Source of the DNA: Ophelia neglecta
Taxonomy: Eukaryota
NCBI GenBank assembly: GCA_965285935.1
Contig: OZ260666.1
Location: 30,690,001-30,754,000 of the forward strand
Direction: 5' to 3'
DNA length: 64,000 nt
In this document: positions 1 through 64,000 of the stretch, piece after piece
Numbering within the stretch: position 1 is the stretch's first letter
How the letters are laid out: each line of letters starts with the position of its first letter
Notes under the pieces: model-generated
What the model was told of the DNA's origin: nothing
Database searches by the model: none
Seen by the model: only the letters and a program-made list of their open reading frames with translations
Translations under genes and position numbers: made by a program

Positions 1-710
1 CACATATAGATATAACATGAGCCCCACAGACATGTGCTCTTTATTTGATAAATTAGTTCTTCCTGTTTTAAACTATTCCTCTGAACTATGGGGCTTTCAT
101 CGGGGAGTGAATGTAGAGAGGGTTCATCTCAGATTTTGTAAAAGTATTTTAAACTTAAAAGACAGTACAAAGAATGAAATGGTTTATGGGGAGCTTAATC
201 GGTTTCCTTTACAAATTAATAGGTACCTAAATATAATTAAATTGTGGCTTAAACTGATTCAAGTAGGTGGTAATAAGCTAATGCAGAAAGTATATTTAAT
301 GTTATACAGCAGAATACAGCAGGATAATTGGGCCAGTAAAGTAAAACCTCTTCTGTTCAAATACAGTTTCGGAGAAGCTTGGCTGAATCAAGGTGTTGCC
401 GATGTAAAACAATTTATAGTGTTACTTAAACAGAGACTCTTTGATTGCTATAAGCAAGATTGGCATGGGAATATAAACGATTCCTCAAAGTGTATATTTT
501 ATCGGTTTGTTCATCCAGACTTTGGCGTTCTGCCTTCTTATATGGACTGTGATGTGAGCATCAAGAATAAAAAAAACCCTTTGCAGATTTAGGTGTCGCA
601 ATCATTATTTGTATGTGGAGAGGGGCAGCTGGCAAAGGCCACCTGTAGAGTTTTCAGAGCGCAAATGAAGTGTATGTGATAAGTTGGACGATGAATACCA
701 TGTAACTAGT
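1..710 (+). mobile_element. Decayed non-LTR retrotransposon (LINE), C-terminal part of the RT ORF
   Basis: ORF 17-592 (LVLPVLNYSSELWG...VERVHLRFCKSIL...MVYGELNRFPL) resembles the post-RT region of LINE ORF2. A shifted frame continues RCRNHYLYVERGSW...K*SVCDKLDDEYHV, a degenerate C-terminal zinc knuckle with a stop. Confidence 0.8.
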
Positions 711-949
711 GCCTCCTAGTGATCAGTGATTTAAGTATTCAAAACTATCAATGAGTTGATGGGCTATATCACCAACATGGGAAAATAGATGCCCTTATAA
801 ACAGTTTAAGACCTCTGACAGCACACCCGGTGACCCCCATACAGTTTAAGTCAGCCCCCCCCCCCCCCCCGACCCACGAAACTTAAGCTGTTCACATGTA
901 AACAGGTTAACAGTTGACCCCACTGCTTCGTCTCATCGTGATACACACA

Positions 950-1375
950 GGCTTTCTTTCCTTTCTTTCTACCAATACTAGTACTACAAATCTTCATACT
1001 TGAGGGCTCCTTGTAGGGTGCGCACGCTGGAAATAAATTAGTCATAAGACACAGACAAGTGTTCAGTAAAGGAAAACCTAGAACGGTAGTGCAGTGGAAA
1101 CCAGAACTCAGAATAAGGGAAGAAAAGTATATACAGGTTAAAATCAGGGGTCACGTTTAGAAGACGCACTGACCCTGCAGATGACCCCCGAAGGCCTCCA
1201 CTGTCTGCGCTTGGACAGCGAGTGAGGGTAGGGAGTTCCACTGCACCACCGTTCTGGGGAAGAACGAAGAGCTGTATGACAGCGTGGTGCAGGGTACTTG
1301 CAGAAAACTATACTCATGGCTGTGTCTTGTTGGCCTTATAACAGGCTGTAAATACTGGTATGGGTTGACTGCCAC
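950..1375 (-). mobile_element. 3' fragment of a CR1/L2-group LINE
   Basis: ORF 1157-1375 contains TRHSH...SSSFFPRTVVQWNSLP, the typical C-terminal motif of CR1/L2-group ORF2. The left boundary (putative 3'UTR) is approximate. Confidence 0.7.
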
Positions 1376-2774
1376 AATAATTCAGGCGTGAATGAGGCCC
1401 AAGATATACAGCTAAAGCTGTACTAGCAAGTCCACGGGCATGCCATATGGATGCACTTTCAGAAATCCAAGATATTTTTAAACAATATTTTGACTACGTT
1501 TTGACTTTATTATGGATAGGACAAAATTATGCTTACAATTTTATGGCGCTGGGTCCCAACCAACGCACAATTTGCCACTAGATACACAAACGGTGAAACA
1601 CGCTCATGACAAGCCGGTCGCTCCTAGTAGCCGCACAACCGCTACAACGCCTTTGTCGCCGATTAGCGCTATGACAGGGGACACAACTAAAAATTGAGGT
1701 TTACGGAGCAATTATTTAAGAAGACAGGATGGGGAGGTGGATGAGGGGGGTTATCAGCGGGGTTTCTGATGGGGGGTGAGAGGTCGCACAAATTGGCGCG
1801 GTCTTTAGCGGGATTCGCGCCCCCTCCAATAGTATATGAAAAACCCTAAATTATAATTTCCCGAATCCCGACAAATTGAAATCGGGAATCCATAATCACG
1901 GAAAACAACATTCGCATGACTTACAGTTAATACAAATCCTTGATTCCGTGTCACAGAAAAATGTCTAATACCGATTCACAAGATATTAAGCTTTATATTA
2001 GGCCTATCAAGTGGACAAGTTTCGGTTCCATTAAATAGTTTCAACTTTCTTCTCCTAATAAAATAGAATGATTTCATATTTATTGCTAATTTAATATAGG
2101 CCTAAGTCCTTATGCCTTGCTTTTTTTTTTCCTTTGTGTCTAAATTACCGGAAAAATATCGGAAAAATAAGTATTCATTCATTCATATGGAGCTTTTGTT
2201 TTCTGTTGTTTGCAGGTTGCTACATACGATTCTTACATATAGACCTAAAGCTGAATGTGAATTTCGAGGTCACAAAATCGAACTGCCTCAAAAGTTGGTT
2301 TAGATGTTTATTCCGTAGAAAAAGTCCTTAATGTTAATTATTCAATTGCACACACTTATGGACATGCTCAGTTATCATTTTGAATAAAAATTTAAAAATT
2401 CCCACGCTCCATCTGTGGTACGGATGCCGTCCGACGCGTCCATCGCTTTTTCGATTTTGTGCGGTGTTGGAACAGGACGGTCCGGCAGAGAGCTGTCCTA
2501 TGCAGTCCGGTTCGGTTATTAGTCTTCCCGGACATGGCTTTTAAATGGTACAAATACAATTAGCCGCATGCCGGGTTTATAAGCAGGTAGGCCCACTCAT
2601 GCATGAATGCAACTACAATGTTAATGTGGTTGCTCACTTACAGAAATTCGATTAAATAAAAAATCAATGCAGTAAACACATATCATAGTGATATACGAAT
2701 AGAACTTATATTATCGCCCACGGTAACATCCAGTTTTATACCCTGCAGTGTACAGCCTGCGCTGACTAGGCCCT

Positions 2775-3296
2775 ATGATGGAGGGGGGGGGGAGTTAGGG
2801 GGGGGGGGGGGGGTTGTGTTCCCAGATCACAGTTTTGAAAAGTGACATTTCCCAGTTCCCAGTGAAATACATTTTAAGTTCCCAGGGAATTACTTCGTTC
2901 CCAGTTCCTGGAGACTAAAATAATAAAATTCCGATTCACAAAAATAGAAACACATTTGTGTACATTCATTATCAGAATCGTATTTCTTACATTCAAAATC
3001 CTAATTCAAACCCATGTTAGTGTCATAGTAGCTCACTCCAGGTATTTTGTGACGTGACATCCTGGGCATGATGTTCCCAGCTTTAAACCGAAATCCCAGT
3101 TCACAGGATTTTAAATGACGTACCCATCACGGGGGTTGACTAAATTGGTTATTCCTAGTTTACGGATATTATAAACGGGATTTCAAGTTTCCCAGGTATC
3201 TTCTGATCTTGAATCACAGGAAATACATAATTTCTCAGTTCATTGACATAACAAAGTTAAATTCGCAGTGGTCGGAATTTCCCCTAACCCCCTCAT
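2775..3296. mobile_element. MITE-like element with imperfect terminal inverted repeats; related partial copy at ~1741-1990
   Basis: The left end ATGATGGAGGG...GTTAGGGG matches the reverse complement of the right end CCCCTAACCCCCTCAT. Internal TTCCCAG/TTCACAG motifs are reiterated. Position 1741 begins ATGAGGGGGGTTA and carries similar internal motifs. Confidence 0.45.
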
Positions 3297-3886
3297 GACT
3301 GTATGTCCATCTCATTATCTGAAATAAGCGAGTGCACCGCTGGACCCCTGTCATCATAACATTGATTAAAGCAAGGCTCACTTTCATCTCTTGTCTTTCC
3401 TATAAATTTGAATAAATCTTAAACATTGATAACTGACGTCATCAGTAATGATATTTACCACATAATATGCTGGCTATAAGCTAGCTGTGTTGTTTACTGT
3501 CTGATTGCAAACACCATATCAAATGACTAGAGCTCCTGTGACATAAAAAAGTAGAGAACCAGCCGAAAATGGAAGAAAAGAAATATTCTGTGAATGTCAG
3601 ATATTTCATGGGAAATTTGGCAAATTTTGACAGATATCTGTGGATTCCAAGATCGCAGTCAATTTCTTGACTTGTGGTATGAATTTTGCCAGAATTTGCC
3701 CAAAAATGCAGTATCCTATCCACCCCTCATTAAGGACAATTTCTGGAAAAAGTGTTCAGAAAGTTTTTTTACTATGTGATATTATTGACATTTTTTATCT
3801 TATTTCCAGAAAACTGAGAAAAAAAATTACATGCATGCATGTAAATGTACATCTACAGTTAAGATTGGATATTGTTTGGGAGGGAT

Positions 3887-5209
3887 ATGTCTTGCCTTGG
3901 ACATGCCACTCCCGAGAGGACATTTGTAGATTACCTGGTGGGACCAATAAAAGACATACCCAAAGAAGATGTCCTTTTCTTTGAACAGTCAAAAATGTGC
4001 ATGGTTAATGACAACGAACAAGAACTAATTACTCAGCGGAACTGTCTGTTTGTTCCTAATCCAAGCCTGCCTCCACGCTTACAGCAGGTGACATTTCGAA
4101 AGTGGAAAGCTGGCGTCAGTCTTGGGAGACATTGGAATAGGTGGAGGAGAAAACGTGCTATATACATACAGCCCATTAATGACTTTCCTGAATTCATCGA
4201 AACATTTCGATACAGACTGCATGGATATACCAAGCATGGGTTCATTGAATTGCTGAAAGATTTTACATTTATATTTTTCTCAGGATTTAGAGTAGTCGTG
4301 CTCAACTATACTTATTTAGATAGAAATGGGTGGTGTGTTAAACACAGACATCACCCATTGACTCATCAGGAGCAACTGTTAGTAACAGACCTGAATAGAT
4401 GCCTAGGAAATAATCTACCTAAGGATGCTAGTTGTATATTAGGCTTATCCTGGACTGACCTTTACCCATGTGAGAATTTGAATTTTGTTATGGGCGAAGC
4501 TGCTGCTGAACACTGCAGTGCAATGTTTTCATTTGGGCGCTTTCAACCCAAGCTGTATAGAGAAGGAACACCTCCGCTTCCTCTTGAGAAAATCGATGGA
4601 AATTTGATATGGAAAATGATAAAGGTAAGTCTATACATCTTTTGCAATGTCTCTTTTTGTACCATAACCAAATCTTTACAAAGATATCCAGAATTGAAAT
4701 AAGATAACTTTCTATTTTAAGACTTTGTGGTGCTGCATGTTGGTCCGTGCAAAAGGCAAACTTTCTTCTTTAAAATTAACTCTTAAAAAAATCCATCAGC
4801 AATTTCTCCAAGGGCCCTGTCTCATGCAGTCATTAGCAGTCATCAGAAGTATAACTTTCAGGTCAAATAACATTGCTTGTCACTATCTATAATCCATTAT
4901 TTTTTCTTCATCTTTCAGGTGATATGCCATGAAACATGCCATGTGTTTTTACTAAGCCACTGTGTTTTCTTTGATTGTCTAATGAATGAAAGTTCTTCAG
5001 TTCAAGAAGCACTTGAGCAACCTCTATTTTTGTGCCCAGTGTGCCTTAGAAAGTTGCAAAAAGTGTGTAAATTTAACCTGAAGGATCGCTATCAAAGAAT
5101 GCTGGATTTTCTCCGTGCAATACATGAGACTTTTCCTTCAGAAAAAATGCATGGGTCAATTGTGTGGCTAGAAAACTGTTTAAGAGAGATAGACAATAAT
5201 TTTGTATAA
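3887..5209 (+). CDS. AMZ2: Archaemetzincin-like zinc metalloprotease (peptidase M54), 342 aa, 2 coding exons
   Basis: Exons 3887-4624 (AAG|gtaagt) and 4919-5209 (tttcag|GTG). Motifs IYIQPI, LPKDASCILGLSWTDLYP..NLNFVMGEA, FSFGRF and HETCHVFLLSHC-x4-CLM-x17-CPVC match the archaemetzincin HExxHxxGxxHC-x4-CxM-x17-CxxC signature except at the Gly. An acceptor at 3858 suggests an upstream 5'UTR exon. AMZ1 vs AMZ2 orthology is not resolved. Confidence 0.9.
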
Positions 5210-5685
5210 TATTATATCAGTTATGGCAAATTTTTTTTATGAAATTAAACTATATTTCATTTAATTAACTGTTTTGTTTGTTTTTATGAAATATGTGGAT
5301 GTATAGGCACCCAAATATAATGGATGATTCAGCCATTACAAGGCAAATCAATAACTTTACTTGTAACATTTGAGTGTAAATTAGTGATCTGTTTTCTGCT
5401 GGCTTCTTTATAGTAAAATGATATGCCATGTTTAATCAATTACTGGAGCAATTAAAATATCTGTGTGTTTGTGTTGGATGGTATATGGAAATGGGCTTTT
5501 AACTCTATCACTGTCCCTGTGGACAATAACCTTTCACTGCAAATTTTCTTGACAACATGTTGCCTTGCCACTTATGGAGTCATACTGAGTAACATTAGCA
5601 AATACATTTACTATGGGGACTGCAAGAATATTCCATAGGCAGCAAGGTAAAATAATACCATGTTAGCAAAACCTAAAGTTGTATT

Positions 5686-5848
5686 TACTGTAATAACCTT
5701 ATATTTTATTACCCTTCATATTGGCGCTTTTAGCACTCAACTTATTTTGCCGCTTATTCATTTTGCATTTAGAGTTTCTCAGTGTCTTATTTTTTATGCA
5801 TGGAACTCGCGAAATAAAGGGCCCATGAAAATTAAGGGTTTTAAAGTA
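5686..5848. mobile_element. Decayed Tc1/mariner-type MITE
   Basis: Ends TACTGTAATAACC and GGGTTTTAAAGTA form imperfect TIRs with TA termini; internal GCGAAATAAAGGG...GAAAATTAA repeats. Confidence 0.45.
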
Positions 5849-5914
5849 TCAAAATGGAAATATTGGCAAAAACAGCCATTTAGCTGGAATAACCTTTGAT
5901 GGTGAAATGATTAA

Positions 5915-6003
5915 TGTTGTTGTTGTTGTTTTGGGTTTTACGTGGCTTTCAACACTTATCGGTCATATCGCCACAGTGCCTACTTGTGACAGTGGGCTCA
6001 ATG
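5915..6003 (-). mobile_element. SINE 3' fragment with (ACA)n tail
   Basis: (TGT)n followed by GGGTTTTACGTGGCTTTCAACACTTATCGGTCATATCGCC, resembling the reverse-complemented 3' end of mollusc tRNA-derived SINEs (recognised from memory). Confidence 0.45.
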
Positions 6004-6925
6004 ATTAATGTGGAGGATTTATCAACTTGGGGCCAAATTAATAAAAGGGTACAACCCAACTTTCTGTGTGGCAGTAAAAATATCAAATTGCTTCAATCCC
6101 ATTCACTGCAAAGTCTATGAGGATGATGTCAATGACCTCATACTTCCCTGAGGAGTTTGCAGGACCCTTTTGTTCATTTTGCCTGGTGTGTACCAATTTT
6201 TTAAATACCGCAAAATTTAAATGTTTTAAAAACAGAGATACTTTCTCCAAATTCGAAACATTCTTCTGCATTTTTCAAACTTTGATCTGAGAACAGAGAC
6301 CAAATAGTGGTTGATTCTGTCAATACTTTCACTTGTCTTATTTAAAGACATGCTTAGGCAGAGGACCCACTATTGGTTGTGATAAATAATCAGTATTACG
6401 TTAAATTTTTGCATATTTCAATCTTCAAATGTTGTAGAACATATTCCTAAAGTAAAGCTCAGTGTTTCCAGCCAGCAGCATGCTCATTGTCATAAAGTCC
6501 TTTGTTGTATGTCTTGGTAGGATATCATTGACTGGATCAATAATAAGTTGTCAAGATAGGATCATAAGTCAGGCTAAAATAAATATCTCAAGTAAGAGGG
6601 GGGAAAGAAAGAGCTGGTACTCTTTAGGGTATATCCGGAATATGCTTTGTGCTATTCATTGATTATTATATACTGTGTCTTTCAAACTATGGCTTTTGTC
6701 TTTACATGTATATTGGTTACAAATCCATTTTACCAGTTTAAAAGAAGTGTTTTCTCAGGTTTCAGGTAGGCTTTTTCCTTCCTTTTCCTTATTTTTTTAT
6801 AGAAGGGCATCAGCTGAGCTGATGTTTGTTTATGATGATATGTTCGTATAAAAGGGATTGGCTTCAGAAACAGCTTTCAATCATGGAGATGTTTTTATTA
6901 CAGGAGCAGTAACACAATTTAAGAC

Positions 6926-9900
6926 ATGTTGCCTGTAAATGCTGGCTATATTTTGAGGCAAAAATCTAGCACACCGGTACTAGTATTTTGCATGAGGATA
7001 TTTTGTGAGTAAGATATTTTCTCTGAACATTGCATTAAGGCATTGATGGTTCATGTATTCCAATGATTCAAAAATAATAAAAAAATTGGAATTTAATTGA
7101 TCTTCAATTTGTAAATAATAAAGGGCAGTATTTAATGTATTTAGATTGTCTCTGTTGAGCTGGATATTGCTAATTGCCGAGTACTTTTCAGTCCTACTTC
7201 TCACTGGCGATGCTCTACAGGCCTTTTACATAAATGAGGTGAATTATGATGACAAAAATGACCTTTTCGAGCTGCACGGCAACCCAGCCAATGAATTTGT
7301 AGAGATATATGATGGTGGGGTGGGAAACAGCTCCATGACCTGGGTGAGCTCCACACAGGAATACAAACTGGCTCTGGTTCGACTGAATGCAATGGGGCGG
7401 GTTACTGCCACAATAGACCTCTCTCCCTATTCCACTGATCAAAACGGCTTCTTTGTGATAGGGGGTGTACACATCCACAACCGGGATCTGAACATGCCCG
7501 GGCTCACCTGCAACCGAGGTGGGGCATGGGCACTCTATGCGGTATCTCAAAATCTTATTTTGTCATAAAGTTACTTTTGATATGTGCACTGGGGGCAAGT
7601 AACTGGAGTGAAGCTTCCAGCAGTGTTTTCAATTTACTTTTGTATGACATTGAAGTCTGAATTCACTAGGGGATGTTGTGATAAAGACACACAAACCCTT
7701 GTTCAAACGGCAAACTTGAATAATGAAATTAATACATTTACTTTTTGATATAATTTGTGCATCGTTAATGTTTTTCTTATAGCCAACAAGCACTGCTCAC
7801 TCTTCTTATATCACAAACTTTGTACTGAACACTGGGAAATATGCCTTTCTACATGATGTACTGGTCTGGGAGCACCCTGACACATCTGCTGTGTGGAGGG
7901 ACACCCTCCTTTACACATCTGCCAATCCATCAATGGATCTCCCTCCCTCTGTCCACAGTCCTAATATCACTGACTGGCCAACAGAGTTTGATAATGTAGG
8001 CAATGTTAGTATACAGAATTTATAGAATAATTATAAACAAAATTGTTCAACTGCCTTTTAATGGAAAATGATTTATATATCTTATAAAATTTTATTCAAA
8101 CTGGTTTGGGAAATCTCTCAAAAAACTGTAGGTTTATTTTAACAAAGATTATAGTATTTTTCATAGCTTCTTTGAATGTTGTCATTGCAGGTTGATAAGT
8201 CATTGAGTCGCTGCAGCAGTTTCGACGAGGGGATGGACAGGAAGAACCTCTCTTCTTTTCGACCTATGCCACTAACGCCTGGGGCTCCAAACCACTATTG
8301 TGATGGTAACTAATTACCATAGACTTATTTGATAAAAATTCTAAGTTCCTCATAAGCCCTCACAGATTAAATAACAGCTCACCTTTTTTATATAATGAAC
8401 CATATAGTACTGTGAACTTAGAAAAAACCTGCATTGCTTACTGAAAAATTCCAGGAATTGATCCCCTGCCCAATTCAACCAGTGTGGCCCCAGAAACAAC
8501 GGAAACAATGGAAAGCACTTCTGCCACCACTGCTTCTACCACAACAACAACCATGACCACAATAACCACAACCGCACAAGAAACCACCACGCAGCAAAGG
8601 ACCACCCAAGAGATTACAGTGGGAGACACCACTCTGCGCTGTCTCACCACAGGAGTTACTACTATTGAACGACAAACCACAAGTGAGAACTTGGCAACTA
8701 CAACCATTAAAGATAGCACCACTGTTGTGGCCAGTACTACTGTGACAACCACTGAGACACCAAGCATGGTTACCATATTAAACGATAATGTACCAGTATG
8801 TACATGCCCCACAGAGCCCCAGGCCTCCTCCATCAGCTCTACAGCCCAAGCTAGTAGTGTAGAGGATGGAGAAATGGGTTCCCCCTCTATTGGAGCTGCC
8901 ACTGTAGGCATGGGAACATCCACTATGGAGGCTAATACTGTCCCAGACACCACTTATGGAGCATCTACGGGTCTGTATTTAGAACTTACAACAGACGGAG
9001 AGGTGGTTTGTCCAACGTCAGAAACGCTAGCAGCATGGCCCCTGACATCAACGCCAAAAGTCGAGACAACTGCTGGGGTCAATATTACTAATGCCACTGC
9101 TATACCCCATACCAGCACAGATTCTGAGACTGCTAAAACAACAATGGATAGCATTTTGTCAGCCTTAGACACAGATGGGAATTCTGGGAGTTCTACTACA
9201 GCTGCAGGTATTTGATATACTAATTGTAAGCTACTGCAGCAGGGTCCAAAGAAAGACCAGTGCTTGCACTGATGGAACCCTTGTTGAATGAAAATCCAAG
9301 AACAAATACATTTAGATATATTAATGCTAGCAAACAGCTTGTTTACTTATCTATGCTTGCTGGAATTACAGGCATTGTCATTAATAATTCATATTCAAAC
9401 TTTGAACAATGCCATCTATGTATATTGCTGATTCACAGATTGCAGACCCCCACCTGAAGTGACGAATGGCTTCATATCTGAGTGGACTGACAACAGCACA
9501 GCAGTGTACAGCTCAGTGGTGTACAACTGTAGTACAGGGTACTCTCTGTCAGGGCATGATGGCAGAGTGGTTTGTAACCCCAACATGACCTGGAGCACCC
9601 CGCCAGTCTGTCGCAGTATGCTCTCATCAGCTCCATGGCTATCTGTCATTTTATTGTTATGTTTATAACCTTTTAAAAAGTTTCAGTTCTTAAAGGTTAA
9701 TTCTATTAACATAGCAATGCCTCTAAGGATGACAGAAACCTCTTTTGTTACAGATATACAAGGTTGAAATTGATAGCTCTGTACTTAGAATATATGTAAG
9801 ATTTGTATAAATTGATATTTTAGAATATTGTGATATACCATTGGTGAAGAATGGGACTGTGAATGTTGAAGGGCTGCCTGTACATGACAGTGTCATGGAC

Positions 9901-11372
9901 ATAGAATGTGAGCAAGGGTTCTACCTGCTCCAGGACAGTCATGTGGTCTGTGACGCAGGATACTGGAAGCCTGGCCTGCCCACTTGTCAGCGTAAGCTAC
10001 CTCACTGACAATTAAAACACAAGCAAGGAAAATAATACTTCATTTATGACTTTTAATGAAGTTGATACTGAACACTAAATTTTGTGATATTATTAAATTC
10101 CTGATAGCCCTGTAAAATAGTCCATGCCTGTGAAGGTTGTGTTTTAGGTTTAAATATTTCAATTTGGACAGGTTATCAGGTTTATATGCCCTTCATGTTT
10201 TTAATTTCCTGAATAGAGATATGGTGGCCCTATATATATATATACATATACATGCGAAATACATATTTATGAGTTTTTAATTTGGGGTCCAATTCGTTTT
10301 TAATGAAAGTTAGTGAATTTTTTAACAGTATCCATCAGTCATTTTCAAGTTCAATTGGGCTTTTCTCCTCTCTGTTAACAGCCTATGTCAAGAGTTCAGA
10401 GATTGTGGCCAATGATAGCGAGTCAGGGGAGCTGACTGTAGTATGGGGTGTGTGGTTGCCCTGGACCTCCTGTACTACTACCTGTGGAGAGGGCTCGAGG
10501 ATCAGGTACCGGATCTGTAATCCAGAAGACTACAACTGCACAGGTCTACATCACCACAGACATTACAGTCTATATTTATAATAGTACTAAATGTCCCCCA
10601 AACTATCCAAATTGTGCCAACAGTAGCTGACCATTTCATGTTTCCAAGTATTTAATCCAAGTTCTCGTTGATGATGCAGCCAACCCGATTGAAGTAGGAT
10701 ACTGTTATGAGGCTTACTGCCCCAAGGATGGGGCTTGGCTGAGCTGGGGCTCCTGGGCTCTGTGCAGCTCCTCCTGTGGAATCGGAACCAGACTCCGCAG
10801 TCGGAAGTGTCTCGGGCCGTTCCACAAAGGGCGGCCCTGTGAGGGAAAGGACAAAGACTGGGAATCCTGTGAGCTAGAGCCCTGCCCAGGTCAGTCAGTT
10901 TCCAAGCCAAAAGTATTTACTGCCCATAGATGCATTTTTTGCTTATCCTATGTTGTGTTTTCTGTAATCTTCCGTTAGGGGCCCCTAATCAGTATTTATG
11001 TTATTTTTTTGGACTTACAAAACCTGCTATTTTGTACATTATCTCAGTAGTAGACAATCCCAAATGAGCCCTCATGTATAAATTGATGTCTCAATATATC
11101 TGCTTAAAGTTCTTTTTGTTTTGCTTTGTTTTTAAGATGCTGGTAAAAAGAAGATAGTAAAGGTAGTCCTTTCTGAGGGATTTACCAAATCGGATGAGAG
11201 GCAGTCTGCTAAGACAGTGGCTGCCATTGCAATTTCACTGCTGGCAGCGGAGTGCCTTGGAATGTTATTATTGGATATTAATCCTTACACTGTCTACATG
11301 TTCTTTAAAAAGCGCTTTGGCAAAGTGCCTGATGTCTCAGCGAAAAAAGCCAAGAAGAAATACAAACCTTGA
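6926..11372 (+). CDS. Type I membrane protein: signal peptide, lamin-tail-like (LTD) domain, Thr/Ser-rich mucin stalk, 2 Sushi/CCP, 2 TSP1, TM, short basic tail (829 aa, 10 exons)
   Basis: Phase-consistent exons 6926-7004, 7192-7541, 7783-8004, 8191-8305, 8455-9207, 9439-9615, 9824-9991, 10382-10543, 10662-10889, 11137-11372 (2490 nt). LTD-like motifs: FYINEVNYDD..EFVEIYDGG..TIDLS..TDQNGFFVIG..SLSRC..TPGAPN. Sushi: CRPPPEVTNG..YNCSTGY..C..WSTPPVC and CDIPLVKNG..CEQGF..WKPGLPTC. TSP1: WLPWTSCTTTCGEGSRIRYRIC and WGSWALCSSSCGIGTRLRSRKC. TM follows DERQSAK. TATAAAA at ~6847; AATAAA at 11884. Confidence 0.85.
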
Positions 11373-13878
11373 TGTGTATTGGAAACAAGGGAAATTAAGG
11401 CGAAGGTTTTTAACCAAACATGAAGTGGAGGGGGAATGGGTGCATGTAGTGGTGAACAAAATTTGTATTATTTTGCCCTGCTTGCACAGCAGTGCAGAGT
11501 TCATTAAATCTTGTTTGTGTTTATGTCTGTCCATCTGCCCATTCACATTTTGCTTCTTTGAATTCTTGTCAAAAACCTTTATCTTTATACCAGCCAGGAT
11601 TAATAACTCCTCTCCATCTAATCTGTAAGATTATATGAAATAGGTCACTGAAATCTACATATTACTGTAAACCTTGTCCTCTACATCAAATCTTCAAAAA
11701 TGGATGGTGGTGCCCATTTCTTTTGGGGATAAATAAATCAGGTGGTTTTTGGCTAACATAATAAGGGTTCATTTGGACAATGTTTATAAGTAGATACTAT
11801 AAAAACCCATTAACTGTGGCATATAGGCCCTACATCATAGAATATTAAAATGTTAGAATATTGCCCATAATATGTGTTTACAGAATAAAATAAACCAGCA
11901 CCTTGGAACAAAAATATATGTACTTTCAGTATTTTATTCTTATGATGCATAAAGATGAAAGACTGCAATATGTAAATTAAAATTCTTAAATATCATTGGA
12001 AACTTAAGTCCACAACAAAATACTATGCATTTTAATAAATAATAAAAATACACAAATTCACACATTTATATAGTCCTGTATTAAAACACAAAACCCCATT
12101 TGTGCATTTTTCTTAAAAAAGTGTCATCATTATCAATTGATGACATTCATGTTAGGTTTTGTAAATTCAATTCTTGTACAACTGTGTACAATTCATCAAC
12201 AGATGATCTGCTCAAAGTAAGACGCATCAACATTCACAACATTAAAAGTGAATATATGATAAGTTATACATATCAATAAATACCTAAACTAGCAACATGG
12301 CCCAAAAAGGCAACTTGTTTAATGTGAACAAATTTGATTATCATTTAAATCATTTATCATCCACATTTAAACCTGATTCGTCGTCTTTAAAACCCACATA
12401 CAGACCTAGACTCGATGACATATCACTGTTGATGTATTGCGCCCTAAGTCATGCACACCGAATAGCGACCTATTTACGCTACTCCAGATTTACGCGCGTT
12501 TCCTCATGGCCACGCTGCACATTAATGCGTGATCGCATAACACCCTCCTCTTCATTCAAAATTCTTGCTGACCAGAAAAATAGCGATTTGTAGGGTGAGG
12601 AGTGACCAGCCTCGCCAAACCCCTCAGTCGTCTGGTTTGTCAGAGGCCTAAGCAACTCGAAGCGATCACTATTTTTAAATCGACCTGTTTAGACAGCGAC
12701 GTTGAGTGACCAAACAAATAGATAAAGTTGAGTGCAGAAATGATAACACATTTTATTAAATGGCATTTGCAGGCGAAGCCATAACCCGAACGTAACCATA
12801 CGAACAAGACTCAACCGTGAAAGCAAACACACCTTTTCATGCCCACCCATATGCTATAGGAAAAAGACGCTTTTCTGTCACGTTCTGGGGAATTGGCACC
12901 ATTGCTGCTACCCTGCTGGCAGACGACAGCAGGTGCCTCACTCAGATCACTTGCTATGTTGGTTTGACAGCCACTGGGAGCAGTGTAAATGGCTGCCTCT
13001 ATCACATGTTAGTTTATTCTGACAACTGAATCAAGAATGAATCACCATCCACACAAATATATTCTACCATATATCCTCGACCTGGATCAATTAAAAGCTT
13101 TACCATATATTTGTTGTATTTTAGCACCAACTGTTTTAAGTTTCTTGGAATCTTCGTCATCGCGTCCAGTTGCTTCCACAAAAGTGAAAAAAGTGACTTC
13201 GACCTGGTCACTAACTACAGTCCCAATAAACACCTTTCCAATTCTGCCACCGCGATACAGACTCCATTTTAAACAATTCGATTTTCAAACACTGAGAAGA
13301 CAAACCTCCGCTCTAGTTGGGCATAGTGTTCCATTCCATCGTATTTCTACTTGAGCACCCGTTTAGTACGGTCATTTCCTATTTCGGGCAGCGTTCTATT
13401 AAATAAACAGGAATAACGATCCTTCACATCACTAAGAACTGCATCCCACAGTGAACTCAAAGGCTGTATATTAGACCAACTTGCGCTGGCTTTCGCATTA
13501 GGTGGTCTTTCAAAGAACATGAACGTGCAGCCTTTTTGCTGTGATCTTCACGTAAGTGTGGTGTGTTTCGCATTCACGAGTCTTAGCTGAAAATTGAATT
13601 GCTACGTTCTCTACACCTGATACAATCATCAACAGCTAACTCCTGAATCCTCATAATGGTGTTCTTCCTTATGTGGAGTTACGAATGACAAGAGAAACAT
13701 CCATGAGAACAAATCTAACATTATCCTGTAAATAATGTGGATTACAGGGTTACTCCACGCTTCTGATATAAGAATGTTGTTTATCAGTTTTGGTTCCTTG
13801 CTCTACATGTTCTCCTCATCCGAAAGAAGGAATTTATTTCTACGTATTTATATACAAATTTGTTACAAATCCAAGTGA

Positions 13879-14145
13879 TCAAATCCGATATGGCCTGCGT
13901 AAAGTCCTAGGCTCCAAACAAAAAATGTATCCTTCTGGTAAGAGGTCGTCGGCCCAATCTTCCCCTGAAAATGCTGCTTCAATGGGCCAAGGTCCGACAT
14001 CAACTTCATCGAAGTCCAGGCCGTTACCTAATACAGCCACCGGGTTGTCCAGCACGTACCATTCATCCGGATGTGGGCAATCCGAACCAACAGCTTCCGT
14101 CAGCGTGTCTCTTACCAACGTCTCCACGTAGGTCAACCCGCCCAT
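13879..14145 (-). CDS. Putative 88-aa acidic small protein of unknown family
   Basis: Acceptor tttcag| about 10 nt upstream of AACAAGATGG (good initiation context). The ORF is GC-richer than its flanks. Candidate upstream donors at ~15191, 15539, 16638 and 16749; minus-strand AATAAA at 11933-11938. No family recognised. Confidence 0.55.
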   Translation of the reverse strand: MGGLTYVETLVRDTLTEAVGSDCPHPDEWYVLDNPVAVLGNGLDFDEVDVGPWPIEAAFSGEDWADDLLPEGYIFCLEPRTLRRPYRI

Positions 14146-17100
14146 CTTGTTTGCCTGAAAAATATGATTGATATCTGTATTAACGAAAACGTATTAACAA
14201 TCTTAATTTCCAAGAATATAGAAGCTGGCCGGGATAAACCCTCTCATTCACGCTTCCACCGTGCACGCAATGCACATTCTTGCACACACTGATCAAAATG
14301 TGCATAATTATAACGCAAACATACCGTTTAGTTAATCGTTTTCATATGTCATCTTTATGGAAGGAATAATTATGTTATGTGGTATACCAATGGACAAGTC
14401 AACCTGACAGCAACCCTGTATTAGGCCTATCCATGTATGTATACTAGCTTGCGCAAATGAATAAAGGAAAGAGCTAGTTAGTAAACACGCTGGCTGTAAT
14501 TGCATTTATTGTGAAAATCAGATGGTTTCATTGTAAAACGCTATTTCTGTACCAAGGACCAAGGTGAACTCGAATTCCTGCACGGTTTATAAGAAATAGT
14601 TCTAATAACAAATTCTGTGATAGACCAATGTCAAGGAAAACGCATCTCATTGCGTTAACGAACTAAGATTCTGAAATTTTTAAAAGTGCAATTTTTCATC
14701 GTAATACATCATTGTGCTTCCCTTATCAAGTGAGCATGATTCCTAGTCAACCACCCACGTTTTTTGAGCAGATCACAGAAACGCTATGATAGGGTGAATA
14801 TGGGTGTATTATCTAGTTGGGCAACAAAACTTTAAAAACGTATGCCATTCCTGAACTATACATCCATTTTGCCTTACGCCGTTTCACCTATAGACTTGTA
14901 CTTGATATAATAGATATGTATTATCCCGACAAATGTTATGACTCGAGGGTTGTCCTCAGCCAACTTAATATCTTTTGCTTCGTGCTCGGATTTAGAAATG
15001 CCTAGATGCATATACGCAGACATATTTACTCCGCAACGAGCAAATATTTGTATAACAGCCCATCACAGGATATAAACTCTAAACTGTAAATCGACATGAA
15101 TAATATTAATCACAGAGATAGCTTTTACAGCGGGAGTAAAAATCACAGAATGACACAACATGAACAATTCTTCACTATATCGTTGCTTACCTCTACAAGT
15201 GGATACACACGGGAGCCAATTTGTTGTCAGGTGCACCATCAATGCGATGGTAATTGCCAAAATGTGACCATCAGCAAAGTTTTGTGATGAGTTTTGTAGT
15301 AGCCACAAAGTATACTTCACCCAAATAGAATGTGCGCTTTGAGCAGGCCCTATAGACTGTATTTATACTGACTTCTGGCAGACTTGTTATCTTAAATTCC
15401 TAACCATATTCACTGCCGAAAAATGTTGAATAGGATGGATACTAGACAATATTACTACGAGACTAGTCCATGACAGGCTCTACGGTCCTATTCCTGGTAG
15501 TGATAGCCCTGTGCCACATATTATATTAACCTGCTTACCCGCGTTACCGAGAATAACTAAGCAACATGTATACATAGAGCCACGTTACTGGAATTCCAGA
15601 AGCGCCTATTCTTCGTGTTCAACCCGCACAGGTTTAGACTAGACTGTGGTCAAGTTGTACTTGTAAGTCAGTGCGAACCGATATTGATTGGTTCATTGTT
15701 TATATTCACATTCTAGACTAGCATATGGTATAATTGTTCAAATTCATACTTTAATTCCCAGCAGTGAATGAATTACAATCGGCAGCTGCGCTAGTATTCC
15801 ATGAACTCGGCAGATGTAAGCAGGCCTATTGCGTGTAATCGAGTCGTTATCGATTTGTGAGTTATCGAGGCTCGCATTGCATGGCTGGGCTGTGCAATAT
15901 CGAAAAGTATGCTGTATAGATACACGTAAATTTACTTCTATCTCAACCAATTCTGGTTTATTTAGATTATTAAATGAAAGCAATTTAGGAATAATTTCTT
16001 GTAAGAAGGAAAAAAAGTTGTTTTTTTAAAAAACCCGCCATGTGTAAATATCATATACGCTATTAATAATTGTTTTTTATCGGAAATATCTTCAGAAATC
16101 GGAGAAACATACATCGACCACGCCGGAAACGTTCGGAAATTATTGATATCTCCCTCAAATGTTTCAAAATTGGATTACATGCATAGGCCTACATCAGTTT
16201 AATTTGTTTCTTTGATTTCACCACAGATTTCGCTATAAATTACGAATTATTTCTTGAATTACACAACTATACAGGTCGAGGACTTAGGTTGTAATGTATT
16301 ACACGTCAACATCAGGCAACATGCATTCAGTTCTAAATTATTTTCGTTTGGGGCAGATCGACTAAGCTCTTATATACAAATTGACGGTAATTGTTCATGA
16401 TTAGCATAGCCTAGGGGTAAATAGATGATGATTTTACATGCAAATTTAACAGGTAATAAATGTCTTAGGATGACCAGACTGGCCATTCAGTGGTTCCTAT
16501 TTTCGTGGATAAGCTTAACTGAGCTGGTGGATTAAAGAAACGGATGTTAAAGCTTATCTGTGACTAGTAAATCTTGTACGAGACTATATATAGAACAGGT
16601 CTTATTATTCCAGGATCGATAGAAACCAAAGTCTCACCTTTACAAGTCGATTCCACATTAATGTCGTGAATTCCTCGCATTTTAACAAAGTTAGCAGTTG
16701 CATGAAAATAATTAATGATAATCAGGAAAAAAGATTTTTCATCCTTACCTCGATTTCGTGTACTATATTCCTATATTAATCCAGTTCCTTTTCGCGCAGT
16801 TGCGCTGTTATTTACCAAGCAGAGTAAACACTTATGTAACTGTGCATTAAAATTATTTAAAATCAATCTGCTGTATATCCGAACATTTTAAAATTTACAA
16901 AGATCAAGCGGCGAGGTCGACTAGTTCAGTGATACTCTATGATGTGTTTATCTCCGCTGTGTTTATCCGTAATGTTATAAAGGCGATTGTAGCTTCTGTC
17001 ATGTCCAGGCCTGCAATAACACAAGCTTAATCACCTAAACAACTAGGCCCAGCGAACAAGATGCAACACGTAATCCTTAATTGAGGAATTGTGCCAGGTG

Positions 17101-18236
17101 CAAATCGTTTGCCCCAGCACATGGTGGTTTTAAGCCTAAGCAGCGTATAAATAATAATATCTTTAACCAGCATGTAGGGGTTCATAAAATGTGAACATAT
17201 TGTTCGACCACATATGTGAATACCTCTATTCTCTCGAGTGTCGATGAATTGACACTTTTAGAGTGTCCTTTGTGTATTGCAATGAAATGACACATTCATT
17301 TCGAGGAAAATTAATTAAGAAATGATCAATTAACATAAATGATATGTCCCAGGGCAAAATATATGCATGTAGTTTAGGCATACACTTATTGAACAAACGA
17401 ACATTATACTTTACAAAGATGTACTATATTTATTCAAACACTAGATTCTTCAAACATTTGAAGTAGAAGTACCATATATTTATGCATTACTAGATTGGTC
17501 AAACGTGTCTATCTTTCAAGTTCATATATATGTGTGTTTAGAACTGCCATAAGAACGCAGAACTAATGTTACACTTCCAACGGAATAACTGATTTTTGTT
17601 TGCAAGATGATATTAACAGATACACTGATGTATGGTGAAAGGCGGTTTTCACATCTTGCACCAACATTGTGGATTGAGCTCCTCATTTAGATAAAGAGTA
17701 GACCGATGATTTTAAGTTACGTTTACATGACTTTTAATTCTTCATTATTTCGTTCATATTGTGTTCATAACGCTCTTTTTAACTCTTTCACTGCCAATGT
17801 CGACCATTTTCGATATTACACTTCAGGGCTGTAGCCTCTGGTGTTGGTGGTGGGGTGGGGGGTGGGGTGGGGTGGGGGGGGGGATTGGGGCGGCTGAATG
17901 GTGTAGACTAGTTTCACTGACAAATCATTTTATGACGTCCTTTGTAAGTTATTAATATAGCAATATACATGTAGTAGTAACCTTCATGATTACAACTGAA
18001 ATCCTAATGTTGGGAAGATCGGTTAATCGTGCATTGATAAATGTATCGTGTAGACCCCCTTGCAGAGAGGAACCGAAAACACAAAACAGTTTTGTATTGG
18101 CCTGACGAGATGCCAGTTACATGTACTTAGCGGTTGACATCTGTCAACGAATATCAACCGTAATCTAAGGACTATAAAGCAGAGCGGTGACAGTACTCGA
18201 TGCTGTAGGAAGACCTAGGCCCCTCATAGTTGCATC

Positions 18237-21200
18237 ATGTATTGGCTGGCTGCTGTTGTCCTTATATTGTCGACTGTGTTTTTTATATCAGGAATCAACA
18301 TTTTAGCAATCGTGTAAGTATGTAATAGGCTATTTTTTGCACAAATAATACTGTATGCGATGCAGGTTGATTCCCAAAGTGGTATTTGTGTATTCACAAG
18401 CCACTTGTGACATTACATAGGCTAGCTATAATGGGTAAAAAAAACGAAGTTATGCCAGTAATATATATAATACACAACATGATGCATTTCAACCCCATTA
18501 GCATTGTATTTATGAGAGGCACCTACAATGTTTTACGATACTTGCTAGTAGTAAACACTATGTTCATGCGATGTAAGCTTCTATAACACATAGGCTTATA
18601 TTTCTTTTTTCGCTTTGTCATTTCAGAAATTCATTTGGTTATCACAGAACACAGTATAACCAGGCCCCTGGATCCTGCAGAGTTATATCAGAAATTGGTT
18701 TGTTATCTCCCCCCCCCCCCCAATCCTCATTTTTCCTGTTTCCCTCATTAAGTTTTGTCTTAAGAATGTATACCCCCGGGGTGTAACATACTTCTTAGTA
18801 GACGTAACTATTCTAGTCTTTATGTCTTTTCAATCCAATCTGAAAAGAAATATTTCTTCCTTTTGCAGTTAACACTATTTATATGCAACCGACCTTCCCA
18901 AATGAATAAATAATCAGTGCGTGACTGTGATAGATTTTATAAAGCTTATAACAGCACAAACATTCGACGTATAAAACCACATGCACAAACGTTGGCCAAT
19001 AGCAAGAAAGGGAAAAGGGTAGCGATCATTAGCATGTACACCCCATACGTAGTGCTCAATACATAACAGATAGAAAACAAATACACAGCTTAACAATCGT
19101 TCAGATATAATACTGTAAAACGATCAGAGGAAGAAGAACAAATAAAGGCCAGCCATCTTTAAAAGCATTATTTGATGACAATAGCTACAGAGATATCTTT
19201 CGATCACAGAGAAAAACAATACTATATTGAATTCCTCGTTGATTAGATATAATAAACAAAGGCAGCATAAATCCAAAATGAGAGTTTGACCAGCAGTATT
19301 TATTTTTCAGAGCATGGTTCAGAAGACATAACATTTATCAAGGATGGGAAAGTACTGATATCATCGGTAAACCGATTACCCTGATTTGTTCCCAGACGCA
19401 TTAGTTAACACATGCATACTTTATTTTGTTTCTTCTGCAGTCTCCACTTCACATCTCAGTCATTACACATCAAAATAAATTTTAGGGTTTAAAAAGCACG
19501 GAGAAGTCAGAAAACAACCTGAAAAGGTCAGTGAAGGGTCAGATATTTCTGTTTGACCTTGAGAGAACCGACAAAAAGGCCCAATCTTTTGAAATACACA
19601 ATTTTGATCGGAAGAATCTGGCACCACTTGGAACCTCAATATGGATTGGCAAAGGTTGGTTTGATAAATGAAGAAATGATCCGCGACGGGAGGATATTTG
19701 AAATGTAACTACATTGTGTATGCTCGTGCAACTCTACATTATGTGACGGCTGTGAAATGCTTATCTTCGCAATATAAACGCATAGGCATTGTTAATTTTT
19801 CATCAGACGACACCTTTGTATATGTAACCAATTTACGTCCAAACGAAACAACGGTGGAGAAATTCCTCCTTAGATTGGAGGATGTTACTCTGGTTCACAA
19901 AAAGACCATACGGGACGCACATTTTGCTCTGTAAGTTGGCATAGCCTATATTTCCCCCCCCCCCCCCTTCTTCAAATACATTATACAAACGTATACATAC
20001 TAGACCAGCAACAAGGCCAGAATAATATTGGTAATATAGACATGAGTTGCATGTCCTCCCACTGGACCAAATCATCGTACTCGTCTAGAGCAGCACGACC
20101 TGGTCTAGATAGATAGATTCTCATCTCGAAAAAAGTACTATAAATTGTCATTATGCTTGATAATATCAAATAAGTCATATAGGTTGAAGCGTTTCTTCTC
20201 TTGTCTCAATTTGAAGGGTAAATGGACTGGTAGCAGTTGGATTGGATCAGTTCTATTTTACCAACTCTCAATCTTTGTACGGGCAATGGCAGTGGTTGAT
20301 CATGCTCGAACTGATGTTAAGGTAAATTGATTTAATCAATCCTTCCCCCTAAACACGTCCGCGTAACTTTTATGTTGGTTTGACATTCATTTTGTTTTCT
20401 TCTTGCAAACATCTATAATTGAAGTATCGTCATTAAATGTGGAGGAATTATCCCAGAACATGAGCCAGCATTCAAATACAATGCCGCTGGCAAGAGATAA
20501 GGCAGGGTTCTGGTAGGGCGTGGGTGATGGGTTTTGGGTCGAAGTTTAGCGAAAGTGCATTCATTTGGCTGAAGCCGATGAATTCCTACGTTGAACCTGT
20601 TCTTGCAGTATTTTGGTTCAGGGTTTGTTCCAGGTCTAACGCTACAATCAGATAATTAGTGCTAAAAAACTCAGAGAATGTGTACTACAGATATTTTTGG
20701 TAATTGCGTCCCATCTGATGTAACCTTCAGCGTATTGAATGTTATTGTCATGAGAACTCGATAAGGCATATTGTCTCATAGTGTGATCTATGTGTAAAAA
20801 TCGACGTACTATAATATAAATTGAAGTTCTATGACAGTATAATTCATGTGCATGAATTTATAAATTCAAAAATTTTAAGGACAGACATAAAACTACCAGA
20901 CAGAAAACACGAAATTCAATTTGGTAATTACCTTAATTTGGTGTGTTAAAATAAAACGCGCGTGTATTATTATTCCATATTCATTGAAGATTGCCCTGGG
21001 CTACTGTCGGCTACTACGACGGTGTTATTGGAAGGACTGTAGTTGATAAGCTATCCATCCCAAACGGAATCACAATATCCAACAATAAAAAGTAAGGTTT
21101 ACACTATATATCATGTGCTTGGAAGATCACGAAGTAATATTATCTGTTGTGTAAGCATTCTTTTCAATGGATATGGGTTGTGGTGTGATTTTGTTTACAG

Positions 21201-22605
21201 TTCCTCCTTTTCTCCAGATTTGTGTGCGTGTCACAGCTCGGCCGGGAGGATATACTCGTGTTTGAAAGGAAGTCTAATAACGACCTAAAACACATTCAGG
21301 TATAACAAAATGCCATGAGGCGTGCACGCTATTTGGCATTCATTTAGATATAACCATAATGATATAAGTTATTGCCTCCAAACTTACACTAGGAGTATTC
21401 GGTTGTGTTATTCTTCTGTCAGTTTCTTTATTATTAACTTCTATTTGGATTTTCCTCTGAGTTTCTTGAATGGAACATTTGGCCCTCACTCATCTGATTA
21501 TAACGGTGTTTTGGTTTATTTTCTTTGCCATATTTGCAAGGTGATGGTTTTATTTATTTATCTCTGTGCGGATTTTACCACTAAATGTCTTATCTCCCCC
21601 CCCCCCTCCCCTTAGTTTTGTTCAAGCTCTCCATTATTTCCTGGTCTATGCCTCAAATACGTCGACTCTCGTTCCTTTTTCCTGACAGTCAAAACTTCAT
21701 TGTCCGTCTTCACCTTCCCGAAGCAAAGATTAATCTTTATTCCTCGTCATCTGGTTCATTGTGCTTGCTTGTGGTCTGAATTTATTTGGTTGAAATTAAC
21801 AACCTGCTTGACTTTCACTGTAAATTAGGTCTCCTTGAATTTGAATAAAATAAAACGGGTGCCTTTTTGCATTTGGAAATAGCGAGTAGGTAGAAGATTT
21901 GGTATCCAGTATTATAACCTTTACAATTTTAGGTTGCCCAGATAGGTATATGATTCCCAACATAGACAACATCAAAAGCGCCATGACAGGCCCAGGAAAC
22001 GTCTCCTGTTGTAATTTATAGATACTTGATATAAATATGCGTAGTTGTATGTATTGTGGAAACAAGGTTAAGTAATAAATATGGGGGCTTTGGGTGTTGA
22101 TATTGAGAGGATTGAAACAATGTGGTATAATTTCGTCGTAAACCTCAGCCCCACCTTCTACGTTTTCCCACACTAGACGTACCCGGTACATACTACGGCT
22201 GACAATCTGAAGGTAGATCAAGAAACAGGTCATTTGTGGATTGGAGCTCATCCGATTGGTCACAAACTGATCCAGTATGAGGCTGATCCCTATGTTAATC
22301 CGTCGCCTTCTTTGGTAAGTTCTTACAGTTGATAATATTTTCCAAAACGACCTTCGAAATTCAATGTAAAACATGTTGAAACTTACATTTCGGACAATAT
22401 ACTTTCCCTTGTGACCCTAACGCTAGTTTTACAGGTACTACTCCTGCGCGTAGAGGAGGGTATCATTCAGAGTACGACACAAGTATATTCTAACGACGGC
22501 AGCCAATTGTCAGGGTCCTCAGTTGCTTATCCCTATAAAGGAGGAATGCTGGCCGGAAGTGTTTTTAGGAACCCCATTTATTGTTATCTGAATTCGATGG
22601 TTTAA
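18237..22605 (+). CDS. PON: Paraoxonase/arylesterase-family six-bladed beta-propeller, 364 aa, 10 exons
   Basis: Exons 18237-18313, 18627-18697, 19311-19366, 19486-19654, 19807-19930, 20217-20321, 20990-21091, 21218-21299, 22177-22314, 22435-22605 (1095 nt). Hydrophobic N-terminus. Motifs GSCRVI..HGSEDI..ISSGL, TVEKF, VNGLVAVG..FYFTN, PNGITIS, DNLKVDQETGHLWIGAHP, YSNDGSQLSGSSVA..GSVF..YC. TATAAAG at ~18173. Confidence 0.93.
21330..21790 (-). mobile_element. Highly decayed LINE RT fragment in PON intron 8
   Basis: The minus-strand translation FRPQASTMNQM...SFDCQEK...TKL, with several stops, loosely resembles the RT segment GFRxxxST...FxDxxKAFD...KL. Confidence 0.3.
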
Positions 22606-24750
22606 TGTGAGTTGTACCAGTTGAGATTTTTTTGTTACTTAATCTTCGACATTTTTATGATATACATTCAAGTGGCGTTGAGTATTCATTAATAAAACTA
22701 TGTACTGGACTCATAGAACAGTATGTCTATAGCCACGATCATGAGAACAATTTAGCATTACACACCGATCAGTTTCACTACCTAAGACTATAAAAAAATA
22801 ATAAATGGAAACGTAACCGTGACGTCACTTACAATTAGAAGTAATCACCAGTATTCCACGTTGTGGTCAAAACACAAAACAAACAAGTTAGTGGTCAGCA
22901 TAGGACAGGGATGAGATATGCCTTTGGAGGGTCTATAATGGTCTAAGATCTTGCAAAATATAGGGACTAATGATGAAATTATTTCCAAAAACGGGTCCCT
23001 GCACCCGGCGTTACCTACACTACTTGTCTTGGCGTGTCGTTCACCGGGAGCAGCTTGCGACCGGGTCCAATAACGGGGTATTCTCTTGTTCTCCAACGGA
23101 ACCGACAGCTTAGCGCCGGATACAAGGCAGAAGGATGTAAAAGGTCTTTTAAAATGCATTTAAAGTGTGTTACAAAAGGATGTTTCATTTCTGAGCTTCT
23201 GAGTGCAATGTCTCTATGGACACTAATTGTACTTTAACCTAGAAATTCAATGCCTATGTAGTTATTTCATAAGTTCATGTTTTTAATGCTATTAAAACGA
23301 TGCTATCACAGTTATTGTCTTGTCATAAACTAATTTTTTCTTATTCTTATAGGTCTTTAACTACTTTATCTGTTTTTAGATGCTTATTGTGACAAGTACA
23401 AAATTAAGGATTTTCGGTTAATGAATTCACACGATAAAATGCTATACAACACCCTAAGAAAAATGTCTTTGTAAGATCACACGTTGAAAAATACTAGGAA
23501 AAATTATTCTGCTTAAAGATAGAGCAAACTGAATGGCCCGAGGTTTATTTTTAAAATGTTCTTCGTACATTATAGGAATTCAACCATAAATTGATCCATC
23601 GAACTAATGTGAGTAGAAGTTTGTTATTTAAAAGGACATCAATTTTTTTGTGTGGAGAAGATATGTTTAATATACATTTTTCGTTAAATTAAATAGATAA
23701 AATATGAAACATGATGGTGCACTCATAAAATGTTATTAACAATGCAAACATATAATCTTAGAACTAATAAGATTTAGAAATATCTTGATTACAGTTGTGA
23801 TGTATGTAATTAATATAATCTGGACAAAAGCAAATAAAAGCCATCATTTTTCTGGTTACCATTCTGTCCTTATTTCCAAAGTATACCAAATTTATTCTAA
23901 TTAGGAATCAACTACTGATGAAAAAATAATTGGTACACACATGCATATAATACATATAATATATTTCATGTATATGTGTATATTTGTACATGTATATGAT
24001 ATCATAACTTTGTCTTTTGAATAAGCATTCAAAAAAATAATTTAGAATAATACTTATATGGCGACCATTTGTTTCTTTGATTTGAAGACATAAAACTCGG
24101 AAATGAGCGAGACAATATTCTATTTTTTGTCGTCATACCATCAGAGGGAAAATCATAATATTCATATGGTGGCCATTTTGTATCTTTGAGTTCATCGCAG
24201 AAATGCATATACCACTTTATTACGTACTATACAGGCCCCAGGCCCTCGGTACATGTCTATACAAGACAATGGTTGCATGTGGAAAGTTAATGACCAAAAA
24301 AAATCAGAGTCACCCAGGTCAATAAATTTACATCGTCCTGTCCTACATTAAAAGCTCATTGCATACATCTTATTAAAGACTAAATTAAAGTTTCTTGAGG
24401 CGGGAAAGCAATGAAAATGCCTGGAAAGCTTTACATCCCTTAGGTATGAATACAATGGACACTGAAGAAGGAGTGTTTTATTTTCAACCAGAATAACACT
24501 TCGTTTTGTGCAAAACGGGCAGAATCTTTCACTTCAAGAATGAAGCAAGTGCTATTCAAAATTTAACATAAGATGACTCCGGACATAGGTTGACATATTA
24601 GACATTGTAGTCGGGCAATACACATGCCTACATATTCGAAGTCCCGAATGGGCCTTATGACACAAACATTGGTCAGCGGTGCCAGCGGATATTTTTGTCT
24701 CTTCGATTCTTGTTAGAGAGGATTTGGCCTTGTGACGGCCTTGTGATGAC

Positions 24751-27700
24751 CTATGTCGAATGACCAGTTTGTTCCTCCACTTTTATCAGCAGTCCAGTAA
24801 TGATCACAGTTCCTCGCCTATTGGTAGCCCATTCTAACTCTGCATTTGGAAATTTGTCATCCATCTGTTTGTTTCCAAGTCCTATAGTTTCTTTGCCCAC
24901 CTCATACGAATCTGGACGTATACGGACCTGGAGGGCCACTCGGGCCTTAAACTGCCTACCAGCGTCCTGAAAGCTAGAAATAGGAACACAGTTTCAACCT
25001 GAAATATTCTCAGAAGCAATTCGAGATATGTCAAATCGGAACCCTCACCAACGGAGATATATTTGTCTGGACATTTGTCTTACATGATAAACCGATATTT
25101 CAGAAATACCTTTGTAGTGGGGCATATACATTGCATCCAGCGTATTTTATAGAAGGGGACAAAAAAAGCCTGCGAATATCATGACCGCTGGGCGCGCTAG
25201 CTTCATTCCAGTGGTTCTTTGGAGGCTCTATCCTTTCTCCTTCCTGGGTCACATCACCTATAAGGAATGGCATCGTTATACTCAGCAAGTTTTCATAAAT
25301 TCTGATAAAATGTATGGTACGAAGACAAGTTCATAAAAGTTCAAAGCAAAGTTTGATACCGGGCATCAGTAGGTCACCGGTTTCCATAATGCTTTTTATT
25401 AAACTGGACCTGGTGCCGTGGAAGGCGACATGCCACTTAGAAAACGCCTTCAAACCGTCTGCTCTTGGCGGGGTTCTGGTTTAGAGGGAGAATAAAAACA
25501 GTAAAAAGTCAAGTACTGAATACAGTTGTATGCTGGTGGGCTAATTGTGTTTCGAAGGAAATGGACACCCATAATGTGCCCGTTCATACAGAGAAAAACA
25601 AGCGTGTCGCCCCTGTTTTAAATATACTAGTATATAACATATCATTACTACTTTTATTTCAGAATTTCAATAACTTATATCGTATTCTTTCAACTCACTT
25701 GAGGCCATATTTACACCAGCCCATTGGTATACCATACAGTTTAGGCGGTACACCCCTCTTGAGATACAAATCGTGTCCACGCTTTGAGTGACAACGGGTA
25801 CAGAAACAGGAGTCAGCAGTGTGTTCATAAAATGCGGCTGTCAAGGTATTCAAAAATAACAAATTGATATATCAAATGGGTAGTCTTGTCTGGTTATTCT
25901 CATGCCCAGTACATTTTATAATATATTTAATAGTTGTTTTATTACAATTTTTTTTACTTGTTTAGTATAACATTAAAGGCCTAGACTCACTCTTAAATTA
26001 TGAAACATTTCATTTGTCTTACGTGCTAAGCTTATAATTTCTTTAAATTTGGCACAGAGGTCCTGATAAGGACAGCTATCACCTGACGCGGCTCCCGGCT
26101 GAGATGGTAGGGCGGTTCCGAAGTTCATACTTTGGGCTATACAAGGGAAACACGTTATGGTCAATAATATATCTTAAATAATGTATCTTAAAAAGACGCA
26201 ATTATTGGAACACAACTCAATTGTGTTCAACGGCAATCACATGCAGAGAAGTTTTAACTCAATATCATGCAAGAAGCAGTATGATCAGGACTGTGCTACG
26301 AGTGGTCATCAACTTTTGAAGAGAGGGGAGGGGGGGGGGATCCTTGGGGGTGGGGGCAAACAATTGCAGCATATTCAAATTGGACGTGCGGGGGGGGGGG
26401 GGCACAATTTTATGACATATTATTTATCAAGAACGTTCAATATTAAGTATTAATTTCATTTTCTTTCCATGAAAGAACTTCCTATTTAATTTTTAATGTT
26501 GATGTAAAATGCCATTTGGTTACTTCGGCGGTGCTCACAGTTATTATCCCATTTGATTTATAGGTCGAGGGATGTTTTTGCAAGAATAATACATCTTCAT
26601 GCATGAACTGTTTAACTTCCCTTTAAAATAAAAAAGATATCCGAAAAAGCGTATTATGCGGTACAACTTTGATTGAGACGGGGTGGGGGGGGGGGGGACT
26701 GATAAAGGAAATATCAAATGCTTGTCGTAGCCTTATTAAAATTTCGCCCCGATACCGTAGTAAGGAGTGACGTCCCCCCTCCCTTTCCCGTAGTAAATAC
26801 CCACCCTCAATTGGAGTATGTATGCTTTCAACTTCTCCGTGAGGATAGAAGGCGGCGCCCTGTTGAGAGTAATCCTCATTACTAGACGAATCCAATCGTG
26901 ACGCCGTGGAATCAGACCTCGGAATGGTAACTGCTTCTGGAAGCCAACATGAAAAACGGGACAAATTGTCGATATTCTTTTGATGAAAACATCTTGAGCT
27001 TAAAGTTCATTTAGGCCTACTTACACATGCCTGATTACCCGGCCCTTTTCCGACAATGGTTGAAAGGCCCTTCTAGCATATTTAAAAGGTGGTAATTTAC
27101 ATAGGAATGTCACACGACTCTAAATTCCCTGAATCAGCATTCTAAGATGGGTTGTGGCTATATTGCAATAGGGCCAATCAGAACGGGCGTTCTTAAGTGT
27201 CGTCGAGAATGAGGCAATCAAGCATGATAGTGAGCTGATCTACAGAAATGGATTAGAAGGTTCGAGAAACATATTTTTCCAACCTTTTTGTACGACCTCC
27301 AGTTCTAGACCGGGGGCCATGTCTAGTTCCATCACGGCCCAATGAGGGCCAGTACGGTCTGAGAACGCCCTCCCCATGTCATCACCGTTCTGATAAAAAT
27401 GAATATCCCCGGATGACGTCATCAGAACGCCCACAGTGTCTCCATTCACTACATTCCTCACCATATCGTTGTTGTACGGTCGAACGTAGGCGCCGTCGTA
27501 AAACAGGTTATTCATGTTGATAATGCACGATTCGCTTTTCAGTTTGAATAATCTGTCCGGTATGTTGGCGTCCTCAAGGTCCGTGGGATCAACAGGAATC
27601 ACTCCCATGTTGACATATGCCTCTGCCTACAGGGAGAGGTAACGCCAGACATTAAAAACATCATTTATACACAATTGTATAAAACTTGTTCTTATAAATA

Positions 27701-30700
27701 CTTATAAATAAAGGAAAGTTTGAGGCACAGTGATATGATGAAGGCACAGCCTTGGGTCGAGCGTAGATATACAAATTATACAAAACACGAGAGTTATGGG
27801 CATCTAGAACATTTGTACCAAAAACACCTATAAGGCCTACACACTTGCATATTCACTTAAATTCATATCATGAAAGCAAGATTCTTTGGGTTTTATGAAC
27901 CGTACAAAGCACGCCCGGAGCTCGTGAAATGTAGCGGGCAGCCACCGTCACTACGAAATGGGCCAGCAACCGTTCCAACTTTTACCCTTTTGCCAGCAGT
28001 TGCCTAGTCCAGAATCAGTATTCTGCAGCCGGAAACAAACCCATTTTGAAAAATTGACAGTATTCAGGTTTTCATATGATCTCCCATACAGGCTTTTTCC
28101 ACATGTCCCATGTGCACACATGTAACTACAAATATTATCGAGTGTAGCTCGAGGCTGGGCCCTCCATCTTGCAATAAAATATGTGCCACTGGAATATGTC
28201 AAAACAGCTGCAAAATCATCTATGAATCTGTATACTTTCTTATTATCAGTTGGGTTGTTTCCGGTTGCACCATTCTGGCGTTGTACGAGCCCTGGCGCCG
28301 CATTGCTAGATTAGCCCAGAATTTTGTTATATGATCTTAACCTATTATTTGTTTCCGTGCTATTTATTCTAGATATCAATAACTGTAGTTTTGTAAGTAA
28401 TTGTATAGCTACGCTCGATCAAAGGCTCTGCCTTTAGGCCTATGACATTACAAATCTCTGTTTTGTTGAGAAAATAAAACAATGTAAATATCAATGCATG
28501 TACGGCACTTCTGCATGAACACCAGTAGCCTAAGAGTGGAGCCACTGGAATCCATATTTTCAGCTGCATGTGAACTCACAGAGGAGATGGTGGCTTTGGC
28601 TTCAAATAGCACGTTAGGTTTTAGAGGTCCTCCACTGAACACAATTGCCTCATTCCTATTTACATATCTACAGGTTGCTGTTTTGTCATTGTTTGCCAGT
28701 AACACGTTTTTTCCGGCCCGGCGGTGGAATTTCATGCCGGTCCCAAGTGGAACATCTGATTTAAATGACAACAAATAAAATTTGGTTATTCACAATGTCA
28801 CGTGTTTAACAACAATAAAAATACACACACGACTCCTTATTATAGGAAAAAAATGTATTAGGTAATTATATTGATGTATCTTAACCATTTCCCTTGAAAA
28901 ACGCTCACTTTTTCATTTCCACTTTAATGTATGCATGGGTCAAAGTACTTTTAACTGATGTTACCTTTTCTAGGAGGCGGGGCTCTTGCTGCTGGCTCCT
29001 CCTCTGCCACTAGAAATTCCTGTTGTTCTGTTGGTATAGCAAATTGTCTGTACAGCATCTCCTGCTCTTCTAAAATACGACATTTCATAATAATGTCAGA
29101 CTATATCGCAGTTCATGCAATGACACGTTCTTTGAATATTTAATTACTAGTGAAATATTATGCATCTTTAAGGAATAAAAACAGAGCCCAGAGAGGCTTT
29201 AAAAAAGAAACACATCTTTAGATGGATGCTTGATTTGACCTCACCAAGATTCTCTTCGCCGAGAAGCTGTTGGTGTTCATGATCAACATCGGGAAAATCT
29301 TCTAACTGTAAATTCTGGGCGTCTATTTCCACCTGATCGCTCTCTTCTATGTTGTCCGAGTCAGAATCAGACAAGGTCGCTGGAAATAAATAAATAAAGA
29401 TGAGGGAAGCTTATAATCAAGAAACGATAAAGTAGAACAAGTGACGGGGAATGCTATTGGAGTTGCCTCAATTTATGAGTGCAAAAGTTCTCATCTTGCT
29501 TACTATTGTAGGGTGGACGAGCGATCTCTTTGGCTGTGGTTTCCAGCTCGACAACAGCCCACACCTTAGAGATTTTGTCTACAGAGTAAGATTTTCCAAG
29601 GTCTTTAGCATTGTGATAGAAATGAATCGCATTATTGGAACTTTTCATGACTCCAACGGTGTCTCCTTTTGCTACCTTCAACAGAAAAGAAATTAAATAA
29701 AAAATATGATAATAGTACTCTTTTGTCTTCATAAGGTTTTATATGGATTGGTCCCTGATTATCTTGCATCGCTTATGTCCTTCAAGCTTTTACTTCGCGA
29801 AAATGTTCACTCAACAATATCGTGCCTACTCCAAATCCTAAATTCCAAGCAATAAACACAAGGAGACCGGATTTTCCCGGTTGCTGCTCCACGGCGATGC
29901 TTGTCCCTCAATATCGATTAAATTGACAATACTAATAAATGTAAACAGGTGTTAGAAACATATCTTTTTAGAGCTGCTTTGACCAGTAATTATCCGTCAA
30001 ATCTCCCCATTTAATATGGCTGGATATTACTGTATAATTAGGTCCAAGTTGGCCATTAGGGACACCCAACGATGGCTCAGGTCAATTTACTAAGAAATTC
30101 AAAAAAAGGTAAGAGCTGGGAACTAACACCCATATAAGACCTTTTTGAAATAGATCTGTTTTAGGCCTATTTGCAAGCCAGCTATATTTTTCGCAGATGA
30201 CCTGATGGCAGCCAGTCAAGAAGATTTTGAGGGTATTTCACTATCAGAACAGATATTCATCAGAACATATTTGTGTGACCTCGTACCATGACTATGCACA
30301 GAGAAAGTGACACGTTTTTATTTGTTACTTCCATGTTTTTGTTGATGTATTTTTTATTTCCTGATAACTTACCTGTATATATTTGCCGCAGGCCCTGATG
30401 ACCGACCCACACCAGCCGATGTGTTCGGGCCGTACCCAGCTGTTGCTGTCCTCGTCCAACCGCCAGTTAGGGTCGACCTCCCAGTGCCAAAACGTGAACC
30501 GGATGTCTTCCCGTCCCGGGTCATCCACCGTGGCTCCCACATGGAGGTAACTGGAAATTCCCTGGAAAATACAGACGCTGCATATGATTGACTTTACGGA
30601 ATGGATGCTGACTAAATGTGCCCAATGTTTTGTTCTTGTCCATTTCAAGTCTATATCAGGCTTTTTAAAACCCTTAGCTTAGGGATGTGTAGCAGTATGA

Positions 30701-32800
30701 TATATTCATGTACTTTCTTGAGCATGCTAAAATAAAAGATAAATGCTGGAAAAATTAGAGGAATTTACTGAACGGGGGTGGGATGTGTGGGGGAGGGGGG
30801 TTGCCCTAATGTGTGCCATTGTGTGGGAGGGCGGAATTTCAAGAAATACAAGATTATATGTCGGGTGAGTCCCTTGGCATGATATTCAATGTGCCTTTTA
30901 AAATAAATATAAGTAAATGGCGTGAGGAATAGAAGCTGCCTTCTAGCCACATTAACTTCGTACACATATTCCGACTGGTAAATATTAGTAACAGAACGTA
31001 TATTGCTGAATGGGTGTTAGGGTCATGAAAGAGGCGTAGCCACTCTTATACTGTCCCGTCTATAATTAGCGGCCACTCCTTTAGTTTTTATCAAATACGA
31101 CCAGCTAGCTAAAAAAAAACTTCTGCAAAGCTTTGTGGTGTTATACAGACATCTTCATTTGGTCAATGAATGTGACTTTGATAAACTCAATCAGGCCTAT
31201 GCCATATCGCTAGGCTAGAACATTTTTTGCTTTAAATAAAGTAATCTCTACCATATTTCGGGTTTACTCGAAAGTGTTTAGTATAGCTGTGTTAGGTGAG
31301 TAAATACGCCATTTATGGAGGTAAAACAGATGTGCTATAGAAGTCCTGCATTTCCCTTCGGATTGTACATACTACTAAAGATGAACTAAAATGTTGATGT
31401 TCTAAATAAATTCTTAATATATAGAGCTGCATAAGGTCAATTGGTTAGGGCTTGAATATGTTTTATGTTGTTTTCCTTGATACCTGACTTTTATAGATTT
31501 TTTTTAATTGACAGGAGCATGATTAGCTTGTCGGACAATCAGACACTATTTTTCCAGTCTATATACCATTAATTTAAGATATTTGTTTTATTAATTATCC
31601 CTCTTAAGTAAGGATAACGCCCCGACATGTAATCTCACATGTACTTGCTGTATAGCAGGCTTTGTAGACTTTTATAAGTACGGTATATAAAGTTCAAAGT
31701 CAACCATATCAGGCCGTACAGTGTAGATAGGTACTCGGCCACTTAAATGTACAGCGGGCATGTACATTTACTGTGGTGTAAAAATACTATAATAATATGT
31801 AGGCCTGTGGTATAAGGACTAAATACGTGCCTTTACACATCCAAACAGTTGGCATATGATAGGTTATAATGGGTTTGCCTATATATTATATGGCAGATCT
31901 ACATTGGAAACATAAAACGGGACATTATGTAGATCTAGGATAACACATAAACCATTCATACGAAATCCTTGTCAGAAGCTTCCTTGATATATATTTGATA
32001 GCACGGGCATAAGTAGTAGGCCTATGGGTGACAATTTAGTTAATAAATCCCGTTTTATATACTTTTCTGGGAATTTCTAGGTTAAAAAGCATTTAAAAGG
32101 GACTATATCACATTAAAATATAGCCACTTAAAGTTGAATTGAATTACTTTAACTAACATATTTCTTTTGTTTAGAGCAAATTTTGTACCCTCTAGGAATG
32201 AACTTTGCAATGTACATGTGAAATTATCTTTGTAAGATAAACTGTGAATAGAACATAATTTCACGATTCACAGTGATCACTTTTTTGCCAATCACAAGTC
32301 ACGAACTTGCATATAAGCGCACCCCTACCCCCCCCCCCCCCCCCTCCCCACCGACCTAATCTGACCTAGGAACCATGTCTTCGAAAGGTGTATGTGGTGG
32401 TGTTCCAAGGGGTGGGTGGGGGGAGGTCGTATATAGCCCCCTGGGCAGCAGGCATGTTTCGCATTTTTAAGAAACCAATTAGATATTAAATAGATATTGA
32501 ACCCTGGCCCTATTATTAACATGTCTATTAGGAGAGGAGCCTCTTATAAAGTTATGGATATGCAAACGGAAATACATACCGGTAGTAACGTTAGTTAAAT
32601 TAGTTGTACGGAGATAGAGAACTTACATCAATATTCAACAGCTTAACCTCGTACAAAACGTCCACTTCCAACGGCTCCGCACTGTAAACAACAGCTCCTT
32701 CGTTCACCGCCCTACTCTTTCTCTTAGCAATTTGACCATTATTTCGTAACTTCACATTCTTCCCTGTGTATTTGTGAAAAAGGACAGTGTTAGTCGCCAT
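24751..32800 (-). CDS. NEURL4: NEURL4-like protein: 2 NHR (Neuralized) domains with acidic linker, Cys/His cluster, C-terminal ADP-ribosyltransferase (PARP-like) domain; 721 aa, 13 exons
   Basis: Phase-consistent exons 32800-32627, 30561-30373, 29675-29504, 29379-29245, 29069-28965, 28755-28580, 27626-27284, 26936-26805, 26136-26023, 25837-25699, 25475-25360, 25257-25110, 24973-24751 (2166 nt). NHR motifs: FHKYTGKNVKL, FHRRAGKNVLL, GDTVGV..IHFY.N..D.G. Cys cluster: CPYQDLC..CFCTRCH. ART motifs: YGIPMGW, WHVAFHGT, LFLSPSIKYA, LQVRIRPDSY, ELEW. Likely a paralogue rather than the 6-NHR orthologue. Confidence 0.9.
29730..29985 (+). mobile_element. Decayed L2-group LINE 3' fragment (intronic)
   Basis: Fragments KVLYGLVPDYLASL, GDRIFPVAAP and LETYLFRAA, separated by frameshifts, match the L2 ORF2 C-terminus. 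Confidence 0.55.
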
Positions 32801-32860
32801 AGTGTAAAGCATACGACATTTCCAATATCGAAACCTTCCTGATGGGCGAAAATACCAGTA

Positions 32861-32933
32861 GTTATCTTTGGGGATTCCCCCAGCTTAAGTATGCTACAAC
32901 TATGCACTTTTTACTGCGAGGTTACATGACTCA
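32861..32933. promoter_or_regulatory. Candidate immune-responsive module upstream of NEURL4-like: GATA, NF-kappaB and AP-1 sites
   Basis: GGGGATTCCCC at 32870-32880 (palindromic kappaB site), AGATAAC on the minus strand at 32861-32867, TGACTCA at 32927-32933. All lie 60-135 bp from the ATG at 32800. Confidence 0.6.
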
Positions 32934-34127
32934 GACGGTGAGTGTAAGTTACAATGAGCGAACGTAGCAAGGGGCCGTTCAGTGTTCTATACGCCGTATG
33001 CCACATGGGAGTGGTATAAAATGAAAACACCATTGGAAAGCTGTCTAGAAGATTAACGTTACTTTCGAACAAACTTTCCTCTTTAAATCTTAAAATAGGC
33101 CTTGAAATGCAAGAAACGAGCTTTTGTTACCAACTTCGGCCCCAGCAAACTTTTTTTCTTTAAAAGGCCTAGCTATGAAACAATTTTTTTTTCTAACTTG
33201 AATATGTTGAAACAAATTCTCCAAAATTAACTTGTATTAGCATGAATAAGCTAGTAATTGTTAGCAGCATTTCTGTTTTAGGTTATCTAAGGCCTTATCA
33301 CATCTTTATGAGTGTCAAGTGTAAAATGGGAATGAAAATCCCGCATTGGAACCCCCCCACCCCCACCCCACGGATAATAAACAGCTGGAGCCTCCCCACC
33401 CCCGACCCCCCACCCCAGGATAAATTATGGAAAATCCCTAGGTTACTGCTCTCAAGCTTGCACAAAAAAGGATTAGTATTGTGTTTTTTTTTTTCTAACT
33501 TATACATATTAACTTCACGAAACAGAATTTAAAGTACAGTGGACGAGTTTCCCCAGCAGTGAAAATACCTATGATGGCTGTTTTAAATTTTTCTTTATAT
33601 TTTCGTGATTTATTTATACTTAGATCTAGTCAGAAGAAAGGGAATATGAAGGGAAAATAAACTGAAGAATGTTTACTTTTTATGTATTATGTAGCACAGT
33701 GTGTCGTTTGAATAAACATTTATTGTCTATATACATACATTATTACGAATAAAATAATATTACAAGCGGGCTGCCTTGGACACACAAATTTTTTTCACTC
33801 ATAAGCGACATATTTTCCCCTTAGATCTGCCCAACTGAGGCATTTCTTTAGATTTGTCTTTGTTATTGTTTTGCCATATCATTTCAATACACTGCATGCA
33901 CACTCAATTTTGTCTTCTATTGAAAACTGTCTGTTAAGAAGTCAACAAACACTACATAGAAACGAAGACACGTTTTAATTGAGTTAAGAGATCCCAACGC
34001 GCTGTTAAAAAACCTGGCTGCGACTGAAGTAGTCGTATCTTGTCGCAGTCTAGTCTTCATTTATCGTGCGATGGTCGTGCGATTGTCGTGGGACAAGTCT
34101 TTCGTGTTATCCTTCATTGTCAATGTT

Positions 34128-34187
34128 CAGACCAGTATTTTTCAGTCCCTTGGAGTTGGGTGGTCTTAATTCACAGGTTTCACTGAA
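34128..34187 (-). mobile_element. Terminal fragment of a Tc1/pogo-like MITE
   Basis: The reverse complement begins CAGTGAAACCTGTGAATTAAGACCACC, a TIR type common in invertebrate Tc1/pogo-like MITEs. The other end was not found. Confidence 0.4.
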
Positions 34188-35996
34188 CTTGTAAATCCAC
34201 AATCGGAGTAAATGTATACTTTCCTAAAGTAGCTGTCGATGATATTCCCAAACAAAATTGAAACAACAGAAACAAATTCCTGATACGACAATCGCAATGT
34301 TTCCCATTAAATTAATAACTAAACTACACGATAGAGGATTTACAGTAATTCTTAATCACTAGTGTCAACGAACATCATAATACAAAACCTCTAAAAATGA
34401 TAACACTAATATAAATGTTTTTCAATTAAATTTAAATATTGAATCTGAGAATGATTCGGAAACTGATGCTCACAGTGATCATTATGATGTTGTCGAGTGA
34501 CATATTAAAATCAATTCAATATGAAGGCGTTTTATTATCATGAAACGGCACTAGATATATGTGATATTTAATTCAATCATGTCAAAGAGGAATGAGATCA
34601 TGGGGTGCCTAACTCATCTCTTCTGGCAGACTCTTAATATCTCTGGAACAACAGAGTATATATAAATTTCCAATATAATACGAGGAAAAAGGAACACATC
34701 GCTATGTACAAACAACACAAAAATACACCAACACATACATTGGTATGTACATTATTTGCTTTCTCCCGATTGTAAACAGCACTCCTGATGTCGTATTCAT
34801 AGAGTTTTGCAAAAAAAATACCTTTTCAAAGACCTTGCTTAAGCCAAGGAAAACACCCATCTTTATATATAGGGACAATCTTTACGAGATTTAACTCGGG
34901 AGTACAACCAGGGCCATAGAAGATTCAATATGTGGACCAATTGCTGAAAGGAAAGTATAACTGATATGTTCGTTTTCCATCATTTGCATGGTTGCTATCG
35001 CAACCTGAGCTGGCCTCCTTGAGCGTAGCAATAATGTTTGTACTCTCCTCTGATTGTCTCATTTATAAAAATAGACAGTTAGCCTTGTTGTGTAACCAAA
35101 GTATCGCTGTTGTAGTAGGTATAAATTAAGCCAAGGTGGGGACCCACATTAACTAAATTGTCATTAAAACCATTAGCAATTCACTTATTGTCAGTCACCA
35201 ACTAATCAAGGAGCCTTGAATTTTGCTTATAAGTTTTAAGGCGGGGCATCTGGTGGGATACTATCCTCAATGCATTGAAATGTGTCGTGCAGAGAAACCA
35301 TTTGTGTAGACGTCCCTTCAGAATTTTTGATATATTTGTATACTCTTCTTGCTCTTCTTACGAAACTGGCATGTGACAAAAAACTGCATTTTCAATTAAC
35401 GGGCAGTATTGTACCTTCTTGTTCTTGCTGTGATTTTTTTCACGTGAACTTGTGAAACTTGAATAATAACCTGGATCACCAACTATACACATGTGGAATC
35501 TGCAAATAGTACGTTTTAGCTCATCCTTTAACCATTTTGTGCATCAACTGTTTCTCGTCTTGGTTGTTTGTCACTTCTGCCAACACAGGACAACAGAGAC
35601 CCAGCACAAGATATCGTATATATTGTTTCGTGCTTACCCAGCATGTAGATGGCTGAAGTGGACCCGTCTGTCATACGCAGGGAGCACCATTCATAGTCAC
35701 ATGACTTTTCAAGAAGACTTTTCAAAGACTTCCTTCCTTAAGCCTTATCCTGAAGGCAGAAAGGCTATACAAATTTTCGGTTACACGTTCACATCGCGAC
35801 ATCTAATTTTCTTGAATGTTAGAAAGTAACGAAACCTATAGCTGGGTACATTGGACTGTCACCGTGGGGTGTTAGAGTTTCCACCATATAGCATTTACAT
35901 CTCGAGTTCCTGCAGAACGGATATATTTACCTGTATTCATTGGTTATACCGTTACTTCGACTAAAATGGAATTTTCTTGACAAATGTACCTGAACG

Positions 35997-37579
35997 TCAA
36001 AAACTGTTCGTTGGCGTCCTCGACTGCCCTTTTATACCCCATGTGCCCTTGATGCAGGACGTTCGACAGTTGCAGGGTGCTGGCTCATTTTCCCCGCTAC
36101 AAACTCTGTCTTCGAGTGGCACGTGTACCGTAAGCCCATGTTTGGGGCGTACGCCGGTGCCCCTGAAAAGAGGGCTTTCGGCGGCATTTAGCGGGTACTG
36201 AAGCCGACGGGGTACAAGTTCGTTGCCAGCCTCTGGTAAGCGGTGTCTTTTGCAGCAATGGAATACATGCTGGAGTAGATTGCCACTAAACGCCATGTAG
36301 ATCCAGGGGTTACAGCAACTGTTCAGGTTTGCTAACAACAAGCATATCACGAAAGTATAACCTGCAAAACAGAAAAAATAAATAAATGTGGCTTAATCAT
36401 ATATGTTATCGCCACGGTCGAGAGAAAAATAATGTTTCCGTTTTTATGATCATTGAAAACAACAAAATACAGACGCCGTTAGTTTTCAATAGATATTAGA
36501 ATTATGAATACATTGTACTCACTGTCGTGAGGTGCTGTTTCGTCGTAAGCCCACCACATTTGAGTAATCATGAAAGGTGACCAGCAAATAAGATAAGCAA
36601 GAATCACTACTATTGTTAATTTGATAGTTTTCAATTTTGAACTAGATAGGTTATGACCAGTATGACGTCGAGGTATACCCATAAGTCTTTGAGAACTGCT
36701 GCGATCGTTTTGTGACGACTGGTCCTGTATAACGCAAATATGACCCGAGCCGTTGAATTTGTAAGTAATTTTCCCAGTAGGCAATCGGGAAACACCATTT
36801 AGGTTGCCATGTTTACTATGGCGAACGTTCTTCCACACTTCATGACAAATTCTTCCATATAGAATTACAAGAACTGCGAATGGTATAATGTAGACTGTCA
36901 ATGTAAATGATGTGATGTACAATTGTAAAGTCCATCCGGGATGGAAATGTGCCCAACAGTCAAACTCTCCTGGCGCTAATTCCCGTTGTCGGAATATTAT
37001 CACCTGTGGTATACTGAGAAATGCAGCACAAAGCCAAGCTATGCCTACCATCCTATGAACTTTTCGCGGTGTCCAAGAGTAAGAAGACAGTGGTTGACAG
37101 ATGGATCTGTAGCGATCCACCGCAGTTATCACCAGAACGTAGGTACTCAAATAAATGACCATTACCTGCATGTACTTCACAAACCGACACAAGGGGTCGC
37201 TTCCCATAAACCGGAAGGTTGCATCCCAAGCCAACTGTGGAAGGACATTAAAAGTGGCGACAAGTAAATCTGCAACACTAAGATGCATTATTAAGAGGTG
37301 TATGCGGCTTGTTTTCATTTTGCGATAGCGAAGGGCTAATAGAACACAAACGTTTCCGATTAGAGCCATTATGAAGATAAAGGCTTGCACCCCTATCTCT
37401 ATTTTGGCCAATCTTCCATCTCGCGCAGTCGCAGTCATGTTATTTATTTCTGAAACGATTTCCATGCCAAAAGCTGTAGTCGTCATTTCAGGACTAAGGC
37501 TCTTCCGGAAATAATTAACGGTCTGGGCCCGTGCTGACAAGCTGTTGGTTACATCAAACGTCCTCCCCTGAGCGCTCAT
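35997..37579 (-). CDS. Vasopressin/oxytocin-type (conopressin/cephalotocin-like) class A GPCR, 473 aa, 2 coding exons
   Basis: Exons 37579-36523 (A|gtgagt) and 36361-35997. Motifs [75 protein letters not shown]. The intron between TM6 and TM7 is as in OT/VP receptors. An acceptor directly before the ATG (exon starts 37581) implies upstream exon(s). Confidence 0.93.
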
Positions 37580-38129
37580 TCCTAACACAAAAAAAGAAGA
37601 CCAATTAAATAGAAAAACAAAATGATCAGGTGGCATAGTTTGTTAATACTATAGTATAAGTAGGATATTTCTGAAGTGTTCAAGTAATATCATTAAGGAA
37701 TACAGCTAAAAGGTCCAATTAGAAAGCGACGACTAGATAAACGAAGGCCTACATCATTGCCTATTTGCCTTTTTTTCTAGCTTAAAAACAATAACATTCT
37801 ACCTACCAAGACATAAATGGCGTTGACCGTTCAAACAATATTATAAATTAACCACAGTCCGTTTCTGCCAGATATTGCCTTACTAGTTGACCTCTCGTGT
37901 GTTGTCTATGAGACATTGACATGTAATTGACTAAGCAAAGTTAATAACCGTTATTACCGCTGAGTATGAGAATGTGTATTTAGATTCTCAAGTGTCAAAT
38001 TTGTGGATGGTAACACGACTCCTATGAACCAGTGCAAAGCTGTCAAATCAGAAAGAGTGCTATCAATTCCTTGTTGGCCAAAGAAAAGTGTCTTTATAGA
38101 GCACTTTAGGAAACTGCCTAGCATTAATC

Positions 38130-41100
38130 AGTAGAATAGTTAGACCTTGTCCGCTATAATTTCCCCTGGGTGTGTCCAGAAGGCTTCTACACGTGAAAGG
38201 GCGCCAACATAGCAGTAAAAGAAGAGATGATACTGAGGGTTTCGAAATCTTATCGGATTTAGGATATTTCTACATGATATATGATGTTTTATGTGTTCGT
38301 ATATATAACATTTCGACCATAGTGACAACCCGTATCTTCATGATCAATATTTTTATAATAATAATGGTTACTAATAATAATGACATTTCTCGCCTGAATA
38401 AACAAGAGTTACGTGTGGGACAATGGAATTGCAGGGGTTTTAGTAGCTCAAAAAATTACATATGCTCACTACTAAATTCTTGCGACATCCTGGGTATAAA
38501 CGAACATTTCTTGTACCCGCACGAACACCAAAGACTTACTGGTTTACACCCTAATTTTCACGGTATAGCCAAATCTAGTAAAACACTTCACGTAGAAAAC
38601 TATGGCAGCGTAATTGGTTGCGGGGGTGTCGCCATATACTGGGCAAAATATATTGATAATGTTCAAGTTGTAAATATTGACTCTGATCGTATCTGTGGCA
38701 TACAGTTAGTTAATGCTGATGGTACTACCTTGTCTATTATGTGTGTATATATGCCACAGCAGCAATGTAAGAATGAAACATACTCTGATATATTAGATGT
38801 ACTTTATGAACATGTAACGAGTCTAAGCGAGACAGGGTCTGTCATAATCATTGGTGATTTGAATGCCAACCTCGACAAAAGTCATGGTAAACGTGGCCCA
38901 AATAAGCCAATACTAACGACTAACGGTAAATTACTGAATGAGTTTACCGTATCTAACTGTTTAAAAGCAATTGACTTGTCGGATAAATGCATTGGACCAC
39001 TTTATACTTACATAGGATACGACGGGTCCAGGTCATATATAGATCACTGTCTTGCTTCTGATGCTCTTGTACCTAACGTAAAAAGTTGTAAAATAATCGA
39101 TGACAATTTGCATATCACGTCTGATCACCTTCCCATTATTACCACCTTCGCTCGGGAAAACATATGCAAATTGGTCCACATCAACCCAGTCTCCCACCAG
39201 AGACTAAACTGGAGCAGGCTAACACAGGAGGAAATCTCATCGGGGTACACCAGAGCCCTGACACATGTCTTGACCAGTGACCCGAGGTTAAAGGAAAAGC
39301 CATCGACATGTGAAGATATCGACAACTACGTGAAACTACTTACAGCGGCTCTGACCTACACTGCTAAGGCTACCATACCATGTAAGCAGTATCGTAAATG
39401 GGTAAAACCATATTGGAGTCCTGACATCAATACCACAAAGAAAGAACACCTAAGAAATTATAACGAATGGAATAATGCAGGTAGACCACGTAGTCATGAA
39501 AACGTTTTATTCGTAAGGTATAAAGAGTCAAAGAGACAGTATAGAAAAGAGAGACGCGCAGCAGAACATCGGGAGGCCGAACGAGAACAGAACGAGATTA
39601 TTCAGACTGGAGAAATTGACCAGAAATATTACTGGCGACTGGTCAACAGCAAGAGACAAAAAGGAGTGCGAGTCAATTTAACAGAAGGCGAAAATGGTCG
39701 CCTCTTGACAGAAATGGAGGAAATTCGCGAGGATTGGCGACTGTATTTCTCAAACCTGGTCAAACCGAACGATGATCCCACATACAAGAGTAAGTTTAAA
39801 AACCTCGTGGAGGAGAGCGCTAAAGAGTACTACGACTCGCCACAGCTTATGCCTGACGATATTTCCTGCCTACCAATTACTGATAATGAGGTAATGGCTA
39901 TGGTGAAAAAGGCAAAATCAGACAAAGCTGGAGGTTTTGACGGCTTAACTGCAGAGCACCTGAAACACGGAGGGGGCCAATTAATCTCTACAATCACGAA
40001 TTTATACAACGCAATCTTGGAGATGGAATACGTCCCAAGTGACTTCAAGCGTGCCATAGAAGTGCCCTTATTCAAAGGAGGGGGCAAGAATCCGAGACTC
40101 AAAGACAACTATAGAAAAATAAGCTTACTTCCTAGCCTAGGGAAGATCTTGGAAGGTATATACCATCGGAGGATACAGAGCTGGTCTCGAAATCAGAATC
40201 TCGTCAACCCACTACAAGGGGCGGCCTTAGATAAGTGCTCTAGTCGACACTCTACTATCTTATTAAGGCAGACAATACACGAACACAAAGAAAGAGGCGA
40301 CGATGTATATGTAACGTTGCTGGACTGCAGAAAGGCGTTCGACACCATATGGATAGATGGGCTTTTCTACAAACTCTACCACTATGGTATTAGAGGAAAG
40401 ACCTATAGGATACTCCGCCAATGGTATAGTAATTTTCTGAGTTCTGTTCGTGTGGGGAACGAGCTGTCTGATTGGTTTGATGTCTCACAAGGCTTGCACC
40501 AAGGAGGGATGCTATCCATGCAACTCTTCGTCCTATATTACAATGACATGCTCCAACAAATATCAGAACGGAATCTCGGATGTCATATATTGGGGATAGA
40601 TTCAAGTTGCCCAGGATTTGCCGACGATATAACCTTGGTGACATCCAGCCGTAAATCCATGTTAGCACTCCTTGACATTGCCCATGCTTATAGCAAAAAG
40701 TGGCGCCTGGACTATAATGTGTCTAAATGCGAGATGCTTAAGTTTGGCCATCTCAAAACAAACAGAGACGAGAGAGTCCATCTTGGCCCAGGATTGATCC
40801 CAATTTCTGAAAAATCCGTCCATCTCGGTGTCCCCCTTGTGACAACCAGGAAGGCAATGACCGAGAGTGTCCGCGACCGAGTTAAGTCTGCACGAAGGAA
40901 GATGAACTCACTCCTTGGCGTAGGGACAAGCTATGGGCGATACAACACTAGAACGTTATCTAAACTGTACTGGTCCATTGTCACCCCCAGCTTCTTGTAT
41001 GGCCTGGACTTGGTAAGGCTTACTTTGACCCAGCTAGACCTGCTCGAAGTAGAGCATCGCAATACGGCAAGAAGGATTCAAAACCTCTCACCAGCAGCCA

Positions 41101-42085
41101 GTAATGCAGCCGTCCTAGTGTCCTTGGGATGGCCCACAGTGGAAGCTTACCTGGATGTACAGCGATTAAAGACATTACGCGACCTACTTGACTTACCGAC
41201 ATCCTGCATCTATCGGACGCTCACTATAAGAACACTCACTGTGAAAGAATTGCGTGGAAGGGTCCCACCTGAAAGCCCTATAGGATTAATGGTGTCTACT
41301 TATCTGAAGTACGGACTGTATAACACCCTTACAACATGGTTGGAGAAGGGAAAGGTACCTACCAAGACCGCCTGGAAACGACACGCTAAAGAAGTCTCTC
41401 GGCAGTACCTACAGCGTCACTGGAGGATACAATGTCTCACCTTCTCAAGCCTCTCTCTTTTCTCATCAGTCATGACAGAGTACCGCCCTATGGAGTGGTG
41501 GAATTCTGCTACGACAATGACGACTACTAGAGGAGCCCAGGTTGTATTAAAATTGCTCACAGGTACGTCCGCCATATATTCCCACTCCGGTAGACATGTC
41601 AACCGAATGGGGCGCAACATATGCCCCCTATGTGACACAGTAGGAGACAATTTGGAGCATATCTTATACATGTGCCCCGGTTTGTGTGTGGAACGAGCGA
41701 AGGTGCTTGCTTGCATCAGACGTGATATATCACCAGATATTGATAAGTGTCAAAAGATACTCGATTGGAGGTCATATTGCATTGAGGACCGACTAAAGGT
41801 ACTCGCAGGTATAAGCTCCATGTACGGCAAACGTATACATCACGGTTTGAGTAATGCTTAATCAATCCTGACCATGTAGTAGTGGTATACGTACATAAAT
41901 GTGTTCTAGCAGGGTATTCCTTATCATCTCTATAGTACATCATCTTAGTATGGAGACTGTATATATGTTTTGTTTATTCTCGGTAATTACTTGTCGCAAA
42001 TTTGCCTGTAGTTTATTTATATCACATCTTTAATGTACATGTAACTCTCCAGAAAGTGGAGGCCAAATAAAACTATATATATATA
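38130..42085 (+). mobile_element. Non-LTR retrotransposon (LINE, possibly RTE-X-like) with intact EN-RT ORF
   Basis: The 3' end has a CTCCA-GAAAG-TGGAG hairpin (42047-42061), AATAAA and a (TA)n tail to 42085. The 5' boundary is approximate, with no unambiguous TSD or ORF1. The clade call is tentative. Confidence 0.88.
38172..41861 (+). CDS. LINE ORF2: AP endonuclease, reverse transcriptase, C-terminal CCHC zinc knuckle
   Basis: Uninterrupted 1229-codon ORF. EN motifs: GQWNCRG, GINEH, GDLNA, SYIDH, SDHLPI. RT motifs: YRKISLL, LLDCRKAFD, QGGMLS, FADD. Knuckle: CPLC..EHILYMC. The true start is probably an internal ATG near 38340-38365. Confidence 0.92.
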   Translation: MSRRLLHVKGRQHSSKRRDDTEGFEILSDLGYFYMIYDVLCVRIYNISTIVTTRIFMINIFIIIMVTNNNDISRLNKQELRVGQWNCRGFSSSKNYICSLLNSCDILGINEHFLYPHEHQRLTGLHPNFHGIAKSSKTLHVENYGSVIGCGGVAIYWAKYIDNVQVVNIDSDRICGIQLVNADGTTLSIMCVYMPQQQCKNETYSDILDVLYEHVTSLSETGSVIIIGDLNANLDKSHGKRGPNKPILTTNGKLLNEFTVSNCLKAIDLSDKCIGPLYTYIGYDGSRSYIDHCLASDALVPNVKSCKIIDDNLHITSDHLPIITTFARENICKLVHINPVSHQRLNWSRLTQEEISSGYTRALTHVLTSDPRLKEKPSTCEDIDNYVKLLTAALTYTAKATIPCKQYRKWVKPYWSPDINTTKKEHLRNYNEWNNAGRPRSHENVLFVRYKESKRQYRKERRAAEHREAEREQNEIIQTGEIDQKYYWRLVNSKRQKGVRVNLTEGENGRLLTEMEEIREDWRLYFSNLVKPNDDPTYKSKFKNLVEESAKEYYDSPQLMPDDISCLPITDNEVMAMVKKAKSDKAGGFDGLTAEHLKHGGGQLISTITNLYNAILEMEYVPSDFKRAIEVPLFKGGGKNPRLKDNYRKISLLPSLGKILEGIYHRRIQSWSRNQNLVNPLQGAALDKCSSRHSTILLRQTIHEHKERGDDVYVTLLDCRKAFDTIWIDGLFYKLYHYGIRGKTYRILRQWYSNFLSSVRVGNELSDWFDVSQGLHQGGMLSMQLFVLYYNDMLQQISERNLGCHILGIDSSCPGFADDITLVTSSRKSMLALLDIAHAYSKKWRLDYNVSKCEMLKFGHLKTNRDERVHLGPGLIPISEKSVHLGVPLVTTRKAMTESVRDRVKSARRKMNSLLGVGTSYGRYNTRTLSKLYWSIVTPSFLYGLDLVRLTLTQLDLLEVEHRNTARRIQNLSPAASNAAVLVSLGWPTVEAYLDVQRLKTLRDLLDLPTSCIYRTLTIRTLTVKELRGRVPPESPIGLMVSTYLKYGLYNTLTTWLEKGKVPTKTAWKRHAKEVSRQYLQRHWRIQCLTFSSLSLFSSVMTEYRPMEWWNSATTMTTTRGAQVVLKLLTGTSAIYSHSGRHVNRMGRNICPLCDTVGDNLEHILYMCPGLCVERAKVLACIRRDISPDIDKCQKILDWRSYCIEDRLKVLAGISSMYGKRIHHGLSNA

Positions 42086-42460
42086 GGACCAATGTGAGGT
42101 TAACAGGACTTCAGTTTATTTCTATTTTGAACTGGACAACTCTTTCAGTTGAAAAATTCTAACATGGCCCCATTCAACATAAGTTTTATCATTTTTTGGC
42201 ACATGAGTTAACTAGTTGGTAAGGTATAGCATAATTCAAAACTAGACAAAAAAGTCCTACTAGATAACTGGGGGATACAATACTCACTAGTCTTAACGGT
42301 GTTCTGAGGTTGCAGACTGGCTTTTGCTAAAAAAGTGCATCATATTATTGACGTCTATCTATTGCTACATACATAATGTTGCAGACGACAAATCTTCGTG
42401 CTGACTTTATGGGTTGTACAGTTGTAGGTCACAATTATCAAAACAAAAGGTAAACACCCG

Positions 42461-42738
42461 CCGCTTCTTACGCCACTGTACATTGAACATGCCAAAAAAC
42501 ATTGAATAAATTCAATTATTGGCTGTGTAATGGGTTTGTAAATAACCTGCCCACCGGTAACTGTATGATGAATGTCAAGCCGAGTGAGGACATATGCTTC
42601 TGACCACTGCTGCATGTGCACCATTTTGAGAGGGCAAAAAAGTGAGAGGGTCATCATTAAAAAGTTTGGGGAGGGGGGGGGGGCAAAACATATAAAAACA
42701 TATATGGCGCCCCCCCCCCTCCGCTTCCTACGCCACTG
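42461..42738 (-). repeat. Two same-orientation CAGTGGCGTA(A/G)GAAGCGG ends of a hAT-like MITE with poly-G/C tracts
   Basis: CCGCTTCTTACGCCACTG at 42461 and CCGCTTCCTACGCCACTG at 42721. Confidence 0.4.
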
Positions 42739-44531
42739 AATTGATGTCATAAATTTTGGAATGATAATACGTAACACTTTTTAATTAGCAATTAATAATC
42801 AAGCAAAGTGCAAATGACAAGCGACTTACAATTACATAAAGGTGATTTTTAAACTTGTATCATAATCGGCATAAGTTGAAAGTGTAGCATTGCGTTTCCC
42901 TGGTTAGTAATATCTATAAAATATCTTAAAATACATGAAATAACCACATAGAAGTATAGATACATGTACTATCGAAAATGTACAAACCGAGGCCAGGCAA
43001 ACTGAAACCTGCTCATGAGTATAATTGCTCAGTTTTGCCAAAGTCACACCAGTTTGACTCTGACTCTGGTCCACCAGGAACTCATCACCACCGAATGATG
43101 TGTCTTATGATTGGCATATTTCATTATTGATACTAGATTAGAGATAGCTCAGTTGGTTATAAACTCTCCTATTGTATATTTCATCTTAGTCCGACGGTGA
43201 CCATTCATTAACTCGTTATGTTGGTTGTGTGCTCTGACATTACGGAAAACTGCTGATTGCTTTTCATTGCAATCAAATTTACTTCTTATTTCTAATTTTG
43301 ATACAAGCTGATTTACAAGGTGTTAAACAATATCATATTTCTACGGGAACAGCTAGTTCCTAGACGTTAGCTGTGGCACGGATTATCCACCTAAAGCTTT
43401 CGTGCACATAAGACTACTATGGGCTACAATATAAATGGCTTAATGAGCAAGATTTATTAATGTTATTCGCAGAATAATACAATTTACGGACTATAAAGTG
43501 CTGCTGACGGAGATGGCTGACGGAGATTGGTACGCCTACATATTTCCTTGTTAATTATACAAACATAGCTGTCTTTCCTCTCGCCCTCCCCTGATATGTG
43601 CTTTACATAGACCAAATGCTTTGCAATTAATGCCGGACATGTTCCACTGCCCTTTTCATTTTGTTTCCCTGCGGCGCGGCTTCTTATGCGAATCTGACCT
43701 ATTGTCATTGCTTTGTTCGGAACATATTATGAACATAAGGTTGGGTCTTTCCATTTATTAATGGCATTATTAATTTTAAGTTAAATATTATTAGTATTAG
43801 ACTATTCCGCCAACTAACTTCAACCTTCTGCGTTCTTCCTGAGAAGCTCGAAATAAAATAATTCATATGCAAATAAATATATTACAGAGTATAGCCTAAA
43901 GCTCATATCATGAATGTATATTTTCTGCAGTACGATTTGCCCATAGATCCACGCTACATGACACAGATAGATCTAACACATACACTGGTTGACCTAAACT
44001 CACTGTATTCTATGGTATCTCCCTTGATAAAAGTGAAAAGCTTACAATGCAGCTAGATTTGTGTTGCTGCTGGCTTGAGGGGTGAACGAGTGGTAATACC
44101 TTCCCATGTCAAAGGGCCCCGCAAAGGGCACAGGAGCAGACGACGCAATCTCCAGGTCATACATCGATGCCATAAAAGATCGAACAGGATCTCCAAATCG
44201 TTCAGCGACAAAGGGGCAAAAAACAGGCGGTGAAGAAACGGATATATATTATTTAGTAGGACAAATGTATTCCGACCCGCTTACCGGTTAATTAAACAAC
44301 ATGAATTACATGTATACGTATGAGTGAATTCGCAATTATAGGGGGCATTTTAGAATTATTCAGAAACGCCCTTGCTTGAAATTCTTTCCTATCGTTTATT
44401 GGCTTTATTTGATTACAATGTCCACCATGTCGTCTGCTGCGGAAGTCGTTGATTAAAGTGACGAGTAACGTATACTTCAAATTAAAAGGTCAAAGTTAGG
44501 GCCAAAGAAAGCCCGCTTGGCTTATACCTTT

Positions 44532-44721
44532 TGTTGTGTTCTTATTACCTGTGACCTCCCTGGCACTGTATGTCTGTATTACCTGTGACCTCCCTTTGTA
44601 CGTGTCATGTGATCAGAATATAATTACGTTATACCGGAAGCGGCACATGTCAGTTTTGTTCCTTGTTTACCATCGAATAATCATATATCATCGGGCCGGG
44701 GGAAGCTCATCAAATGTAACA
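44532..44721 (+). repeat. 5' LTR (190 bp)
   Basis: Direct repeat of 49116-49305 with no mismatch found by eye. Contains an internal 19-bp duplication, TATTACCTGTGACCTCCCT. Confidence 0.96.
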
Positions 44722-44746
44722 TTGGCGACGAGGATAAACTTTAGTT

Positions 44747-47700
44747 ATGGCTGCATCAGATTTGACCGATGTTCGTGGGATCAAACCGTTTGACACCACC
44801 GGAGAGGCCGGAGTTGTATCGCACCGGTGGCGGGCTTGGCTAGAGGAATTTGAAGCCTATGCCGATTCTAAAGGTTTGTTTGTCGATGATGAGACGGATG
44901 CAAACAAGGCTCAGAGGAGAGCATTGTTACTGTATTCTGCTGGTGCTGCCGTACGGGACGTTTACGGTACGTTAGCTGGAGAAATTACGGCCGCGATAAG
45001 GAAAGACTACAAAGGTACGGTTACACATTTGAATAATCATTTCATCGTGGAGGCCAACCAGTCATACCCCAGAATCCCATTTTTCTCGTGTATGCCGAAA
45101 GAGGGGGAGACAGTAGCCCAATTTGTAACCAGACTGAGAATAGCATCACGTGACTGTGGTTTCGGTAATGGCTGTGATGATATTATAAGAGACAGAGTGG
45201 TGTTATCCTGGATGGATCCTGTCTTGAAGAGGAAGTTAGTGGAAAAGGGGCTTACACTGAAGCTTGCTGAACTTCTTAGAATTGCTGCAGCCCATGAGGC
45301 AGTCGAATTACAAATGAAAGCTATGTCAGGGGTACAGAACACTGCGAGTACAGATTCTGTGAATGCTGTTAAAGGCAAATCATGGACAGATGGTGATAAA
45401 GCCAAAAAGATAGAATGTTTTCGCTGTGGGCTTTTTGGACACATGCGTAATGACTCAAGTTGCCCTGCTAAGACACAATCTTGCAGACGATGTGGGTTAG
45501 TCGGCCATTTTGAAAAAAAGTGCCGCCGAAGACCACAAACAGGTGTGAAAGACCACAAACAGCCAAAGTCAGGTGACAAGAAACAGCGGAGACATAAGAA
45601 GGTACACCATTTACAGAAATATGACAGTGATAGTGAGGGAGATGATGGCTATGCGTTTGCCACAGGTTCGTCATTTGAAACGATTCCCATCTCTGTTGGA
45701 GGAGTACAGATAGAAGTAGTGGTTGACAGTGGGAGTGACAGTAACATAGTATCTGAAGAAACATGGAAATCACTGAAAGCAAATAAAATTAGGTGTCAGT
45801 CAAGGTCTAGTGCCAAGAAGTTATACCCATATACTTCTGACACACCTCTTGAGACTCTTGGATCATTTGATACAGTGGTCACAGCAGGAAATATGACAAC
45901 AAATGCCCATTTCATTGTGATCAAGAGAAAAGGTGAATCACTTCTCAGTCGACCTACTGCACTACAGCTAGGAGTGCTGAAGATAGGGTTAGGTGTCAAC
46001 TCAGTCAGTGCTCAGATAGATATTGTCAAACGTCACCCAAAAGTTTTCGAAGGCATTGGAAAATTGGTCAACCGTCAGATAAAACTTAGCATTAACCCTG
46101 ATGTCAAGCCGGTTGCACAACCAGTCAGACGCTCACCGTTTGGTCTCCGAGCTAAAGTAGAGGCCAAAATTAAGGAGCTGATTGACAAGGACATAATAGA
46201 GCCAGTCGAAGAGCCCAGCCATTGGGTGAGTCCAGTAGTAGTCGTTCCGAAGGCCAAGGGGGACATACGTCTTTGTGTGGACATGCGTCAGGCCAATTTG
46301 GCAATACAGCGAGAACGACATCCGATACCAACGTTTGAGGAAGTCCTACATGATATGAACCAAAGTCGAGTGTTTAGCAAGGTGGATTTGCGTTGGGGCT
46401 ATCATCAGCTCGAGTTAGAGCCCGAATCTCGTAACATCACAACTTTCGTTACACATTGCGGATTATTCCGCTACCGTAGACTTGCATTTGGAATAAATTC
46501 AGCATCAGAAATATACCAACATGAAATACATAAGGTGATTCAAGGGATTCCTAAAGTGGAGAACATTTCTGATGATATCATAGTTCATGGTCAAAACATG
46601 GCAGAGCATGATGAATCTCTGGAGAAATTGATGAAACGTCTTGAAACCAGTGGTTTAACACTCAATTTAGAGAAGTGTGAGTTTCGAGTGAACAAGATCA
46701 GTTTCTGGGGACACTGCCTTTCTGAGAAGGGAGTTGACCTTGGCGCCGATAAAGTGGAGGCAATCGCAAAGGCACGAGAGCCCCAGACTGTCAGTGAAGT
46801 GAAGAGTATTTTGGGTCTGGCCGAGTTTTGTCACGATTTTGTGCCTGATTTTTCAGTCATGGCAGAACCATTGTATAAACTTACCAGAAAGGGAAATCCA
46901 TTCATCTTTGGACCTGAACAGAGGAAATCATTTAAAGCCCTTCAAGCAGCACTGAGTAATCCAGAAACTCTTGGTTATTTTGACATTAATGCACATACCA
47001 AGGTGATCGCGGACGCGGGCCCGTCCGGTGTAGGTGCTGTACTTGTACAAATTCAGGAAAACAAGCCTAGGGTGATTAGGTATGCAAGCCGCTTACTTAG
47101 TGATGTGGAGCGCAGATACTCGCAAACAGAAAAGGAAGCTTTGTCACTTGTGTGGGCGTGTGAAAAGTTCCATCCATACCTTTATGGAATAACTTTTGAT
47201 TTGGTCACAGACCACAAGCCTTTAGAGACTATTTATTCGCCAAAGTCGAAACCATGTGCACGAATTGAGCGATGGGTACTGAGACTACAACCGTATGAAT
47301 TCAAGATAGTTCACATTCCTGGTAAAAATAACATTGCAGATTCACTTTCAAGGTTATTGAATGGTGAAATAGAAGGCCAATCTAGGCTATCAAGGAGAGC
47401 CGAGAACTATACCAGATTTGTGGCAGTTAATGCTACTCCGTCCGCAATGACAATCAGAGAAGTCGAGGAAGCCTCAGCAGAAGACCCTGAGCTGGAAGAA
47501 ATCCGTGTATGTATAGACACTGGCAAATGGGACTGTAGTGAGAAACTGTACAATGCTGTCAATCCAGAATTATGCAGCATTGGGAAACTAGTCCTAAGAG
47601 GGTCAAGAATTGTTATTCCGAGAAAATTGAGACCTAGAATACTGGTCTTAGCTCATGAGGGACATTTAGGCATTGTGGCTACGAAACAAAACCTAAGGTC

Positions 47701-48763
47701 GAAGGTTTGGTGGCCTGGTATAGATCGTGAAGTAGAAAAATACTGTAAGACGTGTCACGGATGTCAGCTAGTGAGTCGTCCATCACCACCTGAACCAATC
47801 AACAACAAGATTATGCCTGATAAGCCATGGGAGGACCTAGCAGTAGATTTCTTGGGCCCTCTTCCATCAGGTCATTCAGTGTTAGTCGTAATTGACTATT
47901 ACAGTAGATACTATGAGTATAAGATTATGAAGTCAATCACAGCTGAGAAAACTATTGAGGAAATGCGAGAGATGTTTGCTAGGCATGGACTGCCATTTTC
48001 TGTCTTTAGTGACAATGGTCCCCAGTTCAAAGCAAGAGAATATGGTGAATTTCTGGAATCTCTGGGCATAGAATGGTGTCGGGGCACACCTAAATGGCCG
48101 CAGGCCAACGGAGAGGTGGAAAGACAGAATCATTCTTTGGGCAAGAGACTAAAAATTTCACAGGCAGAAGGCACCGACTGGAAAGATTCCCTCCGTACGT
48201 ATGTAGCAGCTTACAGGTCTCTGCCCCATAGTGTCACAGGAAAAAGTCCTGCAGAGTTATTGTTTGGCAGGAAAATCAGAACAAAGTTACCAGAAATCAC
48301 ATACAACCACAATCATGATGATCTGGAGGTACGGGACAGAAATGCTGAGAAGAAGGGACTCTCAAAATTATACACTGATAACAAGAGGAATGCACAAAGG
48401 TCTGATATTGAACCTGGAGATTCAGTACTTGTGAAATGTGAGAATCCTGGCAAGTTGGACACCCCATATTTGCCTGAACCATACAAAGTTATTAACAAGG
48501 CTGGTAGTAGAATAACTGTTGAGTCTCCTAAAGGTGTTCAGTATGATAGAAATTCCTCTCACCTCAGGAAATACTACAAACCCAGTGTGCATTTAGCAGA
48601 AGAGGACACCAAAGACATGCCTGTCTCACCACTACCTGTCTCTGTGGCTCCTGATGAGCCAAACCAACCGAGACCGCCAGATTGTAGCCCAAAAATATCA
48701 GTGGCTAGACCACAGAGAGCAAGGAATGCTCCAAGTAAATTCGGAGATTATGTCATGAATTAG
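44747..48763 (+). CDS. Gag-Pol polyprotein (Gag with 2 zinc knuckles, aspartic protease, RT, RNase H, integrase)
   Basis: Knuckles CFRCGLFGH..C and CRRCGLVGHFEKKC. Protease VVDSGS. RT LCVDMR, KVDLRWGYHQ, ISDDII. RNase H DAG, EKEAL, TDHKPL. Integrase H..H..C..C, VDFLG, SDNGPQF, NGEVER. Domain order PR-RT-RH-IN is Gypsy-type. Confidence 0.97.
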   Translation: MAASDLTDVRGIKPFDTTGEAGVVSHRWRAWLEEFEAYADSKGLFVDDETDANKAQRRALLLYSAGAAVRDVYGTLAGEITAAIRKDYKGTVTHLNNHFIVEANQSYPRIPFFSCMPKEGETVAQFVTRLRIASRDCGFGNGCDDIIRDRVVLSWMDPVLKRKLVEKGLTLKLAELLRIAAAHEAVELQMKAMSGVQNTASTDSVNAVKGKSWTDGDKAKKIECFRCGLFGHMRNDSSCPAKTQSCRRCGLVGHFEKKCRRRPQTGVKDHKQPKSGDKKQRRHKKVHHLQKYDSDSEGDDGYAFATGSSFETIPISVGGVQIEVVVDSGSDSNIVSEETWKSLKANKIRCQSRSSAKKLYPYTSDTPLETLGSFDTVVTAGNMTTNAHFIVIKRKGESLLSRPTALQLGVLKIGLGVNSVSAQIDIVKRHPKVFEGIGKLVNRQIKLSINPDVKPVAQPVRRSPFGLRAKVEAKIKELIDKDIIEPVEEPSHWVSPVVVVPKAKGDIRLCVDMRQANLAIQRERHPIPTFEEVLHDMNQSRVFSKVDLRWGYHQLELEPESRNITTFVTHCGLFRYRRLAFGINSASEIYQHEIHKVIQGIPKVENISDDIIVHGQNMAEHDESLEKLMKRLETSGLTLNLEKCEFRVNKISFWGHCLSEKGVDLGADKVEAIAKAREPQTVSEVKSILGLAEFCHDFVPDFSVMAEPLYKLTRKGNPFIFGPEQRKSFKALQAALSNPETLGYFDINAHTKVIADAGPSGVGAVLVQIQENKPRVIRYASRLLSDVERRYSQTEKEALSLVWACEKFHPYLYGITFDLVTDHKPLETIYSPKSKPCARIERWVLRLQPYEFKIVHIPGKNNIADSLSRLLNGEIEGQSRLSRRAENYTRFVAVNATPSAMTIREVEEASAEDPELEEIRVCIDTGKWDCSEKLYNAVNPELCSIGKLVLRGSRIVIPRKLRPRILVLAHEGHLGIVATKQNLRSKVWWPGIDREVEKYCKTCHGCQLVSRPSPPEPINNKIMPDKPWEDLAVDFLGPLPSGHSVLVVIDYYSRYYEYKIMKSITAEKTIEEMREMFARHGLPFSVFSDNGPQFKAREYGEFLESLGIEWCRGTPKWPQANGEVERQNHSLGKRLKISQAEGTDWKDSLRTYVAAYRSLPHSVTGKSPAELLFGRKIRTKLPEITYNHNHDDLEVRDRNAEKKGLSKLYTDNKRNAQRSDIEPGDSVLVKCENPGKLDTPYLPEPYKVINKAGSRITVESPKGVQYDRNSSHLRKYYKPSVHLAEEDTKDMPVSPLPVSVAPDEPNQPRPPDCSPKISVARPQRARNAPSKFGDYVMN

Positions 48764-49115
48764 TTATTCATGCCTTGTGTTACATAGATTTTAATATGGC
48801 AGAGTGTAGGCGGATCGCTGCTCAGGCCATAAGTGTGAAATTTGAGTTAAAATATTAAAATGAGTAGCTTATATTAAACTTATATTCTAGTTAAATTTGG
48901 AGGCATTCCAGATTACGAGAACTTTACATTTACATATAAATTCAATATACAGAAACTTGAAAGACAATGTGTTCAGTTAGATGCCATATTAAGCTTTATT
49001 ATTTACAGAGATAACATGGACATTTAACATTGGAAAACAGTTACAGTCTATACTGTTTATAACTTGTGATATTTCATTTTAAAGTTTTATAAGTCTAAGC
49101 CGAAAATAGGAGAGA

Positions 49116-49305
49116 TGTTGTGTTCTTATTACCTGTGACCTCCCTGGCACTGTATGTCTGTATTACCTGTGACCTCCCTTTGTACGTGTCATGTGATCAG
49201 AATATAATTACGTTATACCGGAAGCGGCACATGTCAGTTTTGTTCCTTGTTTACCATCGAATAATCATATATCATCGGGCCGGGGGAAGCTCATCAAATG
49301 TAACA
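49116..49305 (+). repeat. 3' LTR (190 bp)
   Basis: Follows the PPT, matches the 5' LTR and is followed by the TSD CCTTT. Confidence 0.96.
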
Positions 49306-50349
49306 CCTTTCATAACATAAGTATCCTCCATAGTAAGGAAGCTGAATACATGAATGTGAATACGGGAGTAGACGCCGAACAGACAACCCAAAATCAATGA
49401 TTAAATGAATTCTGTCCGGTAGGTATCAACATGAAATCAGTGTGCGTTTGCTCACACTTTGATTGAACGATCGTCCATCTGTTGGAGAGGAATAAGAATA
49501 GAAAACAAGACAAAGTCACATAATTCATATCCCTCCCATATACTTCAAATACAGTAGATTTCATGCATTGCATTTTGTCTTTGTTTGCAATTTCTCAACT
49601 AATTGCCTTATTACAGTCTCCCAGCATGTAATAAGAGAATTTTCATTTTAAGATTAAAACAAACAATTATTACGTATATTCGACTGTGTGGAATACTTAC
49701 TTAATTTTCTTCTTTAAATCACGCCTGTGGATGAGAATCATCAACTCTCCTCATATAAGACTTATGCCCGAATAATCTCCTTTTTTGAAGCGTACAAAAA
49801 ATGTCCATTTCTTCCATCAATGTCCAATGGAAAATTAATCCTGTGTCATATTGAGCATTTCACCTGTGGCAAATCGAGATAGGACTATCAATAATTAGGC
49901 TTGTTGTTTGGATCAACTCTGCCCAGACGTCTACAGAAGTAAACACCTCTGACCTTCATTAACCACTAATTGCCCTGCCAGTTTCTGTGTTAGTCATGAA
50001 GTTGTGCTCAAGACAAGCAGACTTGTGCTAAGCCACCCTTATTAACTTCCAGACCGGAAATATCGCCGCGACAGATCAACTGCTGCTGAATAGCGCCCGC
50101 TGTACGCTCAGCGGGCGTTGAGAAGAGCAGCGTCCAATTCCTTACAGTTTCCATATTCAATATGCTCACTTATTCCAGTCACGACGGCTCCCGCTGTCCT
50201 ATTCTGTATTGTTTACTTATAAGAATCAATTTTCAATTTTTTTGTTTCCGTATTCTATTCCTTGATACGATTATAATAAAAATTGTTTAAATCGTCAAAA
50301 CGCCTACGTTGAATATTTCACGATTTAATATTCACCAATTGTTGTCAAT

Positions 50350-50630
50350 TTTTGAAAATGGCCTTAACATAGTTACGATGTCGATAGGAAATAAATTCTA
50401 GGGGTCATTTGATATCGCCTGGTGTCATGGGATCTGTTGTGGACGGCTCAGGTTCGCCAGTTCACGATTCGATTTTGAGCCTTTGATAAATAATTTGGGT
50501 ATGAAAATGGCCTTACATTGTGTTTACTGATATGAAAAGAGTTCTAGATGCCATTTGGCATCGAATGGTTTAAAATGGATTGAATAGGCCTATTAAACAC
50601 CCAGGTTGATTATTTCAAGATTCTATTTTA
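50350..50630. repeat. Diverged two-unit tandem duplication (~150-bp period)
   Basis: TGAAAATGGCCTTA...TTCTAG..CATTTG..ATCG..CAGGTT..GATTC.ATTTT occurs twice, starting at ~50353 and ~50502. Confidence 0.45.
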
Positions 50631-53600
50631 TTAGATAGTCTCTTCACCGTCTGCTGCCTTCTGGTGGTGACGTCATCGCCGAAAGCAGGCCAAGCGTCAT
50701 TTGATTTCTGGGCAAATTAGCGTTCACCATGTGAGCGTGGCGGACATGCATTGATTACAAATTCAACGTTTTTTTTAATCACCACTAGTCTCCACACTTT
50801 TTGTTGCTGGCATAATATAATATATGATATTACCAGCATACAAAATAGGATTAAATAATATATTCAATTACTTTTTACTTTTAATTCTTTACATTTTAGT
50901 TTTTCAAATTAATGTTTTGTCGGAATAAACTCTTTACCCCTATTTATTGATAAGAGCAGTAGCAGATATGCCTTGAGGATTTATACGTTAAGTACTTGAA
51001 ATGGCAAATACACGGGCATCTAGGTTATCTGACACTTAAGTATAGGAATGTATTAAAGTTAGCGAATCAGCAGACGCCCCAAAAGTACCTTACTTTAAGA
51101 ATTCAGTATCTGTCTGCAGACTCAAAATGAGCGTCAATGTCTCAGGACAAGAATCTGAATGAAGACATTGACGGAAATTATGGCAAATTGAGAATTTTAA
51201 GTTTTTGTGGACCTACCCCTAATAGAAAAATACCTTTAGCATTATTTGCAGCACTCACAAACATAATGCCTTCATTAAAAACATACCTGAGATCATCCCT
51301 TCAAATAAAGAAAAGGATGGTAAAGAAACGCCTACTTACGCTCGAATTCAGTAAATTTGACGGAAAGAGCACGCAGGCGCTTGCCGTTTTCAGTCAAGTC
51401 GTTTCGTGATAATTCAGTGGAGCAGTGAAACCAGTGTCTACCGGACGTGGGAATTACACCATTTTACGTTTCTAGGACAACTAAATATATTGCGGGGTCC
51501 GCCATGGGTTAATAGTTCAAGCCTATTGTGTTTCGTCCCTGTTGATTTCAGCCCCACAGCCTCGATAACTAGGCGTTAAAGGCTATGGCGGTAACGAACA
51601 TTGCTGTGAAAATATTTTATAGCTTAAGTAATATATCGTCAAAATGGCCTAAGAGACATGGGGTTTTATTTATCAAAATGATCGCCTGGCAAATCTTTTC
51701 GTCCTATTAATATTACTAACATGAATCAAAAGTATTCTATGCGAGCGGGGACTAAAAATCACTATTGATGTGAAAAGGATGCAAATTTCTAGTTATAATC
51801 AGTAATGTAGAACAGCTTTTGTTATCTCAAAATTATGGAATGTCACGCATGCCATTTTGATATCAGTGACGTTAGTGCCTAAAAATGATAAATGCGTTCG
51901 TATGTATCCACTTCATTGTGAGCAGTCCTCCTCCCCTGCCCTGGGGAGGGAGGGATGGGGGTCCCTGAGATGGACACTGACAACATTCCTCTATGTTTAT
52001 AATCGCTAACTGCAGGATGTTTAGTCGAATAGTTCCTGGCCCTCTAAACCCGGTTAAAGTCTTAAAATATTGTCTTTCCAGGTCACGTGTATCACAGTGA
52101 CAGTCTTCCGTATTGAGATGCCTTGAATACCACGATAGACTTTGTCCCTGATTTTGGTTTTACTGCTTGGTATCAATTAATTTTTGTTCAAAGGACATAG
52201 GCCTTGTTCGAACGTGATTACCTTACCCTGCAGTTCATTCTGTCGGAAAGGAACCTGAAGCGGAGAAAATACAGTAATACAAAGTATATGAGAACCGTGT
52301 AAAAAGAAGCGGCCTCGAGTTAAAAACATATCTGATTAAACTGAGAACGCGTTTAGGGGAACCTACTTAGAAGTCATAGCTGTGCATAATACTTTTTTTT
52401 TCCCGAATCAACACCAAAATATCATGCTGTACGTAGGAATACCTCGTTGTATTTGCCATTCATTATTGCACATGAAATGTGTCCACTTTTGCGTCAGCGA
52501 CAATGTGCATTTCCATGCATTTAGTTCAGGCTAAAGAACGAAGGTTCCTAACGTTACTGAGCACAGATAAGTTGCCGCTTGCTAAAACCTCTTTTGAGCC
52601 TAAGGAAGAAAATATATATACATGTACTATCGAGATACGAGATCATACCTGACATTTCTATTTTAACATTTCAGTCGTTTCCTAAAATGATATGACGTGG
52701 CATGTAAACTTTGTTTTTCGCCGGATCAATGTTAAATGGGTTTACAACCAGCTAGCATTATTCGGTCAGGGTAACCTGAGTTTCTTGTTGTATTATCAAA
52801 TAGTGCTGACTGTATACCTTTCGATTTTCGGGGGTCTTCCTATCAGACATATTTTATACAGTTATAAGCATGAGAGGGAATGTGATACAATGTTTATGGT
52901 TGAGACTCCCCAACCAAGCAAAGAAAACTATTAGTGTGTAGGAGTCAAACGTGTAGGTTTATTTTTGTCGGAACAGTAGCCTTTCATCAGTCTGTTTTGA
53001 TCTCATATAGATAGAGTAGCCTTTCTCCAGTGTGTTTTGATCTCTCCTGGTGTTCTCATGTTTATAAAGGCTCTCGATGAGTGTGACCGGAGAGAATCTG
53101 CTAACCTTAAACCGTCCATTTAATAAGTTTTTAAAAATGATTTTATGCTATTTTACACAATAACCTCGGCTGAATTGATCATTACAACTGTGATCGTTAC
53201 AACAGTTTTTTTTTACGGATTTCTGCTTTCGATTCATTTTCTGCATCAAAACGTCTCCAAATCGGAACCAGTATTAAGCAGCATAATTTGTTGTAAAGCT
53301 TGCAGCTTATATAAAGACACAACAATTATAACTGCGTGACTTGTCTCATAACTCAAATAGGGGTCATTGTGGGAGGCGGGATCAATGTGACATCATATCG
53401 GTCAATTATATGCCATGCAGTCTCTTGGACTCTCATGTTTTCTAACTGCATCATGTGCCTATGAAACATCATAGGAAAATATACTTCTTCATGCCGATGA
53501 CAAGCGGTTATACCTATCATTTTTAAGAAATGAATAATGCTCCGATAAAATGAAAATGTGGATCTTGGAGATGAGATCATGCATGGATGGGATATATCTT

Positions 53601-56600
53601 CTGTCAGTTAATTAATCATAAACAGAGTTTCTTTTCATTGAAAAAAAAACAGTGAAAAAACTCCTCTACATACCATCTGCATCCGGGAATCTTGATGATC
53701 ATCGGTGCCATATGTTACTTTGACAGTACTCCCTATATACCAAAGCAGGGAGCAGACGCTTTTAAAGTGGCAACTTGCCACCTTTGAAATTAATGTGCCA
53801 CTTTGTCAGGATTCCTGGTACCTGTTTAACAAGAGCCCCCGGAAAATAAAATGCCATGCCATGCCAACTTCAAAACTGAGCTCATTAAAACACAGTTCTA
53901 TGAGCTGCCTGATTCTTTTGCTGAACGCTGTAAATTCGGCCACTTGTGCAGATTTTACCAGTGATATATTCGGGGAATTGTGTGCACATTACATATACTA
54001 TATCGCGCCCTCAAGTTGTAGGCGGTGAGGCAGGTGATACGCTTCAAAGTAGGTCGTATGACGTACAAAGCCAACAAGGCACTGACCGTGTCATAATATC
54101 CCCTGTCAGAATATCACGGAATACTTAGCAGAATTCTAAGATGGGCTACCTGGCTAAAGCTTTACCATCTCCCTGCTCACTGTAACACGAGTTACTTGCC
54201 TGAGCTCTTAGTGCCACACTACCTAGTTAGGGTCATCACCTCCCTTCTCACTACACCACGGGTCACGAAGAAAACTACGTCTCTGCTGTGAAAGAGATTA
54301 CCAGATGATGAAAGCCTTACGCCCGGATATTAAAAAACCCCAAAGACCACCTAAAGTTAAAAAAGTATTTCTAGCGCACCGGGCGTCTTCTTCCATATAA
54401 TCGCCGCACAAATACTTTTTTTATGATTTTGCTTATGAAAAAAGGCGACCGCCGGCATATAGCAAGCAAAAAACAAAAAGAAAGTCGCCCACTTCCCACC
54501 TCAGTATGTTCTGGTGTGTGAATAGAAACCACCAACCTCTAATGCATGGCGCTATAATAAACAAAATAACTTGCTTCCCACTCTCTATGTACCATTGGTT
54601 CAAGGACTATTTCAAATTTTCTCCTAATCACAGTCAAATTAAAGAGATTATCATGGCAGACATAAAGCCTTTACAAACAAAGTGAAAATGGTTACATTAA
54701 GGGAAGGAATTAAAACTAACACACACTTCTTTTATATATGCTTTAGACTTTCCATACATTCATGCAGCACAAAGAAAACCTCCCGCCCTCACAATTTAAT
54801 TCATGTTGAAAATAAAAACCCTCTCGACGTCACTAGATAATTATAGTGCCAAATAAGAAGAAGACAGTCAACCGCCCGCCCTCGCCTTATGGTTCATATG
54901 TATAAAAAGCGCCCTCGCTACTCTTATGAAAATAATCACCTGCATTTAGGACATAAAAATAAGAGGAAAATCGCACCGTCTTATTTTCTACAAGAAATTG
55001 CCTGAGAATCGCTTTATTAACTTTTGGTTATGGACATATCTTTTGCGGAAAGCTGTGAGTTATTATTAGTATGAACAGCATAACACTTACAGTGGTAATG
55101 ATTCCTATCATTGAATACCCAATGTCAAAATTATATTCACATTGGCCCAAAGAGAACTTAGCCAGTCATCAATATACTATATTATGAGGCAAGTGATTTT
55201 GAAATATACGAATTATAATATGAAATAATATACAGAATCCGGTACATGGACCTCATTCCTTTCTCCTTTAACTGTATTGATATGTGATAATATCGGTTTT
55301 ATTCATTTAAATGTTTTATTTATTAAGAGTGGTATAAATACGGATGGGATTACGGAGTTACAGGAATGAGTCGGACTGATGTTAAAAGCGCGTGGCTTAT
55401 ACTTTGTCCTATGATCAATAGGCAATGCAATAATATCTAACCATTAGTAGGCCAAACTATGTGTTATTGAATGGTAATCAGATATTATATTAAAAAAGAC
55501 GAGATCAATTAAAAGTTGTAATAAATTATCGGTCGACACGACGTTAAGAGTTCACAGCTTCGAACCCTAAAGAGTATTCACTCACAAACAGCATACGCCG
55601 TTAAGCTGGGCCGCGGATTGCAATATTAAAAATCGCCGTTTTCCATAAAGGGTTTGGCTGTCCGAAACCAGCCTTGACCAAGAATGCCCCAGCACAAGAC
55701 ACCCATGGCGAGAATGGTTATCACGATCGCTGCGAACACAAGTGAGCCAACCATGGAAACGTGCTTACTGAAAAATAAACAGGGGTCACATTAAACTTAT
55801 TTGTGTTCCTTTATTTGGCATTGTGAAACAGGTAACTTAATGTTTGCTATCAAAATCTTTTTTCGTTGGATTCCAGCTTTTAATAAAACACCTATCAGTT
55901 ACATTATATATACCACTTGCGATCATGTATAAGGGAAAACAACTCATATAACTGTGCAAAGCTCATGTAATCAGAGCATATAGTTAGAGTAATTAGTAAA
56001 TACTATTGTGAATTCTTACAATTCCTCTGTGTCATAGCAACAAATCTCAGCATATTGAAGTCCGCAGCAGTATATGTAATCGTCTGGCTCAAAAGGAAGT
56101 GGGCAGGTAAACAGACCGAAATATGTGCCATTATGGTGAACGTCGTAATTGGCACACACTAATGACCCTGAAATGACAAGAGCGTTAATATTACTGGGTC
56201 ATTACTGTGAATCAAATTAACATTATAACATGCGTGTCCAACTAAAATAATGGTATGCCTTCAATTAGGCCTACAGCGTTTATAGCCATTACGTGGCAAC
56301 TAGTAATTACTATAGCCTCGTTTTGATAATATGGACCGATACCCTGTGTAAAGACTAATACGCAGCTTTGAAAAAAAGATAACAGTCTAGTTTTAGCAAA
56401 AAAACAAAAAAACAAAAAAAAAAAAAACGTAATAGTTGCCCAGAACACAGATTTTTTTTCAGGAATTGTTTTATTTTCGAAACAGAACCTGATAACAGGA
56501 AAATAATGCTTTATCTAGAGTAATCAAAATTTTGACAGTGCCAGCTAAATTAAACATTTCGGTTGACCTTCTATCCTTACGTCATGAACACAATGGACTA

Positions 56601-57907
56601 TCATCGAAACCTTAAAAGAGCCTACAATCGAGATAAACAACATAGAGACTCATTTCTCACCATTGTTCAAATTTCTTTGCATCATATCGTAGCTATTGGT
56701 ATTAATATACTGCAAATAATGTCTAGGATAATATTCCTCAAAAATGCCCAAGGGAAAATTAGTATACGCTCCGCTCATGTTTTTGGGACTTTGGGACCTG
56801 CAATGGAATAAACAAATATATTTACAAGAAACGCGACACGCATCGTTTAACTATTACATTAATCATCTATACCACCTTGTACAATCAACTTAAAGGTGTA
56901 TAGCTATTAATATTAAACCCAGTCGGTGACATGTGCCTTCTGTACTGGTACGTTGTTCATTCACGATTGGTGTTATTAGCGTTTAAGGCGGTGAATTCTT
57001 CTATAATTTCAGTTTACCGTTGGTTACACATACCATCATAAGGATCAAGAAGTGGGAAATAATGCACGGTTTTATCTTGTTGAAAGGCAAAAAACCGTGA
57101 GTTAATCATGAAGCTTAATCTGCACTCAGACTACGGGCGCTCCAAGGGATAAGCTTTCCGCGTAAAGGGCGGGTAATCACAGGTAAAGATTTAACAATCT
57201 TGACACCGAGAAACATTTTTTTAAATTTATAATAATGTGCGTGCTTAAACTTTGCCAATGACAATGTTAATATCTTTTCTATACTAGCATATGTAGTATG
57301 CTTTTAAGTTATTTTAAGCATCAATGAAGGCCAAACAGTCATAGGCCAATTTTTGTTAAATTAGGTCAATATTTTAATTATCTCATGCCTGTAAAATCCA
57401 ACTGTCTGAGGGTCCTTGGATTCTATATCATTGGCGCTTTTGGGCTGAGGATCGTCCCCACCGCGACGTCTGCCTCGACAGGTCACATGATGGGCTGTGG
57501 GTGGAAAAAGTGTAATATATAAAGCACGCATATCTGTTTAAATAACATGCAAATGTTTTTCCATCAGGCCTATTGTCTTTCATTGATTTAACAATAAAAT
57601 TTAATAGCTCCTTCATAAAACAAATCTGACTTATACTGTGCAATAAGTAGACCACCATGTTGGCAACATGTAGGCTACAATTTGAAACATTGAAATAAGA
57701 CTCTCTATTTTGACCTCAATTTATTTTCAGCTTAAAGGCTATAACCGAGTGGCAAGAGATCGATGCAAGTCAACTTAAGGTGTTCCCAATAGCGCCTTGC
57801 CTGTAAGCGGCTCGAGGTTCATGGTTCTTATGGCCTCGTGGCCATACTGTCAACAACCATCATAATATCAAACTGTAGAGGTGTCATTAGACAATTTACT
57901 TGGCTCA

Positions 57908-58048
57908 NNNNNNNNNNNNNNNNNNNNNNNNNNNNNNNNNNNNNNNNNNNNNNNNNNNNNNNNNNNNNNNNNNNNNNNNNNNNNNNNNNNNNNNNNNNNN
58001 NNNNNNNNNNNNNNNNNNNNNNNNNNNNNNNNNNNNNNNNNNNNNNNN
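57908..58048. other. Assembly gap (141 N)
   Basis: Run of N characters. Confidence 1.
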
Positions 58049-60293
58049 CCAGTCAAAATACATTCATAATTACTTTAAATTTTATTTACAAACAATTTTT
58101 ATATGAGATCTACACTTTAAAGTTCCAACGAAATAAGTGAAAGGAGGACATGATTACAGCTACAAAGCGCTTTTAACGTAAAATGTGAAATATATATATA
58201 TAACTACCGACAATGACATAAGGCAGTTTTCAGTGTTATCTCTCTAAAAAAAATGTTAGTGGAGGAACAGTGTATTCATTTGGTATTTCTCGTACCCTTT
58301 ATAGCATGGGGATGGTCAATAGAATTATACAATGTATTACTCCTAAATCTTATCTCTGCCTGTGGCACGTAGAAACAGCCCTGTTGCACATAGGACCATT
58401 ATTCGTGAACGTCTGAATTTATGCCATAGTTTGCATTGGAAATGAGATTATTTTGTAACAGGAACAAGAATTCGCCTCCGCTTTCATACACTTTAAGCTC
58501 AACTTTAGTAAATTGATACATACAAAGAACTAACATTCGCCAAATGTTTATCGTTATATTTGTATCGTAAACTTTTAGAAACTCCCCCAGAGAGTCTCAT
58601 AGACAGATATGAAATATTTATTGCTAACAATTCCTATGTCCAAACTTCAATACCTTCACAACACAAGGAGATGTCCCAGTGAACCCTACATTGGCGTCCC
58701 TGTATATGTACACTGGCGGAGTGATTTTAATCACATCATTATTTCCTTTTTTATTTTCGCAGGAGGGGGGTGGGGGGTGGGGGGTGGGGGGGAGTAGGGA
58801 ATGAATTTTCCAATCACACTCAGCTCGAAAACATTTGTTTGGTATAAACTATGGAGACTTATTTAGTAATACGTGTACACTATTTGATAAAGAATTGAAT
58901 AAATCTGTCAGATATCTCCATTTGGTGTTCTCATTATGGAAGTTTCATGGAAACTTTAATATTTTAATTAACAAACTTCTTAAGATTGTGCTGCATTATA
59001 GTACTATGTCTACCAGCTGCACCTGACTGTCTTGAGTTATTATGTACGGTCTTGGGCATGTCCCGCAGGCTATTCTGGGCACACAATCATCTGCACTCTG
59101 AATAATAAGTCAATCATACTTACATATTTCCGAAATTAATACCAACAATGACCACATGTGTTGTTTTATCTCCATCACCACGGCTTGCAGCTTTGTACCG
59201 TAAAAAGGAACACAGCTCCGAGAAACGAGTTTGATACAGCTGGCGTATTTTCCATGTATTTTCTGGTACTAATTTATATTAAAGTACATTTTAGGTGTCT
59301 GTGATTGAGACAAAACCTGACCACATTCTCTCCGCAGATCGTGAAAAAAACACCCTGAAACTGGAGCAAACCAGTCAATAAAGGGCGCTTTCCAATATTA
59401 ATCAAAGCATAGCTAAATAAAGCCCGATTGACTCTTTTCCAGCACTTTCACCCCGAGCGACTGGGCGATTACTAATATTCACGCCACATACGTCGTTGTT
59501 TAAAACGCCAACATGTTCCAGATCTATATGCATGAGGTATTTTAGTCAATGATATATGGTAAGCCATTCGCAGCCCTTGTGACCCGTTCTTAAACTAAAT
59601 AAATACGTATAGCCCACTATTGGTCTTTTAAGTCTGACATAATGTTCACTTTGTGAGATCCAGTCCACTGGACTGTAAACTTAGATGTCAATATTTGAGG
59701 AAGTTCAGTCACGCTATGCACGCTCTAAGCACTAAACTCACGTAAGGTAATATTTATTTCAAAGAAAACCATCAATATCAAAGCCCTATAAGTCATGTCA
59801 ATGAAACTTAAAAAAAAAAAAATGTGATTCGTTTCCTGGGCTATTTTGAATATCTTACAAAACAGGGAAAAATACAGTCAAATAAGTATAATGATATGCA
59901 TTATGTATGGTTCGGCAGTTTTTTTTTGTGGCTACTGCGAGACGCAAAACACATGATAAAATCATGCCCACACATGCTTCTTGTTTAGTCTCCCTCCCCC
60001 CCTTCCAAGTTATGCCTGTTGATGGACATGAGTAGTACACACACCTGTACTGCAGTGTTTGCAGTAGAAGCAGAAGCTTGCGTAAAGTACTACTAACTTA
60101 CCTTATAAAGCATGCGCAATTCATCTATTTTGTTTGTAGTCCTCCTGTATAAAGTTGTAGCCTGAAGCTACTGGTTTTAGTTATGTGTTTTGTTTACTAT
60201 GAAATACAAGGCACAACCACACATATTAACAATGCCCAATCCATAGCCGAAATGACAGTTGTATCCAATCGGACACGTTGATCTTTGTTCAAC

Positions 60294-60320
60294 CATAGAT
60301 ATAGATTATACATATCTATG
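60294..60320. mobile_element. 27-bp palindromic micro-MITE with 7-bp target-site duplication
   Basis: GTTCAAC | CATAGATAT-AGATTATAC-ATATCTATG | GTTCAAC: 9-bp TIRs and a direct repeat at 60287-60293 and 60321-60327. Confidence 0.7.
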
Positions 60321-60429
60321 GTTCAACCTAGAAATTTAACATTTCTTCCACCTGAGGTCCTTTTTATTCGTGGTTGTAAACTCCCACCTTTATAGATCGT
60401 AGATGAAGATTATCATAGTTGGCTAGTGA

Positions 60430-60930
60430 CACATTGCCCGGGAGACTTCAACGCCATTTCATAAAAACGGGGTGAATTTGTTGTCCTGATTCCTCGGTAA
60501 TACGAGGAAGGCATTAATGACATCGGTCATCACAGAACTGACAGGCAATCCATTTATTCAAATCCTGTCATTCAAAATTTACGGTAATGCGTTATCATTG
60601 AATTTCTGAATAGGAATTTGGGTAGAATAAACACATATCTTTATAATTGGAAGAATATTTTGTTTAGCTAATAAGGGACCACAATTCGTACAATATAAAG
60701 ATGAGTTCAGGATTCTTACAGCATTCTTCTGAAGTCTAACTATAGACTCAATAAGAAAATCACAAGCTGTGCCCCACACTTCAACACAAAATGTAAAGAA
60801 GGGGTAATGAACATGTAATAAGAAAATATTACGTACGAGTATGCAAATAACTGTGAACAAATGTTTCTTTCTTTTCGGCATATACGAAATTACATGAATT
60901 AAGACGCTAGCTATTTTCCAATACAATTAA
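60430..60930 (-). mobile_element. Decayed CR1/L2-group LINE, post-RT fragment
   Basis: ORF 60579-60926 contains HYPFFTFCVEVWG...LQKNAVRIL...PLLAKQNILPI, typical of LINE ORF2 downstream of the RT core. Confidence 0.7.
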
Positions 60931-62989
60931 ATTAGTGCAGATGCTTATAAGGGAAGGAATATACCATATCTCAGCAAACTAATTCACAAAACCCACCAAA
61001 AGCATAATATATTAGTCGGGTTTAGACTCCAGATAATATTTAATGTATCATTTCTGTCGTACTATTTACGACTATGTTACGGTGTTTTTGACCCAAATTT
61101 TCCTGGTGCTGTGGCCTGAGTTATTTGAACCAGGATTTGATTTCATTTGTAGGTAAGGTTCCTGATAATATTGAATCTTATTGGCCAATATTTCCGAAAT
61201 TCGTCAGATCATGAATTAGTCATAAAGTTTATTTTTATACCATGCTTAAGGTTCAATTGAATGTTGTCCAAATTGAAGGCAGAATATATAAAACAATATG
61301 TATCAAACTATTTACGGTACTAGAGGTGCAAAACAGCAACCAACAAAGTTGATAACATCAGGGAACCAACTGTTTAAAACGAGATTATCGGCGAGTGAAG
61401 AGGAGAGGTGAGATAAAGCACTCGAGTTGCCCTGCCGATATGACGGAGCCGTTTAGCTTGTAATGGCATTGCCATCTATTGGCTGCCCACACAACACGAG
61501 GGCGGGTCGTGAGGTGATAAATCCCTAATCTTTAATTTACTAACCCACAATGGATGCATCGTGCCGCCTTTAGCCATGCGCGATCAAACATTTTCAATCA
61601 AAATAAATCGTAATGTATTCATTTCTTGTACGCTTGTTTGAAAATAATTGGATTTCTCGACCTTGAACAGGAAAGATGTTATGATATTTTCTTGCTGTGC
61701 ATGATTGTCTACGTTAAATATAAAGAATAAATAGTGCCGATATGTTTCTAATGGCCAGCCTACAGTCATGATATATTTATTTATTGTATTTGTACGCTGT
61801 CGATTAGAGAGAGATAATAACATGTGCTTCCCTTGCTCTTTGTCAGATTACAGAAGTGCGTCAAGCGATTCTCAACAAAGTCATATAAAGTATATATCTG
61901 GCGGGCGCAATGCTTCATTTTGGACTCTCAGTTTGCCATTGTTGTTTTAAATGACCCCCCTTGGGTACGGTTTTATGTGGATTGATAATGAGTTAACTAT
62001 GCTATGCACATGAATGGTGAAGGTGAAAGGGATTCGCAGACTAGCGCAGAACTTGGCCCTGATTTTGGATTTGCAATTTTCCAGAGATCTTTCACATCGG
62101 ACAAAGTGAGTTTTTGACTGATACACTACATCAAAATTGTATTCCTGGAATTAAATTTCTTAATTGGTTTGAGCATTCACGCACTGAAATTCTGTAGTTC
62201 TTAAACTTTAGTCGCAATTAAAGACTAACAATCAGTTTTTATTTTTCGCCGTAGTCAAATTGAATAATACTAATAAAGTTAATAAGTGATGCAATTTTTA
62301 GAAAACTAGAATGCCTAACTAAAAGCTCAATTATACACATTGGCAATGGGGTCTTAGTCGTTCTGTCATTTCAAAAACCAAAACATCGAACATCGATCTA
62401 AGGCAGTGTTTGTCAATAGATTTTTTTCAGTCTAGGTTATATTTTCTACAAAATATGGTTGAACACTAAATCAAACTTACCTATATAAGCCTAATATGCA
62501 TACTACATTTATGCAAAAGGTCGCATCTATAACTATATAGACCCAATACATTTATCTAAATTGTTAGAAAGGATCGTTCATTTATTTTTTAATCACATCA
62601 ATATGAAGACTAATGAAGAACAATGTGCAACCAGGCCTGTATTAGGTATGCAGTGATATGTATTCATAAGAGTTTTTATTCATAAGTTTATTATATACAG
62701 CTATTCTCAAATATGGGAAATATAATTCTTAGCTGCGCCCATATCATTTGCACCCCAGAATGCTAGCCAACACTACAAAAACATTTTGATAACTATATTC
62801 TGATATTGCTTTCCACCGACAGGGTGAGGGTTGTTAAATATTGACCTTCATATTTCTCAAGTTAGTACTGGTGTCCCCGTCCTCATTGATATTATGAAAC
62901 AATTCACCTAAAATATGTTTGCCCAAACCCTGAGCTTACGTTGGTAAAAAATGACAACACCCCCAAATGTTGGCATCTCGTTGGTTTGC

Positions 62990-63330
62990 TACTGGCAATG
63001 TCAGAACATCTTCCCAAGGTACTAAGGACGAGACTGGTCACTGCTGGTGATAAGAGCTTTCTCCATTTATGGACCGGAACCAATTTTCTGGAACCAATTT
63101 CTAAGCAGCCTGAGATCTATTGATTCAGTTGAAGCCTTATAATCCAGCCTAAAGACTCATTTCTCGGAAATTCCGGAAATTTATGCGTGCCACTAATTTC
63201 TTTAGTTCTGCTTTTAAATCCATCTTCATGTAGCTCAATTCGATTTCATTTGAAGTTCCACGCAGAATTTTTAATTGTAAAGCGCCCTAGAGCTCATAAA
63301 CGAGGAGCGTTCTAAAAAGAGCTAAATCGA
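62990..63330 (+). mobile_element. Decayed L2 LINE 3' end
   Basis: RTRLVTAGDKSF, then frameshifted LRSIDSVEAL*SSLKTHF, followed by the L2-type tail TGTAAAGCGCCCTAGAG...GAGCGTTCTA. Confidence 0.65.
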
Positions 63331-64000
63331 TAGACTCACACGGCATTATTAGCCAATCAGCTTCGCGCACTCACGGCACTCCTGTCACAAACCGAAGCAC
63401 AACCTGGGTGCATTTCGAACGTACCAATGTTTTGAATCGCAATTTTTGGCTGGTATTTTTTAACTACATGCATATCAGACATATCATCAATTATGACTAG
63501 TAAGTTACAGAAACTCTCCTTTTTCTCCTGAAATTTGTATTGTTGTTTTGATAGCGAATTTGCGGAAATGTGCCATCGCACATTTTACGATAAGCTCTGT
63601 TCATTTCTACTGCTTGGGTGGACCGTGTTTAGACGTAATGTTGTTTGTAATAAAACGTGATCATTTACGGGATAGTCTTGATATGTTCAATGATGTATTA
63701 AATTTCTGCAAGTGTCGTGGAATAAAACTGAGGACATCGAGGACTCGCCGGTTCTTTCAAAAATATTTATTGAATTAATAACATCAACTTGAACTACCTT
63801 ATTACAATGGATGTGGTTGGATAACATCAATGATCACTCATCGATGATTGGAAGTGCAAGTGAATTTCCCAGTATGGTAAACATTCGTTTATTGAGGATA
63901 AAAGCTTGCTTAGCCTACCTATATTAAATCATAGATATGTATAATCCATAATATATAATGTATTCTTTATATCTATGATTAAATCATTAACTTTCTTGAA

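Follow-up and report, generated by a model that had tools for sequence, protein, structure and literature searches.

A 13-exon gene on the minus strand of the 64,000-nucleotide stretch of Ophelia neglecta DNA analysed here (the window; contig OZ260666.1, positions 30,690,001 to 30,754,000) belongs to a family of at least 194 loci in which a NEURL4-type ADP-ribosyltransferase (ART) domain is combined with swapped N-terminal domains, and sequence comparisons support its assignment as a two-NHR paralogue, not an orthologue, of NEURL4. We consider it somewhat probable that its product is a cytoplasmic sensor-effector, likely acting in defence against intracellular invaders.

The coding sequence (2166 nt, 721 amino acids plus stop) is free of internal stops and bounded by GT-AG at all 12 introns (Table 1), splicing having been deduced from splice signals, frame and homology. 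The domain order is NHR, acidic linker, NHR, NEURL4-type ART; exon list, splice sites and Pfam matches agree with an earlier note, made from the sequence alone, that described a 13-exon, 721-residue gene with two NHRs and an Asp/Glu-rich linker. The possibility of an overlooked micro-exon separating exons 2 and 3 was rejected: the candidates have poor acceptors, and since the nearest NHR paralogue shows an equally short junction, none is needed. At the DNA level, an HMM search between exon 1 and the next gene, a GPCR gene ending near position 36,000, found no further NHR exon; additional upstream NHR exons were what the note had named as speaking against its reading. The locus is a singleton flanked by unrelated genes and has no tandem copy.

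Table 1. Features of the NHR-ART gene (window positions)
Feature	Position	Strand	Content
Exon 1	32627..32800	-	Start codon and first half of NHR1, aa 1-58; Pfam Neuralized E 1.7e-8; GT donor, phase 0
Exon 2	30373..30561	-	Middle of NHR1 with extended Trp-rich loop, aa 59-121; open frame, AG/GT, phase 0-0; aligns in NHR set; single copy in genome
Trp-rich segment, aa 80-100	30436..30498	-	Insertion of ~10 residues in NHR loop; equivalent loop is the most variable among paralogues
Exon 3	29504..29675	-	End of NHR1; Pfam Neuralized E 1.3e-5
Exon 4	29245..29379	-	Acidic linker; aa 179-248 are 33% D/E, 1% K/R
Exon 5	28965..29069	-	Acidic/proline linker
Exon 6	28580..28755	-	First half of NHR2; Pfam Neuralized E 4.9e-7
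Exon 7	27284..27626	-	Second half of NHR2; Pfam Neuralized E 8.4e-10
Exon 8	26805..26936	-	Putative Ser-rich linker, from frame and splice signals
Exon 9	26023..26136	-	Linker and first helix of ART module (C497-x5-C503); motif and phase-1 intron common to canonical gene and paralogues
Exon 10	25699..25837	-	C524-x-C526-x2-C529-H530, predicted zinc site; present in 69/70 paralogues
Exon 11	25360..25475	-	ART strand, F578-H579-G580-T581; His codon 25420-25418; kept in 68/70 paralogues
Exon 12	25110..25257	-	ART F630-L-S-P-S-I-K-Y637 (SPS at 632)
Exon 13	24751..24973	-	ART E693-L-E695-W696 and stop; Glu695 codon 24834-24832; E-W in 70/70 paralogues

The same genome carries a separate six-NHR gene (G000:C2:25.654-25.674 Mb), the orthologue that the note had proposed to look for. 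In the ART tree this copy falls within the canonical NEURL4 clade (support 100/99), which excludes the window gene, and forcing the latter into that clade was rejected (p-AU 0.0089, 29 of 82 rows); the final tree was built without the long-branched Emiliania row and without five near-identical array rows. The window gene sits instead in another 100/99 clade together with ankyrin-repeat arrays, a CPH/ZZ trio and a one-NHR gene, and N-termini have therefore been exchanged within its own clade. It forms a long, old branch there, its ART being 55-57% identical to the nearest paralogues. The idea of a paralogue is thus upheld, and a single-copy 1:1 relationship with NEURL4 is contradicted by the six-NHR gene and the number of ART loci. 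NHR number alone was discarded as proof of paralogy, as a two-NHR Potamilus model lies inside the canonical clade.

Pfam PF07177 (Neuralized) scores above cut-off on exons 1, 3, 6 and 7, corresponding to two NHRs, and a profile of paralogue NHR exons matches the KIAA1787 structure 2e63 (E 1.9e-18). Both NHRs score best on repeat 1 of the canonical protein, at only 21-33% identity to the canonical repeats, and exons 2 and 7 have no close copy elsewhere in the genome. The Trp-rich segment was rightly called unusual in that the loop insertion is unique to this gene; W83, W85 and W91 lie in the loop, and W100 aligns with the ordinary NHR tryptophan. We infer that this loop may bind ligand; our literature search found no paper placing the NHR ligand site.

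The ART motifs announced from the sequence (FHG, SPS with its following Tyr, and ELEW) are all present, as H579-G-T, F630-L-S-P-S-I-K-Y637 and E693-L-E-W. Their equivalents in human NEURL4 are HGS, LLS and ELE (PMC8932523, PMC7955679), and mutating HGS or ELE is reported to abolish activity of the human protein (PMC8932523). His and Glu of the H-Y-E triad are thus found; by the alignment of PMC7955679, which gives H-L-E for human NEURL4, the second position is F630, Y637 being a further conserved aromatic. The Cys/His cluster exists, but it is not a separate feature: it makes up the front of the NEURL4-type ART module and is conserved in the canonical copy and nearly all paralogues. The domain is 29-46% identical to canonical ARTs (40% to the genome's own canonical copy), and its four introns match the canonical gene in position and phase. 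By sequence, the ART retrieved no solved structure (best E 0.028, unrelated), its exons gave no Pfam match and the last exon alone no match in a word-based protein search; a profile search returned 692 proteins. No Gig2 sequence, which the note had named for comparison, was among those retrieved. The fold was predicted for a relative, P0012, that is 49.5% identical to the window gene's ART: the model (pLDDT 91.6) matched PARP2 in Foldseek (E 1.7e-5) and PARP16 with VIA Z 10.2, rmsd 3.4 and 136 aligned residues; the top 17 rows were all PARP-like. By this proxy, the window gene is predicted to have the PARP catalytic fold of the ARTD superfamily, and together with the motifs this suggests an intact ART, as first proposed.

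Three exon searches, yielding 217-220 candidates each, together give at least 194 loci with a NEURL4-type ART, the genome-wide count that the note had called for; exon 13 gave at least 150 genomic matches per search, and a strict pattern finds the catalytic motifs in 66 of 70 four-exon copies. About 129 of the loci were assigned by position to arrays combining ankyrin repeats with ART, including 78 loci at C12:62.5-64.4 Mb; 29 loci lie at C2:4.06-4.73 Mb. An ankyrin ORF of ~6-35 repeats is present at 30 of 31 sampled array loci and by our reading continues in frame into the first ART helix at 27 of these 30, so that the fusion is visible in the DNA. Other loci carry, upstream of the ART on the same strand, exons for one or two NHRs, Cul7/CPH plus ZZ, PDZ, WW, or kinase plus CARD. 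The array loci undergo birth and death, nine of the 31 being broken or interrupted. The arrays are also rich in repeats.

At the level of the family, the expansion, with its arrays and its birth and death, is specific to this lineage within a sample holding no close species. The compact NHR-ART layout itself, which the note had taken as lineage-specific, is also annotated in Lingula, hemichordates, Lamellibrachia and Xenia. Separate ART expansions occur in amphioxus (with LRR, ZU5 and GT4-conflict domains), Lingula, hemichordates and Lamellibrachia, and expansions of immune domains have been reported in the same sessile marine groups (PMC8195603).

The ART is under purifying selection, with pN/pS of 0.2-0.3 in every subset. 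In seven independent pairs of NHR-ART paralogues, pN/pS is 0.82 for the NHR and 0.28 for the ART (Fisher p=3e-6), the NHR exons changing about three times faster in this comparison of rates, a kind of test that the note had suggested. A five-gene subclade, picked post hoc after inspection of the data, has 56 non-synonymous versus 5 synonymous distinct changes in its NHR (ratio 3.5, p=0.0014; ART 0.20). The selection signal lies in clade B, outside the clade of the window gene, and the pooled seven-pair NHR value stays below 1; the subclade NHR exon, in which synonymous changes are far scarcer than in the ART, has a GC3 of 0.75 versus 0.47, and the ratio may therefore be raised artificially by gene conversion or by biased codon use. 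Ankyrin groove positions give a pN/pS of 1.15, against 0.60 on the outer face, which falls short of demonstrating positive selection (framework columns fixed by our own pattern; groove positions taken from designed-ankyrin work).

Gene anatomy, paralogy, copy number, exchange of N-terminal domains, constraint on the ART and faster NHR change in related paralogues are established; for the family, these features speak in favour of a predicted immune role. If the protein is expressed, as we suppose, the variable loops of its NHR domains would contact a protein ligand, and to this ligand or to itself the ART would pass on ADP-ribose from NAD+, presumably using H579, F630/Y637 and E695. The acidic linker could serve as a flexible tether or as a site of auto-modification, and the outcome might be inactivation of the modified target, its marking for degradation, or loss of NAD+ and cell death. 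Defence against intracellular invaders is the likely setting.

The "variable sensor and effector" layout suggested earlier is strongly supported for the family, with its many loci, swapped N-termini and faster NHRs, but is a matter of conjecture for the window gene itself. Being a singleton on a long branch, with its unique exons 2 and 7 and, among the alleles listed for one sample, 0 of 40 SNVs and 0 of 11 indels in exons, it looks more like a settled gene than like a receptor in rapid turnover. An alternative that we regard as rather unlikely takes up these same traits, together with the unrelated neighbours and the divergence of the ART: the family may be driven by conflict, and this member an old paralogue with a fixed regulatory job and no immune role, its NHRs binding one host partner that the ART modifies, much as tankyrases steer ubiquitin-dependent turnover. 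Such a job would also be in line with canonical NEURL4, which acts at centrosomes and in mitochondria together with HERC2 and is not known to act in immunity (PMC8932523). Yet the weak resemblance of the window gene's NHRs to the canonical repeats, the loop insertion, and a clade in which N-terminal domains were repeatedly swapped and from which the ankyrin arrays arose argue against it.

It is quite improbable that something other than infection lies behind the expansion, leaving this ART without a role in pathogen defence; the conflict could then be over mobile elements in the germ line, allorecognition or competition among gametes, or unstable regions could simply have duplicated in a mostly neutral way. 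Repeat-rich arrays with broken loci, the stimulation of human NEURL4 ART by DNA (PMC8932523) and the fact that selection signatures do not identify the opponent would agree with this, but neutrality is at odds with the constraint on the ART in every subset, and the domains fused to the ART in this genome and in amphioxus (CARD, LRR, ZU5, GT4-conflict, macro) are ones that immune proteins typically carry. Least probable is a silent, mis-spliced or pseudo-enzyme product serving purely as an NAD+- or ligand-binding scaffold: no activity has been reported for several proteins with an ART fold, TASOR among them (PMC9027952), and position two of the triad is Phe or Leu instead of Tyr, but the 721-codon frame is uninterrupted, ART introns are conserved in place and phase, His and Glu motifs are intact, and the listed alleles avoid exons.

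Returning to the sensor-effector reading, we think it nearly as likely as not that marine invertebrates possess a hitherto overlooked class of immune receptors acting inside the cell, in which a constant NEURL4-type ART is repeatedly recombined with NHR, ankyrin, LRR/ZU5, ZZ or CARD sensors, annelids, brachiopods, hemichordates and amphioxus each having amplified it independently. The ~200 copies found here would include, in the ankyrin array with its variable repeat number, a recognition repertoire, and the window gene would be an NHR-type remnant branching at the base of the ankyrin-array clade. NEURL4 is regarded as a divergent PARP-like enzyme with one gene copy and a housekeeping role; in this genome the catalytic module acts like a mobile effector that has been amplified some 200-fold and joined to swapped, fast-evolving binding domains. 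If active in defence, the family would give invertebrate innate immunity a class of receptors that work by ADP-ribosylation, and offer many natural variants for finding what NEURL4-type ARTs modify as well as a natural ankyrin repertoire wired straight to an enzyme.

The ART of NEURL4 was reportedly predicted by de Souza and Aravind in 2012; that work and Aravind et al. 2015 are said to treat how widely NEURL4-like ARTs are spread, and may already note expansions. Both lie outside the scope of our literature search, which found no description of this ART family. Tankyrases combine ankyrin repeats, SAM and PARP, and like the array relatives have ankyrin repeats before the ART. The array relatives were nevertheless rejected as tankyrases: their ankyrin ORF (~6-35 repeats, ~129 copies) runs directly into a NEURL4-type module, and no SAM is among the Pfam matches of the three ORFs scanned. 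The two architectures are convergent, and the window gene itself lacks ankyrin repeats. Human NEURL4, with six NHRs and a C-terminal ART shown to be active (PMC8932523), shares with the window gene an NHR N-terminus and an ART with HG[ST] and ELEW; the latter differs by two divergent NHRs, acidic linker, loop insertion and a ~200-copy family. A similar layout is found in short "neuralized-like protein 4" models (Lingula, Glandiceps, Saccoglossus, Ptychodera, Lamellibrachia, Xenia) and in Branchiostoma LRR/ZU5-ART proteins, which join one or two NHRs or another binding domain to the same ART at 42-50% identity. They often add ARM, SPRY or ZZ and form species-restricted clades, none grouping with the window gene; they are known as database annotations, and our search found no paper describing them as a family. 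The macro-PARPs PARP9/14/15 and PARP13 likewise have a conserved ART fold, a fast-evolving recognition part and gene birth and loss (PMC4038475), but belong to another ART subfamily (the proxy P0012 shows 10-15% structural identity), with other sensors and far fewer copies. The lineage-specific TRADD-N expansions of sessile marine invertebrates, which arose independently in brachiopods, hemichordates, amphioxus and cnidarians, similarly join a constant module to shuffled variable domains (PMC8195603, whose main text does not mention NEURL); in the family described here, the constant module is an enzyme.

The gene with two NHR domains that was described in the earlier note is real. Six-frame reading of 24.7-32.9 kb yields, on the minus strand, 13 exons whose 12 introns are all of the GT-AG type and which form a frame of 2166 nt (721 codons, a single terminal stop), a model based on splice signals, frame and homology. 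Pfam Neuralized scores above cut-off on exons 1, 3, 6 and 7, and the protein has one NHR domain at about aa 8-172 and a second at about aa 266-431, joined by the expected Asp/Glu-rich linker (33% Asp/Glu over aa 179-248). No further NHR exon was found between exon 1 and the upstream GPCR gene, which ends near 36,000. The C-terminal ADP-ribosyltransferase (ART) module spans C497 to about aa 716 and keeps all the motifs ascribed to it: H579-G-T, F630-L-S-P-S-I-K-Y637 and E693-L-E-W. None of the 40 SNVs and 11 indels listed from three runs of one sample, beyond which 51 more SNV rows exist, falls within the exons; many of the listed SNVs cluster in intron 1.

Two further observations of the earlier note stand in refined form. 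The Cys/His cluster is present and belongs to the ART module: C-x5-C ends the preceding exon and C-x-C-x2-C begins the first exon of the ART, an arrangement shared by the canonical six-NHR gene and 69 of 70 paralogues. The unusual Trp-rich segment of the first NHR is due to an insertion of ~10 residues in the loop that follows the conserved G-x-T..P strand; of the four tryptophans there, three lie within the loop and the fourth is the usual NHR tryptophan. Exon 2 is single-copy in the genome. In NHR paralogues, the columns of the equivalent loop rank among those that vary most, and the Trp-rich loop may contact a ligand.

The gene (window at G000:C9:30.69-30.75 Mb, in this genome of 762 Mb) is a paralogue of NEURL4 rather than the housekeeping orthologue, as had been proposed. 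A separate six-NHR NEURL4 sits at C2:25.654-25.674 Mb and belongs, in a tree built from 81 ART rows over 196 columns, to a clade of canonical NEURL4s (100/99), apart from which the two-NHR gene is placed in clade A (100/99). Forcing it to group with canonical NEURL4s was rejected in a 29-row tree (p-AU 0.0089). Its four ART introns coincide in place and phase with those of the canonical gene, and it therefore stems from a DNA-level duplication inside the NEURL4 family.

The family revealed by this gene is more notable than the gene alone. Three genome searches were run, each with the last ART exon of another family member, and every one gave at least 150 matches among 217-220 candidates. Their union (150 + 150 + 69 rows; 81 rows of the third search, by eye duplicates of entered rows, were omitted) provides the genome-wide paralogue count suggested in the earlier note: at least 194 ART loci, with 124 on C12, 43 on C2, and six on small unplaced contigs that may be haplotigs. 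For inspection, 100 stretches of 10 kb were retrieved. About 129 loci are of an ankyrin+ART type, assigned by position and checked at the sampled loci only. A single long ankyrin exon occurs in 30 of 31 sampled array loci (with about 6-35 repeats when motifs are roughly counted), and as read by eye its frame runs on into the first helix of the ART module in 27 of the 30, 25 of them with both cysteines; nine of the 31 carry a stop, frameshift or insertion. The complete set of four ART exons was recovered for 70 copies; of these, 25 show an upstream NHR exon within the fetched DNA, HG[ST] is kept in 68 and E-W in all 70, with one in-frame stop. Other copies have Cul7/CPH+ZZ, PDZ, WW or kinase+CARD exons upstream, whose splicing to the ART is a candidate arrangement, and several have no recognisable domain within 10 kb upstream.

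Location of other genes and elements in the window and of ART loci elsewhere in the genome (L-numbers, stretches fetched around ART loci)
Feature	Position	Strand	Stretches
Peptidase M54 (archaemetzincin-like) gene	window 3863-5206	+	
Gene with Thr-rich stretch, one sushi repeat, two TSP1 domains	window 7122-10975	+	
Two-exon oxytocin/vasopressin-type GPCR; best named match Paralvinella palmiformis (annelid), 57%	window 36000-37642	-	
Non-LTR retrotransposon frame, 1233 codons, endonuclease + RT, upstream of GPCR	window 38160-41858	+	
LTR retrotransposon, identical 190-nt terminal repeats, 1341-codon frame (protease, RT, RNase H, integrase)	window 44532-49305		
Ankyrin-repeat + NEURL4-type ART tandem array, 78 ART loci; repeats all in one exon	G000:C12:62.53-64.44 Mb		L038-L047, L091-L110
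Ankyrin-repeat + NEURL4-type ART tandem array, 29 ART loci; repeats all in one exon	C2:4.06-4.73 Mb		L058-L060
Three clade A ART genes with Cul7/CPH + ZZ exons upstream	G000:C12:26.57-26.60 Mb		L049, L050, L130, L085
Kinase + CARD exons upstream of ART exons; candidate single gene	C5:16.89 Mb (L068:1770-9532)	same for all exons	L068
NHR-NHR-PDZ exons upstream of ART exons; candidate single gene	C2:18.2 Mb	same for all exons	L063-L064
WW exon upstream of ART exons; candidate single gene	C1:144.2 Mb	same for all exons	L055

All 40 non-canonical copies in the ART tree form one group (95/93), with one hemichordate protein within it. Clade A unites the two-NHR gene with a one-NHR gene, the CPH/ZZ genes and the ankyrin arrays, and most of the NHR-ART genes fall in clade B (100/96); N-terminal domains have thus been exchanged on a constant ART. 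The CPH-ZZ order presumably resembles that of HERC2, a reported NEURL4 partner, and these genes are possibly fusions with a fragment of that partner.

The proposed comparison of NHR and ART rates came out as faster NHR change, in relatives of the gene: seven independent gene pairs drawn from clade B give a pN/pS of 0.82 for the NHR exon vs 0.28 for the ART (Fisher p=3e-6), the pooled NHR value staying below 1. In a five-gene subclade, picked after the data were seen, NHR pN/pS exceeds 1.6 in 10 of 10 pairs, with 56 non-synonymous vs 5 synonymous distinct changes (ratio 3.5, p=0.0014; ART 0.20); over nine genes the NHR ratio is 1.70 (p=0.033). High GC3 and low synonymous distance in the NHR exon of the subclade suggest conversion and, like the late choice of the subclade and the pooled value, count against positive selection. 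The genes of L076, L080-L081, L083, L114 and L120 have 5 NHR vs 106 ART distinct synonymous changes within the same genes, which looks like exon-level conversion or swapping, then amino-acid diversification. In the ankyrin repeats, groove positions reach 1.15 vs 0.60 on the outer face, the groove value being no demonstration of positive selection. The contrast is limited to relatives of the two-NHR gene because the paralogues closest to that gene share 55-57% ART identity with it. As the main rival to an immune role, this lone old copy may have a fixed regulatory role.

An immune setting for the gene and its family is suggested by analogy with the antiviral PARPs, which evolve rapidly (PMC4038475), with the immune-domain expansions described for sessile marine invertebrates in PMC8195603, and with the bacterial-effector origin proposed for NEURL4 ARTs in PMC3417536. 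The ART is predicted to be catalytically active. An ART-only relative, P0012, 49.5% identical to it, has a predicted fold (pLDDT 91.6, 59-row alignment) that resembles the catalytic domains of PARPs (Foldseek E 1.7e-5) and superposes on PARP16 with VIA Z 10.2 and an rmsd of 3.4 Å over 136 residues; a feature search with P0012 gave PARP clusters as well. Altering HGS and ELEW abolishes the in vitro activity of human NEURL4 (PMC8932523); our gene keeps both motifs. The protein is probably cytoplasmic, since its N-terminus lacks a signal-like sequence and starts with an NHR. As to its biochemistry, we infer that the pair of NHR sandwiches would capture a protein ligand, which flexible linkers would let reach the ART, and that the ART would then ADP-ribosylate this ligand or itself.

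The NEURL4-type ART domain is already known, and short proteins are already in databases under the NEURL4 name. Full-text searches gave no description of an expanded, sensor-swapping family of NEURL4-type ARTs, de Souza and Aravind 2012 and Aravind et al. 2015 lying outside this scope and possibly mentioning expansions. In their available sections, PMC10789625, PMC7955679 and PMC9027952 handle NEURL4 as one human protein, and the available section of PMC3482391 does not name it.

The compact layout is not unique. A last-exon profile found 692 representatives at E<=0.001; among 39 long matches and 36 named ART homologues, many short NHR+ART proteins occur in Lingula, Glandiceps, Saccoglossus, Ptychodera, Lamellibrachia and Xenia, and LRR, ZU5 and GT4-conflict fusions to the ART in Branchiostoma. 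These ARTs form groups restricted by species or phylum (the amphioxus group at just 83/68), and expansion has therefore occurred several times. Single proteins include, in Glandiceps, a PARP14-like one with macro/WWE domains and a NEURL4-type ART at its end (P0118), GT4-conflict+ART in the amphioxus Branchiostoma (P0066), and ankyrin+ART and thioredoxin-kinase+ART in the protist Gefionella (P0112, P0071).

What the first reader, a model, noticed from the sequence alone, without database searches (positions are those of the whole stretch)
32861..32955. Perfect kappaB palindrome with adjacent GATA and AP-1 sites just upstream of the NHR-ART gene
Seen: GGGGATTCCCC 70 bp from the ATG, a GATA site 2 bp away, TGACTCA about 50 bp further and TTACAAT (C/EBP-like) at ~32949. 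Known: GGGGATTCCCC is a high-affinity Rel/NF-kappaB site, and linked Rel+GATA sites drive insect immune genes. Inference: this ADP-ribosyltransferase is pathogen-inducible, which independently supports an NF-kappaB to ADP-ribosylation defence module in an invertebrate.
Basis: partly seen in the sequence, partly recalled or inferred. Interest (0 to 1): 0.7.

Follow-up and report, generated by a model that had tools for sequence, protein, structure and literature searches.

The report
Lone NF-kB site before worm ADP-ribosyltransferase
A textbook binding sequence for the immune regulator NF-kB sits 70 bases before an intact ADP-ribosyltransferase gene of a probable annelid worm and likely controls this one gene, but the gene's relatives lack it, so it does not show a general immune ADP-ribosylation system.

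Summary
GGGGATTCCCC (32870-32880), the mammalian MHC-kB site, lies 70 bases upstream of an intact 13-exon, 721-aa NHR-NHR-NEURL4-type ADP-ribosyltransferase gene, in a probable annelid with Rel-type, p50-type and IkB-like genes. The site is single-copy. 76 of 98 sampled genomic copies of this 11-mer lie in repeated sequence, and single-copy ones are rare (about 0.19/Mb). One marks the IkB-like promoter; another a promoter between EMC3 and a prefoldin gene, so the motif does not imply an immune effector. A real NF-kB site is somewhat more likely than not (about 0.6), pathogen induction less so (about 0.4); no RNA data were available. GATA, AP-1 and TTACAAT add little: GATA is common, TTACAAT is not a C/EBP consensus, and neither IkB nor p105 promoter has them. 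The 'module' claim fails its test: of 31 paralogous start exons, 0 have the 11-mer and 1 has a kB 10-mer within 300 bp (0.9 expected). The context is more interesting: at least 150 NEURL4-type ART copies, fused to NHR or to ankyrin arrays of variable length.

The parts
32870..32880 (.). kB 11-mer GGGGATTCCCC (MHC-kB type), -80 to -70 from the ATG
   Evidence: single-copy context
32862..32867 (-). WGATAR (AGATAA), between the kB site and the ATG; chance-level
32927..32933 (.). AP-1 consensus TGACTCA; post hoc P about 0.01, no support from control promoters
32949..32955 (.). TTACAAT; not a C/EBP consensus match
32839..32860 (-). possible 3' splice acceptor 38 bases before the ATG (score 5.3; 18% of random stretches reach 5). 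If used, the kB site is intronic
32627..32800 (-). coding exon 1 (ATG 32800), start of NHR domain 1
29504..30561 (-). exons 2-3 (30561-30373, 29675-29504), rest of NHR domain 1
28965..29379 (-). exons 4-5, acidic linker
27284..28755 (-). exons 6-7 (28755-28580, 27626-27284), NHR domain 2
26023..26936 (-). exons 8-9, linker and start of the conserved C-terminal region
24751..25837 (-). exons 10-13, NEURL4-type ART domain with HGT (exon 11), SPSIKY (exon 12), ELEW (exon 13), stop at 24751
35997..37642 (-). upstream neighbour: two-exon vasopressin/oxytocin-type GPCR. Its coding end lies 3.2 kb before the ART ATG, so the ART promoter probably lies in between

Best explanation
The 11-mer is a single-copy, promoter-proximal kB element that likely binds the worm's p50-type NF-kB (alone or with Rel) and likely contributes to regulating this one NEURL4-type ADP-ribosyltransferase gene; the GATA, AP-1 and TTACAAT neighbours are probably incidental. 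Shown: the motif, the intact gene with HGT/Y/ELEW motifs, Rel-type, p50-type and IkB-like genes, and the same 11-mer at the IkB-like promoter. Inferred: that the ATG exon is exon 1, that NF-kB binds there, and that binding activates on infection (about 0.4; a p50-type homodimer could also repress). It is a gene-specific acquisition, not a family-wide regulon.
For: Exact MHC-kB sequence, which p52 binds more than 2-fold tighter than the PSel sites tested. RHD genes: C1 has CEGRSAG (Rel-type by recall) and C8 has CEGTSHG (best PDB hits p50/p52). The IkB-like gene carries this 11-mer 285 bases before its ATG with further kB-like sites, single-copy. The p105-type gene has GGGGAAATCCCC plus GGGATTCCCC about 4.4 kb before its RHD exon, with a splice-donor motif just behind, single-copy. 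Only 22 of 98 sampled 11-mers are singletons (0.19/Mb), and at least 2 of the 22 lie within 300 bases of an identified ATG (about 0.2-0.5 expected; P for 2 or more 0.02-0.10 by hand). The window site is not a repeat copy. Paralogues show no acceptor enrichment before the ATG (22% vs 18% background), so the ATG exon is usually first. Gene-body CpG o/e is 0.70 against 0.30-0.44 in five other gene loci; in oyster, CpG o/e differs by gene class and is linked to inducible families (abstract only).
Against: The IkB and p105 promoters hold tight clusters of 2-4 sites; here there is one proximal site and a second 560 bases away. Single-copy 11-mers are not in excess over sibling 11-mers: about 145-170 genome-wide against about 300 for each other GGGGWWWCCCC class, repeats included. 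About 1 chance ATG-proximal case is expected per genome, and this one was picked post hoc. Most of the 22 singletons could not be tied to a gene start. A usable acceptor lies 38 bases before the ATG. p52 binds MHC-kB tightly without activating.
Confidence: 0.57

Rival explanations
1. The 11-mer is a chance match in a GC-richer promoter or first intron and has no role.
For: About 145-170 single-copy 11-mers exist genome-wide with no excess over sibling words. About 1 is expected within 100 bases of some ATG. It is a lone proximal site, absent from the nearest paralogue found and from all 31 paralogous start exons. Some singletons lie in a LINE, in an intron of an AAA_12 helicase gene and near a kinase exon.
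Against: Per-gene chance is 2-5e-5. The ATG-proximal singletons that were identified include the IkB-like gene and a paired-site promoter.
Confidence: 0.33
2. One reading: an insect-type Rel+GATA(+AP-1, C/EBP) composite makes this ART pathogen-inducible and marks a general NF-kB to ADP-ribosylation defence module.
For: The kB-GATA linkage resembles the Drosophila arrangement. The ART family is hugely expanded with variable N-terminal domains, as conflict or immune genes often are (inference).
Against: 1 of 31 paralogous start exons has a kB 10-mer within 300 bases (0.88 expected) and 4 of 29 within 1 kb (2.7 expected); none has the 11-mer. 90 kb of the ankyrin-ART cluster holds 7 matches (6 places), background level. 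No WGATAR or TGASTCA within 250 bases of the IkB or p105 sites.
Confidence: 0.1
3. The site is a remnant of the roughly 1-kb dispersed repeat that carries the same 11-mer.
For: 65 of 98 sampled 11-mers are in that repeat, which also has TTACAAT about 20 bases downstream.
Against: Sensitive blastn of 29 repeat copies against the window gives at best E=4 near the promoter. The 321-base promoter has 1 genomic match, with the tool's caveat that this does not prove rarity.
Confidence: 0.03

Closest known systems
MHC class I kB site 5'-GGGGATTCCCC-3' bound by p50/p52 (bioRxiv 10.1101/2022.05.03.490500, passages read)
   Same: Identical 11 bases; the genome has a p50/p52-like RHD protein.
   Different: Binding and output are untested in this animal; in the paper p52:p52 binds it tightly yet does not activate.
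Drosophila Rel-GATA (Serpent) immune enhancers (bioRxiv 10.1101/2024.06.12.598701, passages; the original studies not seen)
   Same: kB and WGATAR closely linked near the gene start.
   Different: Probable annelid; no evidence of GATA linkage at this genome's IkB or p105 promoters; GATA adjacency is frequent by chance.
Human NEURL4 (PMC8932523, passages; family origin in PMC3417536, one passage)
   Same: NHR repeats plus a C-terminal H-Y-E ART with HG(S/T) and ELEW, the motifs mutated to abolish activity in the human protein.
   Different: Two NHR instead of six. It is a lineage-expanded paralogue, not the orthologue (a multi-NHR gene with ART exons lies at G000:C2:25.65-25.67 Mb). Human NEURL4 is described as a mitochondrial enzyme, not an immune effector.
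Invertebrate NEURL4-like ART fusions (Lingula XP_013418417.1, Glandiceps XP_077984752.1 and XP_077997139.1, Branchiostoma, Saccoglossus)
   Same: 42-46% identity over the ART region for the hemichordate and amphioxus proteins, 35% over a longer stretch for Lingula.
   Different: N-termini vary (NHR, LRR, SPRY, GT4, macro, SH3, kinase). No functional or regulatory study was found in my searches.

Membership tests
Functional NF-kB (kB) element | Matches the kB consensus or a validated site | tested here: met
   Identical to MHC-kB
Functional NF-kB (kB) element | Cognate factor and pathway present in the genome | tested here: met
   Two RHD genes and an IkB-like gene
Functional NF-kB (kB) element | Not part of a common repeat | tested here: met
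Functional NF-kB (kB) element | Lies near the transcription start | tested here: inconclusive
   No RNA holder listed; acceptor test ambiguous, paralogues favour a first exon
Functional NF-kB (kB) element | Evolutionary conservation of the site | tested here: inconclusive
   No related genome held; the nearest paralogue (63% in the last exon) is too old to align. No variant in the site in contigs of 3 runs of one sample, against 11 substitutions in 32723-33079, which is uninformative for 11 bases
Functional NF-kB (kB) element | Bound by Rel/p50 and needed for induction | not testable with these tools
   Needs EMSA, ChIP or reporter assays
Rel-GATA composite immune enhancer | Linked kB and GATA sites | tested here: met
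   2 bases apart, but P=0.055 by chance
Rel-GATA composite immune enhancer | Arrangement recurs at other NF-kB targets of the organism | tested here: not met
   None within 250 bases at the IkB or p105 sites. These are feedback genes, not antimicrobial effectors. 7 IL-17 loci were inconclusive because their promoters may lie outside the fetched DNA
Family-wide NF-kB regulon of NEURL4-type ARTs | kB sites enriched before paralogues | tested here: not met
   1 of 31 within 300 bases, 0.88 expected; 0 exact 11-mers
NEURL4-type ART | H-Y-E motifs (HGT, SPSIxY, ELEW) and homology to NEURL4-like proteins | tested here: met
   (E down to 1e-84 against a Lingula NEURL4-like protein)
NEURL4-type ART | NHR domains | tested here: met
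   Pfam PF07177 on four exon frames
NEURL4-type ART | Enzymatic ADP-ribosylation | not testable with these tools
   Needs an assay

The most novel reading that the evidence does not exclude
The 150 or more NEURL4-type ARTs of this annelid, fused to NHR domains or to ankyrin arrays of variable length, are an uncharacterised innate-immune ADP-ribosylation arsenal, and this member is a direct NF-kB target induced on infection, giving the first handle on the family's regulation.
Probability: 0.28. Interest if true: 0.65.

Novelty: new member of a known kind. Interest (0 to 1): 0.3.

Why it matters
A kB site before one gene is ordinary. It would matter if confirmed because it would tie a large, apparently unstudied invertebrate expansion of NEURL4-type ADP-ribosyltransferases to NF-kB and give a direct reporter test. 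On present evidence it is a reasonable lead for one gene, not evidence for a module.

Tried and rejected
RNA: no RNA holder listed, so no TSS or expression data; this is no evidence either way. Contigs of three runs of one sample showed only allelic variation. The 7-fold genome-wide excess of the 11-mer over its reversed control (750 vs 102) first looked like selection but is due to repeats (76 of 98 sampled). The paired kB sites 8.5 kb upstream of the Rel-type gene, which I first noted as a positive control, lie in a sequence with 3 near-identical genomic copies and were dropped. The site before the THAP frame was dropped too (3 copies in the sample). A third ATG-proximal singleton (L152) was not confirmed as a gene start. 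IL-17 loci were inconclusive. A search for longer homologues of the last exon found none; a metagenome scan with exon 1 found no relative; exon 1 found no paralogue by single-sequence search. Markov estimates for the 11-mer were unstable (150-950 by order) and were not used. One fetched locus meant as a singleton (L143) was a repeat copy and was not counted. No fold or complex prediction was run. A review recalled by id was not held.

Full report
Observation. The window holds one GGGGATTCCCC at 32870-32880, AGATAA on the minus strand at 32862-32867, TGACTCA at 32927-32933 and TTACAAT at 32949-32955. The minus-strand ATG at 32800 opens an NHR exon. A second kB 10-mer lies at 33429. As a class, kB 10-mers are not enriched in the window (7 vs 4.1 expected; 18 of 100 shuffles).

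The gene. Thirteen coding exons, all 12 introns GT-AG, give an open 721-aa protein: NHR, acidic linker, NHR, linker, and a C-terminal domain with HGT, SPSIKY and ELEW (exon boundaries chosen by hand from frames and splice signals). Human NEURL4 has HGS and ELEW, whose mutation abolishes activity (PMC8932523, passages). Homologues are NEURL4-like proteins of Lingula, Glandiceps, Branchiostoma, Saccoglossus and Dimorphilus, with varied N-termini. The neighbouring GPCR's best named hits are Paralvinella and Capitella, so the host is probably an annelid. The last ART exon has 150 scored matches among 220 candidates in the 762-Mb genome, a lower bound that includes the gene itself, unplaced contigs and a few frames with stops. 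A multi-NHR gene with ART exons on C2 is the likely true NEURL4. The nearest paralogue is 63% identical in the last exon, so this is an old, dispersed copy.

Is the 11-mer meaningful in this genome? It occurs 750 times, against 102 for the reversed control. I fetched 98 of the first 100 listed sites (C1, 0-116 Mb): 65 are one roughly 1-kb repeat, 11 fall in four smaller repeat groups and 22 are singletons within the sample, i.e. 0.19 per Mb. The three sibling classes of GGGGWWWCCCC total 911, repeats included, so singletons are not in genome-wide excess. The window's site is not a copy of the major repeat (best E=4 for 29 copies tested), and its promoter has one genomic match.

Positive controls. 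The genome has two RHD genes: one with CEGRSAG (Rel-type by recall) and one with CEGTSHG, whose best PDB hits are p50/p52. One of the 22 singletons lies 285 bases before an ankyrin gene with a DSGLD motif, an acidic tail, and IkBa, IkBb, p100 and Bcl3 among its PDB hits, i.e. IkB-like; further kB-like sites flank it and the region is single-copy. The p105-type gene has a pair of kB sites in single-copy DNA. A pair upstream of the Rel-type gene proved to lie in a 3-copy sequence and was discarded. Another singleton, with a second site 45 bases away, lies 19 bases before the putative ATG of a prefoldin-family gene (UXT-like by recall) and 228 bases before EMC3. So at least 2 of 22 singletons are ATG-proximal against 0.2-0.5 expected (assuming 25,000 genes): a modest enrichment, with one canonical target and one apparently housekeeping promoter. 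Most other singletons could not be assigned.

Position. No RNA run was listed. A candidate acceptor 38 bases before the ATG scores 5.3, within the range of true acceptors but reached by about 18% of random stretches; paralogues show no acceptor excess (22%), which favours the ATG exon being first. The 400 bases round the ATG are CpG-richer than 94% of window tiles. Gene-body CpG o/e is 0.70 against 0.30-0.44 in five other loci, which fits a conditionally expressed gene (PMC2996979, abstract) but is not specific to NF-kB.

Accessory motifs. WGATAR occurs every 356 bases; TGASTCA within 60 bases has P=0.011 before multiple-motif correction; TTACAAT is not TTRCNNAA. None of the three lies within 250 bases of the IkB or p105 sites. 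The Drosophila Rel-GATA rule is real, but nothing here transfers it to this animal.

The module test. Among 31 paralogous NHR start exons with an ATG (from Pfam hits and from regions upstream of ART hits; not every one verified as joined to an ART), none has the 11-mer, 1 has a 10-mer within 300 bases (0.88 expected) and 4 of 29 within 1 kb (2.7 expected). In the 720 kb examined, which includes the window and some overlapping loci, the only other 11-mer is a repeat copy. Ninety kb of the ankyrin-ART cluster shows background density. This samples about a fifth of the family, mainly the NHR type, and related copies are not independent, but there is no sign of a shared kB regulon.

Mechanism. Most likely a p50-containing NF-kB dimer binds this site and modulates this one ART, whose NHR domains would pick protein substrates (inferred). 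Binding about 0.6; pathogen induction about 0.4, since the same site can bind p52 tightly without activating.

Literature. Searches returned no paper on a NEURL4-type ART expansion in annelids or on its induction (listings and abstract starts only). De Souza and Aravind 2012 and a later review were not available and may describe such expansions; no supplements were read.

Verdict. Observation confirmed, interpretation partly supported, novelty low: a plausible kB site before one member of an expanded family. Interest 0.3.

Noticed in passing
G000:C12 (about 1-5.6, 59-69 Mb), C2 (4.0-4.7 Mb), C1, C8: At least 150 NEURL4-type ART copies in tandem clusters. Many carry single-frame ankyrin arrays of very different length (515 to 1682 aa) instead of NHR domains. 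A candidate fast-evolving immune or conflict family, and more interesting than the motif itself.
   Followed up: partly
L042, L078 and 63 other loci on G000:C1: A roughly 1-kb dispersed repeat (copies mostly 82-97% alike, some with longer shared flanks) carries the perfect kB 11-mer and accounts for about two thirds of genomic copies; it could seed NF-kB sites. Its class was not determined.
   Followed up: partly
L064/L102 (G000:C1:65.857 Mb) and L085 (G000:C8:35.328 Mb): IkB-like and p105-like promoters with clustered kB sites and CCAAT boxes: a conserved NF-kB feedback architecture in a probable annelid.
   Followed up: yes
L052/L083 (G000:C1:31.900 Mb), L188: A 3-copy, 99% identical sequence with two kB sites lies 8.5 kb upstream of the Rel-type RHD exon; possibly a recent insertion that supplies autoregulatory sites.
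   Followed up: partly
L195 (G000:C1:115.06 Mb): Paired kB sites in the head-to-head promoter of EMC3 and a prefoldin-family (UXT-like, by recall) gene.
   Followed up: partly
L031:3945-3955: One other NHR paralogue has GGGGAATCTCC about 42 bases before its ATG; its close relative L032 has a degenerate version.
   Followed up: partly
window 35997-37642 (-): Two-exon vasopressin/oxytocin-type GPCR, the upstream neighbour of the ART gene.
   Followed up: partly
window 38160-41861 (+) and 44738-48763 (+): Open LINE-type endonuclease-RT frame (1233 aa) and open LTR-retroelement pol frame with RT, RNase H and integrase (1341 aa).
   Followed up: no
window about 33950-34200: Very high-copy short repeat (summed contig depth above 100,000) between the GPCR and the ART promoter.
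   Followed up: no
window 32939-32950 and 33015-33021 (+): Two consensus splice-donor motifs and a TATAAAA on the plus strand; a divergent transcript is possible, but there is no evidence for one.
   Followed up: no
window 3863-4702 (+), 8445-9215 (+): A 279-aa frame with no Pfam hit that looks coding, and a Thr-rich mucin-like frame.
   Followed up: no
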